Shown here piece after piece: positions 1 to 64,000 of a stretch of 64,000 nt of DNA. The notes beneath the pieces are model-generated. The model saw only the letters and a list, made by a program, of their open reading frames with translations. It was not told the DNA's origin and searched no databases. Made by a program: the position numbers and the translations under genes. The DNA comes from Hellea sp. (lineage in GTDB: Bacteria; Pseudomonadota; Alphaproteobacteria; Caulobacterales; Maricaulaceae). Position 1 is the stretch's first letter; every line of letters begins with the position of its first letter. Location: contig JAHDHS010000008.1 of the NCBI GenBank assembly GCA_020631215.1, positions 13,110 through 77,109 of the forward strand, read 5' to 3'.

Positions 1-310
1 TATTATGGGCGACCAGCTTCCCGCCTCTTTTATACAGGCAATTGGCCACGCCCAATTTCTCCGCATCATCGGTCACTTCATCCGCCGCCTCATAGGCGAT
101 CTCTTTTAAGGGCAGGGTGACATTCACGCCGGAAATAGAGGTCTGTTTCAATGACCGAAAGGCCCGCAGCGCCTCATCGGGACGAAGCGCAAAGGGGATA
201 TAGACGCCCTTTATACCCGTCTCTCGCAGCCAGTAATTATGTAGCAGCGGGCTGAGCGAATGATGGATCGGCCATCCACAGACCCCGGCTAATTTGCTGA
301 TCTGGCTCAT
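1..310 (-). CDS. aroE: Shikimate 5-dehydrogenase, N-terminal part (gene continues past the left edge)
   Basis: My translation from the minus-strand ATG at 310..308 gives MSQISKLAGVCGWPIHHSLSPLLHNYWLRETGIKGVYIPFALRP..., the GWPIxHSxSPxxHN AroE N-terminal signature. ATGA overlap with the maf stop. Absent from the ORF track because it is truncated by the edge. Confidence 0.85.
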   Translation of the reverse strand, partial: MSQISKLAGVCGWPIHHSLSPLLHNYWLRETGIKGVYIPFALRPDEALRAFRSLKQTSISGVNVTLPLKEIAYEAADEVTDDAEKLGVANCLYKRGGKLVAHN

Positions 311-903
311 GACAAGACCGCCCCGCGTGTGCGTAGATAATCCAAAATCGGCAGAAGTGAGAGGCCCAGAATTGAGAAGAAATTGCCTTCCACATTTGAA
401 AATAATTGCGCGCCCGGCCCTTCAAAACGGTAAGCCCCGACAGATTTCGTCAAAAGCTCCCCTTCCTGCTCTATATAGGCGTCCAGAAATTCTTCGGAAA
501 ATTCGCGCATGGTCAAAGTGGATTTCGCGATATGCCGCCAGACCGGCGCGCCATTTTCGCAAATCACACTCGCGCCAATCAGATAATGTGTCTTGCCCCG
601 CATCTCCCACAGGCGCGCCCGGGCGTCGTCAATGGATTTGGGTTTGTCATATAAAGTCCCGTCCATGACCAAAATCTGATCTGACCCGATCACAAGGCCG
701 GGTTCTGTTTTTGATACCCGCATGGCTTTCGCCTCAGCCAGCGCATCGGCGATATCGCGCAAGCGGGCCCCTTCGGCCAGCATGGCATCTTTAATGGCCG
801 CTTCATCCACAGGCTTGGCGATGACTTCAAACTCCAGCCCCGCCCCGGTCAAAATATCCCGCCGAATAGCAGAGCCGGACGCCAATATGATACGCGGGCT
901 CAT
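307..903 (-). CDS. maf: Maf-like nucleoside triphosphate pyrophosphatase
   Basis: 198 aa. N-terminus ILASGSAIRRDIL and overall Maf/YhdE-like sequence. maf-aroE order is typical of alphaproteobacterial origin regions. Confidence 0.9.
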   Translation of the reverse strand: MSPRIILASGSAIRRDILTGAGLEFEVIAKPVDEAAIKDAMLAEGARLRDIADALAEAKAMRVSKTEPGLVIGSDQILVMDGTLYDKPKSIDDARARLWEMRGKTHYLIGASVICENGAPVWRHIAKSTLTMREFSEEFLDAYIEQEGELLTKSVGAYRFEGPGAQLFSNVEGNFFSILGLSLLPILDYLRTRGAVLS

Positions 904-1757
904 GTCAGGCTCTCTGTATCCGCCGCCGGGCGATGGGTATTATAAAGATTGATAATCTGCGCCGAGGTTTCCTCAATGGACCGCCGCGTCACATCGACAA
1001 CCTTATAGCCTTTTTTCAGATAAAGCCGCTTCGCCGCCCGCATTTCATCGCGCACCCGGTCATGATCGATATAATCGGTTTGGCTGTCTTCATTCAGGCC
1101 CATAAGGCGCTGCTCACGGATTTGTACAATTCGGTCAGGCGAGGCGACCAACCCAATGATGAAAGGCTTTTTCATCGTTTCTAATATGGCCGGCAATGGC
1201 GCGCCCGGCACAAGCGGAATGTTCCCCGCCTTAAAGCCGCGATTGGCCAGATAGATACAAGTCGGTGTTTTGGAAGTCCGGCTGACGCCCAGCAATATAA
1301 TGTCCGCTTCGGCCAGGCCGGATACATTTTGCCCGTCATCATGGGCCATGGCAAAATCCAGCGCTTCGATCCGCTGATAATATTCCGCATCCAGATTACG
1401 CTGCGCGCCCACTTCAGAAATCATGGCAGAGCCAAGATACCGGCCCAGCATGGATAGGGCCGGATCCAGGATGGATACCGCCGGAATATTGCGCCGCACA
1501 CAAAATTCTTCCAGCCGCCGCCGCCGCTCTGAATTGACCAAAGTATAAAGTACCACACCAGGCTTGGCTTCAATTTGCGAGAGCGTGTCTTCAAGCTGCT
1601 GTTCCGATCTGACAAGCGTGTGAAGATGCTCCAGCGCAGTCGCATTACGAAACTGCGCGGTAGACGCCTTCATATTGGCCACGAGCGTTTCGCCCGTTGA
1701 GTCACTGACCAAATGGACATGAAAATAGATGGATATGTTTGGATTTCGGTCCGACAT
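900..1757 (-). CDS. Pyruvate, phosphate dikinase regulatory protein-like kinase/pyrophosphorylase (DUF299, RP001/CC0001 homolog)
   Basis: 285 aa. HLVSDSTGETL N-terminus and P-loop GVSRTSKTP, typical of the PpsR/PDRP (DUF299) family. 4-bp overlap with maf. Confidence 0.85.
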   Translation of the reverse strand: MSDRNPNISIYFHVHLVSDSTGETLVANMKASTAQFRNATALEHLHTLVRSEQQLEDTLSQIEAKPGVVLYTLVNSERRRRLEEFCVRRNIPAVSILDPALSMLGRYLGSAMISEVGAQRNLDAEYYQRIEALDFAMAHDDGQNVSGLAEADIILLGVSRTSKTPTCIYLANRGFKAGNIPLVPGAPLPAILETMKKPFIIGLVASPDRIVQIREQRLMGLNEDSQTDYIDHDRVRDEMRAAKRLYLKKGYKVVDVTRRSIEETSAQIINLYNTHRPAADTESLT

Positions 1758-2184
1758 CTTATCCCTGTTTATGCCGAGCCGGGCTTATCTGTCCACAATC
1801 TCTTTTTGGCCTGGCCTCTGTTTGTGAATTAGACGGAATATCGTTGAAGTTTCAACGAATTTATGCCCATGGGCGTAAAATTTCTTAACAAAAGGTTAAT
1901 TACAGGGATAAATTTTACCCACATTTTTACCAACAGAATTATCATACCTTTTCTCTTTGTATTCCCTGCAAAATTTCAGTTATACGCCCAAGACATCAGA
2001 TCATAACCACCTTATACAGAACGGTCTTTTCCATCATAAACAGCGCTTTCTTCACATCGCTGACATGATCGCGACTCTCACTCACAATTGCGACATCTCT
2101 ACAACTTCCACTTCTTTATATAATAGGTAAGAGGTAAGGCCCAAAGACGCATAAGTCTGGCAATAACTCTAAACTCGGCATTTT
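1758..2184. other. Putative chromosomal replication origin (Cori-type) between the DUF299 gene and hemE
   Basis: 427-bp ORF-free AT-rich divergent spacer in the position of the Caulobacter crescentus origin (hemE | Cori | RP001 homolog). TTAA-N7-TTAA CtrA-type box at 1885..1899. DnaA-box-like 9-mers: TTACCCACA 1915..1923 (8/9), CTGTCCACA 1789..1797 (7/9), TGTGAATTA 1823..1831 (reverse strand, 7/9), TTATACAGA 2012..2020 (7/9). TTATCCCTG occurs twice in opposite orientation (1759..1767, 1903..1911). Palindrome CGTTGAA-GT-TTCAACG at 1842..1857. Confidence 0.6.
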
Positions 2185-3222
2185 ATGGCAAATCCCATTT
2201 TACAGATTCTTAGCGGTGAAACACTGTCCACCCCGCCCATATGGTTTATGCGTCAGGCAGGCCGGCATTTGCCGGAATATCTAAAGGTGCGGGAAACGGC
2301 CAAGGATTTCATCGATTTCTGTTTCTCGCCGGATAAGGCCGCCGAGGTAACCTTACAGCCCATTGACCGTTATGATATGGATGCCGCCATTTTATTTGCG
2401 GATATATTATTGATTCCCATCGGGCTTGGCCGTGATGTCCGCTTTGAAAAAGGTGTTGGTCCTGTGCTCGATCCGATCACACCGATGGAGATTTCCAAAC
2501 TCACGCTCCAAGGCGCGGCGGACCGTATCTCACCGGTCTATGAAACGGTTTCCAAAGTCAGAGCCCGGCTGGATCAATCCAAAGCCCTAATCGGTTTTTG
2601 CGGCGGGCCTTGGACGGTCGCGACCTATATGATTGAGGGTAAGGGCAGCCCGACCAAAGAAACAGCCAAACGTTTTGCCTATGAAAACCCGGAGGCTATG
2701 GCCGATTTATTAGAGGCGTTGGTTAAATCCAGCGCGGATTATCTGATAGAGCAATCCAAGGCGGGGGCTGACGTTTTGAAGATATTTGAAAGCTGGGCTG
2801 AAGGTCTGTCACCGGATTTATTTGACCGGCTCGTTTTAAATCCCACGCGTGACATCATAGACCGAATTCGCGCGGCCGGGATTAATAAACCCATTATCGG
2901 TTTTCCGCGCGGGGCCGGGCTGAACGCTATTCGCTACGCCCATGACACGGGGATCACGGCGATAGCCGCCGGGACACAAATGCCGCTGTCTGATTTTCGC
3001 GCAACGCTGCCGGATCAAATGCCTGTGCAGGGCAATCTCGATCCGCTGGCTTTACGCATTGGCGGTAAGGTCTTGCGCCGCGCCGTGGATGAGGTTTTGC
3101 GCGAGGCCCAAGGCGGCCCGCATATTTTCAATCTGGGTCATGGCGTCACGCCGGATGTTAAGATAGAGAATGTCAAAGCCGTCGTGGCCCATATTCGCGG
3201 CGGGGAGCCGAATTACGTTTAG
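2185..3222 (+). CDS. hemE: Uroporphyrinogen decarboxylase
   Basis: 345 aa. PIWFMRQAGRHLPEY motif and full-length HemE-like sequence. Confidence 0.95.
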   Translation: MANPILQILSGETLSTPPIWFMRQAGRHLPEYLKVRETAKDFIDFCFSPDKAAEVTLQPIDRYDMDAAILFADILLIPIGLGRDVRFEKGVGPVLDPITPMEISKLTLQGAADRISPVYETVSKVRARLDQSKALIGFCGGPWTVATYMIEGKGSPTKETAKRFAYENPEAMADLLEALVKSSADYLIEQSKAGADVLKIFESWAEGLSPDLFDRLVLNPTRDIIDRIRAAGINKPIIGFPRGAGLNAIRYAHDTGITAIAAGTQMPLSDFRATLPDQMPVQGNLDPLALRIGGKVLRRAVDEVLREAQGGPHIFNLGHGVTPDVKIENVKAVVAHIRGGEPNYV

Positions 3223-3230
3223 GAGGGCAT

Positions 3231-3653
3231 ATGCTCTATCTCTGGGTGAAAGCCTTTCATCTGGCCGCGGTGATTTTCTGGATGGCAGCGATGCTTTATA
3301 TGCCCCGGTTGTTTGTTTATCACAGCAGCGCAGAGCCGGGCGGTGAGCTGGAAGCTAAAATGGTTGAGGCCGAAGCCAAGCTGAACAAAATCATTATGAC
3401 CCCGGCCATGCTTGCGGCCTTTATATTCGGTGTTATTTTGATAGGCTATAATTGGCCGATGCCGATTTGGCTGATGGGAAAGCTGACCCTCGTATTTGGC
3501 ATGATGGGGTTTCACGGTTATCTGTCGAAAACCCGCAAATTATTTGCCGCCGGAGAACGCCCGAAATCGGAAAAGTTTTTCCGCATGATCAATGAAATAC
3601 CCGCAATTGTGATTATCATCATCGTTATTTTGGCAATTGTGAGACCTTTCTAA
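3231..3653 (+). CDS. hemJ: Protoporphyrinogen IX oxidase HemJ (UPF0093 membrane protein)
   Basis: 140 aa, four hydrophobic helices, LWVKAFHLAAVIFWMAAMLYMPRLFVYH N-terminus characteristic of HemJ. Directly follows hemE. Confidence 0.8.
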   Translation: MLYLWVKAFHLAAVIFWMAAMLYMPRLFVYHSSAEPGGELEAKMVEAEAKLNKIIMTPAMLAAFIFGVILIGYNWPMPIWLMGKLTLVFGMMGFHGYLSKTRKLFAAGERPKSEKFFRMINEIPAIVIIIIVILAIVRPF

Positions 3654-3693
3654 GACTTGACGCGGTTTAAATTGCTGCCTAAATGAAGCCTAA

Positions 3694-3717
3694 GCAACAG
3701 GCCTGTTGCGGCGTTTT
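3694..3717 (+). terminator. Possible intrinsic terminator after hemJ
   Basis: GCAACAGG/CCTGTTGC self-complementary segment followed by GGCGTTTT. Confidence 0.4.
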
Positions 3718-3779
3718 AATCAAAAAAACCGTGAAACTATCCGGATAAACGCATCCATCCCCCAACCAAAGACAAGATT

Positions 3780-5078
3780 ATGACTACTATACTCGACCAA
3801 GATATTGAGGGGATGACCTCCATCAGCCTCGATGATTTGAAACTTTTAAAACCTGCTGAGCTGATTAAATTTGCCGAAAAGGTCGGCGTTGAAAATGCCG
3901 GTTCCATGCGCAAGCAGGATATCTTCTTCTCGATCCTGAAAGACTTGGCTGAAGGAGACGTCCAAATAAACGGTTCAGGCGTCTTGGAAGTGCTACAGGA
4001 CGGTTTTGGGTTCCTGCGCGCGCCCGAAGCGAATTATCTGCCGGGCCCGGATGATATTTACCTCAGCCCGAAAAAAATCCGCAGCCTGGGCCTGCGCACA
4101 GGCGATACGGTCTCGGGCGAAATCCGCAGCCCGCGCAATAATGAACGTTACTTTGCCATGAGCAAAGTGACCTCAATGAATTTCAGCTCGCCGGAAGAAG
4201 CAAAAAACAAAGCCCATTTCGACAATCTCACCCCGCTTTATCCGGATGAGCGTTTCGTGATGGAACTCCCTGATCCCACAAGCAAAGATATTTCGGGCCG
4301 CGTCATTGATATTGTCGCGCCCATCGGGAAAGGTCAACGCGCCTTGATCGTGGCCCCGCCGCGTACAGGTAAAACCGTACTGCTGCAAAATATCGCCCAC
4401 TCGATTGAGGCGAACCATCCTGAATGTTACGTCCTCGTGCTGTTGATCGATGAACGCCCCGAAGAAGTGACCGACATGCAGCGCAGCGTCAAAGGCGAGG
4501 TGGTTTCCTCAACCTTTGATGAACCCGCTGTCCGCCACGTGCAGGTCGCGGAAATGGTGATTCAGAAAGCCAAGCGCTTGACGGAAAACGGCAAGGATGT
4601 TGTGATCCTGCTCGACTCGATTACGCGTCTCGGCCGCGCCTATAACACAACTGTGCCGAGCTCCGGTAAAGTCCTGACGGGTGGTGTCGACGCCAATGCG
4701 CTGCAGCGCCCGAAACGCTTTTTCGGCGCGGCGCGGAATGTCGAAGAAGGCGGCAGCCTGACCATCATCGCGACCGCCCTGATCGAAACAGGCTCGCGTA
4801 TGGATGAAGTTATCTTCGAAGAATTTAAAGGCACCGGTAATAGCGAGATTGTTCTGGACCGGAAAGTCGCCGATAAACGTATCTTCCCCGCGATTGATGT
4901 GACCAAATCCGGCACGCGGAAAGAAGAGCTTTTGATTGAGCCAGCCGAGCTGACCAAGACCTATATCCTGCGCCGTATTCTTAATCCGATGGGCACGATG
5001 GACGCAATTGAATGGCTCTTGTCCAAATTAAAGGACACAAAGAATAATTCAGACTTCTTCGACAGTATGAATACCTAA
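3780..5078 (+). CDS. rho: Transcription termination factor Rho
   Basis: 432 aa. N-terminal Rho_N helix bundle ([20 protein letters not shown]), cold-shock-like RNA-binding domain (GFGFLR), Walker A PPRTGKT. Confidence 0.97.
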
Positions 5079-5560
5079 ATTGTCTCAGGCACATTTTCCA
5101 AAGGGGCGGTCTTCGGGCCGCCTTTTTTTGTTAGGTGATGAAAAAGAAATCCGCCGACTGCGCCGGATAAGACTTGCAGACTAATCCCCAGCGCGTCCCG
5201 CGCACCCGCGATGATATGAACATTGAAAAAGGCTTCACGCATCGCAAATAACATCACCAAAATCGCCACGCCGCCCGCGCCGGCAAATATAACAGGCCGC
5301 CCGAATTTGGTAAAATGATGCAGCAGCCCGGCAGTTAAAAAAGCAATCAACAAAGCGATTAAAATGAAAAGACCATATAAGGTGCCCAGATGGGTGAGAT
5401 CATAAAAATATGTGCTGATACGATCGGCGAAAGAAATATCACCGCCAATTTTTGACAGGCGCGAAAGCACATTTTGCGTTTGAAAAAACACGCCCAATAA
5501 AACTGTCATCAATGCGGCTGCAATCCAAGCGGCCACCCGCCGTCCAATTGACTTTAACAT
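5075..5560 (-). CDS. Hypothetical integral membrane protein
   Basis: 161 aa with about four hydrophobic helices. No recognisable motif. The 3' end overlaps the rho stop and terminator, so the true C-terminus is uncertain. Confidence 0.5.
5104..5128 (+). terminator. Intrinsic terminator of rho
   Basis: GGCGGTC-TTCG-GGCCGCC hairpin (one G-U pair) followed by seven T. It lies inside the 3' end of the convergent ORF 5075..5560. Confidence 0.7.
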
Positions 5561-5627
5561 AATAACTCCAGCTTGCCTCCAATCAGGCTATGATTAAGAT
5601 GGCCTTGCGTCAATCACGGAGCTTGGC

Positions 5628-6785
5628 ATGAAATATATTTGGATGATGACGGCCGGTTTTATGCTGGCGGCCTGTCTTGAACCGCAACCCGCCCCCGAGC
5701 TTCCAGCGCGCCCCAGCACGGATTTTCAAATCGAGACCGTGATTGATAATCTGCCCCAGCCTTGGGCCGCCGAAGAATTGCCGGATGGCGGATTTTTGAT
5801 CACGGGCAAGATGGGTGATTTATGGCGCGTTAAAGACGGCGTGAAAACACCGATCTCGGGCCTGCCCGAAGACATTATCAATATTGAAGAGAACGGCCTG
5901 ACGGCGGGGCAGGGCGGTTTGCTCGATATTGCCCTCGCGCCGGATTTTGCTCAAACGGGCACGATTTTCCTCTCTTATTCTTACGGCGATATGCAGGCCA
6001 ATGGCACTGCGCTGCTGAAAGCTGACCTGGTGGGCGACACACTTGAAAACACTCAGGTGATTTTCAAAGCCGGGCCGCCCAAAGACGCGGCCTCTCATTA
6101 TGGCGGCAAGATACTGATCCTGCCGGATGATACTCTGCTCCTGACGTTGGGCGAAGGCTTTAACCGCCGCGAGGATTCGCAAAAGCCGGATACGCATTTG
6201 GGCAAGATCCTGCGCCTGACTTTCGATGGCAAAGCCGCGGGCGATAATCCGGATTTGGGCGAAACATTCCTGCCGGAAATCTACAGCCTCGGGCACCGAA
6301 ATGTGCAGGGCGCCGCGATTGATCCGGCCACAGGTGATATCTGGACACATGAGCACGGCCCGCGCGGCGGGGATGAGCTTAACCGTCTCACCCCCGGTGA
6401 AAATTATGGCTGGCCGCTGGTGACTTACGGTTTGGATTATAATGGCGCTAAGATCAGCCCCAATCAAACAGACCCGCGCTTTGTCGATCCTGTCCATGTC
6501 TGGACGCCCTCTATCGCCCCGTCCGGGCTCGCGATTTACAGCGGCACCTTATTTGCCGACTGGCAAGGCGATGCTTTGGTCGGCGGCCTCGCCAGCGGCG
6601 ATCTGCGCCGCGTTGATCTGGAAAACGGACAGGCTATGGGCGAAGAGATCATCTTGTTCGATATGAAAACCGAAACAGATAGTTTCCGCATCCGCGATGT
6701 CATGACAGGCTCAGACGGATCCGTCCTAATCCTGATCGAAGACAAAACCAATGGCCGCCTGCTGCGAATAAAACCTAAGAATTAA
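5628..6785 (+). CDS. PQQ-dependent soluble sugar (aldose/sorbosone) dehydrogenase, lipoprotein
   Basis: 385 aa. Lipobox-like MLAAC. YliI/Asd-like beta-propeller sequence (GLLDIALAPDF, GHRNVQG, GPRGGDELN, NYGWP). Confidence 0.85.
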   Translation: MKYIWMMTAGFMLAACLEPQPAPELPARPSTDFQIETVIDNLPQPWAAEELPDGGFLITGKMGDLWRVKDGVKTPISGLPEDIINIEENGLTAGQGGLLDIALAPDFAQTGTIFLSYSYGDMQANGTALLKADLVGDTLENTQVIFKAGPPKDAASHYGGKILILPDDTLLLTLGEGFNRREDSQKPDTHLGKILRLTFDGKAAGDNPDLGETFLPEIYSLGHRNVQGAAIDPATGDIWTHEHGPRGGDELNRLTPGENYGWPLVTYGLDYNGAKISPNQTDPRFVDPVHVWTPSIAPSGLAIYSGTLFADWQGDALVGGLASGDLRRVDLENGQAMGEEIILFDMKTETDSFRIRDVMTGSDGSVLILIEDKTNGRLLRIKPKN

Positions 6786-6868
6786 AAGCAAGATATCCGA
6801 TCCCACAGTGCCGCTTTTGACTTTGGGGTACGGTAAGGTAAGGCCTATATTCCCCGCGCCCATCATAG

Positions 6869-6890
6869 AAAAACCCCCGCAGGGCGGGGG
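6869..6890 (-). terminator. Intrinsic terminator of secB (possibly bidirectional)
   Basis: CCCCCGC-AGG-GCGGGGG hairpin. On the minus strand it is followed by five T (plus-strand A run 6869..6873). Confidence 0.65.
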
Positions 6891-6927
6891 CTTTGACTAA
6901 TGTGACGGCCATTAATTCATGGCCGGG

Positions 6928-7425
6928 TTAATTGGTTGGCTGGCCTTCTGCGCGGCGCATCATTTCCTCACGGAACATAGAGGCGAAATCCGGCGGCTCC
7001 AGCATGATGGGCGGATAGCCGCCATTTTGAGTCATTTCGGCCATGATCTGGCGCGCAAAAGGGAAGAGCAGGCGCGGGCATTCAATCAGAATGAGCGGCT
7101 GGATTTCCTCGACGCTGACGCCTTGGAAAGCGAACAATCCGGCATATTCCAGCTCCGCGATAAAGGCGACCTGATCGCCGCGGCGGGCATCGGCCTTGAG
7201 CATCAGGGTCACTTCGACATTGTCATCGCTCAACATCTGACGCCCGACTTCGATGCCGATATTGATCGCGGGCGCGTCAAGCCCGGCGCGAAGACTGTCC
7301 GGCGCGTTCGGGTTCTCAAAGCTGGAGTCCTTGGTATATTGCGCCAAAACGCGCAGCATCGGGCCTTGCGGGGCTTCGGACGCTGGCGCCTCCGCCTCTT
7401 TGGATTTTTTAGGTTTCTTGGCCAT
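6928..7425 (-). CDS. secB: Protein-export chaperone SecB
   Basis: 165 aa. LRVLAQYTKDSSFENPNAP core and acidic C-terminus typical of alphaproteobacterial SecB. Confidence 0.92.
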   Translation of the reverse strand: MAKKPKKSKEAEAPASEAPQGPMLRVLAQYTKDSSFENPNAPDSLRAGLDAPAINIGIEVGRQMLSDDNVEVTLMLKADARRGDQVAFIAELEYAGLFAFQGVSVEEIQPLILIECPRLLFPFARQIMAEMTQNGGYPPIMLEPPDFASMFREEMMRRAEGQPTN

Positions 7426-7579
7426 ATCCTCTTTCCATTATCTCGCTATATTTATGGGGCCCGGCCCCAAAACTGCCTGTCAGCTATCATAGCGCCATGC
7501 GCGCCGCAATTGCTTATTGCGGTCAGAGCGCCTATCTCTTAGAGCATCGCAATAGGCAAAGCCGGAAAAGAGTTGTTAC

Positions 7580-8296
7580 ATGTATGACGTCATAATTTAT
7601 GCAACGCTGGCCACCATCGTTTGCGTCATTTTTTATTCCGTTCTGGGTAAAAATGTCGGCATGGGCCCGGATAACCCTTTCGACCCCAAAGACGCAGTTG
7701 AGACCAAACCCAAAGCTGCTGCAAACGGGCTGGGCGTTATTGATGGGGGTCTGTCAAAGGACGAAACCGGCCTGGGCGCGATTGCCCGCTTTGATCCGGC
7801 CTTCTCACCCGCGCAGTTCATGAACGGAGCCAAAGCGGCCTATTCCATGGTGCTGGAGGCCTTTGCCAATGGCGACAGGGAGGTTTTGGGCGAGCTGCTA
7901 AATGACGAGGTCTATGCCGTATATGATGCGGCCATTAGAGAGCGTGAGGCGAAAAACCAAAAACAAGTCACAGATTTAGGGCGGCTGAGAAAAACATCTA
8001 TTTTAAATGCGTCTCTGAATGGCAGCGAGGCCCGGATTGAAGTGCTCTATGAGGCGGAATTGACGTCGGCGTTGTTTGATGAGGGCGGAAATTTATTACA
8101 GGGCAATCCGGATATATTGTCGGCTGTGTCAGAAGTTTGGGAATATGAGCGCAATATGAAATCCAAAGACCCGACATGGAAACTGGCATCGGTCGCGCCA
8201 AGCGAGGGCGATGATCTGGCGGCTGATCCGAGCCCGGATACGAAACCATCTGACACCAAACCATCTGGTACGAAACGATCTGATACAAAGAAATAA
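7580..8296 (+). CDS. Tim44-like domain membrane protein
   Basis: 238 aa. N-terminal TM helix and C-terminal Tim44-like fold region (FSPAQFMNGAKAAYSMVLEAFANGD...WKL). Conserved secB-tim44-mltA neighbourhood. The C-terminus is a DTKPS tandem repeat. Confidence 0.8.
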   Translation: MYDVIIYATLATIVCVIFYSVLGKNVGMGPDNPFDPKDAVETKPKAAANGLGVIDGGLSKDETGLGAIARFDPAFSPAQFMNGAKAAYSMVLEAFANGDREVLGELLNDEVYAVYDAAIREREAKNQKQVTDLGRLRKTSILNASLNGSEARIEVLYEAELTSALFDEGGNLLQGNPDILSAVSEVWEYERNMKSKDPTWKLASVAPSEGDDLAADPSPDTKPSDTKPSGTKRSDTKK

Positions 8297-8303
8297 ACCG
8301 CTC

Positions 8304-9596
8304 ATGCGCAATCTAGTCCTATTGACGGGCACCCTTTTAGGGCTCGCGGCCTGCACAACAGTTCCTGACAGACCTGCGCCAGATCGTCCGGCCTCTGACA
8401 GTCCCGCCTCTGGTGGTCCCACTTCGGATACGCAGTCAGAGCCCGTGGAAGAAGCTCCGGCAGAGATCGTGATTGCGCAGCCCAAAGACATACTACCCGC
8501 TCCGCCATCGATCCCCGCGCCGCCCCCGCCGACCAGCGAGCCGCCGCTCGTCACCATCTATGAAACGCCCAGCGGGTTTGAGCGTCTGGCGGGGTGGAAT
8601 CGCGCCGATTTACGGCCTGGCTTATCGGCGTTTGCGCGGGGCTGTGAAAGCTGGGCGCAAGCGGACCAGCTGGCTGCGTTGAGTGTTAATTTGCCGGAAT
8701 ATGGCCGTTATATTGATTGGAGCCCGGCTTGCGCCGAGGCCGCTGCATTGGCGGCCCGGCAGGTGCGGTCCTATGAGATCAGGGCCTTTATGGAGCGGTA
8801 TTTTACGCCTGTCGATTTATCAGCGCAGACAGGCGGGGAGGGTCTTTTGACCGGATATTATGAGCCGGAAATCAACGTCCGCCTGATGCCGGGCGCGGGA
8901 TATTCGGAACCTATTTTGGCCAAGCCTGATGACCCATTTGTTCAAAATCTGCCGCGCTCAAAACTGTCCGCCGCGTCCTCCCGCGTCATTGCATATGGGC
9001 GGCCGATTGATGTCTTTTTCATGCAGGTGCAAGGCTCGGGCCGGATCAAATTTTCAGATGGCCGCGTCATGCGCGCGGCTTATGGCGGCAATAATGGCAA
9101 GCTTTATAAATCGATTGGGCGGGTTTTGATTGATCGCGGCGAAATGACCAAAGAGCAAGCCTCCAAACAGGCGATTGAGGATTGGATGATGCGCAAGGGC
9201 CCCGCTGCGGCCCGGGAGCTGATGAACCAGAACCCGCGCTATATCTTTTTTGCCGAACAGGCCATCGCGCCGGGCGAAGGTCCTCGCGGCTCTATGCGTG
9301 TGCCTTTGACCGAGATGGGCTCTATTGCTGTTGATAACCGCTATCATCCTTATGGGACTCTCATGTGGCTGGAGACGACCCTGCCGCGCTTTGGCGGGGA
9401 TTATCGCGGGGAGGCCGGGCAGCTCTTGGTCACGGCGCAGGATAGCGGGAATGCCATTAAAGGCCCGCTGCGCGGAGATTTGTTTTTCGGGGCGGGCAAG
9501 GCTGCCGGTGACAAAGCCGGCGTGATGAAACATCCTGTGCGCTGGACGATCTTTTTGCCGAAATCCCTTGCCCCGGGAATGGCCGGCCCGTCATGA
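8304..9596 (+). CDS. mltA: Membrane-bound lytic murein transglycosylase A, lipoprotein
   Basis: Start moved to the ATG at 8304 (MRNLVLLTGTLLGLAAC lipobox). The track ORF from 8211 overlaps tim44. MltA and 3D-domain sequence (LLTGYYEPE, FFMQVQGSGR, RGDLFFG). Confidence 0.88.
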   Translation: MRNLVLLTGTLLGLAACTTVPDRPAPDRPASDSPASGGPTSDTQSEPVEEAPAEIVIAQPKDILPAPPSIPAPPPPTSEPPLVTIYETPSGFERLAGWNRADLRPGLSAFARGCESWAQADQLAALSVNLPEYGRYIDWSPACAEAAALAARQVRSYEIRAFMERYFTPVDLSAQTGGEGLLTGYYEPEINVRLMPGAGYSEPILAKPDDPFVQNLPRSKLSAASSRVIAYGRPIDVFFMQVQGSGRIKFSDGRVMRAAYGGNNGKLYKSIGRVLIDRGEMTKEQASKQAIEDWMMRKGPAAARELMNQNPRYIFFAEQAIAPGEGPRGSMRVPLTEMGSIAVDNRYHPYGTLMWLETTLPRFGGDYRGEAGQLLVTAQDSGNAIKGPLRGDLFFGAGKAAGDKAGVMKHPVRWTIFLPKSLAPGMAGPS

Positions 9597-10087
9597 GCGG
9601 CCGTAAGCTTGACAATGAAGAGCGTCAGGTTTGGAAAAAAGTGGCGCGCACGGTGAGCCCCCGCCGAAAAGAGAAAGGCAAGGGCAGCGCCAAACCGCTC
9701 CCCAGCCGGGAAGACTTTGCGAATATGCTGCGCCTCCCGCCCGAAACGAAAGAGGCCCCGCGTAACATATCCGGATCGTTGGATGAAAACCGGGATAAGA
9801 AAACCCGCCGGGGCTTGGTCAACATAGACGCAAAAATTGATTTACATGATCTGACCCAGGACAAAGCGAAGGCGGCTTTGCAAAAAGCGGTCATGCGGGC
9901 CTCAAACCGGAACCATAAATGCCTTCTGGTCGTGACGGGCAAAGGCGTGCGTTTGAACGGCGTTTTACGGCGGAATTTTACGGGCTGGCTTAACGACCCC
10001 GTCATCCGCCCCCTCATCGCAAACTACGCCCAAGCCCATATCAAACATGGCGGCACCGGCGCGTGGTATGTGTTTTTGAAAGGCTAA
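9593..10087 (+). CDS. Smr domain protein
   Basis: 164 aa. C-terminal Smr domain ([15 protein letters not shown]...CLLVVTGKG). ATGA overlap with mltA. Confidence 0.8.
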
Positions 10088-11385
10088 AGGATAAACTTGG
10101 AGAGGTCCTGATCGCTGGCGAGTTTGCCGACATGTTCACGCACGTAAGCCGCGTCAATCGTGACGGTTTCTCCGCCGCTATCTGTGGCCTTAAAGCTGAT
10201 ATCATCCAAGAGGCGTTCCATGACAGTGTGCAGGCGGCGGGCGCCTATATTTTCGACCGATCCATTTACTTCAGCGGAGATTTTCGCAATTTCCTTGATG
10301 CCGTCTTCGGTAAAGTCGAGAGTCACATCTTCGGTCGCCATCAGGGCTTTATATTGCTTGATCAGGCTGGCTTCGGGCTCAGTTAGAATACGGACAAAGT
10401 CTTCTTCGGTCAGAGCCCGCAGCTCCACCCGAATGGGTAGGCGGCCCTGTAATTCGGGCAGTAGGTCAGAGGGTTTAGCCACATGAAAAGCGCCGCTGGC
10501 GATAAACAGGATATGATCGGTTTTCACCGGCCCGTATTTGGTGGATACAGTCGTGCCTTCAATCAGCGGCAGCAAATCGCGCTGCACGCCCTCGCGTGAG
10601 ACATCGCCGCCGCGCGCATCAGACCGCGCGGTGATTTTGTCCACCTCGTCCAGAAAGACAATGCCATCCTGTTCCGCGATATCCAAAGCTTCGCGTTTGA
10701 TGGCATCATCATCGAGCAGCTTGTCGGATTCTTCGGACAGGAGTGGACCATGGGCATCGCCAATGCGCAGCTTAACCTTCTTGGTTCGCCCGCTTTTGCC
10801 AAGCATGGCCGATAAATCCAGCATGCCCATGCTCGCGCCGGGTTGTCCGGGAATATCAAAGCCCTGAAAGGGTGAGGCCGTATCTGAAAGTTCCAGCTCG
10901 ACCTCTGTATCGTCGAGCTCGCCTTTCAGTAATTTCTGCCGGAATTTATCGCGGGCGGCCTCGCGGCCCCCTTCGCCGACCAAGGCGTCCAGAATACGCT
11001 TTTCTGCAGCAAGCTCTGCTTGCGCCTGTACCTGAGATCGTTTCTGGTCACGAAGCAAGGTGATGGCCGCTTCGACCAGATCGCGGATAATTTGTTCGAC
11101 ATCGCGCCCGACATAGCCGACTTCGGTGAACTTCGTGGCCTCAACCTTGATAAAGGGGGCTTGCGCGAGCTTCGCCAGGCGGCGGGAGATTTCAGTTTTC
11201 CCGACGCCTGTGGGCCCAATCATCAGAATGTTTTTTGGCGTGACTTCCGCGCGTAGATCTTCCGGCACGCGCCGCCTGCGCCAGCGATTGCGCAGTGCAA
11301 TGGCAACCGCGCGTTTGGCATCGCTTTGCGCCACAATATGGCGGTCGAGCTCGGAAACAATTTCTCTGGGGGAAAAGTCTGTCAT
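10084..11385 (-). CDS. hslU: ATP-dependent protease ATPase subunit HslU
   Basis: 433 aa. Walker [16 protein letters not shown] and full-length HslU-like sequence. Confidence 0.97.
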
Positions 11386-11425
11386 GTCACATTAAATGGT
11401 AAGAGTTAGTTGAATTACAAGGCGG

Positions 11426-12463
11426 CTATGGCTCTTCATAGGGCGGCGGAAACACTTTCCATTTGGGCAAGACTTTGATGATTTGATTGCGGGCTGCATG
11501 CCATCCAGCCCCTAGAAAAACGACGGCTGCGCCCAAGGCCACAAATGCCATAGTCACGCTCATTCCGAATTTCATGCCTGCACCGTCAAATAAATAGGCC
11601 AAGGCAAAAATGCCGTAGCCTAGCGAACTGACAATCAAGGCCCGGCGGTTAATGGCAAGCCCGACAAAAGAAATGAAGGCTATGATGACGAGTATGACCG
11701 CCGCGTCAGCCCGGTTAATACTGACCATTGGCACAAATCCAAATAAAACATCCGACTTCATGCTGACGGACATAACGGCCAGTCCATGGATAATCATCGG
11801 GGCTGCAATGAAGTGAAGCCAAAATGCGTTATCGGCAAACCGCGTGCGGCGATGCGTATCCCGAACGTCATAAGCCAGCGCCGCTCCAAACACGGCGAGA
11901 CCTGCCAGTAATAATACAACGCCAAGATTTGACTTGGTCAACCCCGGCGCAATTTGGCCAAGCACGGCAAACAGCAAGTAAAGTAAGGCTAGGGCGATCA
12001 GCGCGATACAAAAGGGCAGGCGAATACGCCAATAAAACAGTCCCATCGCGGCGGCAGTGATGAACGCCACTAAAATATCTCCGCCTCCGATAAGAGCCGT
12101 TAGGCCGCGCTGCACAAATATAAGAAAGGCGAGGGCCAGGATTAGTGTTGGAAAATGCGCCCGCTTTTTTCGGCCGAAATAATCCGCCAATATGGCCGAC
12201 ACAGCCGCAGCGGCCAGAAATAAAACCCCGCCGCCTGACATGGCGATAAGACCTGACAGGCCCAGCATTAATATGATTAGGCCGAGCCCGATAAAGACAT
12301 CCGAAAAGCTCCGCAGAAAGCGCATATTATCTTCCTGCCCGATCGTTGAGGTGTCGTCGCCCGCTGGCAGTTCAACACCCATGGACTTTGCTTGATCCGG
12401 GGTGATTATGCCTGCTTCCAAGGCTTTTCGAACCTGTTCGGGTGTCATTTGAGTGTCGGTCAT
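11426..12463 (-). CDS. Polytopic membrane protein inserted between hslV and hslU
   Basis: 345 aa. Soluble N-terminal ~45 aa (TPEQVRKALEAGIITPDQAKSMG), then about 8-9 hydrophobic helices. 29-nt and 40-nt gaps to hslV and hslU on the same strand. Confidence 0.7.
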   Translation of the reverse strand: MTDTQMTPEQVRKALEAGIITPDQAKSMGVELPAGDDTSTIGQEDNMRFLRSFSDVFIGLGLIILMLGLSGLIAMSGGGVLFLAAAAVSAILADYFGRKKRAHFPTLILALAFLIFVQRGLTALIGGGDILVAFITAAAMGLFYWRIRLPFCIALIALALLYLLFAVLGQIAPGLTKSNLGVVLLLAGLAVFGAALAYDVRDTHRRTRFADNAFWLHFIAAPMIIHGLAVMSVSMKSDVLFGFVPMVSINRADAAVILVIIAFISFVGLAINRRALIVSSLGYGIFALAYLFDGAGMKFGMSVTMAFVALGAAVVFLGAGWHAARNQIIKVLPKWKVFPPPYEEP

Positions 12464-12492
12464 TGATGTCCTTCAAGTGTTCGATCAAGAGC

Positions 12493-13065
12493 CTAGCTAT
12501 CGAGGCTCTCTAGGGTCAGATTGCCGTTGGTGAAGACGCAAATCTGATCTGCGATTGCCATGGCCTTGCGGGCCAGGGTCTCGGCATCTTTTTCATATTC
12601 ATCCATGGACAGCGCGGCAGCCAGCGCGAAATTTCCGCCGCTTCCGATTGCCGTAATACCGGAACCTGTGGGCAATTTATCAGGCTTAACCACATCGCCA
12701 TTCCCGGTCAGCACATAGGTCTCATCCTTATCGGCGACGATCATCATGGCCTGTAATTGGCGCAAATATTTGTCCATCCGCCAGTCTTTTGCCAGTTCCA
12801 CACAGGCGCGGGCCAGCTGTGTCGGGTGCTGCTCCAACTTGGCTTCGAGTCGCTCCAGCAGGGCAAAAGCATCGGCGGTTGCGCCCGCAAATCCGGCGAG
12901 CACTTTGCCGCCCGCTAAGGTGCGCACTTTTCGTGCCCCGGCTTTCATGACCGTGTTACCCGCGCTGACCTGCCCGTCACCGACAACAACGACTTTACCG
13001 TTTTTACGAACGGAAAGGATAGTCGTGCCACGCCATTTGGACGCGTCGGCATAATCATATGTCAT
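12493..13065 (-). CDS. hslV: ATP-dependent protease subunit HslV
   Basis: 190 aa. [22 protein letters not shown] with the catalytic Thr context. Confidence 0.96.
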
Positions 13066-13076
13066 ATCAGTCTCCG

Positions 13077-13382
13077 TTAGAGCTTTTGTTTTCGCGCCTC
13101 AAATGCTGCGAGTTGTTCGGGAGTAGCGGGGGGCTGATGATTGGCTTTCCAATCTGAATAAGCCATGCCGTAAACACGCTCCCGCGCGGCTTCCATATCG
13201 ACATCCAGTCCGGATTCGTCTGCAGCGGATTTGTACCATTTGGACAGGCAGTTCCGGCAGAAATTGGCCAGGATCATCAGGTCAATATTTTGAACATCCT
13301 TATTGTCATCCAGATGTTTTAACAGCCGCCGAAATGTGGCGGCGTCCAAGGCGTCTTGTTGGACTTGTGTCAGATCGGTCAT
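13077..13382 (-). CDS. DUF1244 family protein
   Basis: Start moved to the ATG at 13382 ([24 protein letters not shown]...[11 protein letters not shown]). The upstream extension in the track overlaps the Trm112 gene. Confidence 0.75.
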
Positions 13383-13383
13383 T

Positions 13384-13581
13384 TCACGTCTCCACAGACC
13401 GCGCCCGTTCAGGCAATAGAATGGGAACTCCGTCGCGTATCGGATAGGCCAGCTTGGCTTTCTTGCTGATAAGCTCTTGCGCCGCCCGATCAAAAACCAA
13501 TGGCCCGCGCGTTTTCGGGCAAACCAAAATGCCGAGCATTTTCGGGTCAATCGCAACTTGTTTACTGGGTTGATCTGTCAT
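13384..13581 (-). CDS. Trm112/UPF0434 family protein
   Basis: 65 aa. [14 protein letters not shown] ... [15 protein letters not shown], typical Trm112-like. Confidence 0.85.
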
Positions 13582-13608
13582 AATGTCCTTTATTGCCTAG
13601 AATCGTCC

Positions 13609-14301
13609 TTATTGTCTGGCATCGCCCTTACCGCCATCCGCCTGGCTGGCATATAGATGCATCAGGCCGATCAGCAAACGCCGCCGGTCATCACTTGTCT
13701 CGGCCTCTAAAAGGGACTGTTTGTCTTCGGGTGCAAAGGGGCTGATCATCGCGGCCTGATTGATCAGGACGGGCAGCGGAATTTCCGCCAGGCTGTCCCA
13801 ATCCACTTGAACACCCAGCGCGTTGGCCAAGGATTTCATCGCGACGGTCAAGGCCGCCCGGTCAGAGCGCCCGGTTTCTGACAGCGCTTCGCTGGTCTGT
13901 TTGGCGATATGGGTTTCGGCGTCATTTTCATAGGCGGAAAAATCCACTTTGGCCTGACGATAAGGCGTCGTCACATCCAGCTCTTCGGTAATGGCAAACC
14001 GCTTTAATCCTTTTAGCACGACGACATAACGCCCATCATCCGTTTCAGAAAATTGAGTGATACGGCCCAGACCACCTATCTTGGCGATGTCTTTGCCGGG
14101 GCCTGTTTGCACCATACCAATCAGACGATCGCCTTTCAGGGCGTCATCAATCATGTTTAAATAACGGGGCTCAAAAATATTCAGAGGCAAATCACAGGCT
14201 GGCAGCAAGAGCGCGCCGGAAAGCGGAAAAAGCGCAATCACGTCCGGCTTGGTGCGCCGGGTCAGGGATTTGTAATGGGTGCTCATTAAATCCTTAGGCA
14301 A
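13609..14301 (-). CDS. LON peptidase substrate-binding (LON N-terminal) domain protein
   Basis: 230 aa. FPLSGALLLPACDLPLNIFEPRY motif of the Lon N-terminal domain family. Confidence 0.8.
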   Translation of the reverse strand: MPKDLMSTHYKSLTRRTKPDVIALFPLSGALLLPACDLPLNIFEPRYLNMIDDALKGDRLIGMVQTGPGKDIAKIGGLGRITQFSETDDGRYVVVLKGLKRFAITEELDVTTPYRQAKVDFSAYENDAETHIAKQTSEALSETGRSDRAALTVAMKSLANALGVQVDWDSLAEIPLPVLINQAAMISPFAPEDKQSLLEAETSDDRRRLLIGLMHLYASQADGGKGDARQ

Positions 14302-15178
14302 ATAAAATGGATGATAGTCGGCGGCGACCCTCTATCGACACATCGGATTCTGTGCCTTCTGCTTCGAAGATAGTCAGCAAAAACAGCCGAGCCTGCTCAT
14401 CTTTATAGGCGCGGTTCTTGCCAATGGAATAAAGCAAATGATCCACCGCCTCACCATTTCGTCCCGCACCCGCCAAAGCCTTGGCCAAAGCATAGCGCGC
14501 ATCCAGATCATCGGGCTTGGCCTGCACCGCCGCTGCCAGCCCTGCCGTTTCATCATCGGCGACAGGCTCGGCCGTCAGGGATAATTTGGACCGGACAGCC
14601 GCGATTTCCGGATGATCCGTGATCGACGCCGGCGCTGCCGCGATTAATTCTGCCGCTCCGGTCTCATTGGCGCTCTCCAGATAAAGCCGCGCCAGCCCCG
14701 CCAGCGCGCCGGCATTTTCCGGATGCAGCTGCAAAGCCTGGGCATAATCCTGTGCCGCCCCGCCCGGATCGCCCGCCGCGAGACTGTCCTTGGCCCGCGC
14801 GACCAGCTCTTCGGCTTCGGCCGCCGGGTCTGCCTCGCCGGACAGGCGGGCGATGAATTTGTTCAGCTCTGATTCCGGCTGACCGCCCATAAAACCGTCC
14901 ACGGGTTGTCCATCTTTAAACCCGAACACGGCCGGGATAGACCGCACACCCAGCTGTCCGGCCACGCCGGGATTTTCGTCAATATTGATTTTGACCATAT
15001 TGACTGCGCCGCCTGCCGCTTTCACCGCGCGTTCCAAAGCGGGCATAAGCTGCTTGCACGGCCCGCACCAGGGCGCCCAGAAATCTACCACGACGGGCGT
15101 GGTTTTACTCGCCTCGATGACATCGGCCATAAAGGCCTGATCTGAGCTGTCTTTGATGATGACGGCGGTGTCGTTCAT
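14294..15178 (-). CDS. Thioredoxin-domain plus TPR co-chaperone (YbbN-like)
   Basis: 294 aa. Thioredoxin fold with WAPWCGPCK, then a TPR-like C-terminal half. Confidence 0.88.
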   Translation of the reverse strand: MNDTAVIIKDSSDQAFMADVIEASKTTPVVVDFWAPWCGPCKQLMPALERAVKAAGGAVNMVKINIDENPGVAGQLGVRSIPAVFGFKDGQPVDGFMGGQPESELNKFIARLSGEADPAAEAEELVARAKDSLAAGDPGGAAQDYAQALQLHPENAGALAGLARLYLESANETGAAELIAAAPASITDHPEIAAVRSKLSLTAEPVADDETAGLAAAVQAKPDDLDARYALAKALAGAGRNGEAVDHLLYSIGKNRAYKDEQARLFLLTIFEAEGTESDVSIEGRRRLSSILFA

Positions 15179-15699
15179 GGGTTTATCTCTTCATTAAGGG
15201 CCGCAAAATCAATGATCTGCGGGTTGTGTCCTGTGGCCTTGGCAAAGCGCACAATGTCTTCGCTAGAGATGGCGGTTGAGGCCGTATTTCGCAAGGGGTG
15301 AAACCACACAGTTTCATGCTCCAATAACCGGCTGTCCAAAACCAGTTTCACATCCCCGGCGGCGTCGTTCAAAATGGCATATAACGTCACAGATCCGGGC
15401 TGTACGCCAAGTTTCTCCTCCAGCGCCTCGGCCTTGCCAAAGGACAGGCGCTTGGTGCCGATTTTACCGTGCAGCTTATTGACCTTGATGATCGTATCAT
15501 TGATCGCGCAGACCAGCACAAATTGCCCGGCCTTGTCTTTTAAAAACAGGTTTTTCGTGTGACCGCCAATCATGTCGGCTTTCACTCCGGCGCTCTCTTC
15601 GACCGTAAAGACGGCCTCATGTTCCACCGTGCGGTGTTCTATGCCCTGCGCGTCAAACAGGGCGTAAAGGGCGGTTTCTTGCGGGTTTATCTGTGTCAT
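15175..15699 (-). CDS. Prolyl-tRNA editing protein (YbaK/ProX-like)
   Basis: 174 aa. GHTKNLFLKDKAG and PLRNTASTAI motifs of the Ala/Cys-tRNA(Pro) deacylase family. Confidence 0.8.
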   Translation of the reverse strand: MTQINPQETALYALFDAQGIEHRTVEHEAVFTVEESAGVKADMIGGHTKNLFLKDKAGQFVLVCAINDTIIKVNKLHGKIGTKRLSFGKAEALEEKLGVQPGSVTLYAILNDAAGDVKLVLDSRLLEHETVWFHPLRNTASTAISSEDIVRFAKATGHNPQIIDFAALNEEINP

Positions 15700-15818
15700 A
15701 GGGGGGTGTTACAGCCAGATGAAAAAAAACGCAAAAGTTGGTTGAATTTAGTAAGACTTTAGGGTTATAGGGGCGCCCTGCCAAAGATGGATTACCCATC
15801 TTCCTACGCAAAATATGA

Positions 15819-15893
15819 GCGGGCGTAGCTCAGTGGTAGAGCATCACCTTGCCAAGGTGAGGGTCGTGGGTTCGAATCTCATCGCCCGCTCCA
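15819..15893 (+). tRNA. tRNA-Gly (anticodon GCC)
   Basis: Hand-folded cloverleaf: acceptor GCGGGCG/CGCCCGC, D arm GCTC..GAGC, anticodon stem TCACC/GGTGA with loop TTGCCAA, T arm GTGGG-TTCGAAT-CTCAT, encoded CCA. Confidence 0.95.
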
Positions 15894-16039
15894 TTTTTCC
15901 TTTAAGAAACATATGTTTAGCGGATATTGGTCGCGAGGTCAAATCTGGCCCGTTGCTCCAGTAATCACATAGTAAGCACGGCCTTTATTATTGTGAAACT
16001 ACAGGTTAGTATTTGACCTGATTTTATGAAGGGCTAGCG

Positions 16040-16513
16040 ATGGAAGAGACATACCTGAAATATTTACAAATTTATCATGCGAGCAAAGACTCAAGCGGAA
16101 GCCTTTTCAGATCATTCGTAGATAATTGGTATGCGTATCATAGAGGACCACCTTTTCTGAACAGCAAAGGTAGTCCTAAATGGTTCAACAACCCTCATCC
16201 CCAAAAAGAAAAAGAAGCTCTATTGGCTATGGATTTTATTTCTAAGGCGGCGCTTCAAGTCATTAATGGACACCAAAGTGATCGGCTAGTCAAAGACCAT
16301 GCAGTTCCAATTCGAGAAATACGAACAAGATTTGCTTTATTGGAACAACCAAGCCTTACCGATATTAGGCAATTCCTTGTTGCAACATATAAACTGGGAG
16401 TCATAACCAAAACTCAGGACTTGATGTTGAATGCAGCAAAACTGCGATCAACAATGCCAAAGCAATCGGATTGGAAGGCACGGTACAACGCAATCAAGAT
16501 TGAAGAAGCATAG
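16040..16513 (+). CDS. Orphan hypothetical protein in an AT-rich islet next to tRNA-Gly
   Basis: 157 aa, visibly AT-rich codon usage. The only motif I can point to is KDHAVPIREI. No family recognised. Confidence 0.55.
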   Translation: MEETYLKYLQIYHASKDSSGSLFRSFVDNWYAYHRGPPFLNSKGSPKWFNNPHPQKEKEALLAMDFISKAALQVINGHQSDRLVKDHAVPIREIRTRFALLEQPSLTDIRQFLVATYKLGVITKTQDLMLNAAKLRSTMPKQSDWKARYNAIKIEEA

Positions 16514-16540
16514 CGACTGAATGAAACTAGCCCCAACAAT

Positions 16541-16564
16541 CCCCCACTTCTTAACAAGTGGGGG
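16541..16564 (+). terminator. Hairpin after the orphan gene (no T tract)
   Basis: CCCCCACTT-cttaac-AAGTGGGGG, followed by a second hairpin GTAACGG..CCGTTAC (16564..16589). Confidence 0.35.
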
Positions 16565-16797
16565 TAACGGATAGGCTAATCGCCGTTACCACGCTCATGC
16601 TATTCCCCACGGTTGTTTGCATTTTACAACGCGACTTTTTAGCTTTTTCCTGTTCAACTAACATGAACTGACATCGTCATCGGATAAGCCTAAAAAGTCA
16701 CCTTGCTAAATCGTGCGTAATGACAAACGCGGATTATACTGCCCGGCTTTGGCGGGGCGGGTGAGCTTCGCGTTGCCTCTCAATGAGGGAATACGCC

Positions 16798-18093
16798 TTA
16801 GGGTGAGGGCGTGTTTGGGTTGAGGGTGTGTTTTAGGATCAGGCCGAGGGCGATGAGGGTTAGGCCTGTGAGCCAGATTTTGACAGGGACGAAAAAGGCG
16901 AGGCCCAAACATCCAGCCAGCCCCATCACCGATATGGCGCGCGGGAAAATTCGTTCACTTTCGGGTTGTCTGAGGGCGGCAATATTGGTGATGGAGTAAT
17001 ATATTAAAACCGTGAAGGCGCTAAAGCTCCAGACGGTTTTGATGTCGCCGATGGCGGTCAGGGCGGTGATGAAAAGCCCGACGCCCATTACGGCCCATGT
17101 CGGATTGCCGGACGTGCTGATCTGGGCGAGCTTTACCGGCATGTCGCGGCGGCGGGCCATGGCCAGCACAACGCGCGAGAGGCCCAAAATTAAATTCAGC
17201 AAGACGCCGAGCATCGCAACCACCGCGCCAATGGCAATGAGTTTGGGCAGCCAAGGCTGCGCCATCGCCCGGGCGGCCAGTTCGAGGGGGGCGGCCGCTT
17301 GATAGGCTTTCGGCGCGATGGTCTCAGCCCCGACGGTTAGGATGGCAGCCAAAGCGACGCCCAGATAAGTGACCGTGCTCACGACCAGGGTCAGAATGAT
17401 CGCGCGGGGGATGGTGCGTTTGGGCTCGCGTACTTCCTCGCCCATCGTCGCGATACGGCCATAGCCCGTAAAGGCCACAAACATCAGGGCTGAGGCATAA
17501 AAGAAAGACAGCCCTGCATCCGGCGCGGGTTGAAAGAAGGGGGTTAGATTGTCTGTGCTGTCAGGGCCAAGCCGAATAAGGGCGGCTATGATAAAAGCGG
17601 ATAAGGCGAAGAGGGTCAGGCTGACTATGATCGTATTGACCAGATTGGATCGCCGCAGGCCGGAACAGACAAGGGCCGTCATGATGAGCGTAATGCCGCC
17701 TGCCAGAAAGGGTAAGTAATTTCCGGCATCCACACCGAATAAATGCGCGGCATAGGAAATCGTGCCGAGGGCAGCCGTGGCCGCCGAAGCAGATTTGGCC
17801 AGCAGGAACAGCCATCCCGCCGAAAACCCAACCTTGTTATTGATCAGGCGGTAGCCATATTCATAGGTGCCGCCGCTGACCGGGTGGGACGCGGCCAATT
17901 GCGCGCTGGACAGGGCGTTGCAGGTGGCGACCAAGGCGGCCAGCATAATCGCGGCAATCGCGGAGGGGCCGGTCACGCCTGCGGCGATTCCGATGCTGAC
18001 GAAAACGCCTGTCCCGAAGATAGAGCCCAGCCCTAAAAACAGCGCGCCCCAAAGGCCTAATGAACGCGAGAGAGTTTGGGCGGGTTGGTTCAC
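16798..18093 (-). CDS. APC-family amino acid permease
   Basis: 431 aa, about 12 TM helices. GLGSIFGTGVFV motif typical of the amino acid/polyamine/organocation superfamily. Confidence 0.88.
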   Translation of the reverse strand: MNQPAQTLSRSLGLWGALFLGLGSIFGTGVFVSIGIAAGVTGPSAIAAIMLAALVATCNALSSAQLAASHPVSGGTYEYGYRLINNKVGFSAGWLFLLAKSASAATAALGTISYAAHLFGVDAGNYLPFLAGGITLIMTALVCSGLRRSNLVNTIIVSLTLFALSAFIIAALIRLGPDSTDNLTPFFQPAPDAGLSFFYASALMFVAFTGYGRIATMGEEVREPKRTIPRAIILTLVVSTVTYLGVALAAILTVGAETIAPKAYQAAAPLELAARAMAQPWLPKLIAIGAVVAMLGVLLNLILGLSRVVLAMARRRDMPVKLAQISTSGNPTWAVMGVGLFITALTAIGDIKTVWSFSAFTVLIYYSITNIAALRQPESERIFPRAISVMGLAGCLGLAFFVPVKIWLTGLTLIALGLILKHTLNPNTPSP

Positions 18094-18171
18094 AAATTAG
18101 CCTTATGTGGGAATTGGGTTCAGACCCTAGGTGAACTCTGCGCGGGCGGCAATAAAAATGGGGGCAACCAT

Positions 18172-18199
18172 AAAAAAACCCGCCTCATAAGGGCGGGTT
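18172..18199 (-). terminator. Intrinsic terminator of the Lys/Glu-rich protein gene
   Basis: CCCGCC-loop-GGCGGG hairpin. On the minus strand it is followed by seven T. Confidence 0.7.
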
Positions 18200-18221
18200 A
18201 TGGGCGCGCTAAATCAGCGGC

Positions 18222-18557
18222 TTAGCGGCGGGCTTTGCGCGCGGCATATTTGGCGTCGCGGCGAGCCTTTTGTGCTTTTTTCAGCTCTTCCTGCGCTTTT
18301 ATGCGCGCTTCTTCGGCGAGCTTGGCCTTACGGGCTTTTTCGGCTTTTTCTTCGGCAAGTCTGGCTTCGCGGGCTTTCTTCTCGGCGGCGCGCTTGGCTT
18401 CGCGTTCCTCGCGCTTTTTATTGCGCTCGGCCCGCTCTTTCATGAGCTTTTCTTTTTCCTCCGGGCTGAGTTCTTTTTTCTTGGCCCGTTTCAGCATAGC
18501 CAGCTTGGCTTCTTTTTGGGCTTGGAGGCGGTCGGAAAATGTTTGACCCGGGATCAT
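18222..18557 (-). CDS. Small highly charged K/E/A/R-rich protein
   Basis: 111 aa, almost entirely KEKL/AEKKAREARLAEEKAEKARKAKL-type charged helix. Own terminator. The low-complexity DNA keeps several other frames open. Confidence 0.6.
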   Translation of the reverse strand: MIPGQTFSDRLQAQKEAKLAMLKRAKKKELSPEEKEKLMKERAERNKKREEREAKRAAEKKAREARLAEEKAEKARKAKLAEEARIKAQEELKKAQKARRDAKYAARKARR

Positions 18558-18654
18558 AGAGTTACCTTTATTCTAGGGAGGGATTTCGAGGCCGTATATC
18601 GGCGAGCCCTCCCTAAAAATCAAGACCTATATGAAGATGATTTATGAGAGCGCC

Positions 18655-20769
18655 CTAGAAGCGGCCCGAGACCGTGAAACGGGCGCTCAGCGGCGCGCCG
18701 ACTGTGGCCTGATGGGTGCTGTGCGATGTCGGGAAATAAAGCTTGTCCGTCAGGTTTTCGATATTCACCTGCAAGCGCAAATCCTCGTGGACGTCATAAT
18801 AGGCCGCCGCATCAATCCGCGTGAAAGCGGGGAGGGTGGGATGTGTCGCCCGGTCATCAGAGCCGTCCAAATCAAAGTCGCTGATAAAGGCTTCATCCTG
18901 ATAGGTTGCGCCCAGACCCAGGCCGAACTTGTCGGTGACCTGAAAATTTGACCACACAGAGAACGTATTTTCCGGCAATTCGCGGGGGAGCTCATTGCCG
19001 TCATCGGTTTTCCCGCTCAGATTGGCATAGCCGGCCCGAAGATAGAGGCGGTCCGTGACCTGACCTTCGAGTTGAAGCTCAAAGCCGTCAATCTCCAGCC
19101 CGCGCCGTTCCAGATCTTCGGGCGCCCCGTCAGGGGCTGCGTCAATGGTTTGTTCGTTCTGGAAATAGGCTGCCGTGAAACTCAGGCCCGGCATGAAATC
19201 CCATTTCAGACCAGCTTCGAGGTTCTCAAAAATATCCGGCTCAAGCAAAGATGTGCTGTCATTCACAGACGCAAATTGTCCGCCCGAACGCGGCAGGAAG
19301 CTTTCGCTATAGCTGCCGTAAAGGGAGACATTTTCGCGGGGTTTGAAAACAAGCCCAAGGCGCGGTGATATTTCCTCATCCTTTCGGGAGAAGCGCTCAT
19401 CATTTAAAAGATTAACAGATTCAATATCGAAACTGTCAAACCGCGCGCCCAGTACGATGTCAAAATTGTCGGAAATGGCGATTTCATCCTGAATAAAGGC
19501 GGAGAAAATTTTGATGTCCGCTTCGGTCGCATCATTAGGATTGGAGAAATCAAGCGTGACAGGATCGCCCGCCGTATTAGTTCCAACGCCGCCAGACAGT
19601 GCGATCGGGCGCACGGCCACAAAATCTTCACGATCATTTCCGCTCGTGCTGAAGACAGGGTTGAAACGGTCATTGTCATTGGAAGTGTCGCGATATTCTA
19701 TCCCGGTCACGAGCGTATGGCCGATATTTCCGGTCTGAAACTCCCCGATCAAATTGCCGGAGAGATTCAGGCTTTTGCGCTGTGTCGTGTCGATATAGCC
19801 ATCCAGCGTAACCACATTGGTTTCAGGGTTATAGGCCTGCGCGTAGAAATTCTGATAAAGCTTGTCGTAATCGCCATAGGTGATGTTGAACACGCCTTTA
19901 AAGTCATGAGCGAAATTCTGCGTTAGAGTGGCGCGCAGCATATGCGCCTGAAACTCAGCTATGTTTAGCTCTGGATCACCGAATGTAATGTCCTGAAGAT
20001 CCTCGACCGGTCGGCCATTCGCGCCCGTCGGAATGCCTCTGTCGATGAAACGGTCATTGTCCACATATTCATAGGACAGATCGAGTGTACTGGACGGGCT
20101 CAGCTCAAAACGGGCCGTTGGGTTAATTGCGATACGATCTCCGTCATAGAAATCGCGATGGTTATTGAGGCTTTCATACGCTGCGTTGATACGAAATGCG
20201 GAATTGTCGCTTGTCGAAAAATTGCTGTCCAGCTCAACACCAAAGGCCCCAAATGTATCGATGGAGGCTTTATAGCCGGTGAATTGTTCACCAATTTGGC
20301 CCTTTTTTGTTACGCGATTGATCAACCCGCCTGTGCCGCCACGGCCAAAGAGCAGCGCATTGGCTCCGCGCAGGATTTCAACCTGCTCTACATTATAAAG
20401 ACCGCGGTAATATTGCACATCGTCACGCACGCCATCGACAAAGAAGTCCGCTGTTGAGCGTACGCCGCGAAAGACGACAGCATCGCGGTGACCTTCGCCT
20501 TGCGAATTGGTAACGCCGGGGATGTAATTAATAATGTCGCCTACGGAGTCAAAACCCTGATTGGTGATTTGATCCGCTGTGACAATGGATAAAGATTGCG
20601 GCACATCGATGATGGGCGTCGGGGATTTCAAGGCATTGACCTGATCCACATAGAGATATTTTCCAGTCACGACAATTTCGTCTATGGCTTTGTCTTCGGC
20701 CACGGCTTGAGCGGCTGGCAGCAAGGCCGCAGCCAGCGCAGCCAATGAGATGGATTTCCGGAAGGTCAT
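18655..20769 (-). CDS. TonB-dependent outer-membrane receptor (siderophore-type)
   Basis: 704 aa. Signal peptide ending AQAVA, TonB box DEIVVTG, plug motifs (RGANALLFGRGGTGGLIN), C-terminal barrel ending in F. Confidence 0.93.
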   Translation of the reverse strand: MTFRKSISLAALAAALLPAAQAVAEDKAIDEIVVTGKYLYVDQVNALKSPTPIIDVPQSLSIVTADQITNQGFDSVGDIINYIPGVTNSQGEGHRDAVVFRGVRSTADFFVDGVRDDVQYYRGLYNVEQVEILRGANALLFGRGGTGGLINRVTKKGQIGEQFTGYKASIDTFGAFGVELDSNFSTSDNSAFRINAAYESLNNHRDFYDGDRIAINPTARFELSPSSTLDLSYEYVDNDRFIDRGIPTGANGRPVEDLQDITFGDPELNIAEFQAHMLRATLTQNFAHDFKGVFNITYGDYDKLYQNFYAQAYNPETNVVTLDGYIDTTQRKSLNLSGNLIGEFQTGNIGHTLVTGIEYRDTSNDNDRFNPVFSTSGNDREDFVAVRPIALSGGVGTNTAGDPVTLDFSNPNDATEADIKIFSAFIQDEIAISDNFDIVLGARFDSFDIESVNLLNDERFSRKDEEISPRLGLVFKPRENVSLYGSYSESFLPRSGGQFASVNDSTSLLEPDIFENLEAGLKWDFMPGLSFTAAYFQNEQTIDAAPDGAPEDLERRGLEIDGFELQLEGQVTDRLYLRAGYANLSGKTDDGNELPRELPENTFSVWSNFQVTDKFGLGLGATYQDEAFISDFDLDGSDDRATHPTLPAFTRIDAAAYYDVHEDLRLQVNIENLTDKLYFPTSHSTHQATVGAPLSARFTVSGRF

Positions 20770-20960
20770 ATTTATGTCTTTCTATGCGTAGGCATTTGAT
20801 CCGCCCGCAATGTCCGGTCATTGACCGGGGTGTTGGTTTTTCTTTTGAGCGCCATTTCAATTCTGTCAGATGCGGATTGGACAGGTCTGTCCATCTGCAT
20901 CAACGCCGTGAAAAGTTCGGGACTGGCCTGCACGATCACTTATAAGCTCTACGATAGTTT

Positions 20961-20983
20961 TTGCGAATGGTTCTCATTTGCGA
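20961..20983. promoter_or_regulatory. Fur-box-like site 1 upstream of the TonB-dependent receptor
   Basis: TTGCGAATGGTTCTCATTTGCGA; the AATGGTTCTCATT core resembles the AATGATAATCATT core of the Fur consensus. Confidence 0.45.
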
Positions 20984-21015
20984 GGCCTATAGCGCCGTAA
21001 ATCGCGCTACGCAAC

Positions 21016-21034
21016 TGCAAATCATTCTCAAATA
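21016..21034. promoter_or_regulatory. Fur-box-like site 2 upstream of the TonB-dependent receptor
   Basis: TGCAAATCATTCTCAAATA; AATCATTCTC matches AATCATTATC of the Fur consensus at 9 of 10 positions. Confidence 0.5.
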
Positions 21035-21133
21035 GAGTTTTTTTGACGCAGGGCTATGAGATTAGCGGATGATGCCGCCTGAGACGGCAAATAATGAAAG
21101 CACGGGATTAGGGTTAAACCCTAAAGTCAGCGC

Positions 21134-22399
21134 CTAAGCATCAAGCGACGCCAGCCATTCCTTATAACGTTTGGTCTGGGCGGCGTTTTTCAGCTGCTGC
21201 TTTATGGTCGCAAATAGGGGGCTTTGTTTTTTATGCGGCGGTTTGCCGTCGCCCATGCGGTAGAGGTTCATCTTGGTCATCGCCATCAGCGCGAGCGCGC
21301 GATACATGGGGTTCTTCCAGCTCACTTCCGGCAGGGGTTGCTCCAGATTCTGCCCGGCTTGCCAGTCACCCGGCAGCTTCGCATTAAAGCCCATGGCCCG
21401 TGCAATGCCGATAATATCAACGCCCGCATCCGCCAAAGCCATTTCGGCGGTTTCCCGCTTCGTGACGCCGCCCGTCACCATCAGCGGCATTTGCGCCACA
21501 CCGGAAATCTCTTTGGCGAAATCAAAGAAATAAAGCTCGCGTTCCATAGTGCTGCTGACGCGGCCATCCGCCGACACACCCATCATGGCAGAGCTTTCAT
21601 AGCTGCCGCCAGATATTTCAACAAAATCCACGGCTTCACCGTTTAGCCACTGCACCACCTGTTTGGCATCACCGACGTCAAAGCCGCCGCGCTGGAAGTC
21701 GGCAGAGTTAAGTTTTACCGCGACGCCGAAACCGGGCTCAACGCGGGCGCGGACTTCACGGACGATCTCGAGCAGCAGGCGCGCGCGGTTCTCTAGCGGG
21801 CCGCCCCACTCATCTTCACGCAGATTGGTCAGGGGTGAGAGAAATTGCGCCACCAGATAACCGTGAGCGGCGTGAATCTGCACCCCGTCAAATCCGGCTC
21901 GCTCCGCCGCAAAGGCTGTATCGGCAAAGCGTTTGATGATCCCGCGAATTTCATCGCCCGTGAGCGCGCGAGCATGGGTAAACATCTTATCCGCCGGGCC
22001 CTCCATTTTCACTTTGGTAGCTGAGGCAGAAACGGGCTGTGTGCCCTGCGCGGCATAGACCTGGCGCCCCGGATGGCTGATTTGCATATAAAGCTTCGCG
22101 CCGCCGGACTTCCCCGCTTTGGCCCAACGTTCAAACCGGCCCTTCGCCTCATCGCTGGCGAGTGTCTCGCCGCCCAGATAGACGCCGCCCGGACCGGTCA
22201 TCGCATCGGGCGCGACCATGACATTTCCCGTCAGGATCAAGCCAACACCGCCCTCGGCCCATTGCTGATATAGATTGCGCAGTCCTTCGCCCGGTAATTG
22301 TCCGGGATCGGCCATGTTCTCTTCCATCGCCGCCTTGCACAGGCGGTTGGGGATGGTCTGTCCATTGGGCAGGGTGAATGGCGTAAATAATTCAGTCAT
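21134..22399 (-). CDS. NADH:flavin oxidoreductase (Old Yellow Enzyme family)
   Basis: 421 aa. LPNRLCKAAMEE, ISHPGRQ and IHAAHGYLVAQFLSP motifs of the OYE/2,4-dienoyl-CoA-reductase-like TIM barrel. Confidence 0.9.
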   Translation of the reverse strand: MTELFTPFTLPNGQTIPNRLCKAAMEENMADPGQLPGEGLRNLYQQWAEGGVGLILTGNVMVAPDAMTGPGGVYLGGETLASDEAKGRFERWAKAGKSGGAKLYMQISHPGRQVYAAQGTQPVSASATKVKMEGPADKMFTHARALTGDEIRGIIKRFADTAFAAERAGFDGVQIHAAHGYLVAQFLSPLTNLREDEWGGPLENRARLLLEIVREVRARVEPGFGVAVKLNSADFQRGGFDVGDAKQVVQWLNGEAVDFVEISGGSYESSAMMGVSADGRVSSTMERELYFFDFAKEISGVAQMPLMVTGGVTKRETAEMALADAGVDIIGIARAMGFNAKLPGDWQAGQNLEQPLPEVSWKNPMYRALALMAMTKMNLYRMGDGKPPHKKQSPLFATIKQQLKNAAQTKRYKEWLASLDA

Positions 22400-22421
22400 G
22401 AGCTATATCCTTTGGCCGCGC

Positions 22422-22667
22422 TTAATGCCGCGTCCGCAGCGCCTTGAAAAGCCCAAAAAGAGAGATGAGCAGCCATGCAATTTCGATCAGGGCAGCGGAT
22501 AGATTAAAATCAAAATATAGCGAAATCAGGATAAGCGCCGCCCCGATAGCGTTGGCGGCGGAATAACGCCAATCCTCGGCCGTCGTCTTGCCAAGCTGTA
22601 AGGCAATATAAGCGCTAAGAATAATGGTAACGCCGAAAAGGCCTGCAATATCAAAAATTGTCAGCAT
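22422..22667 (-). CDS. Small three-helix membrane protein (CBU_0592-like)
   Basis: 81 aa, hydrophobic. Overlaps the stop of the upstream GNAT gene by 7 nt. Confidence 0.55.
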   Translation of the reverse strand: MLTIFDIAGLFGVTIILSAYIALQLGKTTAEDWRYSAANAIGAALILISLYFDFNLSAALIEIAWLLISLFGLFKALRTRH

Positions 22668-23212
22668 TTCTCAGTTGATCCCGGGTTTGGCTGAGACCAG
22701 ACGAAACCTGTCCATTCCATTCCGTTAGCGATTGTATCGTAAAAAGCTGTGAAATCCAGCTCACGATTACGGGTCAAATTTAGACGCTTCATAACGGCCT
22801 GCGATGTCAAATTATCTGGTGAGGTATAGGACAATACGCGTTTTTCATTCGATAATTTCCAATAATGCGAAAGCGATAATTGTGCGGCCTTTGTCGCAAA
22901 GCCCTTTCCCCATGCTTTAGGTAAAAGTCGCCATCCAACTTCATCATGAGGCCCAAGAGATGGATGTGAGTCCAGTCTCTGCACACCCGCCATACCGATA
23001 ATATGGCTGCTTAGATTAGTAATGGCCCATCTACAAAATCCGTGTCTTTCATAGCAACGCATATATCTTTGCAGAGTAGAGCGGGCTTTGTCGGCATCCA
23101 AAGTTTGCCCAAAATCCCGCATGGCCTCAGGGTTAGCGTATATGTTTATCATGGCGTTCAAATCTGCCGCCTGCCAAGGCCTTAAGATAAACCCATCTCC
23201 ATTAAGCGTCAT
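22661..23212 (-). CDS. GNAT family N-acetyltransferase (RimJ/RimL-like)
   Basis: Start moved to the ATG at 23212 (MTLNGDGFILRPWQAADL...). ATGA overlap with the alkB stop. WGKGFATKAA acetyl-CoA pocket motif. Confidence 0.8.
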   Translation of the reverse strand: MTLNGDGFILRPWQAADLNAMINIYANPEAMRDFGQTLDADKARSTLQRYMRCYERHGFCRWAITNLSSHIIGMAGVQRLDSHPSLGPHDEVGWRLLPKAWGKGFATKAAQLSLSHYWKLSNEKRVLSYTSPDNLTSQAVMKRLNLTRNRELDFTAFYDTIANGMEWTGFVWSQPNPGSTEKC

Positions 23213-23856
23213 GGGTTTACCCGCCGCATGGTGAGATTGATCCGCCCGCCGCGCGGGACAAGGGCGGATTCGCCAAAGAAGATTTTGCTGACGCCGTGAT
23301 AACATCGCCGCGACGTCCCGCCCAGCACAACCACATCACCTGAAAAGAGCTTAATGCCTTGAGTTGGCCCGCCGCGCGTGGTGCCGCCAATGCGAAACAT
23401 GGCCGGATCACCCAGGCTGACCGACACAACAGGCGCGTTTAGCTCCAGCTCATCCTGATCGACATGCAGGCCCATACTGGTCTTTTGTTTGTGATACCAA
23501 TTGATCAGGCAGGCTTCGGGCGGGGCGGGCCAGCCGGAAACATCCTCCCAGAGCCTGGACAATAAATTCGGCAGGGGCGGCCAAGGCGCGCCGTTTTTCG
23601 GATGACGCGATTCATAACGATAACCGCCCTCTTTATCCGTGACCCAACCCAAAGAGCCAAAATTACTCATGACAACTGAAAGCGGCGTCCCTGTACGCGG
23701 CATGGTCGGCTGGTAAAACGGGGCTGTTACCACGCCCGCCTTCACAGCCTCAATCAAGGCGGCTTGCTCGTCCGGCGTAAAATAAAGCGGATAATGCACA
23801 AACCCCTCCGGGAAATCCCCTGCGGCTTTACTCTGCGGGCTGTGCGGCGCGGGCAT
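23209..23856 (-). CDS. alkB: Alpha-ketoglutarate-dependent dioxygenase AlkB
   Basis: ACLINWYHKQKTSMGLHVDQDE ... VSVSLG ... RRCYHGV ... RINLTMRRV, the AlkB HxD...H and RxNxTxR motifs. Start uncertain: ATG at 23856 or TTG at 23895. Both overlap the upstream gene. Confidence 0.88.
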   Translation of the reverse strand: MPAPHSPQSKAAGDFPEGFVHYPLYFTPDEQAALIEAVKAGVVTAPFYQPTMPRTGTPLSVVMSNFGSLGWVTDKEGGYRYESRHPKNGAPWPPLPNLLSRLWEDVSGWPAPPEACLINWYHKQKTSMGLHVDQDELELNAPVVSVSLGDPAMFRIGGTTRGGPTQGIKLFSGDVVVLGGTSRRCYHGVSKIFFGESALVPRGGRINLTMRRVNP

Positions 23857-24676
23857 TTGGGGTATTGTCAGTCGGTTGAGGGTGTTTACGCACAATCGGC
23901 CAGATCAGCTGTTCCCATATGCTCGTCTCGGGTAGGTTCTCCACACCATATTCCGCCGGGTATTGGCGCGTGATTTTCGCTGTCCCAAATAGAATATCCC
24001 AAAAGAACAGCATATTGCCGTAATTCCCATGATAATTGGTAATCCCGTCAGATTTATATTTCCCGTGATGGGCATTATGTGTGGCGGGGGTGCTGATGGT
24101 TCGTTCCACCACCCACATGACAGGGGAGAGCCATTTTATCTCATAGAGCTTTTTATCCCAGCGAATGTCGCTATGCGCGCCGAAGATGATGGTCATCTTC
24201 AATACCACATAAACCGCATAGACCCAGCCCAGCCCCAGAAAGATGAGTGCGCCTGAAAAATACAGCCCCGGCATGATCCAATAATAAAAGATATTATTTC
24301 GGTAGACGAGGCGGATGCTCATATATTCGCCATTATGATGCGGGCGGTGCAGCTTATAGAGCCAAGGGAAAGTGTGGCTGGCGCGGTGCAGCCAATATTG
24401 TGTCATATCGTCGAAGACAACAAACAGCAAAAAGCCTGCCCAAAATGGAATCTCCGCCAGTGCATTTTGATATTGCGGAAAGACCGCCAGACCCAGCGCA
24501 TACATCAGCAGCAGGATTTGCGGCTGCGTGACCAAGGTGATCATCAAAGTCCCAAGCAACTCCACCCAGCCATCGCCTTTGACCGACCCTTTCTTACGAA
24601 AGAAATTGGTGAACAGAATCTCGGCCAGAATAAAGGCCAAAAACACAGACACTACGGCAATCATTTCCGGCTTCAT
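23828..24676 (-). CDS. Fatty acid hydroxylase / sterol desaturase family membrane protein
   Basis: 282 aa. Histidine boxes HRASH, HRPHH, HNAHH. Confidence 0.85.
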   Translation of the reverse strand: MKPEMIAVVSVFLAFILAEILFTNFFRKKGSVKGDGWVELLGTLMITLVTQPQILLLMYALGLAVFPQYQNALAEIPFWAGFLLFVVFDDMTQYWLHRASHTFPWLYKLHRPHHNGEYMSIRLVYRNNIFYYWIMPGLYFSGALIFLGLGWVYAVYVVLKMTIIFGAHSDIRWDKKLYEIKWLSPVMWVVERTISTPATHNAHHGKYKSDGITNYHGNYGNMLFFWDILFGTAKITRQYPAEYGVENLPETSIWEQLIWPIVRKHPQPTDNTPNARAAQPAE

Positions 24677-24833
24677 ATTACCCCTGCCTCGGATAGGTTT
24701 ATTATCAGAAACTCACCCATAACCCGATGAAGCAGGCCTGTCTAATGGGTTATGAAAGCCTCGCGAAGTAAGGCAAGATATTGGGCCGCCACATGCAGGG
24801 CCGGAATATCTGTCTGGGCTGGCGTGGGCAGGC

Positions 24834-25361
24834 TTATATTTGGGCGGCTTTGAGGCCTTGCAGAATTAACTCTTCAGCTTTTTCACGTGATTCCCAGCCA
24901 AGAATTTTAACCCATTTATCTTTTTCAAGGTCTTTATAATGTTCAAAGAAATGCGGAATACGGTCTTGCATGACTTGGGGCAAATCCTGATAGGTTTTGA
25001 TATTGTCATAATAAGGCGTCAGTTTTGCATGTGGGACGGCGACAATTTTTTCGTCAATGCCGGCTTCATCTTCCATCATCAAGACGCCAACGGGGCGCGC
25101 GCGAAGTACAGCGCCGGGCATGAGGGCGCGATTGCCCACGACCAAAACATCAGTCGGGTCGCCATCATTGGACAGTGTATGCGGAATGAAGCCGTAATTG
25201 CAGGGATAAGTCATGGAGGTGTAAAGGAAGCGGTCAACAAACATCGCGCCGCTGGCTTTATCCATTTCATATTTAATCGGCTCGCCGCCCAGAGGCACTT
25301 CGATAATGACATTAATATCTGACGGCGGGTTCTCTCCAGCGGCGATTTTATTCATGTCCAT
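24834..25361 (-). CDS. ppa: Inorganic pyrophosphatase
   Basis: 175 aa. Family I PPase (EVPLGGEPIKYEMDK, YPCNYGFIPHTLSNDGDPTDVLV). Confidence 0.96.
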   Translation of the reverse strand: MDMNKIAAGENPPSDINVIIEVPLGGEPIKYEMDKASGAMFVDRFLYTSMTYPCNYGFIPHTLSNDGDPTDVLVVGNRALMPGAVLRARPVGVLMMEDEAGIDEKIVAVPHAKLTPYYDNIKTYQDLPQVMQDRIPHFFEHYKDLEKDKWVKILGWESREKAEELILQGLKAAQI

Positions 25362-25433
25362 GCTAATTTCCTTTGTGAGTGGCCCCTCAAAATACTTGCG
25401 CGCCTCTTAGCGTTCAAAGTTAGAATTGCAAGT

Positions 25434-26048
25434 CTACATCGTGCCCAGAACGGCCCATAGTCCGGAAATGATCATCACAATTCCGATGACCCAGTTAAAG
25501 GCCTTCGCCAGTTTCGGATCACGGAGCCACTGCTTTATGCGCTCTGCCCCATAGGCATAGGCGGCCAGGCCAAGCAGCTCGGTGGCGGTGACAGTCAGAA
25601 ACATAATCAGCACTTGCGGGGCCAGCGGCAAATCTGCGTTAAAATAAACTGGGAGCAATAAGCCGAAATAAACCAGCGGCATAGGCGAGGATATTTGGAG
25701 GGCCACCCCGCGTGAATAAAGCTTGCGTAAGGGCGGGGCGGTAACTCCTGCATCCGCATCCGGCAATGGGCCGAAAATGGTGGTCAAAGCGAGATAGAAA
25801 ATCACGATCAGGCCGACTATCTTCAGAGCCAGAAAGGCCCCTGGATATAGCGTGATCAGCGCCATGGCGCCCGATGCCGCCAGCGCCAGCCAAATGACAT
25901 TGGCGCTGGCAATCCCCAGCGCGGCGAGCATGGCAGGTTTAAATCCATAACGAAAGGCACTGGCGAGCACGAGCATAACCGCCGGGCCGGGCGTCAGCCC
26001 GCCTGCGAGGAACAGGGCGACCAATTTCAGCCAGGTTTCAAAATCCAT
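25434..26048 (-). CDS. LysE family amino-acid exporter
   Basis: Start moved to the ATG at 26048 (MDFETWLKLVALFLAGGLTPGPAVMLV, the LysE N-terminal motif). Confidence 0.82.
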   Translation of the reverse strand: MDFETWLKLVALFLAGGLTPGPAVMLVLASAFRYGFKPAMLAALGIASANVIWLALAASGAMALITLYPGAFLALKIVGLIVIFYLALTTIFGPLPDADAGVTAPPLRKLYSRGVALQISSPMPLVYFGLLLPVYFNADLPLAPQVLIMFLTVTATELLGLAAYAYGAERIKQWLRDPKLAKAFNWVIGIVMIISGLWAVLGTM

Positions 26049-26072
26049 AATGGGCTCAATCAAGGCGGTTGT

Positions 26073-26771
26073 GTGCCGCGCCTCATGACGCGGATTTATG
26101 GGTTTGTAAACCATGACTCTAAAGGCCCTACTAAGGCTGTTTTGCTATCAAGCCGGTCAACGCCAAACAGCGCGCACAGAAAGGCCGGATCTTTGTCGAC
26201 AGGGTTCACATTAAGCCGAACACAAGCTTTAATTTGCCTGATCGCGGGCGGGCTTTCGTCTGCGCTTGCCTTTGCTTGGCCAGACATCATGATCACGCTT
26301 CAGCCCCCGGACGCGAATGCAGATGATATGATATATGAAACGAGAGCGCCCCAGCCGGATTATAGCTGTATCATGGAGCGTGCCCGTCGCCATGTCGCCT
26401 TGGGCGAAGCCGAGCGCTTACCGGAATTTACGCCTGAGGAGGCGGTGGATTTAGACGCTTTGGCGGTGACGCCGCCTATGCTGGCTGACGCCTATTTTAC
26501 GGGGCGGCTGGAGGAGAGTTTAAAGCAATTGAGCGCGCATATACCAGCCAATCCGGGAGATGCCCGTAATGAGGCATTTGATAAATTACGCTGGATGAAA
26601 CGTAGCGCAGCTGAGGCGGCTGCGGGGGATTGTTTGCCAGAATCGGCCTTTGCCAATGAATATAATTTCCACCGGACGGGGCTGGCAAAAGCCTCTGTCA
26701 TGGAAGAGATTTCTGATGCGTATAAAGAGGCAAACAGGGTTCCGGATATTGAAGATGCGCTGCGGCGCTAA
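26073..26771 (+). CDS. Hypothetical protein, probably secreted; start uncertain
   Basis: Track ORF of 232 aa starting at GTG. An internal TTG at 26193, preceded by GAAAGG, would give a signal-peptide-like N-terminus (LSRTQALICLIAGGLSSALAFA). No family recognised. Stop overlaps the convergent tadD-like gene by 4 bp. Confidence 0.45.
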   Translation: MPRLMTRIYGFVNHDSKGPTKAVLLSSRSTPNSAHRKAGSLSTGFTLSRTQALICLIAGGLSSALAFAWPDIMITLQPPDANADDMIYETRAPQPDYSCIMERARRHVALGEAERLPEFTPEEAVDLDALAVTPPMLADAYFTGRLEESLKQLSAHIPANPGDARNEAFDKLRWMKRSAAEAAAGDCLPESAFANEYNFHRTGLAKASVMEEISDAYKEANRVPDIEDALRR

Positions 26772-27625
26772 TGTTTAAGTTTCGCCAGGTAATGCTCGAT
26801 ACGGGCATTATAAACCGGACTTAATTGATTGGCTTTCTCAAACAGTAAAAAAGCCAGTTTGGTGTCGTCCTGCGCGGCGGCGATGACCCCGGCATCCGAG
26901 AGGATCTGGCTGGCGCGCTCCCCGTCCAGCGCCTGTAAGGCCGGGGCATATTTCTTTTCCAGTAACAGGGCCAAACGGCGGTTATTGTCAAATTTCACAT
27001 CGGCGGGCGCTTGCAAAACGGCGCGCTGGAAATGTTCCAATGCTTGCGGGCGGCGGCCTTCCCTTAAAAAGGAAAGGCCCAGATTATTTTCTGTAATTCC
27101 GGCGCGCTGACCCGCCATTCCGGCCATGACATAGGCCTCGCGCGCGTCTTTGTGGCGGGCGGCTTCGTCCAAAACGCGCCCCAACATATTCCAAAGCCGT
27201 CCATCATTTGGGCTGGTTTTCAGGCGGTGACGCAGGGCGGCTTCAGGGTGATCCGTTTCAGATTTGATAACCGCACATAGCACTTCGCCATTGCGGGCCT
27301 CTTCAGACGTCAATTGGCGATAGAGCGTCTGGGCGATATCCACCTGCCCCAATGCCAAAGCTGAATTGGCATAACCCAGCGCAGCTTCGTCCTGATTGCG
27401 GTCATGCAAATAGACATAGCGGTAAGCGGCCAACGCCGCCTTATAGTCACCGGATTTATAGGCGCTTTCCGCCTGCATGAACTGGCTAAGCACATCAAAA
27501 ACATCGGTTGAACTTTGCTCCACGGCCCGGACGTCAAGCTCTCCCAGATCTTTGGCTAGCGCCAATGGCACGGCGCTCACAACCAGCAGGGCAGGGAGTA
27601 AGATGTGTCTAAAGACCCAGGCCAT
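26768..27625 (-). CDS. TPR-repeat protein, TadD-like, last gene of the Tad operon
   Basis: 285 aa. Signal peptide (LLVVSAVPLALA) and TPR repeats. Overlaps the tadC stop. Confidence 0.7.
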   Translation of the reverse strand: MAWVFRHILLPALLVVSAVPLALAKDLGELDVRAVEQSSTDVFDVLSQFMQAESAYKSGDYKAALAAYRYVYLHDRNQDEAALGYANSALALGQVDIAQTLYRQLTSEEARNGEVLCAVIKSETDHPEAALRHRLKTSPNDGRLWNMLGRVLDEAARHKDAREAYVMAGMAGQRAGITENNLGLSFLREGRRPQALEHFQRAVLQAPADVKFDNNRRLALLLEKKYAPALQALDGERASQILSDAGVIAAAQDDTKLAFLLFEKANQLSPVYNARIEHYLAKLKH

Positions 27626-28544
27626 CTTTCATCCTTATCCCGGCGGGCAATAACAACATGATCATGATTGTCGGAAAGATAAACATGATCAGAGGCACGG
27701 TAAGTTTCGCCGACAGACCCATCGCTTTTTCCTCTGCCCGCATCATACGTTTATGACGCATTTCATCGGCAAAACTGCGCAAGGCCTGTCCGATTGAGCT
27801 ACCCATTTCTTCGGCCTGTTTTAACATCACGGCCAGAGCTTTGGCCTCTTCAAGATTAATGCGATTGGCAAAATTAAGCATGGCTTCGTGACGGTTTCGT
27901 CCCGCCCGCAATTCCAAATTCATGATCTCAAGATTGATCTTCAAAGCCGGATAGCGCCCGCCAAGTTCATGGCTGACCCGGACCAAAGCCGCGTCCAGCC
28001 CAAGGCCGGCTTCAATACAGGCGACCATCAAATCCATCATATCCGGAAAGCCGCGGCGGCATTGATCTGTGCGTTTCTTGATTTTCCATCTGACAAACCA
28101 TGTGGGTGCGAAGAGGCCAATCGCGGCTATTGTCAGGATGGTGAGCACTGCCCCGCCAATCGAAAGCTTTGCGGAGATAGGCCCCCATAAGAGTAAGGCA
28201 AACAGGACGGGCCCGAAAAGGCTGACTAATCTGACGGCCAAAAAGGTTTTAACAGATGATTGGTCATAATATCCGGCTTGACCCAGCATGAACCGAAGAC
28301 GCGTAATTTCCTTGGCGTCAGGCAAAGTCAGATGGCTTCCTAATTGCGTCAGAAGATTTGCCTTTTTGCGGCTGGAGGCGATTCCGCCATTGCCTTCGCC
28401 CTCTAAAACAGCGCCGCCTGCGAGCCGTTCTTCCAGTCTGCGCGAGTTTAATAAAACGCTGCGGATCGCGATCATGATCAGGCCCATCGAGACGGCCATA
28501 AAAGTCAGGGATGCGAGAATAGTTAAGGAGTTTTCAAAATGCAT
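27609..28544 (-). CDS. tadC: Tad/Cpa pilus inner-membrane platform protein TadC (T2SS F family)
   Basis: 311 aa, GspF-like repeat and TM topology. Follows tadB. Confidence 0.85.
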   Translation of the reverse strand: MHFENSLTILASLTFMAVSMGLIMIAIRSVLLNSRRLEERLAGGAVLEGEGNGGIASSRKKANLLTQLGSHLTLPDAKEITRLRFMLGQAGYYDQSSVKTFLAVRLVSLFGPVLFALLLWGPISAKLSIGGAVLTILTIAAIGLFAPTWFVRWKIKKRTDQCRRGFPDMMDLMVACIEAGLGLDAALVRVSHELGGRYPALKINLEIMNLELRAGRNRHEAMLNFANRINLEEAKALAVMLKQAEEMGSSIGQALRSFADEMRHKRMMRAEEKAMGLSAKLTVPLIMFIFPTIMIMLLLPAGIRMKDGLGL

Positions 28545-28554
28545 TTTTGCCTCC

Positions 28555-29517
28555 CTATATCTTGAAATTGATCATTCGGCGCATGACCATATTGCCTAAA
28601 AACATCCACCCCAAGACGCCCCAAAAAGTGTGTTTCACAACCGGCAGATGGGTAATCTCTCCATAAAATTCCGGGCTCATGGCGTTAATCACTAAAAATA
28701 AACCAATCGGGGTGACGTTCAAAATTAACGCGGAGGCGCGGCCTTCGGCTGATGCGGCTTTAATTTTAAGGCGCATCTTTTGGCGCTCACGAATAGTATT
28801 GGCATTAGAGCGGAGCAGTTCTGCCAGATTGCCGCCGGTACGTTCCTGAAGGCGGATCATGGCGGAAAATAATTCGAAATCCTCATGGCCGATGCGGTCG
28901 GACATACGCTGAATGGCGGCGCTGATAGACGAACCGAACGCGATCTCATCGCTGGTTATGCCAAATTCCGTCCCAATCGGGTCCGGCATTTCTCTGGCCA
29001 CCAAGCCCATTGAAACCGGAACAGGATGGCCTGCGCCCAGAGACCGGATAATAATATCAAGCGCTTCAGGTAATTGGGCAACAGCTTTGTTGCGGCGGCG
29101 TTTAACCAGAAACATTAATATAAATATGGGCAGCACGGCCCCCAGCATCGCGCCGGCGACGGCCCAGACAAGCTGTCCTTTTAACAAAAACAATGTCAGA
29201 GACAATGCTACCGATAATCCGATAATCAGGGCATAAATCCCATAACCGCCGAGCTTAAGGCCAGACTGCAAAACGAGGTTACCCAGCCAGAATATAATAT
29301 TCTGTAGATCGCTGCCTTCGTCATTTAAGCCGCGGGATTTACGCAGGCGCGATAAAACCGCCGTTTGCGCGTCCTGTTTTTGCATATTGCGCAGCCGATC
29401 ATTGGCCAGCCGCACTCTGACTGCCGCTTGCCGACCGGCCCCGATGACTGTCTGCAAAGCCAAAAAGCCCGCACAAAAGACAAGCCCGTAAATCAACCAT
29501 TTTTGCGTGGGTTCCAT
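28555..29517 (-). CDS. tadB: Tad/Cpa pilus inner-membrane platform protein TadB (T2SS F family)
   Basis: 320 aa, GspF-like. Start codon abuts the cpaF stop. Confidence 0.85.
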   Translation of the reverse strand: MEPTQKWLIYGLVFCAGFLALQTVIGAGRQAAVRVRLANDRLRNMQKQDAQTAVLSRLRKSRGLNDEGSDLQNIIFWLGNLVLQSGLKLGGYGIYALIIGLSVALSLTLFLLKGQLVWAVAGAMLGAVLPIFILMFLVKRRRNKAVAQLPEALDIIIRSLGAGHPVPVSMGLVAREMPDPIGTEFGITSDEIAFGSSISAAIQRMSDRIGHEDFELFSAMIRLQERTGGNLAELLRSNANTIRERQKMRLKIKAASAEGRASALILNVTPIGLFLVINAMSPEFYGEITHLPVVKHTFWGVLGWMFLGNMVMRRMINFKI

Positions 29518-31014
29518 CTAGCCGATACGGTCTTTAATGGATTGCTCAGAGGTTCGCCCAACAGGCAATGCCTTGGGTTCGAACAAACCTTCGGGCAGGG
29601 GAATATTCCGGCAGAGAATTTCATCCAGACATTTTGGGCGAATGCCTGTGGACCGAAATTCGCCAATCACTTCATGTTTCGGCCCGGTGCCTGTCCGGGT
29701 GTAATTGAATATTTCCTGCATTTGAATCACGTCGCCTTCCATGCCGGTGATCTCCGCGACAGAGGTAATCTTGCGCTGCCCGTCTGATAGGCGCGTCGCC
29801 TGGACAATAATGCCAACCGCTGATGCGATCTGTCCAGCCACGGCTTCGGGTGTGATTTTCATATCGCCCATCGCCACCATCTGTTCGAGGCGCGTAATGG
29901 CATCGCGGGGCGTGTTGGCATGGAGCGTGGCCATAGAGCCCTCATGACCCGTATTCATGGCTTGCAGCATATCAAAAGCTTCTTCGCCGCGAACCTCGCC
30001 CAATATTACGCGGTCGGGCCGCATACGCAGGGCGTTCTTAACTAATCCGCGCTGCCTGATTTCACCCCGGCCTTCAATATTGGGCGGACGCGTTTCCATG
30101 CGGGCGACATGGGGCTGTTGTAATTGTAATTCGGCTGCATCCTCAATCGTTATAAGGCGCTCTTTATGGCTGATGGATTGGGACAAAGCATTGAGCAATG
30201 TCGTTTTCCCTGAGCCCGTTCCACCGGAAATCAAGATGGTGACGCGGGACTTACAGGCGGCCCAGAGAAATTGCGCGACGACATCCGGCACCGCGCCAAA
30301 CTCAACCAGCTTATCCAGAGTGAAGGGCTTTTTAGAAAACTTCCGAATGGAAACCAATGGCCCGTCAACGGCTATCGGCGCGATCGCCACATTGACCCGG
30401 GACCCGTCTAATAGGCGCGCGTCACAAAGCGGCTGGCTTTCATCGACCCGGCGGCCGACTTGCGCCACGATTTTATTGATAATCCTTAGAAGATGCGGCT
30501 CATTGGCAAAGCGCACACCAGATAGCTCCAGTTCCCCGCCGCGTTCTATATAGACCTGCTCATGCGTATTGATGAGTATGTCAGAGACGCTTTCATCCTG
30601 CAGTAAAGGCTCTAGCGGCCCTAAGCCTGTCATTTCATCAAAGACGCCATCCGCCAATTCGCGTATTTCCGGCTCGCTCATGCGTAATTTATCTTCACGG
30701 GCCAGAGCTTTAACGATGTCAAAGACACGTTCTTTCAGAGCCGTTGTCTCCAGACCATCCAGAGCGGTGAGATCAATCTCATCAATCAAGCGCGAATGAA
30801 GCTTGATTTTCATCTCAAGTGATTTTTCTTGCTCTGTTTTCGAGGTAGGTTTTTGGGGGGCACCTTCAATTTCAGAGGTTTTTTGGCTTTCTACGATTTC
30901 GACCAAAGCTTCCGGCCCATACTCGTCACGCAGTAAGCGGGCCGCAGAGCCAGCCTCAGCTTGCGCATGACCATCATCGGTAATTTCACTGAATATTTCT
31001 GTAAATCGTCCCAT
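29518..31014 (-). CDS. cpaF: Tad/Cpa pilus secretion ATPase CpaF/TadA
   Basis: 498 aa. Walker A GGTGSGKTTLLNAL and the Asp/His boxes of VirB11/GspE-type ATPases. Confidence 0.95.
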   Translation of the reverse strand: MGRFTEIFSEITDDGHAQAEAGSAARLLRDEYGPEALVEIVESQKTSEIEGAPQKPTSKTEQEKSLEMKIKLHSRLIDEIDLTALDGLETTALKERVFDIVKALAREDKLRMSEPEIRELADGVFDEMTGLGPLEPLLQDESVSDILINTHEQVYIERGGELELSGVRFANEPHLLRIINKIVAQVGRRVDESQPLCDARLLDGSRVNVAIAPIAVDGPLVSIRKFSKKPFTLDKLVEFGAVPDVVAQFLWAACKSRVTILISGGTGSGKTTLLNALSQSISHKERLITIEDAAELQLQQPHVARMETRPPNIEGRGEIRQRGLVKNALRMRPDRVILGEVRGEEAFDMLQAMNTGHEGSMATLHANTPRDAITRLEQMVAMGDMKITPEAVAGQIASAVGIIVQATRLSDGQRKITSVAEITGMEGDVIQMQEIFNYTRTGTGPKHEVIGEFRSTGIRPKCLDEILCRNIPLPEGLFEPKALPVGRTSEQSIKDRIG

Positions 31015-31072
31015 GATCAGGGCGTATCAAAACCGGACTAATTACAGGTTAGAAAATAAGATTAACCACAGC

Positions 31073-32080
31073 TTACGCGGCGTTTGCGCTCAGCGTTTTC
31101 TGCCCCCGTTGTTCGGCAATTTTGATCAGTTTATCCGTAATTCTCCGGCTGTTTTTGGCAAGGCGGCTGTCTGGCCGCATCGCGCCAACGGGCTCCCCGC
31201 AATTCAGCGATTCGCGGGCTGTATCCGCATCAATGCACATAGTTTCCCATATCTCGCAGTTGAGAGCCTTTTCGGCATCCGTCAATCGCAGAGAATTGCG
31301 CAGCGAGCGCCGTTCATATTTAGAGACGATTGGATGAAGCTGACAACGCTCACCCAAGCGTTTATCAATTTGGTCAATTTGCATACGCGTCAAATGCAAA
31401 GCCGGCACGGTCAGCTCTGTCACTATGCCGACAAAATCTGACCCCGCCATTATGGGCAGTGACCAGGCCTGTTGATGACGCGGCATGTCGATGACCACAT
31501 ATTTGTAAAGCTTGCTGGCGGCATCCAGCATGGCCAGAACCGCTTGTGGGTTTATACGTCCCGTGCCTCCCGGGGCATTGGGCGCCGCCAACAGGCTGAC
31601 ACCTGAACTATGTGTGCTGACCAATGCCGAGGTAAAAGCCGTATCAATCCGGCTGGCGTTGGAGGATAATTCGGCCAGGCTAATGCTAGGCGGAAGATCT
31701 AAAAAATACGCAGTCGCGCCTGTTTCAAAATCTAAATCGATCAAACAGACTTGGGGGTCTTCAGGGCGGCCCAATGGATTTGGCTGTTTCTGCCTTATGG
31801 CCAAATCATAGGCAATTTGCGTCGCCAAAGTGGTCGTGCCGACCCCGCCGCTGGCACCGATAAAGGTGAAAATAGCGGCATCTTGCGGCGGGGTGACACT
31901 GGCTTTGGGAGCGTGGGTCTCGGGTGTTTCTTGGTTTGCGGGAGCCGTCATATTGTCTTCCGGCATAGCAGGGATTTCAAGATCACGGTCATCATCGTGA
32001 CGGTCACTGGCAAGCTCGATAAGGTCTTGAGGTGAGACATCTACACGGTCGCTTTTACGGCGTTTAAAGAAGTTACCCAT
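31073..32080 (-). CDS. cpaE: Tad/Cpa pilus localisation ATPase-like protein CpaE/TadZ
   Basis: 335 aa. Deviant Walker A GASGGVGTTTLA typical of TadZ/CpaE (MinD/ParA fold). The acidic N-terminus is shorter than in receiver-domain-containing TadZ proteins. Confidence 0.85.
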   Translation of the reverse strand: MGNFFKRRKSDRVDVSPQDLIELASDRHDDDRDLEIPAMPEDNMTAPANQETPETHAPKASVTPPQDAAIFTFIGASGGVGTTTLATQIAYDLAIRQKQPNPLGRPEDPQVCLIDLDFETGATAYFLDLPPSISLAELSSNASRIDTAFTSALVSTHSSGVSLLAAPNAPGGTGRINPQAVLAMLDAASKLYKYVVIDMPRHQQAWSLPIMAGSDFVGIVTELTVPALHLTRMQIDQIDKRLGERCQLHPIVSKYERRSLRNSLRLTDAEKALNCEIWETMCIDADTARESLNCGEPVGAMRPDSRLAKNSRRITDKLIKIAEQRGQKTLSANAA

Positions 32081-32690
32081 TTCTCAAATCTCCCCCCATA
32101 ATACTCGCAGTCACAGGCGGAATTGTTTTTAGGCCCGCAGGGGCGATCGCGTCCAGAAAGACAAAATCAAACTTCAGATCACGGATCGTGACGGTAATTA
32201 AAGGCGCCGGATCTGGTGGAAAGCCTGCCCGCCCAAAACCGGAATGTGAGTAATTAATATCCACATTGTCTTCGCTTACAATATCGAAGACATCACACAT
32301 GCCGCGCCGGGCCCGCGCTGTCGATGCGCAGGTTAAATCCTGATCCGGGCCGTAAACTATGGCGTTCATGGCGGCTTGATCAAAAGAGCCTTGATTACAG
32401 CTTTGAGCGCTCCCACTGCAATCATAAGAGTAATCCGGCATGGGGTCTCCGGCTTCAACGCCTTGGCCCAAACCCGTCATATCGCGCAGCTGAGTGGCGA
32501 CCGGGTTGGATGTGGCCGCCACGCGCGCGCCATGACGTGCGGACTGGATTGCGCCGTTCCATTGATAAGTCACATAGCAGAACTCAATCGCGCAGCCGGT
32601 CAGGATAACAATGACGGGAATGACGAAGGCCGCCTCGGTGGAGACCGAGCCGCTTTTGGCCCTTAGATATGAAATAAATTTACGGATCAT
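32073..32690 (-). CDS. TadE-like pseudopilin
   Basis: 205 aa. N-terminus KSGSVSTEAAFVIPVIVILTG matches the TadE/TadF prepilin-like motif. Confidence 0.75.
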   Translation of the reverse strand: MIRKFISYLRAKSGSVSTEAAFVIPVIVILTGCAIEFCYVTYQWNGAIQSARHGARVAATSNPVATQLRDMTGLGQGVEAGDPMPDYSYDCSGSAQSCNQGSFDQAAMNAIVYGPDQDLTCASTARARRGMCDVFDIVSEDNVDINYSHSGFGRAGFPPDPAPLITVTIRDLKFDFVFLDAIAPAGLKTIPPVTASIMGGDLRNG

Positions 32691-33154
32691 GATGCGCTAC
32701 CTATGACCCGTTCTTCATGTGTGGCGCTCAGAGTCAGGCTTCCGCCGGAAAATAATTTGATAATGCCTATCCCTTGATAGTCATATGCGGCCGATAATTC
32801 GACAATTTGTATATTTTCGCCGCCTCGATATGCCTGACCGGGATTTGCGATATTGCGGTAGTTTATAGTCACGCCGGAGCTGTCCCAACCATCGATACGC
32901 GCCTCTCCGCCGGGCTTGATTGAGCCCGTTGTCGCCAGCCATTTTGCCTGACTTTCAAAGGCCTGCGGATTGGCGGAGTTGGACAGGTAATTCCCTGCAG
33001 CCGTCAGGCCGCTTTCCATCTTATGATTGTCGAGCATAAGCAGCGACCCATCCAAAGCCCCGAAGGATAGGACAAACAAAAAGGGCATGACAAAGACAGC
33101 TTCAACCGCAATGGCGCCGCTCTCATTCTTGCGATATGAGTTTAACTTGCGCAT
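32687..33154 (-). CDS. TadE-like pseudopilin
   Basis: 155 aa. N-terminus NESGAIAVEAVFVMPFLFVL, the canonical TadE motif. Confidence 0.8.
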   Translation of the reverse strand: MRKLNSYRKNESGAIAVEAVFVMPFLFVLSFGALDGSLLMLDNHKMESGLTAAGNYLSNSANPQAFESQAKWLATTGSIKPGGEARIDGWDSSGVTINYRNIANPGQAYRGGENIQIVELSAAYDYQGIGIIKLFSGGSLTLSATHEERVIGSAS

Positions 33155-34635
33155 TACCGGGTTATGGCCACTTTATCATTGGCTTCATTGTCAACGCCCT
33201 CGACGACAGGGCCGACCATTTCGCCCCAGATCACAGCTTCATTGCCGACATTCATGGGTTCGGTTACAAAGACTTTGACAAAGGTTTCGACTGGCAGTGC
33301 CTTGTCAGAGTCTAAGCTTCCATTGTCGATGGCCTGTTTAATCTCACCGCAATTTAATACTGCCGCATGTATAATGCGTCGGTCTTCGACCTGAGTGGAT
33401 GGCCCAGAACTGTGACAGGTTGGATGCCCCTCTTCGGGTGTGCTCGAATGACTCCCATATGTTATCGCTCCGGGAATGCTATTATTGTCGATTTCCCACC
33501 GATACATGGCATAGCGGCTGGGCGGTATGGATGGCGTGACGGTGTTTTTATTGTAATTTAATTTATAAGTGACGCCTTCAATAGTGATTTTTTGGGCTTC
33601 ATTATGATTGACACGCATATATTCCACAAAATCCCAATTACCATAGCCCATGGAGCCATGAACGTTGGTGCAAGAGCCCGTCAGAAAGCAATTATCCCTT
33701 GGCAGGCCCATAGCATTCACGTCCGGAGAAACATTGCAGGATTTATTGCCGCTATAGCCTTTCAAAACATTGGCAGCAGGGGCATAGCTCGGATCGTTTT
33801 TCTTTTGTTTGAATGATCCCGAATAAATATCAAACCGGGTGTTAAACCCCTGCCGCATAGAACTAATATTCCCTGTGCGGATGACGACCCCGTCCATTTG
33901 AGACAGGCAATAATTTGGTTTGTCCACGGCGATTGCATCTGCGAGCAGCGAGGCGCCGCTATTCCCACCATAGGGATCCAGCCACCCAAATCCACCGGCG
34001 ATCATGACAGTGCTTCCGCCAGACGGACCTTTAAATTGGATTTGCCGACGCCGCATATTTGGGTCTTCGAGCGCCTGATAAATCGACAAACTGCCATCTT
34101 CCCATGGGTTGCAAACATAGACTGGCGCGCCGCCGCAAACAGTTTGATTCATGCCTGCAACAGATGTGGATTGCAGCGCGACGTCGACCATACCGGAGGC
34201 CAAGCCCGGCGGAAACAGCGTCGTTACTGTTTCAGGTTTCACAGTCACTTCGACATATTTTGCTTCGGAAGGCACAGTGGTGACTGAGCTGGCCGGAACC
34301 TCTTCATAATCATTAGCCGGAATTTCTTTCAGAAACCGAATGCGCTCCACTTCGACGTCACCGGAACCCCGATTGGAAAATTTCTGTTCCAGTTTAAGCA
34401 TATTATTCACAGCATTAGTTGCGCGCGCTATGCTGTCGCCGCGCTGATCAAGCTCAGCAGCGCCGGCCCGTGCCAATGCATCAGAGGCGGCTTGCAAATC
34501 ACCATCCATATTATAGACGCGCGCAACATCAATAGACAGCGCCGCACCGCCGATCACAACAGGGGTCGTAACGGCTGCCCAGGCGGCAACCGCTCCGCCC
34601 GTTGATTTTAGGAATGATTTGAATTTGATATTCAC
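33154..34635 (-). CDS. TadG-like pilus assembly protein
   Basis: 493 aa. N-terminus STGGAVAAWAAVTTPVVIGGAALSIDVARVY (TadE/G-like Flp pilus assembly domain). GTG start overlapping the upstream stop. Confidence 0.75.
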   Translation of the reverse strand: MNIKFKSFLKSTGGAVAAWAAVTTPVVIGGAALSIDVARVYNMDGDLQAASDALARAGAAELDQRGDSIARATNAVNNMLKLEQKFSNRGSGDVEVERIRFLKEIPANDYEEVPASSVTTVPSEAKYVEVTVKPETVTTLFPPGLASGMVDVALQSTSVAGMNQTVCGGAPVYVCNPWEDGSLSIYQALEDPNMRRRQIQFKGPSGGSTVMIAGGFGWLDPYGGNSGASLLADAIAVDKPNYCLSQMDGVVIRTGNISSMRQGFNTRFDIYSGSFKQKKNDPSYAPAANVLKGYSGNKSCNVSPDVNAMGLPRDNCFLTGSCTNVHGSMGYGNWDFVEYMRVNHNEAQKITIEGVTYKLNYNKNTVTPSIPPSRYAMYRWEIDNNSIPGAITYGSHSSTPEEGHPTCHSSGPSTQVEDRRIIHAAVLNCGEIKQAIDNGSLDSDKALPVETFVKVFVTEPMNVGNEAVIWGEMVGPVVEGVDNEANDKVAITR

Positions 34636-34907
34636 GATTTATCTCCCTCAACAGAAAGAGGTTTTGGTTCCTTGACCTTGTCTTCTTCATAGGCTTTGCG
34701 CGCCAGGCGCTGACGTTCACGGTTGGCCGGGATGTAGGTATTGGCTTTTTGCTCCGGCGTCGGGGCAACCATTTGCGCCGCCATATTTGCCTTGACCGCT
34801 TTGCCAAAATTATGATGTCCAGCTTTCATTGACGGCTGGTTGGTCGTCGCGCAGGCGGAGAGTAAAAATCCGCAACAAGTGGCGAGTAAAATTTTATTGT
34901 AAGGCAT
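34632..34907 (-). CDS. Small lipoprotein of the Tad operon (CpaD/RcpB position)
   Basis: Start moved to the ATG at 34907 (MPYNKILLATCCGFLLSAC lipobox), which has AGGAG 9 nt upstream. The longer track ORF overlaps cpaC. Confidence 0.6.
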   Translation of the reverse strand: MPYNKILLATCCGFLLSACATTNQPSMKAGHHNFGKAVKANMAAQMVAPTPEQKANTYIPANRERQRLARKAYEEDKVKEPKPLSVEGDKS

Positions 34908-36234
34908 GACCATAGTCTCCTGATAATTGGGCTGTGGACCCATCAATTTGGCTGCCGAAAAAGGCTTCACCATCTGACGGATTGGCAAGATCGTCGAGCG
35001 GCGTTGCCAGTTTGGATTTATCTGACACCGGCTGCGCAAGATGCGGCGTGACAATGATCACAAGTTCAGTTTCCGCTGTTTGATATCGCGTGGACGAGAA
35101 TAGAGACCCCAGAATTGGTATGTCCCCAAGCCAAGGCACCTGATTGCGGCGGTTTTCAGACTCGTTCTGCAGCAAACCGGCAATGGCAAAGCTTTGTGAA
35201 TTGCGAAGCTCAATCGTGGTTTTCGCCCGCCGGACGCGCAGACCGGGGACTTCAACCCCGCCTATTCGAACAGCAATTGTTTGATCCAGTTGACTGACTT
35301 CCGGCGCTACTTTTAAATTAATCACGCCATCATCGAGCACGGTGGGCGTAAAGGCGAGGCCCACACCAAATTTTCTATATTCAATCGCGATGTCACCAAG
35401 CGGCGTAGGAACCGGGATCGGATATTCGCCGCCTGCCAGGAAGCTGGCTGTTTCGCCTGACATGGAGACTAGATTTGGTTCGGCTAAGGTTCGAATAATA
35501 CCTTTATCTTCCAAAGCTTGTAGGCGTAAATTTAGCGAGGCTGTCCCGATGCCGCCACCAAGAACACCGTTTATCACGGCCCCGTCAAAGAGACTTCCAC
35601 TGTTTAGTCCAAAATCACCCGGCTCAAAACCTCCGCCTTGATTTTGCGCTGATAAAACATTGATGCCCAGCTGCTTAACGGCATCCCGGCTGGCTTCGAC
35701 GAAGCGTACTTCTAACATAACCTGATGACTGTCGTGAACGGATAGGCCATTTGTGACGCGGTTGGGCGCATAAGCCTGCGCGATTTTCTCCGCCCGTTTT
35801 GCTACCGCCTCGGTCGACACATCTCCGGAGAGATAAAGACCGTCTGCCATGGGCCGAACTTCAACGCGTTCATTTGGAAAGGTCTCGAAGAGGGATTTCT
35901 TCAAGCCCGCTAAATCAAACCCAACCGTCACATCAACGATGTCAACTAATTGACGGTTTCCGTCATATAACATGACATTGGTTTTGCCGCCTGCTTTGCC
36001 CAGAACCTGAAAGGACTGATCTGATAAAACAATGACATCGGCAATTTCCGCATTTCCGACCCGGACTTCTTTGAACGCATTATCTGTCCGCATCACGATC
36101 ATGTCATTCTTAACGACATTGGTAGATGTGCGGGATTTTTGGGTTTCCATATCAACCCAGGATTTCCCATGAACAGGCATCGCCAGACAGGCTGTGGTCA
36201 GTAGGGCGCAGGTGAACAGCTTTAAATGACTCAT
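34894..36234 (-). CDS. cpaC: Tad/Cpa pilus secretin CpaC/RcpA
   Basis: Start moved to the ATG at 36234 (MSHLKLFTCALLTTACLAMPVHG signal peptide). BON-like N domain and C-terminal secretin domain (GGEYPIPV, VPWLGDIPILGSLF). Confidence 0.92.
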   Translation of the reverse strand: MSHLKLFTCALLTTACLAMPVHGKSWVDMETQKSRTSTNVVKNDMIVMRTDNAFKEVRVGNAEIADVIVLSDQSFQVLGKAGGKTNVMLYDGNRQLVDIVDVTVGFDLAGLKKSLFETFPNERVEVRPMADGLYLSGDVSTEAVAKRAEKIAQAYAPNRVTNGLSVHDSHQVMLEVRFVEASRDAVKQLGINVLSAQNQGGGFEPGDFGLNSGSLFDGAVINGVLGGGIGTASLNLRLQALEDKGIIRTLAEPNLVSMSGETASFLAGGEYPIPVPTPLGDIAIEYRKFGVGLAFTPTVLDDGVINLKVAPEVSQLDQTIAVRIGGVEVPGLRVRRAKTTIELRNSQSFAIAGLLQNESENRRNQVPWLGDIPILGSLFSSTRYQTAETELVIIVTPHLAQPVSDKSKLATPLDDLANPSDGEAFFGSQIDGSTAQLSGDYGHALQ

Positions 36235-36238
36235 GATC

Positions 36239-37186
36239 TTATCCCCCGGCCAATTGCGTTGCAGAGGCGGCGCTTGACGCTCTCTCTTCACTCAAAACAG
36301 TGACGCTTGATTTTTCTTCGCCGCGGAAGACCGTAATATCTGTTCTTGGATCAAAAGGTTTCGCCTCAGCCTTTTTGGCCTTAGGGGCGGCTGATGATTT
36401 ACGGCGCTTCGTCCGCTGCCGTCCGGAAAGCTGCGTGCTTAAAACCGGCGTAGATGTGGCGACCTCAGTTTCACCCGTAGAGCGAAGAGACAAAGAAAGC
36501 GTCCCGCCCTCCATAGCGGCGGCCAAAATTTGGGCGTCACGATGATTGACTTCGACAGTCACCGTCCGGGCCACATCCGGATCGCTTGTTTGATCAGATA
36601 AATTTTGATCCACGGCTAAAACTTTAATCGATTGCAGGACGATATCTGTTCGGTAGGTTGTGACCTTGGCGTCCGGATTGGGCTCATATGTATAAAGTAT
36701 ATCGACCAGATCGCCGGGCACGACAAATCCCGCCACGCCCGAAACATCATCGACCCGAATGGCTGCCGCGCGGTGACCTTTGGATATTTTGGACGACAGG
36801 CTGGCGCGCTCCCCCTGACCGCTGACCTTATGCGCCAATATAACCTCATTGGCTTTGACCGGCCCAAGCGCGTGAATGGGATCGGAATTATTTGGGTTAA
36901 ATAAATCCGATATATCTGTGAACGTTCCCAATGGAACAATTTCCGCAGGCATATCGACGACACGTAAAACATCCTGGTTTATTGTGTCGCCGAATTCAAG
37001 ATCCACATCCGCTACGAGCACAGCTTGCATGGGTATAGTTTCTTGGATTTCTGCTGGCGCAGTCAAAGGGCGCGCATTTCGAAACTCATTTTCGACGGCG
37101 CCATTAATCCACCCGCGCGCCAGCACAATAGACATGACGCCGAAGGCAGCTGATGCACCTAATGTCACTATTGTATTTACCCGCAT
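36239..37186 (-). CDS. cpaB: Flp pilus assembly protein CpaB/RcpC
   Basis: Start at the ATG 37186 (MRVNTIVTLGASAAFGVMSIVLA TM anchor). SAF-like and RcpC domains. First gene of the operon. Confidence 0.88.
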   Translation of the reverse strand: MRVNTIVTLGASAAFGVMSIVLARGWINGAVENEFRNARPLTAPAEIQETIPMQAVLVADVDLEFGDTINQDVLRVVDMPAEIVPLGTFTDISDLFNPNNSDPIHALGPVKANEVILAHKVSGQGERASLSSKISKGHRAAAIRVDDVSGVAGFVVPGDLVDILYTYEPNPDAKVTTYRTDIVLQSIKVLAVDQNLSDQTSDPDVARTVTVEVNHRDAQILAAAMEGGTLSLSLRSTGETEVATSTPVLSTQLSGRQRTKRRKSSAAPKAKKAEAKPFDPRTDITVFRGEEKSSVTVLSEERASSAASATQLAGG

Positions 37187-37288
37187 TGAGCCCAACCCTT
37201 ATCGATCGTCTTTTTATCCCAACAGCATTTTCCGCCATTTGGAATTAAACTAAGGGAAAGCGTGAAATTTTCTGTCAAGAAACAGAGT

Positions 37289-37303
37289 TTAACATTGGCT
37301 TAA
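37289..37303. promoter_or_regulatory. CtrA-type box TTAA-N7-TTAA (a)
   Basis: TTAACATTGGCTTAA in the cpaB / DUF11-gene divergent spacer. Confidence 0.5.
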
Positions 37304-37311
37304 AGTCGTTG

Positions 37312-37326
37312 TTAACGGGGGCTTAA
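37312..37326. promoter_or_regulatory. CtrA-type box TTAA-N7-TTAA (b)
   Basis: TTAACGGGGGCTTAA, 8 bp after box (a). Confidence 0.5.
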
Positions 37327-37441
37327 ATTTTATGAGCGGAGGGTGAATGCACGATATTCCTAACGCTATTTACATGTTGGATTAGCACCTCGTTAAAGAA
37401 GGCGGGTTATGATGCCGCTGGATATGACTATGGAGATACCC

Positions 37442-37918
37442 ATGAGAAAATTTGGACTTATTACTCTAACCGCTCTTTTGGCAGGGTTTGCCCCAATGGC
37501 ATTTGCCATGACGGCGACACAAACCGTTGAGAAAGAAATCACGAGAACAGCCCCTGACGGGAGCGTTACGACAGAGCGCGTCGAGGCCAAGCTGGTCACA
37601 CCTGGCGAGAAAGTTGTTTATACGCTCAACATACAAAATACGCGGAATGAGGCCGCATCTGACTTGAAACTGGCGATGCCTATCCCTGCAGATGTTAAAT
37701 ATATCGAAGGAACGGCTGACCGCCCCGGGGCGATAGTGCGTTTTTCAGCAGATGGCGGACAAACCTTTACAGACCGCGAAAGCCTGCAAGTAACAGAAAC
37801 GTCGGGGCAAGCCCGTCCTGCGACAGCAGATGATATTACGCATATACAATGGCAAATCGCAGGCCCTATTGCGGCAGGCAGCGGGGACTCGGTCGAGTTT
37901 AAGGCGCGCCTCAGATAA
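37442..37918 (+). CDS. Small secreted DUF11-like (conserved repeat domain) protein
   Basis: Start at the ATG 37442, with GGAGA upstream. Signal peptide MRKFGLITLTALLAGFAPMAFA, then one beta-sandwich-type module with the DUF11 pattern GEKVVYTLNIQNTRNEAASDLKLAMPIPADVKYIEGT. Confidence 0.7.
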   Translation: MRKFGLITLTALLAGFAPMAFAMTATQTVEKEITRTAPDGSVTTERVEAKLVTPGEKVVYTLNIQNTRNEAASDLKLAMPIPADVKYIEGTADRPGAIVRFSADGGQTFTDRESLQVTETSGQARPATADDITHIQWQIAGPIAAGSGDSVEFKARLR

Positions 37919-37942
37919 GCCGATAAAAATTTAACCTATTCT

Positions 37943-37974
37943 AAGCCCGGCGATTTTTGTCGGGCTTTTTCTTT
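37943..37974 (+). terminator. Intrinsic terminator after the small DUF11 gene
   Basis: AAGCCCG-11 nt-CGGGCTT followed by TTTTTCTTT. Confidence 0.65.
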
Positions 37975-38108
37975 GGCCAAGAGCACGAAATAATTGAAGC
38001 TGAAATTATCTATTTGAAGAATCAATAATTTCGAAGTGTTTAACAAGGTATGAACGGAAATAACGCCAACCTCTTGTAATCATATGAAAAATAACAACTT
38101 ATTCTGCT

Positions 38109-38127
38109 AAATGAACTGAAAATGAAC
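38109..38127 (+). promoter_or_regulatory. Direct repeat AAATGAAC-N3-AAATGAAC upstream of the acidic DUF11 gene
   Basis: Two identical 8-mers with 11-bp periodicity, about 125 bp upstream of the ATG at 38252. A third ATGAAC lies at 38050..38055. Confidence 0.35.
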
Positions 38128-38251
38128 GAATAAAAACTGCAAAGAAAGATTTTCTTAACTACGCTTCTTCGCCTCGATTTAACCATCGCCCTGTATGTAC
38201 GCCCTTCAACTTCGGGAACAAGTTGTAAAATAAAACTTAGGGAAAGTGGTT

Positions 38252-39388
38252 ATGACTAACACATCTAAACTTATGAAGGGCTTGCTTGCTGCAACAGCAT
38301 TGACAGCTTTTTCGGCGGTTTCTGCTCATGCGCAGATCACGCCAAATAACTATACGGCTGCGGGTACGACCGTATCCAACACATTTACGCTGGACTACAG
38401 TGTGGATGGCGTGCCGCAGGATCAGATCGATTCAAGCGATCCAACCGATCCTAATGGACCAACAGAATTCACAGTTGACCGTTTGGTCAATCTGACTGTG
38501 GCCTCTGATGGTGACAATACAGTTGCGCCTGGCGCGACAGACGAAGAATTGATCTTCTCAGTCTTGAACACCGGTAACGACACACAAGGCTATGCTCTGT
38601 CTGTTGTAGAGGAAACAACTGCGCCAGATACCTTTGATACAAATGATCCAGCCAGCGCGACAGCTGTCATCCAATACTATGTTGATGATGGTGATGGCGT
38701 TTATGAGCCGGGTGCTGATGACGGCGCAATCCAAACATATGATCCGGCTAACCCGCCACAAGTGGCGCCTGATGAAATGATCTGGGTTGTTGTCACTCAG
38801 GACATCGGTGCTGCTACGGATGGCGACCAAGCTGACGTAACACTGGTTGCTGATACTTTGGATGCCGGTACAACAAATCCGACGACCGCTGATGGCGACG
38901 GAAACAGCCTGGGCGGCGGCGCAGAAAACGTTCTGGCCGATGGTTCCGGTACAGCGAATGAAGCTGCCAATAATGGTGACCATTCAGCCACAGGTAGCTA
39001 TGTTGTTGCCTCTGCGGATATCGAAGCGCTGAAAACTGTTTCTGTTTTCTCTGAAGACGGATCAAACTGCGCCACAATTCCTGGCACACCTTCCGGTGGA
39101 TATGGCGTTCCAGGTGCCTGTGTTGAATATGTGATTTCTGTGACCAACTCAGGATCAGAAGCTGCGACAGCTGTTGACGCGGTTGACGTACTTCCGGGTG
39201 AGCTGGAATTCGTTGACGCCGTATTTGGCGGTGACTTCACAGGCGGTACATTGTCTGAACCTGCTGCAGGGACAGATTGCGTGTCAAGCGCTTGTACAGT
39301 CCAATACAGCGGCGGCACTCTGCCAGCCCCTGTCGCGCCTGCAACTGAGACAGTCGGTACGGTCACAATCCGTGCGATTGTAAAGTAA
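38252..39388 (+). CDS. Highly acidic secreted protein with a C-terminal DUF11-like domain (candidate major fibre or surface subunit)
   Basis: ATG at 38252 with GGGAAAG upstream. Signal peptide ending SAHA. Asp/Thr/Gly/Ala-rich and almost devoid of Lys. DDGDGVYEPGADDG and ADGDGNSLGGG acidic loops. C-terminal CVEYVISVTNSGSEAATAVDAVDVLPGELEFVD DUF11 pattern. Confidence 0.7.
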   Translation: MTNTSKLMKGLLAATALTAFSAVSAHAQITPNNYTAAGTTVSNTFTLDYSVDGVPQDQIDSSDPTDPNGPTEFTVDRLVNLTVASDGDNTVAPGATDEELIFSVLNTGNDTQGYALSVVEETTAPDTFDTNDPASATAVIQYYVDDGDGVYEPGADDGAIQTYDPANPPQVAPDEMIWVVVTQDIGAATDGDQADVTLVADTLDAGTTNPTTADGDGNSLGGGAENVLADGSGTANEAANNGDHSATGSYVVASADIEALKTVSVFSEDGSNCATIPGTPSGGYGVPGACVEYVISVTNSGSEAATAVDAVDVLPGELEFVDAVFGGDFTGGTLSEPAAGTDCVSSACTVQYSGGTLPAPVAPATETVGTVTIRAIVK

Positions 39389-39406
39389 GCAGGTTTAACC
39401 ATTGAC

Positions 39407-39434
39407 GATCTGCCGCGCTGCGGTGCGGCAGATC
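39407..39434 (+). terminator. Perfect 10-bp stem hairpin between the acidic subunit gene and the giant OMP gene (candidate attenuator)
   Basis: GATCTGCCGC-8 nt-GCGGCAGATC, starting 19 nt after the stop, followed by TCTTCA (weak U tract). Confidence 0.5.
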
Positions 39435-39488
39435 TCTTCACGAAGTCCAAAAATAATAGAAACTTCGGAAGTTAGGGTCTGGTATAAG

Positions 39489-42400
39489 ATGGTCACTCCA
39501 CGTGCTCATAATCTCGGTTTGTTGGCGCTTGCCGCTACGGCATGGGTTGCATCTGCACCCCTGGCGAATGCGCAAGTCAATAATTACGGGACAGAAGTCG
39601 TCAACGTCGCGCATGTCACCTATACTTTAGGGACAATCGAAGAGACTGTTGCGACGCCGGAGGCAGTCTTTGTCATCCGCCCAGCAGCTACGCCTGCAAT
39701 TATCGAATTTTTCCGTTACGCTCCAACGGCACCGTCTCCAATCATGCGGTCAATTAACGGGTCTGATTACAGCCCGTCCGGAGACTTAAACGGCACATAC
39801 ACACCTATTGGTTCGCCCGTCACAGCAGGGGGGCAGGTAATTGACCTGTCCGGACCAATTCCGCTTATTCCGGCAGAGACTTATCTGGCTGGCGAGTTGA
39901 TGTTCGTCCGGGTCATCGATGAGGGTCAGAACCTCAACAGCGATGAAATTGATACGGTCAACATTACAATTGAAGCGGATAATGGCGACATCATTACGAT
40001 GCGCCTGTATGAAAGCGGCCCTGATACGGGCGAGTTTTTTGCCTATCTGCCATCAACTGATGATGACACGGCGCAAAATGACCCGGTCATGACAGCCAGT
40101 GGCAATGCCAGCTTGACAGCGACATATGTTGATATTTTTGACTCAACGGATGTTACGGTCGATACAGCCATCCTGAACCCGCTGAACCGCGTCTTTAGCT
40201 CTGTGACCGGTGACCTGGTTGACGGCGCAGTTGTCACACTGATTAATTTGGACACGGGTGAAGAGGCCACGGTTCTGGGTGTAGACGGTTTTTCTGCCTT
40301 TCCGTCCAATGTTACTTCAGGCGAAGATGCTGTCGACAGTGCAGGTCTGGTATATGACAATCGGGATGGTGAGTTCCGGTTCCCAGTGGTGGAGCCTGGA
40401 AATTACTCAATCCGCGTAGAAGCGCCGGAAGGGTATACATTTGCATCGGCTATTGCTCCGGATCAAATGATGCAAGGCGCCGGCGGAGGCGGGAATTTTG
40501 TTCTGCTGCCAATTTCCTATGGTGATGCATTGGTTCTAACAGAGCAGGGAACATTGCGTTTTGATATTCCTCTCGACCCCGTCTCAGACATTATTGTTCA
40601 GAAGACAGCCAATCAAACTTTTGGTGATATTGGCGACTATATTGGCTACCAAGTCACGATTGAAAATCGCGGACAGGCAACTGTGCCTGCCATGTTACAT
40701 GACACATTGCCGCTGGGCTTTAGATATGTACCGGGCACATCCCGTATCGAACAAACAGTAATATCAGATCCGAATCAAAGTGATGATGGTTCGCTTCTAA
40801 CATTTGATATGGGCCTCTTGGGCGCAGGCGAGTCTATTACGCTGGACTATGCGCTTTTAATCGGTCCCGGTGCGGCTATGGGCGATGCGGTTAATGCGGC
40901 GGTTGTCCGTGATGGTGATGGTGATCAGGTTTCTAATATCGCGCGGGCCGGCATTAAATTGCGCGAGGATTTACTGCGCAGCACGTCCACAATTGTTGGC
41001 CGGATTTCAGAGCAGTCCTGTGATGGTGACGCCGATTGGGCCCGCCCGATTGAGCGCGGCATCGGTGTTGAGGGCGTGCGCCTTTATATGGAAACAGGTG
41101 CCTATGTCGTGTCAGACGAAGAGGGCCTTTTCCACTTTGAAGGTGTAAGCGAAGGTACGCACGTTGTTCAGGTCGATAAAGAAACTCTGCCGCAAGGTTT
41201 TGAATTGATGACCTGCGAGGAGAATACGCGTTATGCCGGGTCGAATGAAAGCAAATTCATTGACGTCCAAGGCGGTGGTATTTGGCGCGCGAATTTCTAT
41301 CTGAAACAGACTGGCGAACGCGAAGAAGAGGCGACGCAGGAAGTCTTTAATGATGCCAAAGAATATTTGGACTATGCTAAAGACTGGCTGGAAACCCAAA
41401 CAGCAAAAATTGAGTGGGCCTATCCTGAAACCAGCCGCACGCCTTCTACAAGTTCGACCAATATTGGTATCAAGCATGGCCCGGATCATAAGATCAAACT
41501 AAAGGTCAATGATCGGGATGTTCCAAGCTATCTCTATGCTGGGCGCGATGCCAATACTGACCGCTCTGTGATGATCAGCCGCTGGCGCGGCGTCAGCCTG
41601 GAAGATGGCCGTAATGTTGTGATCGCAACCGTAAAAGACGGCCAGGGCAATGTGGTTGAGACTATCCGCGAAGAAATCTGGTATGTGAAAACCATCGCCA
41701 AAGCCATTGCGATGCCGGATCAATCTACATTGATTGCCGATGGCCGCACGCCGCCTGTTGTTGCGATCCGTATGGAGGATCAGTCTGGCCGTCCAGTACA
41801 TGCCGGCCGGATCACAACCATCAATCTAGAGCCGCCATATCGTTTATATGATGAAACTGGCAAAGACCGCTTGATTGAAGAAACAGAAGAGCTGCTATCG
41901 CCGCTCTCAGCGCGTCAAGATCTCTCAATTGGTGCAGATGGTATTTTGCGCGTTAAGCTGGAGCCGACCTTACGGACAGGCAAGGTCACAGTGATCGCGA
42001 CACTGGATAATGGTCGTCAGGTTCCGATCTATATGTATCTGGAGCCCGAAAAGCGTGACTGGATTCTTGTTGGTCTAGCTGAGGGCACTGCTGCGCTTGA
42101 CAAAGTTAAAGGTAATAGCATCGCAATTGAAGAATCCGGCGGTGCGGAAGACATTATCACTGATGGCCGTGTGGCATTCTTTGCCAAAGGCATGGTCAAG
42201 GGTAATTGGTTGATGACATTGGGCGTCGATACGGATCGCCGCCGCGGAGGCCGTGATGGCGCCTTCCGCGATGAAATCGACCCGAACGCCTATTACACAT
42301 TATATGGTGATCGCTCTTATCAGGAATTTGAGGGCAGCTCCCGTTATCCGGTTTATGTCAAACTGGAGAAGCGTCAGGCCTATGCGATGTTTGGTGACTA

Positions 42401-44594
42401 TGACACCAACATCACCGAAGGCCGTTTGACAAGCTATAACCGGAAGCTCTCCGGCTTAAAGGCTGAATATTTGGGTGATAAATTCCAGGTATTGGGTTTT
42501 GCGGCTGAAACTAATCAGGGCTTTGCCAAGGATGAATTGGCGGCAGATGGTACCTCAGGGACATATCAGCTGAATAATGATCGGATCCTGCCGCAATCAG
42601 AGGAAATTGTTGTCGAGACACGCGATCGTTTCCGTCCGGATGTTGTGCTGGAGCGCAAGGTGATGGTTCGCTATCTGGACTACACGCTGGACTATCTGAC
42701 AGGCCAATTGATTTTCCGCCTGCCGGTTGATGCCACAGATGCAGACTTCAACCCGAATGTGATTGTTGTGGATTATGAAACCTCTGAAGGCGTAGAGCGC
42801 AACATTACAGCTGGTGGCCGGGTACAGGCACAACTTGCTAAGGGTAAAGTTCAAATTGGATCGAGCTTTGTCCATGAAAATGGCAGCGCGACCTCCGCAG
42901 GGGCCGAGCATAATCAGATCGGCATTGATGTTATTGCTGATGTAACGGATAATACGCAAATCCGCGCTGAATATGCTGTGACAGAAAATAAAACGGCGGC
43001 TGGCAAAAATACAGCCGATGCGAAATTGTTGGAGATTGTACATAACTCCGAAAAACTCACAGGTGAGGCTTATTACCGTGAGGAAGGTGAAGGCTTCGGT
43101 CTGGGACAGTCCGGGAGCAATACGGCGGCAGCCCGTCGTTATGGCGTGCGCGGTAATTACAAAATTGATGAATTCGAGGATGAAAAAACAGGCCGCCGTG
43201 GACAGCGCCGGATCGAGGCACAGGCTTTCCGCGAGGAAAATTTGACGACGGGTAATACCCGCAACACAGGCGAAGTCATGTTGACACATGAAGGTGCGCG
43301 GCTGACAGCCTCTGCCGGTCTACGGGCAAGCCGTGATGATATTGTCTCAGGCGAGGACCGCCAATCTACGACGGCAATCCTGAGAGGCGCCTACCGCCTA
43401 CCAAAACATGATGCGACGGTTCAGATCAGCCATGAGCAGCCAATTGGCGGCGATGATGATGTCTCCGCCTACCCAATGCGCACAACCGTTGGTATTGACA
43501 AAACAATTGGCAATCTCGGCACAGTTTCTATCCGTCATGAATTACAGGACGGGGAGAATGCCCGCTCGAATAACACGGTTGTCGGCGTTACAGCGGCGCC
43601 ATGGAAAGGTGCAAATCTGACGGCCAGTGGCGATATGGTCACGAATGACAGTGGACGCCGTTTGGGCGCAACTGTTGGTTTGGATCAAACTGTGCGCATT
43701 GACGAAAAATGGTCAGTAACGGGCGGTCTACGGAACCGGAAAGTCTTGAATTCTGATCAGGAATTCGTTGAGGTCTTGCCGGATGCTGCCATCTCCGCTT
43801 TTGAGAAGAATGAAGGTTTCACATCTGCTTATGCCGGTGTGGGTTACAGAAATGACGTTATGTCTGGGTCTGTTCGCGGGGAAGTTCGCGACAGCGCGGA
43901 AAGCACAGGCTATATCGGCTCTGCGTCCGTGGCGCGTGAGCTCTCTGAGACCCTGTCTTTTGCCGGTGCGGCCCGCGGGTTAATTAATGATCCTAAAGGC
44001 GGCGGCAATGCAAATAGCCAGCTGGATGTCCGTCTGGGCGGCGCCTGGCGTCCACGCGATGAAGACACAATCCTTTTTGATCGTCTGGATTTGAACCACA
44101 CACATGATGCTTTGGGTCAACGCACAACTAAAATTGTCAATAACGCAGCCTTTAATACTATGGTATCTGACCGTTGGCAGCTGACGGGTAATTGGGGCGT
44201 GAAAAATGTCCGGACAGAAATTGCCGGTCAGAAATTCAGCAACACAACGCATCTTCTGGGGGCTGAGACACGGTTTGACGTCACCGAGAAAATTGATATC
44301 GGTTTGCGCGGGTCTTACTTGACCAATAATGGCACCGACAGCGCGGCTTATAGCTGGGGACCGTCAATCGGTGTCAGCCCGGTCAAGAATGTCTGGGTCA
44401 GTGCGGGCTATAATGTCGAAGGCTATAAAGATGATGATTTCGAAGCGGCCGAATATTCCCGCAAGGGTCTATATCTGCAAATGCGCCTGAAGTTCGATCA
44501 GCATACGGCGCGTGGTTTGCTGCGCCGGATAAGCCCGTCAGCGAATGTCGCCGGCCCGGGTGTGGAAGCCCCGCGCAGCTTTAGCCAGCCATAA
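39489..44594 (+). CDS. Giant multidomain outer-membrane protein (Cna-B/SdrD-like, DUF11, Big_1-like modules plus an ~800-aa beta-rich C-terminal region)
   Basis: Start moved to the ATG at 39489 (MVTPRAHNLGLLALAATAWVASAPLANA signal peptide). Approximate module positions: SdrD-B/CarboxypepD_reg-like 40190..40450 (GEFRFPVVEPGNYSIRVEAPEGYTF), DUF11 40590..40870, second SdrD-B-like 40990..41210 (EEGLFHFEGVSEGTHVVQVDKETLPQGFE), Big_1-like 41710..42045. From about 42050 the sequence is G/Y/R/D/N/T-rich with alternating hydrophobic residues. It ends in a terminal-strand-like GLYLQMRLKF at 44495, then a roughly 30-residue tail. Confidence 0.75.
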   Translation: MVTPRAHNLGLLALAATAWVASAPLANAQVNNYGTEVVNVAHVTYTLGTIEETVATPEAVFVIRPAATPAIIEFFRYAPTAPSPIMRSINGSDYSPSGDLNGTYTPIGSPVTAGGQVIDLSGPIPLIPAETYLAGELMFVRVIDEGQNLNSDEIDTVNITIEADNGDIITMRLYESGPDTGEFFAYLPSTDDDTAQNDPVMTASGNASLTATYVDIFDSTDVTVDTAILNPLNRVFSSVTGDLVDGAVVTLINLDTGEEATVLGVDGFSAFPSNVTSGEDAVDSAGLVYDNRDGEFRFPVVEPGNYSIRVEAPEGYTFASAIAPDQMMQGAGGGGNFVLLPISYGDALVLTEQGTLRFDIPLDPVSDIIVQKTANQTFGDIGDYIGYQVTIENRGQATVPAMLHDTLPLGFRYVPGTSRIEQTVISDPNQSDDGSLLTFDMGLLGAGESITLDYALLIGPGAAMGDAVNAAVVRDGDGDQVSNIARAGIKLREDLLRSTSTIVGRISEQSCDGDADWARPIERGIGVEGVRLYMETGAYVVSDEEGLFHFEGVSEGTHVVQVDKETLPQGFELMTCEENTRYAGSNESKFIDVQGGGIWRANFYLKQTGEREEEATQEVFNDAKEYLDYAKDWLETQTAKIEWAYPETSRTPSTSSTNIGIKHGPDHKIKLKVNDRDVPSYLYAGRDANTDRSVMISRWRGVSLEDGRNVVIATVKDGQGNVVETIREEIWYVKTIAKAIAMPDQSTLIADGRTPPVVAIRMEDQSGRPVHAGRITTINLEPPYRLYDETGKDRLIEETEELLSPLSARQDLSIGADGILRVKLEPTLRTGKVTVIATLDNGRQVPIYMYLEPEKRDWILVGLAEGTAALDKVKGNSIAIEESGGAEDIITDGRVAFFAKGMVKGNWLMTLGVDTDRRRGGRDGAFRDEIDPNAYYTLYGDRSYQEFEGSSRYPVYVKLEKRQAYAMFGDYDTNITEGRLTSYNRKLSGLKAEYLGDKFQVLGFAAETNQGFAKDELAADGTSGTYQLNNDRILPQSEEIVVETRDRFRPDVVLERKVMVRYLDYTLDYLTGQLIFRLPVDATDADFNPNVIVVDYETSEGVERNITAGGRVQAQLAKGKVQIGSSFVHENGSATSAGAEHNQIGIDVIADVTDNTQIRAEYAVTENKTAAGKNTADAKLLEIVHNSEKLTGEAYYREEGEGFGLGQSGSNTAAARRYGVRGNYKIDEFEDEKTGRRGQRRIEAQAFREENLTTGNTRNTGEVMLTHEGARLTASAGLRASRDDIVSGEDRQSTTAILRGAYRLPKHDATVQISHEQPIGGDDDVSAYPMRTTVGIDKTIGNLGTVSIRHELQDGENARSNNTVVGVTAAPWKGANLTASGDMVTNDSGRRLGATVGLDQTVRIDEKWSVTGGLRNRKVLNSDQEFVEVLPDAAISAFEKNEGFTSAYAGVGYRNDVMSGSVRGEVRDSAESTGYIGSASVARELSETLSFAGAARGLINDPKGGGNANSQLDVRLGGAWRPRDEDTILFDRLDLNHTHDALGQRTTKIVNNAAFNTMVSDRWQLTGNWGVKNVRTEIAGQKFSNTTHLLGAETRFDVTEKIDIGLRGSYLTNNGTDSAAYSWGPSIGVSPVKNVWVSAGYNVEGYKDDDFEAAEYSRKGLYLQMRLKFDQHTARGLLRRISPSANVAGPGVEAPRSFSQP

Positions 44595-44601
44595 TCTGTA
44601 A

Positions 44602-47475
44602 CTAAGACGTTTTTGAACGAAGCGCGTAGTAACGGTCAGCATATTCCTGCTCCCGTAAGAAGACTATGGCGTCGATTAGCTCGCGTTTTATGATGGGCTT
44701 CGTTAAAAACAGATTGGCACCGGCGGCCATGCACTCCGCATTTGTCATGGAGTCTGCATCTGCTGTAATTGCAATAATGGGTACGTCTTTATAAGGGGTC
44801 TCACTGTGTCTTACGATGCGGGTGGTTTCTACACCGTCGATGCCTGGCATGCGTATATCCATCAGAATAATGTCAACAGGGTGCCCCTTAAGCACCTCCA
44901 ATGCATCTTCACCGCTATCGGCGGTAAGGCACAGGCACCCTTGAGGTGCGAGCAGTAATTTCAAAACGTCCTGATTGGCTTTGACGTCCTCAACAATTAG
45001 AACGTTCACACCCGTTAAATCATCCGGGTTTTCAAACTGTATCGGGATTTTTGATTGCTTATCAGTGGCGGTCTGCTGATGACGCGGGCTGCTATGCATT
45101 TCAGGGGCGAGTATCATCAAGTCCAAAATATCTTCATCGGGATCTTCATCCGGATCATGCGTCACATCGACCAGCGCCTTGGATTCTTCGTCCGGGTTAA
45201 AGTTCGCGGGCAGGACATCCTGACCCCATTCTTCCTTGGATGCGGGAATAGCTTTGGGCGCTTGTTTTATTGTCTCGACTTCCTGAATAGACGCGTTTTC
45301 GTGGGGAACAGACGGTTTGGCATCTTCCAGAATTGTGGTAGCGGGCTCTTTGACTTGGGCATGCTCTGTAAGGACAGCCGTTAATATAAACTCAGACCCG
45401 CGACCGGCCTTAGAGACAAGCGTGACATCCCCGCCCATCATTCTGGCCATAGAGCGTGTAATGGCCAAGGTCAGACCCGATCCATTGAACTTACGGGTCA
45501 TCGAACTGTCGGCTTGCAGGAACGGCTTGAATAGCTTGGTCTGTACGTCTTCTTCAATCCCCATCCCTGTATCGGCAATAATCGCTTGCAGGCCAATTTG
45601 GCCATCCTCTCTGGTTTCCCGGGTGATGTGCACGTGAACCCGGCCTTTATCCGTGAATTTCACAGCATTATCGATAAGGCCGTCCAGACATTGTGTCAGG
45701 CGGGTCTCGTCAAATTCGGCTGTCAGGTTCAAATCATCACTGATGAAATAAGTATAGGTCAGGCCTTTGGCGGCGGCCTTGGCTTCCCAGTTTTGAGCTG
45801 TGGCTTCCAGGGGCTTGGCCAAATTTTGGGGTTCCGGGAACAGCTTTAACCGGCCGCTATCAAGTCTGGACATATCAATGATGCTCTCGACCAGATTGAA
45901 CAAAATATTTCCGGATTGCAGGATGATCCCGCTTTTCTCTCTAACGTCTTCGTCCTCATGGCGTGTGGCCATAAAGTCTGCGATACCGATAATCCCGTTT
46001 AGTGGCGTGCGGAGCTCATGACTGATCATGCCTAAAAACTCCGTCTTCATCCGGTCAGCGCTTTCAGCTTCCCGCGTTTTGATGGCCAGAAGTTTGGATG
46101 TTTTATCACGGTAACGGGCAAATAGCAGAGAGGCCACCAAAGCGGCGCCAATCAATGCGAGCAAAGACATGAGAAGCCGGTTTTTCTTTTCCTCTTCAGC
46201 CAGCTTCTGCGCTTTTAGCTCCGCTTCACGTATCAGAGCGCTTTCTCTCTCAGCCTGCCGCTCACGTGAGTTTTCCAGGGTTGCGAGTAAGTCAGCGGTG
46301 TCTTGATTGTTTGCATCAAGTATATTTTTTATTGCTAGATCTTGTCGCGCATTGAAATGCTTTACGCTTTCAGCTGTTCTGTTTTCTGCTTGAGCTATGA
46401 GGGCCTTAGCATAAAGATAATGACGTTCGTCATATTCTGATAGGTCAGAAATATTCTCGATTACTTTGCGAGCTTCAGAGGTGTTACCTAGCCCCGCTTC
46501 CGCAATCGCAAGAAGTATTTGAGTTCTTTTTGTTATAGCGTCAATTTCTGAGCTTTTTATAGCTTTCTGCGCATATTCCTTTACCGATTCAAAGTCGCCA
46601 GTGTCCGCATAAACCTGTGCTAAGCGCATATCAGTTAAGCCGGGAGTAGTTGAATCGTGATTTTGTTCTAATCTCTTAAGGGTTTCAGCGATTTCTAAGC
46701 TGATTTTATGATCTCGAGATGTCCCAAACGCATAAAGAAGGTTATTTAATAATTCTATGCCATCGATTGGTTGCTCAGCTTCCAATTTAAGCTCTATCAG
46801 ACGCTCAGTGTTGATAAGCGCTAAATCAGTATTGTGAAGCATGTTATGCATCAATACAATTGCATCTGTAATCAGTATTTGCGCTTCATGTGTGTAAGCA
46901 TCCACTTGATTTGGAATCAAAGTAAGGGCCTTTTGTGCAGACTCCAAACCTTCTATACGCTTCACAGACATAGCTGCTAAAGTGCATTTTATTGCGTGTG
47001 CCTGCACGACGACAAACCAATCGGAGTGCGAAAAATAACCATCAATATTATTTAGGATAAGCTCATAATCTTTTGAGGCTGTATCGGGTGTAAACTTACC
47101 TAAGAATTTTTCGAAAAGCCCTAATACGTCCTTGTCTCTTTGGGTGCCGAACTTATGAACTAAATTTCGGTGTGATTCTAATTCAGCGTCCACTAAAGTG
47201 GAGTCACCAGTAAATATTACGTCGTATAGTGCAGTGCGACTTGCTTCAATTTGCTTCGAAGGTGGCAGTTCCGATTTAGGGTTTGTGTCTGAGGCAGTTT
47301 TAGAAACTACTAAATTCTGCGTCTCAATCATTTCCGCTAAAGATATGGCACGTTCTTGAATTTTGTCATAATCCAGTGTTTCCGCATGTGCCGTTGCGGA
47401 CATAAACGTTGCTAGTGTCAACGTTAGATGCCTAATATTACGGCAAGGTGCCAAATATTTTTTATGCCATGACAT
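44602..47475 (-). CDS. Hybrid sensor histidine kinase (TPR-like periplasmic sensor, TM, HisKA, HATPase_c, receiver)
   Basis: 957 aa. Signal/anchor then ~400 aa helical repeat region, coiled coil, TM (LLMSLLALIGAALVASLLFA), H-box ISHELRTPLN, G-box GSGLTLAI, acidic linker, REC domain (LIVEDVKANQ...ILMDIRMPGIDG). Confidence 0.9.
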   Translation of the reverse strand: MSWHKKYLAPCRNIRHLTLTLATFMSATAHAETLDYDKIQERAISLAEMIETQNLVVSKTASDTNPKSELPPSKQIEASRTALYDVIFTGDSTLVDAELESHRNLVHKFGTQRDKDVLGLFEKFLGKFTPDTASKDYELILNNIDGYFSHSDWFVVVQAHAIKCTLAAMSVKRIEGLESAQKALTLIPNQVDAYTHEAQILITDAIVLMHNMLHNTDLALINTERLIELKLEAEQPIDGIELLNNLLYAFGTSRDHKISLEIAETLKRLEQNHDSTTPGLTDMRLAQVYADTGDFESVKEYAQKAIKSSEIDAITKRTQILLAIAEAGLGNTSEARKVIENISDLSEYDERHYLYAKALIAQAENRTAESVKHFNARQDLAIKNILDANNQDTADLLATLENSRERQAERESALIREAELKAQKLAEEEKKNRLLMSLLALIGAALVASLLFARYRDKTSKLLAIKTREAESADRMKTEFLGMISHELRTPLNGIIGIADFMATRHEDEDVREKSGIILQSGNILFNLVESIIDMSRLDSGRLKLFPEPQNLAKPLEATAQNWEAKAAAKGLTYTYFISDDLNLTAEFDETRLTQCLDGLIDNAVKFTDKGRVHVHITRETREDGQIGLQAIIADTGMGIEEDVQTKLFKPFLQADSSMTRKFNGSGLTLAITRSMARMMGGDVTLVSKAGRGSEFILTAVLTEHAQVKEPATTILEDAKPSVPHENASIQEVETIKQAPKAIPASKEEWGQDVLPANFNPDEESKALVDVTHDPDEDPDEDILDLMILAPEMHSSPRHQQTATDKQSKIPIQFENPDDLTGVNVLIVEDVKANQDVLKLLLAPQGCLCLTADSGEDALEVLKGHPVDIILMDIRMPGIDGVETTRIVRHSETPYKDVPIIAITADADSMTNAECMAAGANLFLTKPIIKRELIDAIVFLREQEYADRYYALRSKTS

Positions 47476-47776
47476 AATCAGAGCAATGACTAGGCATCAA
47501 CCGTTAACAAATAGTACTAACAAGGCATAAAGAAACCCGCTTTAAGCGGGCTGTCTGTCACATCGGTTATGGTTGGTTTTATAAAATGATGATTGGGCCA
47601 CGCATGACTAATCCCTAAAAATTTTAAAGGGGATGCAGTATTGCTTCCCCCATACTTTCATTTAACAGGATTTGTTAAGGTTTTAGCAAGGATAAAAAAC
47701 AGGGTTTGGGACAGAATTTTTGGGAACTCTGTGAAAAATCAAATAATTTCATATGGTTAACGGATTGTTGTTAAAA

Positions 47777-47791
47777 TTAACACAATCTTAA
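47777..47791. promoter_or_regulatory. CtrA-type box TTAA-N7-TTAA in the kinase / nhaC spacer
   Basis: TTAACACAATCTTAA. Confidence 0.35.
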
Positions 47792-47820
47792 GATTAGTTA
47801 AATTGTTGAATTTTCATCTA

Positions 47821-47841
47821 TTTCCGAATGATATTCGGAAA
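47821..47841. promoter_or_regulatory. Perfect 9-bp inverted repeat, candidate operator upstream of nhaC
   Basis: TTTCCGAAT-GAT-ATTCGGAAA, about 100 bp upstream of the nhaC ATG. It overlaps a second palindrome GAAAACAG-G-CTGTTTTC (47838..47854). Confidence 0.35.
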
Positions 47842-47939
47842 ACAGGCTGTTTTCGGCGATTTTCGCTTTGCTAGTTGATTGTCTTGATTCTGATAATCAA
47901 GTGCTTTTTATCAGGCTAAAATAAGGTTAGGCGGTCAAT

Positions 47940-49397
47940 ATGGACAGTTTTGGATGGTTTTCGCTTCTCCCGCCTTTATTGGCGATTGGGCTCGCGCTTT
48001 GGACGCGGCAGGTCTTTATCTCGCTTGCGGCGGGTTTGTGGCTGGGTTTTGTGATTATGGCCGGTTGGAACCCGATCGTGGGCACCTTTGACACGATTGA
48101 CGGCATAGTCCGGGTCTTTGACAGCCCAGGCAATACGCGAATTGTCCTTTTGACCTTGGTTATTGGGGCCTTGATTGCCCTGATTCAACGATCCGGCGGC
48201 GTTGCGGGCTTTGTCAGGCGGTTGATCGCAATGCTGGAACGCCTCAGCGATCAAGCAGGCCGCAAAGGGCAGCGCAAATTGGTGGAACTATTGGCTTTAG
48301 TCACTGCGCTGCTTCTATTCGTAGAGAGCAATATCTCGATCCTGACAGTCGGCACCGTTTACCGCCCGGTGTTTGACAAGCTGGGTATCCCGCGTGAGAA
48401 GCTGGCCTATATTACGGATTCCGGCTCCGCCCCATCCTGCATCCTTTTGCCGATCAATGCATGGGGGGCCTATTTGATCGGCCTGATCGCGGCGCAAGGC
48501 CTGACCAACCCTGTAGGGCAGCTTGTGAATGCGACATTATATAATTTCTATCCGATGATCGTGATTATCATGCTTGTCTTCGTTATCATGTCCGGGCGGG
48601 ATATTGGCGAGATGAAACGGGCTGAGCTTCGCGCAAAAGAGACCGGCAAGTTAACCCGGGACGACGCGCAATTGATGATGGGGGATGAAACGACCTCGAT
48701 CCCTGCCAAGGAGGGCGCGCCGCTTCGGGCTCGCAATATGCTTATCCCCATTGCGGCTATGGTTTTGCTTATGATTGTTTTCCTGATCATGACAGGTGAG
48801 GGCGATACAATCCTAGCCCGCATGTTTAGTGGCTCTGGCTCCAAGGCCGTGATCTATGCCGCCAGCATTGCTGTTCTCCTCGCTATGGTTCTTTATAAAG
48901 CGCAAGGCGTGATGGGCATTCGCGAGAGTTTCGAGCAGGCCTTGAAAGGCATAAGCGGCATGGTCTCTCTGGCCATTTTAATGGTGCTGGCATTGGCGCT
49001 GGGCGCGCTGTGCAAAGATCTGGGCACAGGACAATTTGTGGCGGAAACTGCCAAGGGCTTTATCAGTCCCGCGCTTGTGCCGGCGCTTATTTTCCTGATC
49101 GCCTGTTTTGTGTCTTTCTCAACAGGGACCAGTTGGGGCACATTCGCTGTTATGCTGCCCATTGCCGTACCGCTGGCCACGGGCATGGACACAAATGTCA
49201 GCCTGGCGATTGCGGCCGCTATAGGCGGGGGCGTGTTCGGCGATCATTGCAGCCCGACCTCTGATACGTCGATCATCACCTCCATGGCCACGGCGAATGA
49301 CCATATTGATCATATCAGAACGCAGCTGCCCTATGCCCTCATCGCGGGCGGGCTCACGACATTGCTATATCTGATTTTAGGAGCCGTCGGTGCTTAG
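47940..49397 (+). CDS. nhaC: Na+/H+ antiporter, NhaC family
   Basis: 485 aa, about 12 TM helices, NhaC-like sequence (SFSTGTSWGTFAVMLPIA, GGVFGDHCSPTSDTSI). Confidence 0.88.
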   Translation: MDSFGWFSLLPPLLAIGLALWTRQVFISLAAGLWLGFVIMAGWNPIVGTFDTIDGIVRVFDSPGNTRIVLLTLVIGALIALIQRSGGVAGFVRRLIAMLERLSDQAGRKGQRKLVELLALVTALLLFVESNISILTVGTVYRPVFDKLGIPREKLAYITDSGSAPSCILLPINAWGAYLIGLIAAQGLTNPVGQLVNATLYNFYPMIVIIMLVFVIMSGRDIGEMKRAELRAKETGKLTRDDAQLMMGDETTSIPAKEGAPLRARNMLIPIAAMVLLMIVFLIMTGEGDTILARMFSGSGSKAVIYAASIAVLLAMVLYKAQGVMGIRESFEQALKGISGMVSLAILMVLALALGALCKDLGTGQFVAETAKGFISPALVPALIFLIACFVSFSTGTSWGTFAVMLPIAVPLATGMDTNVSLAIAAAIGGGVFGDHCSPTSDTSIITSMATANDHIDHIRTQLPYALIAGGLTTLLYLILGAVGA

Positions 49398-49821
49398 ATT
49401 TATCGCAATCATATCATTCCTTACTATAAGCCCGCTGGCACAGGCAAAAATCGGCACGCCGGACCTTTTTTCCGGGCAGTGGGTCAATGACAGAGACAGC
49501 GCCGTAACCTTTCGCGTCACGGACGGGCTGCTGTCAGGCTATTACCAAACCGCCTTGGGGCAGCCGGATAAATCACAAAAATTCCCGCTGACAGGTTTCG
49601 CCGAAGGTGACCAAATCACCTTTACAGTCAATTTCAAAGGCTATGGCTCTATGACAAGCTGGACAGGACAAATGACCGAAGACCAGGACGGAGAGCCATA
49701 TATCCGCACGCTTTGGAATCTTACCCGCGATGTGCCGGATGCCGAAGAAGCGGATGATATGTGGGGCTCTATCACATCGGGTGCGAGCGATTTCCGGCGC
49801 GTAAAAGCCAAGTCGCCTTAA
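49390..49821 (+). CDS. Secreted avidin-family (biotin-binding) protein
   Basis: GTG start with AGGAG 6 nt upstream, overlapping the nhaC stop by 8 nt. Signal peptide [19 protein letters not shown]. Aligns by eye with chicken avidin: GQWVNDRDS (GKWTNDLGS), GYYQT (GTYIT), FPLTG (SPLHG), ITFTVNF (FGFTVNW), SMTSWTGQ (STTVFTGQ), IRTLWNL (LKTMWLL), DDMW (GDDW), DFRRV (IFTRL). Confidence 0.8.
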
Positions 49822-50975
49822 TCCACCAGATTATCCCAAAACGTCTTTGCCTTATCAAAGAAGTTGCGGCTTTCGGGGCTGACTTCATGCCCGCCTTCGG
49901 CGGCAAATTCTTCGAGCAATTCGCGCTGGCGTTTGTTTAGCTTGGACGGCGTTTCCACGGCGATTTCCATATACATGTCGCCGCGTTGCGGACTGCGCAG
50001 CACGCTCATGCCTTTGCCTTTCAGGCGCATGCGCTTACCGGACTGACTGCCTTCAGGGATCTTAATTTTAGAACGCCCGCCATCAATGGTCGGGACTTCA
50101 ATTTCACCGCCCAATGCCGCTGTCGTCATCGGCACGGGCGCACGGCAAAACAGGTTCGCCCCGTCACGTTCAAACAGATCATGCGGCTTGACTGACACAA
50201 ATATGTAAAGATCGCCGCGCTGGCCTTTCCCGCGGGGGGCGGCATCGCCCTGACCTGACAAACGGATACGTGTGCCGTCTTCAACACCCGCCGGGATAGA
50301 CACATCCAGCTCGGTTTGCTGTCGGACGAGCCCTTGGCCGTCACATTGACGGCAGGGATCGGTGACATATTCCCCTTGTCCGCCGCATGTGGTGCAAGGC
50401 CGTTCCATAGTAAAGAAACCCTGTTGCGTGCGCATACGACCAGAGCCGCCGCATGTATGGCATGTATCGATCGTCGCGCCGGGTTCCGCGCCCATGCCGT
50501 CACACCGATCACAATCTTCGGCGATCGGTACGGTGATATCTATGTCTTTTCCGCGAAAAGCATCTTCTAGAGTGATGTCCATTTCATAGCGTAAGTCGGA
50601 TCCGCGCTGCACTGTCTGGTGTCTGCGGCCACCGCCGCCTCCGCCTCCGCCAAACATATCGGCGAAACCACCGCCGCCTGCGCCGCCAAAAATCTGGCTG
50701 AAAATATCGCCAAAATCCTGAAAGCCGCCTGCGCCGCCCATGCCGCCTTGCTCGAAAGCGCGGTGGCCCATACGGTCATAGGCAGCGCGTTTTTGATCAT
50801 CAGACAGGATGCCGTAAGCTTCATTGAGCTCTTTGAAACGCGCTTCAGCCGCAGGATCATCAGGGTGCCGGTCAGGATGACATTCCATCGCTTTCTTGCG
50901 AAAGGCGGATTTCATCGTCTTGGCATCGGCGCCTTTATCCACGCCCAGAACGTCATAATAATCGCGTTTAGACAT
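49818..50975 (-). CDS. dnaJ: Molecular chaperone DnaJ
   Basis: 385 aa. J domain with HPD, Gly-rich linker, four CxxCxGxG zinc-finger motifs. Confidence 0.97.
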
Positions 50976-51025
50976 AGTGGTCAGATTCCCCGAATGGCCG
51001 GATTGTTGGGCAGTGTCATAGACAT

Positions 51026-51053
51026 AAAAAGACGGCCCTGAAAGAGGGCCGTC
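51026..51053 (-). terminator. Hairpin plus T tract between dnaK and dnaJ (partial terminator or attenuator)
   Basis: On the minus strand, GACGGCCC-7 nt-GGGCCGTC followed by TTTTT, starting 12 nt after the dnaK stop. Confidence 0.6.
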
Positions 51054-51065
51054 TTAAGTATAGAT

Positions 51066-52970
51066 TTAGGACTTGTCGTCTTCGACGTCTTCGAACTCGG
51101 CGTCAACAATGTCGTCATCGTCATCAGCACTATCCGCCGCCGCAGCCGCTTCGGCGTCATCACCGGACTGGTTCTCATAAATGGCAGAGCCCATCTTCAT
51201 CAGAGCCGCAGACAGAATATCTGTCTTGTCTGTGATGTTGGCTGTGTCATCAGAGTCCTTTAAGCCTTTCAGCTCTTCAATCGCGCCTTCAATCTCGGCT
51301 TTCAAATCCGCATCGACCTTGTCCTCATGCTCTTTCAGAGCTGTTTCGGACTGGTGGATGGCTGCCTCGGCCTTGTTGCGGGCTTCGGCCAGCTCGCGGC
51401 GGGCCTTATCCTCATCGGCATTGGCTTCCGCGTCGCGGATCATGGACTCGATATCATCATCGGACAGACCGCCAGAGGCCTGGATACGGATTTGCTGCTC
51501 CTTGCCCGTCGCCTTGTCCTTGGCTGACACATTGACGATACCATTGGCATCAATGTCGAAAGTCACTTCGATTTGCGGCATGCCGCGCGGGGCAGGGGGA
51601 ATACCGACCAGATCAAATTGACCCAGAAGTTTGTTGTCGGCGGCCATTTCACGTTCACCTTGGGAGACGCGAATGGTCACAGCAGACTGGTTGTCCGCCG
51701 CTGTGGAGTAGACCTGTGATTTCTTGGTTGGAATGGTCGTATTCCGGTCGATCATGCGCGTAAATACACCGCCTTCGGTTTCGATCCCCAGAGACAGAGG
51801 CGTAACGTCAAGCAAGAGAACATCTTTAACATCCCCTTGCAGAACGCCCGCTTGAATGGCTGCGCCCATAGCGACAACTTCATCCGGGTTCACACCTTTA
51901 TGCGGTTCCTTACCGAAGAAGTCTGTCACAGCTTTTTGCACGGCCGGCATACGGGTCATACCTCCGACCAATACAACATCGTCGATTTCACCCGCTTTAA
52001 GGCCCGCATCTGCGAGGGCTTTTTTACAAGGCGCGATGGTGCGTTTGATAAGATCAGCGACCAGAGTTTCCAGCTTGGCGCGGGTCAGCTTCATGTTCAA
52101 ATGTTTCGGGCCGGACGCATCCGCCGTGATGAATGGCAGGTTCACTTCATAAGTCGAAGCAGAGGACAATTCCTTCTTAGCCTTCTCAGCTTCCTCACGC
52201 AGGCGCTGAAGGGCCAGTTTGTCAGATTTCAGATCAATGCCATTTTCTTTTTTGAACTCATCGGCGAAATATTCAACAATCCGCATGTCAAAGTCTTCAC
52301 CGCCAAGGAATGTATCACCATTGGTGGCTTTTACTTCAAAAACGCCGTCACCGATTTCGAGGATGGATACGTCAAATGTACCGCCGCCAAGGTCATAAAC
52401 GGCAATCGTCTTACCGTCCTGCTTGTCCATACCATAGGCCAACGCCGCAGCAGTTGGTTCGTTGATGATCCGCAAAACTTCCAATCCGGCAATCTTACCG
52501 GCATCCTTTGTGGCCTGACGTTGCGCGTCATTAAAATAGGCTGGAACTGTAATGACAGCTTGCGTTACGGGCGCGCCAAGGAAATCTTCTGCGGTCTCTT
52601 TCATTTTCGTCAGCGTCATGGCTGAAATTTCGGACGGGGACAGGGCCTTATCGCGACCCTGAACATAGGCGTCGCCGCCTTTGCCTTTGACAATCTTGTA
52701 GGGCACCAGCTTGGCGTCTTTCTTGACAGCCGGATCTGTGAAAGGACGGCCAATCAAACGCTTGACGGCATAATAAGTGTGATCCGGGTTTGTGACGGCC
52801 TGACGGCGGGCGGTCTGGCCGATCAGGCGTTCGCCATCATCTGTAAAGGCCACAACTGACGGGGTTGTGCGTGCGCCTTCGCTGTTTTCGATGACGCGGG
52901 CTTTGTCGCCATCCATGACGGCGACACATGAGTTCGTTGTACCTAAGTCGATACCGATAACTTTAGACAT
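51066..52970 (-). CDS. dnaK: Molecular chaperone DnaK (Hsp70)
   Basis: 634 aa. [24 protein letters not shown] and the rest of the full-length Hsp70 sequence. Confidence 0.98.
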
Positions 52971-53073
52971 TATATAGTCTCCATATTTTGGGGCCTAACA
53001 GCACCCCCAATGCGTTAAATTCTGCAAAGGCTCCGATCCCGGCAAATTGCCCGGGCGGCACCCGTTGAGCCCG

Positions 53074-53101
53074 ATATGGGAGGCAAATTCAGCCCTTCAA
53101 G
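53074..53101 (-). promoter_or_regulatory. Sigma-32 (RpoH) type heat-shock promoter of dnaK
   Basis: Minus strand reads CCCCTTGAA-gggctgaatttgcc-TCCCATAT, matching CTTGAA-N13-15-CCCCATNT, about 100 nt upstream of the dnaK ATG. Confidence 0.7.
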
Positions 53102-53334
53102 GGGCAAAGGCGTAGAATCTTCACATTTTTATCATCGCTGCCTGACTCGTTTTTGACAGGGAAATAAGCCGTAATGCGCCCTTGCACCCCATAGGGCTTT
53201 CGCCTATAGGACGCGCGCATCTCGCGGCGGGCTCTTCAAGGCACGCCGCTTTGCACTTTAATAGGCCCGGATTGGCTGGGCCAGACCGCAGGATACAACC
53301 TGTCGGCCGGAAGCATATATTAAGGAAACCTATC

Positions 53335-55035
53335 ATGAGCGCAGCTCAAGACACCCTCACTCCATCCACTGATGATTTTGCTGCCATGTTCGAAGCGAGC
53401 GTGGAATCAAACCCTATGAAAGAAGGCTCCGTTATTAAGGGCCTGGTCACCGGTCTTGAAAAAGACACTGTGATTGTCGATGTCGGCTTGAAAACAGAAG
53501 GCCGCGTCCCGCTAAGAGAATTTTACGTCCCTGGCCAAACTGACGAAGATAAAGTCAAGGTCGGCGACGAAGTCGATATTTACCTTGAGCGTATTGAAAA
53601 TGCTCTGGGCGATGCTGTTCTGTCGCGCGATAAAGCCCGCCGCGAAGAAAGCTGGATCAAGATGGCCGCGTTCCATGAAAAAGAAGAGCCTGTAACCGGC
53701 GCGATTGTTGGCCGCGTTAAAGGCGGCTTTACGGTTGATCTAGGCGGTATCAATGCTTTCTTGCCGGGCTCGCAAGTCGATATCCGCCCGGTACGCGACA
53801 TTGGACCTCTGATGAACCAAGATCAGCCATTCATGATCCTGAAAATGGACCGGGCTCGCGGGAACATCGTTGTCTCTCGCCGGGCCATCCTCGAAGAGAG
53901 CCGCGCCGAGCAGCGTGCAGAGCTCGTGGGTCAGCTCCAAGAAGATGAGACGCGCGAAGGCGTTGTCAAAAACATCACCGATTATGGTGCCTTCGTTGAC
54001 CTTGGCGGTATTGATGGTCTGCTCCATGTAACTGATATGAGCTGGCGCCGGGTTTCCCACCCGTCACAGGTTCTGGCGGTTGGCGATACAATTCAGGTCA
54101 AGATCATCCGCATCAACCCTGAAACACAACGTATCAGCCTCGGCATGAAGCAGCTGCAGGAAGATCCATGGACGATCGCATCTGCCAAATATACGGTTGG
54201 GTCACGTCACAAAGGGACTGTGACTAATATCGCCGATTATGGTGCCTTTATCGAGCTGGAAGAAGGTGTTGAAGGTCTGGTTCACGTCTCTGAAATGTCT
54301 TGGACGAAGAAGAATGTTCATCCGGGCAAAATCGTCTCGACGTCTCAGGAAGTTGATGTTGAGGTTCTGGAAGTCGATGAGGAAAAACGCCGCATCTCTC
54401 TCGGGATCAAGCAGACACAAGACAATCCTTGGGACAGCTTCTCTGATAAGTTCCCAGTTGGCTCTACGATCAAAGGTGAAGTTCGCTCCGTCACAGAATT
54501 CGGACTGTTTATCGGTTTGGATGGTGACATTGACGGTATGGCGCATTTGTCTGATTTGTCATGGGACAAATCCGGTGAAGACGCGTTGCAAGACTATAAA
54601 AAGGGCGATGTTGTTGAGGCCAAGATCCTTGAGGTCGATATCGAGAAAGAGCGTATCAGCCTCGGTATAAAGCAATTGTCCAAAGACACGGGTGCCGGTG
54701 CCGGCGGCGTACGCCGCGGGGCGACTGTCACTTGTACAGTGACGAATGTTCAGACGGCCGGACTGGATGTGACCTTTGGTGATGAAAACGAGCACACATC
54801 CTTCATCCGCAAAGGTGATTTGTCACGCGAGCGGTCTGAGCAGCGTCCAGAGCGTTTTGCCGTCGGTGACAAGGTTGACGCCATGATCACACGCGTGGCG
54901 AAAGGCCAAGCGTCACTCTCTATCAAGGCGCTGGAAATTGCTGAAGAGAAAGAGGCTGTCGAGCAATATGGGTCTGCCGATTCCGGTGCGTCATTGGGCG
55001 ATATCCTTGGCGCAGCGCTGAAAGGCGACGAATAA
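53335..55035 (+). CDS. rpsA: 30S ribosomal protein S1
   Basis: Start moved to the ATG at 53335 (AAGGAAA upstream; MSAAQDTLTPSTDDFAAMFE). Six S1 repeats (ITDYGAFVDLGG, IADYGAFIELEEG, VTEFGLFIGLDG...). Confidence 0.96.
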   Translation: MSAAQDTLTPSTDDFAAMFEASVESNPMKEGSVIKGLVTGLEKDTVIVDVGLKTEGRVPLREFYVPGQTDEDKVKVGDEVDIYLERIENALGDAVLSRDKARREESWIKMAAFHEKEEPVTGAIVGRVKGGFTVDLGGINAFLPGSQVDIRPVRDIGPLMNQDQPFMILKMDRARGNIVVSRRAILEESRAEQRAELVGQLQEDETREGVVKNITDYGAFVDLGGIDGLLHVTDMSWRRVSHPSQVLAVGDTIQVKIIRINPETQRISLGMKQLQEDPWTIASAKYTVGSRHKGTVTNIADYGAFIELEEGVEGLVHVSEMSWTKKNVHPGKIVSTSQEVDVEVLEVDEEKRRISLGIKQTQDNPWDSFSDKFPVGSTIKGEVRSVTEFGLFIGLDGDIDGMAHLSDLSWDKSGEDALQDYKKGDVVEAKILEVDIEKERISLGIKQLSKDTGAGAGGVRRGATVTCTVTNVQTAGLDVTFGDENEHTSFIRKGDLSRERSEQRPERFAVGDKVDAMITRVAKGQASLSIKALEIAEEKEAVEQYGSADSGASLGDILGAALKGDE

Positions 55036-55065
55036 GCCTGATTTAGCCAAAAATTAACCATAAAA

Positions 55066-55100
55066 GGCCCTGAAATCGTTACGGTTTTGGGGCCTTTTTT
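55066..55100 (+). terminator. Intrinsic terminator of rpsA
   Basis: GGCCCT...GGGGCC stem followed by six T. Confidence 0.6.
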
Positions 55101-55158
55101 GTGAAGTCGATATGAATAAGAGTTGACGCCCAAGGGCGAAATTTGCTTTATAGTCAAC

Positions 55159-55443
55159 ATGTTGCGTTCTGAACTCATTGACATCCTGCATGAGGAAAAC
55201 CCGCATTTGACGCGCAAGGACGTTGAACGCGTCGTCGCCGTCGTCCTCGAATCCGTCACCCAAACCCTAGAACGCGGTGCCCGTGTCGAGCTTCGCGGCT
55301 TCGGGGCTTTTTCTGTCCGGCATCGTCGCGCGCGCTCTGGACGCAATCCGCGTACGGGCGAAGATGTTTTTGTTCCGGAAAAACATGTGCCCTTTTTCAA
55401 GGCTGGTAAAGAGCTTCGCATCAAAATTGACGAATCCGTTTAG
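55159..55443 (+). CDS. ihfB: Integration host factor beta subunit
   Basis: Start at the ATG 55159 ([26 protein letters not shown]...[22 protein letters not shown]). HU/IHF fold with the beta-arm RNPRTGE. Confidence 0.93.
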
Positions 55444-55543
55444 GGTTCAATTTACACCCGTTTGATTGACGACAAGGCGTTGCTGTGCATATTCATGCTC
55501 AGTTCGCATTTGGGCGAATCACATTCTAAAGGGGGAATAAATC

Positions 55544-55957
55544 ATGGGAATGATTTCCGAATTTAAAGAGTTTGCCATGAAGGGCAACATGATGGACATG
55601 GCCGTCGGCATCATAATGGGTGGTGCGTTTGGGACTGTTATTAAATCACTCATCGAAGATGTTATCATGCCTGTCATCGGACATTTCAGTGGCGGTCTGG
55701 ATTTCAGTTCAAAAAAGATTGTGCTGACACCAGCACAAACTGACGCGGCTGGAGCGGTCATTGAGGGCACAGGTTCTGCGATTAGCTATGGGTCTTTTAT
55801 CAATGCAATGATCGCGTTTCTGATTTTGGCATGGGTTCTGTTTATGTTGATCAAAGGCATGAACAAAGCTAAAAAAGCAGAAGAAGAAGCGCCAGCGGCT
55901 CCGCCGGCTAATGAAGTGCTTCTGGCTGAAATTCGCGATCTTCTTGCGAAAAAATAA
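55544..55957 (+). CDS. mscL: Large-conductance mechanosensitive channel
   Basis: 137 aa. EFKEFAMKGNMMDMAVGIIMGGAFG N-terminus and MscL-type TM1/TM2. Confidence 0.95.
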   Translation: MGMISEFKEFAMKGNMMDMAVGIIMGGAFGTVIKSLIEDVIMPVIGHFSGGLDFSSKKIVLTPAQTDAAGAVIEGTGSAISYGSFINAMIAFLILAWVLFMLIKGMNKAKKAEEEAPAAPPANEVLLAEIRDLLAKK

Positions 55958-55979
55958 TTTCATACAGATATGATTTTGA

Positions 55980-56006
55980 GCCCGCCAGACATGGCGGGCT
56001 TTTTTT
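55980..56006 (+). terminator. Intrinsic terminator of mscL
   Basis: GCCCGCC-AGACAT-GGCGGGC followed by seven T. Confidence 0.8.
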
Positions 56007-56047
56007 GTGCCGCCATCTATTCTAGAGTGATTAAGATTGGGGGTATC

Positions 56048-57118
56048 ATGAAAAAGATATTTTTGGCTGTCATAGGTTTGTTGGCTGTGTTGGCAGCCTA
56101 TTTGCTCGCTTGGCCTGTTCCAATTGATCCGGTTCCGTGGCAGCCGCCGATTAATCGCGGCTATGTCGGGGATTTTAAGCCAAATACTGATTTGGCGGAT
56201 TTGGAACGCATCGCCATCGGCGATATACATGGCCCCGAAGATATCGTTATCCAGAATGGTTATGCTTATGTCTCTTCTCAGGAAGGCAAGATCATCCGCA
56301 TCGACCTTTCGAATCTGGCCCATGAGGATTTTGCTGATACCAAGGGTTCGGCTTTGGGTTTGGAATTTGATGCGTCGGGTAATTTGATCATTGCCGACGC
56401 CTATCGCGGCCTTCTTTCTGTCGGCCCGGATGGTCACGTCACGACCTTGACGAATGTAGTGGACGACACACCGATTCTTTACGCAGATGATTTGGATATT
56501 GCCGATGATGGGGTGATCTATTTCTCTGATGCCTCGACCAAATTTGGCGCTGAGGCGGCGGGCAGCACCATGGCGGGGAGCCTTTTGGAAATACTTGAAC
56601 ATGGCCGAACAGGCCGGCTGCTGGCTTATGACCCCAATAGTGGCCAGACACGGGTTATCAGAAATGGTTATGCCTTTTCCAATGGCGTGGCGATTCATCC
56701 TGACGGTGACATTCTGGTCAATGAGACTGGCGAATATCGTATCCTGAAAGTCAACCCTAAGACGGGCAAACAAACCGTCTTTATCGATAATCTCCCGGGA
56801 TTTCCGGATAATATCAATCGCGGGCCTGATGACACCTTCCTGGTGGGTATCGTGAGCAAGCGGTCTGATTGGATCGATGAAAATGCCCAAAACATTTTGG
56901 CGCGTAAGATTGCCCTGCGTTTGCCCGAAGCCTTTCGCGCCAAGGCAGTTGATTATGGTTTTATCATCCAGCTCGACGCGAATGGTTCGGTATTGCGCAC
57001 ATGGCAAGACCCCGATGCAGGCTACCCGGCGACGACGGGCGCGATTATGCATGACGGCTATTTATATGTGTCCAGCTTGACGGCGCCTGATTTGGGCCGC
57101 AAGAGACTGGTGCAATAG
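56048..57118 (+). CDS. Strictosidine synthase-like / SMP-30 family beta-propeller protein, membrane-anchored
   Basis: Start moved to the ATG at 56048, after the mscL terminator (MKKIFLAVIGLLAVLAAYLLAW). GPEDI, LGLEFDASGNLIIADAYRGLL, YFSDAS, NGYAFSNGVA motifs of the SSL/APMAP-like family. Confidence 0.82.
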   Translation: MKKIFLAVIGLLAVLAAYLLAWPVPIDPVPWQPPINRGYVGDFKPNTDLADLERIAIGDIHGPEDIVIQNGYAYVSSQEGKIIRIDLSNLAHEDFADTKGSALGLEFDASGNLIIADAYRGLLSVGPDGHVTTLTNVVDDTPILYADDLDIADDGVIYFSDASTKFGAEAAGSTMAGSLLEILEHGRTGRLLAYDPNSGQTRVIRNGYAFSNGVAIHPDGDILVNETGEYRILKVNPKTGKQTVFIDNLPGFPDNINRGPDDTFLVGIVSKRSDWIDENAQNILARKIALRLPEAFRAKAVDYGFIIQLDANGSVLRTWQDPDAGYPATTGAIMHDGYLYVSSLTAPDLGRKRLVQ

Positions 57119-57132
57119 ATAAGGAGACCTTC

Positions 57133-57522
57133 ATGCGCCAAGCCTTCAAGATCATTCTCATGATCCTATCACTCATACCACTTTTCTTTGCGGTGACGGG
57201 ATTGCTTGGCGGAGCCGCGCAATTTGGCGATACAGTATCTGCACCGCTGGATAATCAATTTCGCTATCTGTCTGCATTCTATTTGATCCTATTTTTGCTG
57301 ATCTGGTATGTGCTGGCCAATATTGAAGAGCGCGGTACGGTCTTAAGACTGGCTATAGTAGCTATCTTCATTGGCGGCCTCGCGCGGCTATATTCATATG
57401 TGAATGTGGGAACGCCTGAGCCGATACAAATGGCCGGCATGTTTCTAGAGCTGGGATCGCCTCTGATTGCGCTGTGGCATAGAATAATCGTGAATAATCC
57501 AAAATACGGGAAAATAGCATGA
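57133..57522 (+). CDS. DUF4345-like membrane protein
   Basis: 129 aa, four TM helices. 4-bp overlap with the next gene. Confidence 0.55.
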   Translation: MRQAFKIILMILSLIPLFFAVTGLLGGAAQFGDTVSAPLDNQFRYLSAFYLILFLLIWYVLANIEERGTVLRLAIVAIFIGGLARLYSYVNVGTPEPIQMAGMFLELGSPLIALWHRIIVNNPKYGKIA

Positions 57523-58685
57523 GAAAAGAATTTGACGTCGTCATCTATGGCGCAACTGGATTTACAGGTCGCTTGGTCGCGGAATATCTGGAAAAGGAAT
57601 ATGGCGGCGATTTGCGCTGGGCCATGGCCGGACGCTCGGAAGAGAAGCTGAAATCCGTCAGAGACGAGATGGGCGTCTCTGATGATGTGGCGTTGATTGT
57701 GGCCGACTCCAACAATCCGCAAAGCTTAAGCGATATGTGCGCAAGTACCAGAGCTGTTGTCACAACGGTCGGGCCATATCAGCTTTACGGTGAACCCCTG
57801 GTCAAGGCTGCGGTTGAGACCGGAACGGATTATGTCGATCTCTGCGGGGAACCGGCCTGGATGAAAGATATCATCCGCGACTATGACGATCAGGCCAAGC
57901 AAAGCGGCGCGCGGATCGTGCTGTCCTGCGGCTTTGACTCCATCCCCTTTGATCTGGGCGTCTATCATTTGCAGCAACATGCCAAGGATGTTCAAGGTGA
58001 GCCTTGCGGCCGCGTGCGCGGACGTGTGCGCAAAATGAAAGGCACTTTCTCGGGCGGCACGGCCGCCAGTTTTATGGAAACTATGAAACGCGCCGGACAG
58101 CAGCCCGAAGTTCTGGACTGGCTGAAAGACCCCTTTACGCTTGTGCCCGGTTTTGACGGCCCGCCGCAACCGCCCGGACATAAGCCAATCCATGAAGAGG
58201 ATTTGGGCAGCTGGTCTGCGCCGTTCATCATGGCGTCGATCAATACCAAAAATATACACCGCTCCAACGCTCTGATGGATCACGCCTATGGTCAGGATTT
58301 TGTCTATGATGAAATGATGCTCACTGGCTCCGGGGAACAGGGGGAGCAAATCGCGCAAGGCATCGCCAAGGGCAATGCGTTTGGTGACAACCCGCCCAAG
58401 CCGGGTGAGGGGCCTTCCAAAGAAGAACGCGAGACCGGGTTTTATGACGTGCTGTTCATTGGCGACGGAAAAGACGGGCCGATCATGGCGAGCGTCAAAG
58501 GGGATAAGGATCCGGGTTATGGGTCGACCTCCAAAATGATTGCCGAGGCGGCTTTATGCCTCGCGCAAGATATCAGCCATGATGAAACCCCGGGCGGAGT
58601 TTACACGAGCGCCCCCGCCATGGGCAGCAAGCTGATTGACCGTCTGCAAAATCATGCCGGCCTGACTTTTGCGATTGAGTCATAA
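57519..58685 (+). CDS. Saccharopine dehydrogenase-like NAD(P)-binding oxidoreductase
   Basis: 388 aa. Rossmann motif VVIYGATGFTGRLVAEYL and VTTVGPY. Confidence 0.85.
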   Translation: MRKEFDVVIYGATGFTGRLVAEYLEKEYGGDLRWAMAGRSEEKLKSVRDEMGVSDDVALIVADSNNPQSLSDMCASTRAVVTTVGPYQLYGEPLVKAAVETGTDYVDLCGEPAWMKDIIRDYDDQAKQSGARIVLSCGFDSIPFDLGVYHLQQHAKDVQGEPCGRVRGRVRKMKGTFSGGTAASFMETMKRAGQQPEVLDWLKDPFTLVPGFDGPPQPPGHKPIHEEDLGSWSAPFIMASINTKNIHRSNALMDHAYGQDFVYDEMMLTGSGEQGEQIAQGIAKGNAFGDNPPKPGEGPSKEERETGFYDVLFIGDGKDGPIMASVKGDKDPGYGSTSKMIAEAALCLAQDISHDETPGGVYTSAPAMGSKLIDRLQNHAGLTFAIES

Positions 58686-58760
58686 ATCCTAAAAGAATAA
58701 CCCGCCCCTCAAATTGAGAGGCGGGCCCACTCCTCGGGGAGAGGAATATTTATCCGGGCC

Positions 58761-59159
58761 TTAGTTTCCGGACTGGTTGGTAATTTGGGCCATACGCACA
58801 GTCAGGGCGGCCTTATTGGCCGAGGCGACATCATTATCCGGCTTCAAATCAAGCGCTGCCTGACAGGCCTCGCCGGCTTTCTCCAGCTCGCCCAACATCG
58901 CGTAGGACGCGCAAATATTGGACTGCGCCACAGAGGCCCGCGAAGAGGACAGACCTTTGCGCAGTGCCTGCTGGTTCAAGCGGACAGAGCGTTCATAGTC
59001 GCCTTTCTTAAAGGCCTTTACGGCTACGCGCACGGCCGGGTTGGTGGTCCGTTCAACGTTAAAGCTTTGACTGGTCTCTCCGGCAAAGGCGGCGGGGGAC
59101 AGGGCGATGGCTGCAGCGGTGGCACCCGCTAACACCAAATTTTTCATTGTTTTAGTCAT
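58761..59159 (-). CDS. Secreted TPR-like repeat protein
   Basis: Start moved to the ATG at 59159, with AGGAG 6 nt upstream. Signal peptide MTKTMKNLVLAGATAAAIALSPAAFA. TPR-like helices. Confidence 0.65.
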   Translation of the reverse strand: MTKTMKNLVLAGATAAAIALSPAAFAGETSQSFNVERTTNPAVRVAVKAFKKGDYERSVRLNQQALRKGLSSSRASVAQSNICASYAMLGELEKAGEACQAALDLKPDNDVASANKAALTVRMAQITNQSGN

Positions 59160-59250
59160 CTCGATCTCCTTTCGTGTGACAATTTTCACCTAACAATAAA
59201 CAAAAAAGAATGAAATTGACAAAATCAGAACATATGCTATTCACAATCGT

Positions 59251-60213
59251 ATGAAGCACTGGTCTGATTATCCAATTTTGTTGGCAGTAGCCGAAACGGG
59301 CAGCCTCACCGCCGCCGGCAAAAAGCTCGGCATGAGCCAACCCACAGTCGGGCGGCGCATCCGCGCCCTCGAAGATCACTACGGCACGCCGCTCCTCAAA
59401 CGTGAAGAGGGCGGCCTTGTCCCGACCCGCTTTGGCGTCTCTATGCTGGATCATATTACGCGCATGCAGGAAGAGGCGGATGCGATTGAACGCTCCTCGG
59501 CGACTTTGGACCATTCTCTGGCGGGCGTCGTGCGTCTGTCCGGAACCGAAGGCGTTGGCACAATGTGGCTGCCAAAAGTTTTGCAGGTCTTTCGCGAGGA
59601 TCATCCCGATATTCAATTTGATCTGGGCATTGGGTTTCGCAGTTTTAACCTGGCCCAAAGAGAGGCCGATATCGCCCTGCGCTGGAGCAGCCCCGGAGAT
59701 CAGAACAGCCTGATCGCCCGTAAAGTGGCCTCTGTCACCTTTGGCATGTTTGCTTCGGCATCCTATGTCCAGCGCCGCGGCATACCGCAAACGCTGGAGG
59801 AATTGCGTGAACATGACGGCGTGTCCCTGACGATTATGGACGGGCAGTCGCTGTGGAAACATGATAATTATGACAAGGCGGATTACATCCCCAAGCGCAT
59901 GGCGTTTCAAACGGATTCCGTCTGGGCCTATGATGAAGCCATCGCAAATGGGTTCGGGATTGGTATGCTGCCGCTCTGTAACAGCTGCGCCTGTGAGCGG
60001 GACAGCTTTGTCCGTATTTTGCCGAATGTCCAACATCAAGAGGCCCTCTATCTGGTCTCGCATGAGGATTTGCGGCGCAGCCAGCGCATTCGCGCGGTAT
60101 ATGATTTTCTGGCAGAGGCTTTTCGCGAAGACACGGATTATTTCCTTAATGGGGGTGTGTCAAAATTCATAGGCGACATCGGCCACCACACGCGCTTAAT
60201 TGCGGCGGAATAA
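59251..60213 (+). CDS. LysR family transcriptional regulator
   Basis: 320 aa. N-terminal wHTH LLAVAETGSLTAAGKKLGMSQPTVGRRIRALE. Confidence 0.92.
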   Translation: MKHWSDYPILLAVAETGSLTAAGKKLGMSQPTVGRRIRALEDHYGTPLLKREEGGLVPTRFGVSMLDHITRMQEEADAIERSSATLDHSLAGVVRLSGTEGVGTMWLPKVLQVFREDHPDIQFDLGIGFRSFNLAQREADIALRWSSPGDQNSLIARKVASVTFGMFASASYVQRRGIPQTLEELREHDGVSLTIMDGQSLWKHDNYDKADYIPKRMAFQTDSVWAYDEAIANGFGIGMLPLCNSCACERDSFVRILPNVQHQEALYLVSHEDLRRSQRIRAVYDFLAEAFREDTDYFLNGGVSKFIGDIGHHTRLIAAE

Positions 60214-60236
60214 CACCCCGCAAAGGCCGGACAGCC

Positions 60237-61001
60237 ATGGCAGATAAAAATATTGATTTCGGATTTGAGGACATTCCCGAATCCGAAAAAGTGACCCGTG
60301 TCAAAGGCGTCTTTGACGCGGTCGCGGGCAATTACGATTTGATGAATGACGCGATGAGCGTCGGTATCCACCGCGTCTGGAAAAACCTGACCATCACCAA
60401 ACTTAATCCGCAACCAGGAGAGGCTTTGCTCGATGTGGCGGGCGGCACAGGGGATCTTGCGCGCCGCTTTATCACCGCCGCCGATGAGGTCAGACAGCGC
60501 CGGGGCGGAGAGCGGGCCAGCGCCGTCATCTGTGACATTAATGATGAAATGCTGCTGGCCGGTATTGATCCGCGCAAAGACACAGATATGGATTTGACCC
60601 GGATTTGCGGCAATGCCGAAAAACTGCCCTTCGAAGATGCGCGCTTTGATGTGGTCACTATTGCCTTTGGGATTCGCAATGTCACAGACCGTGATGCCGC
60701 GCTGCGGGAATTTTACCGCGTGCTGAAACCCGGCGGGCGTTTGGGCGTGCTGGAATTTTCGACCCCGCCGGCGGAATGGCTGCGCAAATTTTATGACGCT
60801 TATTCTTTCAATGTCATCCCGCGTCTGGGACAGGTGATCGCCGGCGATAAGGACAGCTATCAATATCTGGTCGAATCCATCCGCCGCTTCCCGCGTCAGG
60901 AACCTTTCGCTGAAATGGTCAATGCCGCCGGTTTCGCTCAGGTCAACTGGCAAGACTATTCCGGCGGCATTGCCTGCCTGCATACAGGCTGGAAGATTTA
61001 A
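60237..61001 (+). CDS. ubiE: Ubiquinone/menaquinone biosynthesis C-methyltransferase UbiE
   Basis: 254 aa. YDLMNDAMSVGIHRVWK, LLDVAGGTGD, FGIRNV, LKPGGRLGVLEFS. Confidence 0.95.
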   Translation: MADKNIDFGFEDIPESEKVTRVKGVFDAVAGNYDLMNDAMSVGIHRVWKNLTITKLNPQPGEALLDVAGGTGDLARRFITAADEVRQRRGGERASAVICDINDEMLLAGIDPRKDTDMDLTRICGNAEKLPFEDARFDVVTIAFGIRNVTDRDAALREFYRVLKPGGRLGVLEFSTPPAEWLRKFYDAYSFNVIPRLGQVIAGDKDSYQYLVESIRRFPRQEPFAEMVNAAGFAQVNWQDYSGGIACLHTGWKI

Positions 61002-61043
61002 GCGGTTCTCTGAACCCATCCCGGCCCTTTCTTTTTGCTGTGC

Positions 61044-61158
61044 AATGACATCTCTTTCTCTGTCATCCCGGAGGAGGCCCAAGGCCGACATCCGGGACCT
61101 CTTAACTGTTTGCGGGTCAAGAGGTCAGCCGTAAACGGCCGCTTGTGCGGGATGACAG
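61044..61158. repeat. Nested inverted-repeat (REP/MITE-like) element downstream of ubiE
   Basis: Perfect 11-bp arms CTGTCATCCCG (61060..61070) / CGGGATGACAG (61148..61158). Inner 8-bp arms GACCTCTT (61096..61103) / AAGAGGTC (61119..61126). TCCCGGA...TCCGGGA pair. An extra ATGACA copy at 61045..61050. Confidence 0.55.
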
Positions 61159-61176
61159 TGTTTTTAATTTGGGTTA

Positions 61177-61875
61177 TTAAATCGGCGGTCTGTCTATGGG
61201 CGGGGCATGGCCTGTGGGGGGGAAGCCGCCATCCGGGGATGGGGCGTAGCCGCTGCTGAAAGCGGGCCTGGGACTGATTTCATCCGGTGTGACTTCCAGC
61301 GGTAAGAACCGCATTTCATAACGGCGGGTGACTTTGGGTTCGGTGGGATTTGTTGGCGCCTTGGGTTTGCGCTTGGGCGGGTTTTCCATGGGGCCTGTCT
61401 TGATGACGGCGAGGCGGTAGTGACCATTGCGGTCTGTTTTGGGCTGCCATTTGCAAGGGGTCTTGCGGGGATAGGATTTCGCGGGCTTGTCAAAGTCCGG
61501 CATGGGGACATCCGCATAAGGATCAGGGCGGTTACGATTGGCGCGCTCGATCATCGCCCCGCGCCTGCGACGCTCCCACAGAACCATAGCCACTTTCCCG
61601 CCCAGATCATATCTGACTTGTTTGCGTAGGTCCGGGCTGTGTTTCAACGCCTCGCGCCGCTCATAAAGACGAAACTTGTAATTCATCCGCGTCATGCGCC
61701 GGACATATCTCTGCATCTGGGCGGCATATTTCAAAACCAGTTTCAAATCCGACCCCGCCCCTTCGATAAGGCGCAGATAGGTCATAATCATCACGTCCAT
61801 GACCCGGGTGATATAGTCCGTTAGGGACAAAGCCTCCGCATCAGCCTCGATATGTGTCTCATCTCTCACCCCCAA
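61177..61875 (-). CDS. Hypothetical basic, Pro-rich protein
   Basis: 232 aa track ORF with a TTG start; internal ATGs are possible. Arg/Lys-rich middle and Pro-rich C-terminus. Ordinary GC content. No family recognised. Confidence 0.45.
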   Translation of the reverse strand: MGVRDETHIEADAEALSLTDYITRVMDVMIMTYLRLIEGAGSDLKLVLKYAAQMQRYVRRMTRMNYKFRLYERREALKHSPDLRKQVRYDLGGKVAMVLWERRRRGAMIERANRNRPDPYADVPMPDFDKPAKSYPRKTPCKWQPKTDRNGHYRLAVIKTGPMENPPKRKPKAPTNPTEPKVTRRYEMRFLPLEVTPDEISPRPAFSSGYAPSPDGGFPPTGHAPPIDRPPI

Positions 61876-62312
61876 AACCCTCCCACAGAAATTGAGGATG
61901 AGGATATAAATGGATGATTATTTTATAAGCGGTTGAAAAGGCATAGGGAAATTTGAGGGAAAATGTGGAAAGAAATCGAAACGGTTCGGCGGCCTACTAG
62001 GATGGTTTGTGCGGCGTGCCTTGCGACGAGCTGGATTTTCTAGTTTTGCGCCCGCCTAAAATGAATTCATCATCATGAGCCATACAATGACTATAGCAGA
62101 TTTTGGCTGCAGAGTCTTTGAGGTAAAGAAGGCGTAAATTACAGGCTTCGGAGACGGTCTGGCGTTAGCCAGATAAATCATTCCGGGGGAATGATTTTAG
62201 GCGCAGAAGGCCACGGCAGTGGTAGAATAAAAAGGGGGGCCATAAAATAAGTCGTAATTATAGAACTTTAGCGTCGAAGTGGGCCACAAAGCACGCTTCG
62301 CTTTATCTTGCT

Positions 62313-62795
62313 CTACAACTTTTTTTGCCCTTTTCCCGATAACTCCTCTAAAAAATCATCACAATTCTTCAAAGCTTCTTCGTTATTTTTTTTAATCAAT
62401 ACTAATTTTCTCACTTTATCGATAGCGTCAATGATTAGCTTGCGTTCAATTAGGTTTCTCCGTCCCAAGACCCCAAGGCCAGAAGTCATGGAGTATAAGA
62501 CCTCAACACTGTTAGATCTAGAAAGTCTTGACATAATTTCAGGGAAAGATTCGGATAGATGCATACGAACTGTACATGCGTCTATCGCAAAAAATGCAAT
62601 ATCATCATCGTCTGATGATATTAACTTTAGAGCAGCAGACTTAATCTCTTCGGGATTATTTCTGCCGCGTCCTGAATCTGACGCAACCTTCATAGCAAAT
62701 TGAAGATGGTCACCCTCGGCCAGCATTTCTTCTAATGCCCTAATGAGTTCATCGGGGTCATCCTTTTTTCTTTTCTTGAAAAAATTGAAAGTCAC
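62313..62795 (-). CDS. Hypothetical helical protein, candidate (orphan) immunity protein
   Basis: 160 aa, AT-rich gene downstream of the Rhs toxin/immunity pair on the same strand. All-helical, acidic. No motif recognised. Confidence 0.5.
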   Translation of the reverse strand: MTFNFFKKRKKDDPDELIRALEEMLAEGDHLQFAMKVASDSGRGRNNPEEIKSAALKLISSDDDDIAFFAIDACTVRMHLSESFPEIMSRLSRSNSVEVLYSMTSGLGVLGRRNLIERKLIIDAIDKVRKLVLIKKNNEEALKNCDDFLEELSGKGQKKL

Positions 62796-62873
62796 TTAAT
62801 TACCTAAAGCTTTGTTCATACGTTTAATAGCCTGATCAGGGCTTTTTGACAAAGACGACCTGGCTTGTATTAG

Positions 62874-63185
62874 CTAAAGCGCTTGATATTTGTGATTTAA
62901 AAATTCTTCAAATAGCTGGAAAAAATTATCTAAAGCATCAATGTCGTCAACTGAATGAAACAATATTATTTGAGACCAAGATTGGCTGGATTGAATTTTG
63001 AATCTTTCAGGTATCCAGTCTGTAAACTGGCTCCATGTTTCTATACCTTTTGTCTCTGTTCCCTTGGCGTACAGCCAGCCATCAATAAATGCCTTTAATT
63101 GAAAAATAGAACGACCCCCAATATACATTGGTGTGCGCTCTCTTATTTTTAAAACTAAATCAATGATGTTTTTCTCGTCGTTCAT
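62874..63185 (-). CDS. Candidate cognate immunity protein of the Rhs toxin tip
   Basis: 103 aa. The ATG at 63185 directly abuts the toxin stop codon (63186..63188). AT-rich. Confidence 0.6.
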   Translation of the reverse strand: MNDEKNIIDLVLKIRERTPMYIGGRSIFQLKAFIDGWLYAKGTETKGIETWSQFTDWIPERFKIQSSQSWSQIILFHSVDDIDALDNFFQLFEEFLNHKYQAL

Positions 63186-64000
63186 TTAAAAATCCGTAAC
63201 TTCAATTGACAGATCGTTAAGAGGTGTGTGAAAATCCGCTTTCCAATCTTCAAATGAGATACCTTTCTTGTGTATGTTATCATAAACTTTTCCATCGACC
63301 ATAATAGCTTTATGTTTACCATTGGTAGAAATCAATTTACCTGCTGTATCACTCCATATGTGCCCATTAATTCTATTTGCTGAAGAAGTGCTCAAATTGA
63401 TAATTTCTCCGCTGTAATTATTTTGCTTTAAAGCGGAAACAAGTGCATCTGAACATTCCATACACTTGAAATTATCGAATTGTGAAGTTACTCTAAAGGC
63501 AATTTCATCAATTAGTCCGGATCTAGAAGCAGTTAATGTTGCTCCCGTGCCTAATGAACCGGTCAAGGTTGCACCTTCCATCCCAGGAACAAGGCCTGCG
63601 AGCCCCTCAGCAAATGCAACTGGACCAAGAGCATTATATGCATAAATGCCGCCCGAAATCGATAGAGCTGTGGCGGCCGCCGTTCCTTGCAGAGTTAAAG
63701 CTAATTTGGTTGCTTGAGAAGAATGATTTGTTCCTTTTTGTGCATCATTCACCGCAACTTGAGCTAACGCAGTTGGAGGATAGTGGCTGACTTGCATTCC
63801 ATCTGGATCAATCATATTCACCGGATCATTCATCGTATAAGCATAACGATTGAAGTAACCGGGATTTCCTCCACTGCCAACAAACCCGACCGGATCCACG
63901 CTCAAAAACCTCCCGATCACCGGATCGTAGTATCTTGCCTGCATGTAGTTCAGGCCTGTGGCTTTGTCTTTGATGTGCTTTGGAGGCGGTTGGCGTAGCC
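63186..64000 (-). CDS. Rhs-family polymorphic toxin, C-terminal end only (core end plus variable toxin domain); open through the right edge
   Basis: Frame stays open upstream of the track Met: ...LRQPPPKHIKDKATGLNYMQARYYDPVIGRFLSVDPVGF...YAYTMNDPVNMIDPDGM. This is the RHS-repeat-associated core end with the DPxGM demarcation. About 200 aa of variable tip follow. Confidence 0.85.
   Translation of the reverse strand, partial: LRQPPPKHIKDKATGLNYMQARYYDPVIGRFLSVDPVGFVGSGGNPGYFNRYAYTMNDPVNMIDPDGMQVSHYPPTALAQVAVNDAQKGTNHSSQATKLALTLQGTAAATALSISGGIYAYNALGPVAFAEGLAGLVPGMEGATLTGSLGTGATLTASRSGLIDEIAFRVTSQFDNFKCMECSDALVSALKQNNYSGEIINLSTSSANRINGHIWSDTAGKLISTNGKHKAIMVDGKVYDNIHKKGISFEDWKADFHTPLNDLSIEVTDF

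What the first reader, a model, noticed from the sequence alone, without database searches (positions are those of the whole stretch)
37442..44594. Candidate undescribed surface-fibre / secretion module: two DUF11-like secreted proteins plus a ~1700-aa usher-sized outer-membrane protein
Directly seen: three same-strand genes all encode proteins with Sec signal peptides. (A) is a 158-aa single DUF11-like beta-sandwich with its own terminator. (B) is a 379-aa extremely acidic Asp/Thr/Gly-rich protein with a C-terminal DUF11-like domain. It has its own long AT-rich promoter region, and a perfect 10-bp hairpin follows it. (C) is a giant protein with an N-terminal array of Ig-like modules (two SdrD-B/Cna-B-like, one DUF11, one Big_1-like), then about 800 aa of beta-rich sequence. 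That region ends in an OMP-like terminal strand ...LYLQMRLKF. No periplasmic chaperone, sortase, T1SS/T5SS partner or T9SS-type C-terminal signal is present. Inference: a small subunit, an abundant subunit behind an attenuator, and a large OM pore protein together resemble a pilus or fibre operon. However, the parts are not those of chaperone-usher, curli, type IV or type V pili. The C-terminal beta region is far larger than an autotransporter barrel and is at the opposite end from inverse autotransporters. The divergent pilin-less Tad operon, shared CtrA-type boxes and adjacent hybrid kinase suggest one adhesion island. In Pseudomonas aeruginosa the PprAB two-component genes lie inside the tad locus and co-control Flp pili, CupE fimbriae and BapA.
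Basis: partly seen in the sequence, partly recalled or inferred. Interest (0 to 1): 0.82.

Follow-up and report, generated by a model that had tools for sequence, protein, structure and literature searches.

The report
Split-domain surface fibre with giant barrel
Three neighbouring genes encode two small secreted subunits and a giant outer-membrane protein with a predicted barrel of about 40 strands. They appear to form a widespread, undescribed kind of bacterial surface fibre whose parts probably snap together, perhaps covalently, without the helper enzymes used by known pili.

Summary
A (37442-37918), B (38252-39388) and C (39489-44594) are real same-strand genes for Sec-secreted DUF11 proteins. 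DUF11 (PF01345) is now called CLIPPER. C ends in an ~830-aa domain that no Pfam, NCBIfam or PDB sequence search recognises. AlphaFold models it confidently (pLDDT 84.8) as ~40 long antiparallel strands. Its best structural matches are only generic large barrels (TM ≤0.32).

- **Co-occurrence.** B lies directly upstream of C in 72 of 81 loci, and A is nearby in 63. No other gene is conserved. Similar clusters occur in Desulfobacterota, Gammaproteobacteria, Deinococcus and cyanobacteria.
- **New finding.** A, B and a fourth protein D (absent here) all end exactly at one conserved strand. That strand lies just before the Asn strand, which in complete CLIPPER domains forms a Lys-Asn isopeptide. 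B and C begin, right after their signal peptides, with an orphan copy of that Asn strand (Asn invariant).
- **Best explanation (inferred).** This is a split CLIPPER domain completed in trans. A or D is the tip, B the shaft, and C the anchor and pore.
- **Tad and kinase.** Linkage to the Tad genes and the hybrid kinase is not conserved.
- **Prior work.** I found no description of this module.

The parts
37289..37326 (+). Two perfect TTAA-N7-TTAA (CtrA-type) boxes in the divergent region between the Tad operon (cpaB-like, - strand) and gene A
   Evidence: 4 matches in the window against 0.97 expected, and 2 of them lie here. Function not tested.
37442..37918 (+). Gene A: 158-aa Sec-secreted protein with a single CLIPPER (DUF11) domain. 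It is acceptor-only: it has no N-terminal Asn strand and ends at ...VEFKARLR-COOH. The candidate isopeptide Lys is in QTVEKEI. Proposed tip or cap subunit.
   Evidence: The family is present in 63 of 81 loci. The C-terminal motif is found in 52 of 64 A proteins and the N-terminal motif in 1 of 64.
37943..37967 (+). Terminator-like hairpin after A (11-bp stem plus T-run)
37968..38245 (+). AT-rich (33.8% GC) region upstream of B. It holds a 14-nt element AAACTTAGGGAAAG at 38233-38246 that forms B's ribosome-binding site and recurs at 37247-37260.
38252..39388 (+). Gene B: 378-aa very acidic secreted protein, both donor and acceptor. Proposed polymerising shaft subunit.
   Evidence: B is always directly upstream of C, on the same strand (72 of 81 loci).
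38363..38398 (+). B's N-terminal orphan CLIPPER Asn strand GTTVSNTFTLDY, starting 10 residues after the signal-peptide cleavage site. The Asn codon is at 38378-38380.
   Evidence: the Asn is 100% conserved in the 54 B proteins that match the motif, and 0 of 903 other ORFs match; the motif aligns with the isopeptide Asn806 strand of crystal structure 9IFR.
39014..39385 (+). B's terminal, truncated CLIPPER domain. It keeps the Lys (ALKTV), the Asp (DVLP) and the final strand TVTIRAIVK-COOH, but has no Asn strand.
   Evidence: the Lys and the Asp are each conserved in at least 95% of 72 B proteins; the C-terminal motif is found in 60 of 72; the DUF11 HMM alignment runs on to position 93-97 of 114 only when a native N-terminal strand is appended.
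39411..39438 (+). Perfect 10-bp inverted repeat between B and C with no T-run. Possible attenuator or mRNA stabiliser that sets the B:C ratio.
   Evidence: z = -4.5.
39489..44594 (+). Gene C: 1701-aa outer-membrane protein that is donor-only. Order of parts: signal peptide, Asn strand, Ig-like stalk, two Big_1-like domains, giant barrel. Proposed anchor and translocon.
39588..39623 (+). C's N-terminal orphan CLIPPER Asn strand GTEVVNVAHVTY, starting 5 residues after the signal-peptide cleavage site. The Asn codon is at 39603-39605.
   Evidence: the motif is found in 71 of 81 C proteins, with the Asn 100% conserved. It is also present in the Acinetobacter C-homologue.
39624..41405 (+). C's stalk. 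It holds an S-layer-like LxExGxDTGxF domain, prealbumin/SdrD_B-like domains (about 40338-40451 and 41073-41183) and one complete CLIPPER domain with Lys, D-x-L-P and Asn (40587-40943).
41406..42038 (+). Two Ig-like (Big_1/Invasin_D3-like) domains immediately before the barrel
   Evidence: pLDDT about 85. One search gives GH2 Ig-domain hits. One search gives Big_1/Invasin_D3 hits in the cyanobacterial and Deinococcus homologues.
42042..44531 (+). Giant beta-barrel domain of about 830 aa. It has about 40 long antiparallel strands plus a small, highly conserved insert (...YLDYTLDY...). The last strand is LYLQMRLKF and a short helix follows.
   Evidence: pLDDT 84.8, pTM 0.76; 2969 cluster representatives with E<=1e-3; no family or PDB sequence hit; only generic barrel matches.

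Best explanation
A, B and C form a self-contained surface-fibre (adhesin) module built on a split CLIPPER (DUF11) domain and a dedicated giant outer-membrane barrel.

**Shown**
- All three proteins are Sec-exported.
- A, B and, in other genomes, D end in a CLIPPER domain that stops exactly after the strand preceding the Asn strand. These domains still keep the isopeptide Lys, and B and D also keep the catalytic Asp.
- B and C start, a few residues after signal-peptide cleavage, with an orphan copy of that Asn strand. The Asn is invariant.

**Inferred**
- The N-terminal strand of one protein inserts into the truncated terminal domain of another. This resembles donor-strand complementation in chaperone-usher pili.
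- The join is probably locked by a spontaneous intermolecular Lys-Asn isopeptide bond, as in SpyTag/SpyCatcher, BsaA or archaeal threads.
- The polarity then follows. Acceptor-only proteins (A, or the adhesin-like D elsewhere) cap the distal end. B, which is both donor and acceptor, polymerises as the shaft. C, which is donor-only, ends the chain.
- C's own Ig-like stalk would carry the fibre. Its barrel of about 40 strands would anchor the fibre in the outer membrane and probably provide the pore through which the folded chain and the stalk pass.
- In most relatives an OmpA domain placed before the barrel ties the base to peptidoglycan. The window's C lacks this domain.
- No chaperone, sortase or energy-coupling partner is needed. 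Folding and bond formation would drive assembly.
- The hairpin between B and C would keep B in excess over C.
For: **Synteny**
- B lies directly upstream of C in 72 of 81 loci. A is present in 63. D, present in 19, overlaps C's stop codon. Nothing else is conserved.
- The same cluster layout occurs in Desulfosudis, Acinetobacter, Deinococcus and Synechococcus.
- In 64 distant metagenome loci, 64 of 279 same-strand neighbours carry the C-terminal motif, against 5 of 268 other ORFs. For the N-terminal motif the figures are 31 of 279 against 2 of 268.

**Motif specificity**
- C-terminal motif: 60 of 72 B, 52 of 64 A, 16 of 19 D, and 1 of 903 other ORFs.
- N-terminal motif: 54 of 72 B, 71 of 81 C, 1 of 64 A, 0 of 19 D, and 0 of 903 other ORFs. 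The Asn is 100% conserved.

**Split-domain logic**
- CLIPPER is a CnaA-like fold with a Lys(beta1)-Asn isopeptide catalysed by Asp (crystal 9IFR; Costa et al., 10.1101/2025.04.25.650565).
- The Asn of the C-family profile aligns with Asn806 of 9IFR.
- The Lys and the D-x-L-P Asp are each conserved in at least 95% of B's terminal domains, yet no Asn strand follows. The same pattern is seen in distant examples.
- Appending a native N-terminal strand extends the Pfam DUF11 alignment to position 93-97 of 114. A scrambled strand does not.
- With an HMM built from C's internal domain, the native strand adds about 2 bits for B, against 0 for shuffled strands.

**Barrel**

**Surface location**
- D proteins carry GEVED, P-domain and lectin domains. 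Some C homologues carry cadherin domains.

**Precedents for exchange-and-lock**
- BsaA (PMC11580942) and archaeal threads (PMC9715654).
Against: - Nothing here is experimental, and no multimer structure prediction could be run.
- The self-complementation score gains are small: about 2 bits for B and under 1 bit for A with the family HMM. B's Pfam score did not rise.
- The N-terminal strand could instead pack in cis, either on the first domain or back onto B's own terminal domain to give a closed monomer.
- The window's A has MPIP where the catalytic D-x-L-P should be. An isopeptide bond at the A junction is therefore doubtful.
- Whether C's stalk is outside the cell is inferred only. The OmpA domain lies between stalk and barrel in most relatives, which is also compatible with a periplasmic stalk.
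- Model coordinates could not be inspected. The first 8 of the roughly 40 strands might form a plug rather than part of the barrel wall, leaving a minimum of 32.
Confidence: 0.5

Rival explanations
1. C is a translocon for cargo that carries a C-terminal signal domain, in the manner of T9SS, with no polymer. C is a self-sufficient, outer-membrane-anchored fibrillar adhesin whose giant barrel also exports A, B and D. The barrel recognises these by their conserved terminal CLIPPER domain and C-terminal motif. The cargo is released or loosely attached, and the N-terminal motif is simply a fold element.
For: - A, B and D share a strict C-terminal domain and motif, whereas the upstream parts of D vary freely. 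T9SS cargo with its CTD shows the same pattern.
- The barrel is about the size of SprA or larger.
- Costa et al. describe proteins with CLIPPER domains and an OmpA anchor as fibrillar adhesins.
Against: - This reading does not explain why an orphan Asn strand with an invariant Asn sits at the mature N-terminus of exactly B and C.
- It does not explain why the acceptor domains keep the isopeptide Lys and Asp but have no Asn in cis.
- No PorU-like peptidase or motor proteins are conserved in the neighbourhood.
Confidence: 0.2
2. C is a giant channel and A and B are its accessory subunits, acting as plug, lid or ligand binder. The arrangement would resemble LptD/LptE, MtrB/MtrA or SusC/SusD, and the channel would import or export some other substrate.
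For: - Large barrels usually need a plug or partner.
- The best fold matches include LptD, MtrB and TonB-dependent transporters.
- B and C are tightly linked as genes.
- RefSeq labels some relatives 'TonB-dependent receptor'.
Against: - No TonB-dependent-receptor, Plug or LptD model hits any family member, even at E<=1.
- Clusters hold variable numbers of paralogous subunits, together with adhesin-like D proteins carrying lectin, GEVED or cadherin domains. That fits a modular fibre rather than a fixed channel complex.
- A and B are not lipoproteins.
Confidence: 0.12
3. The module is a structural element of the envelope. C tethers the outer membrane to peptidoglycan, and A and B form a periplasmic or sub-membrane protein layer. 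The DUF11-containing chlamydial OmcB plays such a role in the chlamydial outer-membrane complex (from my own knowledge, not checked here).
For: - Most family members carry an OmpA peptidoglycan-binding domain.
- Acinetobacter has an OmpA gene directly after its C homologue.
- DUF11 was first noted in chlamydial envelope proteins (my own knowledge).
Against: - The window's C has no OmpA domain.
- The extreme acidity of B, and the lectin and cadherin domains in D and C relatives, suggest an extracellular location.
- A pore of about 40 strands is unnecessary for a tether.
Confidence: 0.08

Closest known systems
Chaperone-usher pili (Fim/Pap; usher PF00577 plus PapD-like chaperone)
   Same: - Sec-exported Ig-fold subunits whose last domain lacks a strand that the next subunit's N-terminal extension supplies.
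- A tip subunit that lacks the extension, as in FimH.
- A conserved subunit C-terminus.
- A single large outer-membrane barrel encoded in the same operon.
- No ATP-driven partner.
   Different: - There is no chaperone gene.
- The barrel has about 40 strands rather than 24 and shows no sequence or close fold relation (TM 0.18-0.26).
- The subunit fold is CLIPPER/CnaA-like, not the pilin fold.
- The missing strand carries an isopeptide Asn, so the link may be covalent.
- The barrel protein itself carries a donor strand and a long stalk.
'Donor-strand exchange and lock' fibres: C. perfringens BsaA (TasA family; PMC11580942) and Sulfolobus threads (PMC9715654)
   Same: An N-terminal strand of one subunit inserts into the next and is fixed by a spontaneous intermolecular isopeptide bond. 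In BsaA this uses an Asn-Lys pair with an acidic catalyst. No sortase is involved.
   Different: - The folds differ (TasA-like, or the thread subunit fold).
- Those organisms are monoderm or archaeal and have no outer membrane, so they have no barrel component.
- The bond in the present system is predicted, not shown.
Sortase-assembled Gram-positive pili and SpyTag/SpyCatcher
   Same: CnaA/CnaB-type Ig domains with Lys-Asn/Asp isopeptide chemistry. Covalent shaft, tip and base architecture. The split-domain complementation is what SpyTag/SpyCatcher exploits artificially.
   Different: There is no LPXTG motif and no sortase. The hosts are diderm. The anchor is an outer-membrane barrel rather than peptidoglycan cross-bridges.
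CLIPPER (DUF11, PF01345) fibrillar adhesins (Costa et al. 2025, Protein Sci; crystal 9IFR)
   Same: A, B and C contain this domain. C's internal copy has the full Lys / D-x-L-P / Asn set. Proteins of C's size with CLIPPER stalks and an OmpA-like anchor are described there as Gram-negative fibrillar adhesins.
   Different: That work treats only intramolecular bonds. It does not mention a barrel, partner subunits, truncated terminal domains or orphan N-terminal Asn strands ('barrel' occurs 0 times).
T9SS translocon SprA/Sov with CTD-bearing cargo
   Same: A very large single-chain barrel (36 strands). Cargo of diverse function sharing a conserved C-terminal Ig-like domain.
   Different: - There is no sequence relation and TM is 0.15.
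- No GldLM/PorLM motor, PorV or PorU is present.
- T9SS is restricted to the Fibrobacteres-Chlorobi-Bacteroidetes group, whereas the present family is found in other phyla.
- The cargo domain here is a truncated CLIPPER domain.
Predicted 38- and 40-strand OMBB superfamily of Solan et al. 2021 (PNAS, PMC8346858)
   Same: That work uses sequence and contact-map prediction to propose single barrels larger than any solved one. My model also has about 40 strands.
   Different: I could not verify that the two families are the same, because the supplement is not held. That paper assigns no function and no partner genes.

Membership tests
Chaperone-usher pilus | Usher protein: PF00577 barrel (24 strands) with plug and N- and C-terminal domains | tested here: not met
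   No Pfam or NCBIfam hit at E<=1. Foldseek against FimD/PapC gives TM 0.18-0.26. About 40 strands are predicted.
Chaperone-usher pilus | PapD-like periplasmic chaperone encoded in the cluster | tested here: not met
   No conserved gene other than A, B, C and D in 81 close loci or 64 distant loci.
Chaperone-usher pilus | Subunits with an incomplete Ig fold completed by the neighbour's N-terminal extension | tested here: inconclusive
   The sequence logic fits: truncated terminal CLIPPER domains plus an orphan N-terminal strand. The fold differs from the pilin fold, and no multimer model could be run.
Type V secretion (classical, inverse and two-partner) | 12-strand autotransporter or intimin barrel, or a 16-strand Omp85-type TpsB with POTRA domains | tested here: not met
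   There are no Autotransporter, IAT_beta, ShlB or POTRA hits. The barrel domain spans 830 aa with about 40 strands.
Type IX secretion | SprA/Sov translocon, T9SS C-terminal sorting domain on the cargo, and PorU/PorV/GldLM partners | tested here: not met
   TM is 0.15 against 6h3j/8gl6. No T9SS CTD family hit A, B or D. No partner genes are conserved.
Sortase-dependent pili | LPXTG-type sorting signal and a sortase gene | tested here: not met
   A, B and D end at ...[RK][AG]x[ILV][KR]-COOH with no LPXTG or hydrophobic tail. No sortase is conserved in the neighbourhood.
CLIPPER / DUF11 (PF01345, TIGR01451) | Score at or above the curated cut-off of the family model | tested here: met
   TIGR01451 (cut-off 24): A 34.7, B 26.2, C 31.0. 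Pfam (cut-off 24.6): B 25.2, C 30.7, A 22.4, so A is just below.
CLIPPER / DUF11 (PF01345, TIGR01451) | Intramolecular Lys-Asn isopeptide with an Asp catalyst inside one domain | tested here: inconclusive
   C's internal domain has K, D-x-L-P and N in register with 9IFR. The terminal domains of A and B lack the Asn strand in cis. Bond formation cannot be tested here.
TonB-dependent receptor | Plug (PF07715), 22-strand barrel (PF00593) and a TonB box | tested here: not met
   There are no hits even at E<=1 for six diverse family members, including those RefSeq labels 'TonB-dependent receptor'. Fold matches are generic, with TM 0.15-0.24.
Tad/Flp pilus locus (as one island with the trio) | Conserved co-occurrence of the trio with Tad genes | tested here: not met
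   Tad genes are adjacent in only 24-26 of 81 loci, all of them close relatives (Hellea, Litorimonas, Algimonas). None of the 41-46%-identity loci has them. The Tad genes themselves are real.
Exchange-and-lock fibres (BsaA, archaeal threads) | An intermolecular isopeptide between an N-terminal donor strand and the neighbouring subunit | not testable with these tools
   The residues are in place: the donor Asn is invariant and the acceptor Lys and Asp are conserved. Testing needs mass spectrometry, SDS-PAGE ladders or AF3 multimer models.
Large-OMBB superfamily of Solan et al. 2021 | A single barrel of 38-40 strands | tested here: inconclusive
   The DSSP string of the AF2 model shows 40 long strands, with pLDDT 84.8. 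Barrel closure could not be inspected and the family identity could not be checked.

The most novel reading that the evidence does not exclude
This would be a phylum-spanning, previously unrecognised class of diderm surface fibre and secretion system. CLIPPER-domain subunits would be 'clipped' together covalently by trans-completion of a split isopeptide domain, with no chaperone and no sortase. They would be exported through, and covalently anchored to, a single-chain barrel of about 40 strands, which would be the largest known. In effect it would be a natural SpyTag/SpyCatcher pilus with its own new outer-membrane translocon.
Probability: 0.4. Interest if true: 0.92.

Novelty: categorically new. 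Interest (0 to 1): 0.85.

Why it matters
- **A new assembly route.** If the model is right, it adds a new outer-membrane assembly or secretion machine to the short list of known ones (chaperone-usher, curli, T4P, type V pili, T5SS, T9SS).
- **Breadth.** The barrel family has about 3000 clusters at 50% identity. They occur in Alpha- and Gammaproteobacteria, Desulfobacterota, Deinococcus and cyanobacteria.
- **Function for annotated unknowns.** It would give a function to thousands of proteins now labelled 'DUF11 domain-containing' or 'OmpA family'.
- **An open question.** It would explain how Gram-negative bacteria can build covalently linked, isopeptide-stabilised fibres without sortases.
- **Barrel biology.** It would provide the largest single-chain beta-barrel for structural work and for studies of barrel insertion.
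- **Tools.** It would offer natural orthogonal tag/catcher pairs for protein engineering.
- **Testability.** The prediction needs only three point mutants, an SDS-PAGE ladder and one cross-link mass-spectrometry experiment.

Tried and rejected
**Known families tested and not met**
- Sequence and profile searches of the barrel domain against PDB found nothing.
- Pfam and NCBIfam found nothing at permissive thresholds.
- Foldseek against PDB found only generic large barrels.
- I therefore rejected usher, LptD, TonB-dependent-receptor, autotransporter and SprA membership.

**Modelling**
- The first AF2 run, with a shallow MSA of 58-88% identity, gave pLDDT 61.7 and left residues 883-1119 unresolved.
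A 48-sequence alignment worked.

**Tad and kinase island**
- I rejected this as a general feature.

**Self-complementation tests**
- The Pfam test and the family-HMM test gave only small gains. They are supportive, not decisive.

**Searches that gave nothing useful**
- phmmer of B against PDB gave only a chance hit.
- My regex for the Lys...D-x-L-P pattern in distant subunits was too strict (8 of 54). I judged those cases by eye instead.
- I tried to fetch the source protein of crystal 9IFR (B9T28_05395) to see whether it is a C-family member. The search found nothing. The Acinetobacter plasmid homologue is only 26% identical in that domain.

**Literature**
- Searches on DUF11 or CLIPPER combined with pilus, usher, barrel, donor strand or intermolecular isopeptide found no description of this module.
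- One search was poorly designed and wasted.
- The Brucella and 'tafi' hits were for DUF1134 and DUF1102, not DUF11.

**Other**
- The 14-nt repeat is not conserved in other loci.

Full report

Yes. Three same-strand ORFs occupy 37409-44594.

- **A.** A starts at the ATG at 37442, preceded by GGAG. It is 158 aa with a classical Sec signal peptide. It matches the DUF11 repeat model TIGR01451 (34.7 bits, cut-off 24) and falls just under the Pfam cut-off (22.4 against 24.6). A terminator-like hairpin with an 11-bp stem and a T-run follows at 37943-37967.
- **B.** B starts at the ATG at 38252 and is 378 aa. The mature protein has 55 acidic and 4 basic residues. A DUF11 hit lies near its C-terminus. 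The 278 bp upstream are 33.8% GC, against 52% for the window.
- **B-C spacer.** The spacer holds a perfect 10-bp inverted repeat at 39411-39438 without a T-run. The spacer folds far better than shuffled controls (z = -4.5).
- **C.** An identical public protein starts at M30 of the ORF, giving 39489 and 1701 aa (P0001). C has prealbumin/SdrD_B-like hits, one complete DUF11 domain at 396-514 (ORF numbering), and then about 1100 residues with no family hit.

**2. What is C's C-terminal region?**

- Neither phmmer nor a profile of 82 relatives finds any PDB sequence for it.
- Pfam and NCBIfam find nothing, even at E<=1, in six diverse members.
- A first AlphaFold model of residues 640-1730 used a shallow alignment and was mediocre, with pLDDT 61.7. 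It showed two confident Ig-like domains at about 669-879, followed by about 31 long strands.
- An exhaustive HMMER scan of 1.84 billion cluster representatives with residues 881-1730 found 2969 proteins at E<=1e-3 and 1148 at E<=1e-30. In almost all, the whole ~830-aa domain matches, and it lies at or near the C-terminus of proteins of 1600-3000 aa.
- With 47 of these at 32-68% identity as the alignment, the model of 881-1730 reached pLDDT 84.8 and pTM 0.76. It has 40 long antiparallel strands, a small strongly conserved insert (...YLDYTLDY...) and a last strand LYLQMRLKF.
- Foldseek against PDB returns only the biggest known barrels: SlpA (30 strands), MtrB and LptD (26), FimD/PapC (24), TonB-dependent transporters (22) and SprA (36). 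All have TM <=0.32. These strand counts are from my own knowledge, except SlpA and SprA, which one search confirms.
- I could not open the coordinates. The barrel wall has at least 32 strands (strands 9-40, an even number seen in both models) and at most 40.
- Solan et al. (PNAS 2021, PMC8346858) predicted from sequence a 'superfamily of large OMBBs' with 38 and 40 strands and assigned it no function. This may be the same family, but I could not verify it.

**3. Do the genes belong together?**

- A scan of one genome per species returned 80 loci from the Maricaulales/Hyphomonadaceae and Parvularculaceae groups: Hellea, Litorimonas, Algimonas, Marinicaulis, Hirschia, Henriciella and Hyphomonas. 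Identity ranged from 41% to 77%.
- Clustering all ORFs of these loci plus the window shows only three conserved neighbours.
  - B is always immediately upstream of C on the same strand (72 of 81 loci; most of the rest lack the upstream DNA).
  - A is present in 63 of 81, upstream on either strand or downstream.
  - In 19 of the more distant loci, a fourth gene D of 670-1650 aa starts at or over C's stop codon.
- D proteins have variable N-terminal parts (GEVED, proprotein-convertase P domain, complete DUF11 repeats) and a conserved C-terminal domain.
- Tad genes are adjacent in only 24-26 loci, all close relatives. A full-length relative of the kinase is present only sometimes.
- Beyond this clade, the same cluster type appears in:
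  - an Acinetobacter haemolyticus plasmid, with small DUF11 genes, a 2008-aa C homologue, an OmpA gene and a 978-aa DUF11 protein;
  - Deinococcus radiodurans MP1;
  - a Synechococcus plasmid, which has a clear A homologue with the THVRWT motif;
  - Desulfosudis oleivorans and another complete genome, with the layout [~346 aa][~165 aa A-like][~370 aa B-like][C][D-like].
- A shorter barrel subfamily follows giant DUF11 proteins in Rhizobiales.
- In 64 distant metagenome loci (32-37% identity), no gene family other than DUF11 proteins is conserved next to the barrel gene.
- Most distant members are about 1950-2000 aa and carry an OmpA peptidoglycan-binding domain. In P0145 it lies before the barrel, at 794-891 against 1170-1976. 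In P0213 it lies after the barrel. The window's C lacks it.

**4. The decisive sequence features**

- **N-terminal strand.** Mature B and mature C begin with the same motif, G-x-x-[VI]-x-N-x-[AF]-x-[VL]-x-[YF]. In B it is AGTTVSNTFTLDY and in C it is YGTEVVNVAHVTY.
  - The motif is found in 54 of 72 B and 71 of 81 C, with the Asn 100% conserved.
  - It is found in 1 of 64 A, 0 of 19 D and 0 of 903 other ORFs of the same loci.
  - It also heads the Deinococcus 691-aa protein, the cyanobacterial 910-aa protein and the Acinetobacter C homologue.
- **C-terminal strand.** A, B and D all terminate at one strand, Φ-x-Φ-[RK]-[AG]-x-Φ-[KR]-COOH. B ends ...TVTIRAIVK, A ends ...VEFKARLR and D ends ...FSVSFRARIK.
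  - The motif is found in 60 of 72 B, 52 of 64 A and 16 of 19 D, against 1 of 903 other ORFs.
- **Distant loci.** Among same-strand neighbours within 4.5 kb of the barrel gene, 64 of 279 carry the C-terminal motif and 31 of 279 the N-terminal motif. Elsewhere the figures are 5 of 268 and 2 of 268.

**5. What the motifs mean**

- The gene tables show that PF01345 is now named CLIPPER.
- Costa et al. (bioRxiv 10.1101/2025.04.25.650565; Protein Sci 2025, PMC12617251) showed that it is a CnaA-like Ig fold. It has an intramolecular isopeptide between a Lys in the first strand and an Asn in the penultimate strand, catalysed by an Asp. In crystal 9IFR these residues are K715, N806 and D748.
- In the profile alignment, the family's 'G-x-a-V-N-x-A-v' segment aligns with the ...VVN806KVTA strand of 9IFR.
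- The N-terminal motif of B and C is therefore a CLIPPER Asn strand that has no domain in front of it.
- Conversely, the terminal CLIPPER domains of B keep the Lys (A-x-K-x-V, at least 95%) and the Asp of D-x-L-P (at least 95%). D keeps both at 80% or more, and A keeps the Lys. All stop immediately before the position where the Asn strand should come. Examples from distant loci show the same pattern.
- B's first domain has an invariant VDR where the Lys would be. There is therefore no obvious partner in cis next to the orphan strand.
- Two 'self-complementation' tests agree in direction but are weak.
  - Appending the native strand of B or C to the C-terminus of A or B makes the Pfam DUF11 alignment run on to profile position 93-97 of 114. 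A scrambled strand does not. A's score rises from 23.4 to 27.3 or 28.1, against 25.5 with the scrambled strand.
  - With an HMM of C's complete internal domain, native strands add about 2 bits for B across 54-68 loci, against 0 for 270 shuffled controls.

**6. Mechanism proposed**

The steps below are inferred, not shown.

- The pattern acceptor-only (A, D), donor plus acceptor (B) and donor-only (C) has the same logic as a chaperone-usher pilus. There, the tip adhesin has no N-terminal extension, the rod subunits have both parts, and a base ends the chain.
- I propose that the N-terminal hairpin of B or C completes the truncated CLIPPER domain of the more distal subunit.
- This is the natural equivalent of SpyTag/SpyCatcher, and of the 'exchange and lock' shown for BsaA (N35-K74 with E56; PMC11580942) and inferred for archaeal threads (PMC9715654).
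- The resulting chain would be A (or D) - Bn - C. C's stalk of about 800 residues would lead into its barrel.
- Three observations argue that the stalk and subunits are extracellular: the adhesin-type domains of D, the L-type lectin+CLIPPER protein encoded in the L168 cluster, and the cadherin domains in some C homologues.
- The OmpA domain in most relatives lies between stalk and barrel. The chain would then have to pass through the barrel lumen, and a barrel of about 40 strands should be wide enough for folded Ig domains.
- The strong hairpin between B and C, and A's separate terminator, fit an excess of B over C.
- No energy source or chaperone is conserved. Folding and bond formation would have to drive export.
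- Main uncertainties:
  - whether the strand inserts in trans rather than in cis;
  - whether a bond forms at the A junction, since the window's A has MPIP in place of D-x-L-P;
  - where assembly takes place;
  - the exact strand count.

**7. Rivals**

- (a) C is a translocon for cargo with a C-terminal signal domain, without polymerisation (0.2).
- (b) C is a giant channel with A and B as plug or lid (0.12).
- (c) The module is an envelope tether or layer (0.08).

None of these explains the orphan Asn strand together with acceptor domains that keep Lys and Asp but lack Asn.

**8. Comparison with known systems and novelty**

- Membership was tested and not met for chaperone-usher pili, type V secretion, T9SS, sortase pili and TonB-dependent receptors. 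The membership table gives the details.
- The domain family (CLIPPER) is known. Large CLIPPER proteins with an OmpA anchor have been called fibrillar adhesins. Very large barrels have been predicted.
- In ten full-text searches I found no paper describing the barrel family's partners, the truncated terminal domains, the orphan Asn strands or any function.
- The library holds only open-access papers and preprints, so a prior description elsewhere cannot be excluded.
- On the present evidence this is a new kind of outer-membrane fibre or secretion module rather than a variant of a known one.

**9. Verdict**

The fibre/secretion idea and the absence of known parts hold. The Tad/kinase island does not generalise.
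- Interest is high (0.85). The module is widespread and unannotated, it has a specific and cheaply testable mechanism, and it includes what may be the largest single-chain beta-barrel.

Noticed in passing
L058, L059, L069 (Hirschia), L078 (Henriciella), L073/L075/L079 (Hyphomonas), L054, L066 and others; for example L059:13179-16118: A fourth gene, D, encodes 670-1650 aa. It has variable GEVED, P-domain or DUF11 N-terminal parts and a conserved C-terminal truncated CLIPPER domain ending in ...FSVSFRARIK. It starts at or over C's stop codon in 19 loci. It is absent from the window's lineage.
   Followed up: yes
L082:5182-10775 (Pseudochrobactrum plasmid); L084:1-9757 (S. meliloti plasmid): Rhizobiales have a two-gene subfamily: a large or giant DUF11 protein ending in ...ETRVEAG[QK], followed by a ~1250-aa outer-membrane protein. 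That protein shares only the first ~330 residues of C's barrel domain. RefSeq calls it 'TonB-dependent receptor', yet no TonB-dependent-receptor model hits it.
   Followed up: partly
window 37247-37260 and 38233-38246: The 14-nt element AAACT[AT]AGGGAAAG occurs exactly twice in the window (expected 0.06). One copy lies in the Tad/A intergenic region and the other forms B's ribosome-binding site. It is not present in any of the 168 related loci. Unexplained.
   Followed up: partly
window 37289-37303, 37312-37326, 1885-1899, 47777-47791: There are four perfect TTAA-N7-TTAA (CtrA-type) boxes against about 1 expected. Two lie in the divergent Tad/A promoter region and one lies upstream of the hybrid kinase gene's start codon (47475).
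   Followed up: partly
C residues ~150-260 (window ~39850-40180) and homologues: The N-terminal stalk domain with the motif D-x-D-x-N-x-D...L-x-E-x-G-x-D-T-G-x-F matches repeats of an archaeal 'cell surface protein' (PDB 8c8k, E = 2.7e-12 with the family profile).
   Followed up: no
P0145, P0213, P0275-P0388; L081:11578-12660: Most distant members of the C family carry an OmpA peptidoglycan-binding domain, usually before the barrel and sometimes after it. Acinetobacter has instead a separate OmpA gene directly downstream. The window's C has none.
   Followed up: partly
window 25000-37200 (- strand): The Tad operon holds CpaB/RcpC, a secretin, two TadE-like genes, a TadZ-like gene, CpaF and TadB. 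A regex search of all six frames found no Flp-pilin-like ORF in the window.
   Followed up: partly
window 46001-48000 and 62001-64000: Two stretches are about 41% GC, against about 52% elsewhere. The first covers the 5' (sensor) part of the hybrid kinase gene and its upstream region.
   Followed up: no
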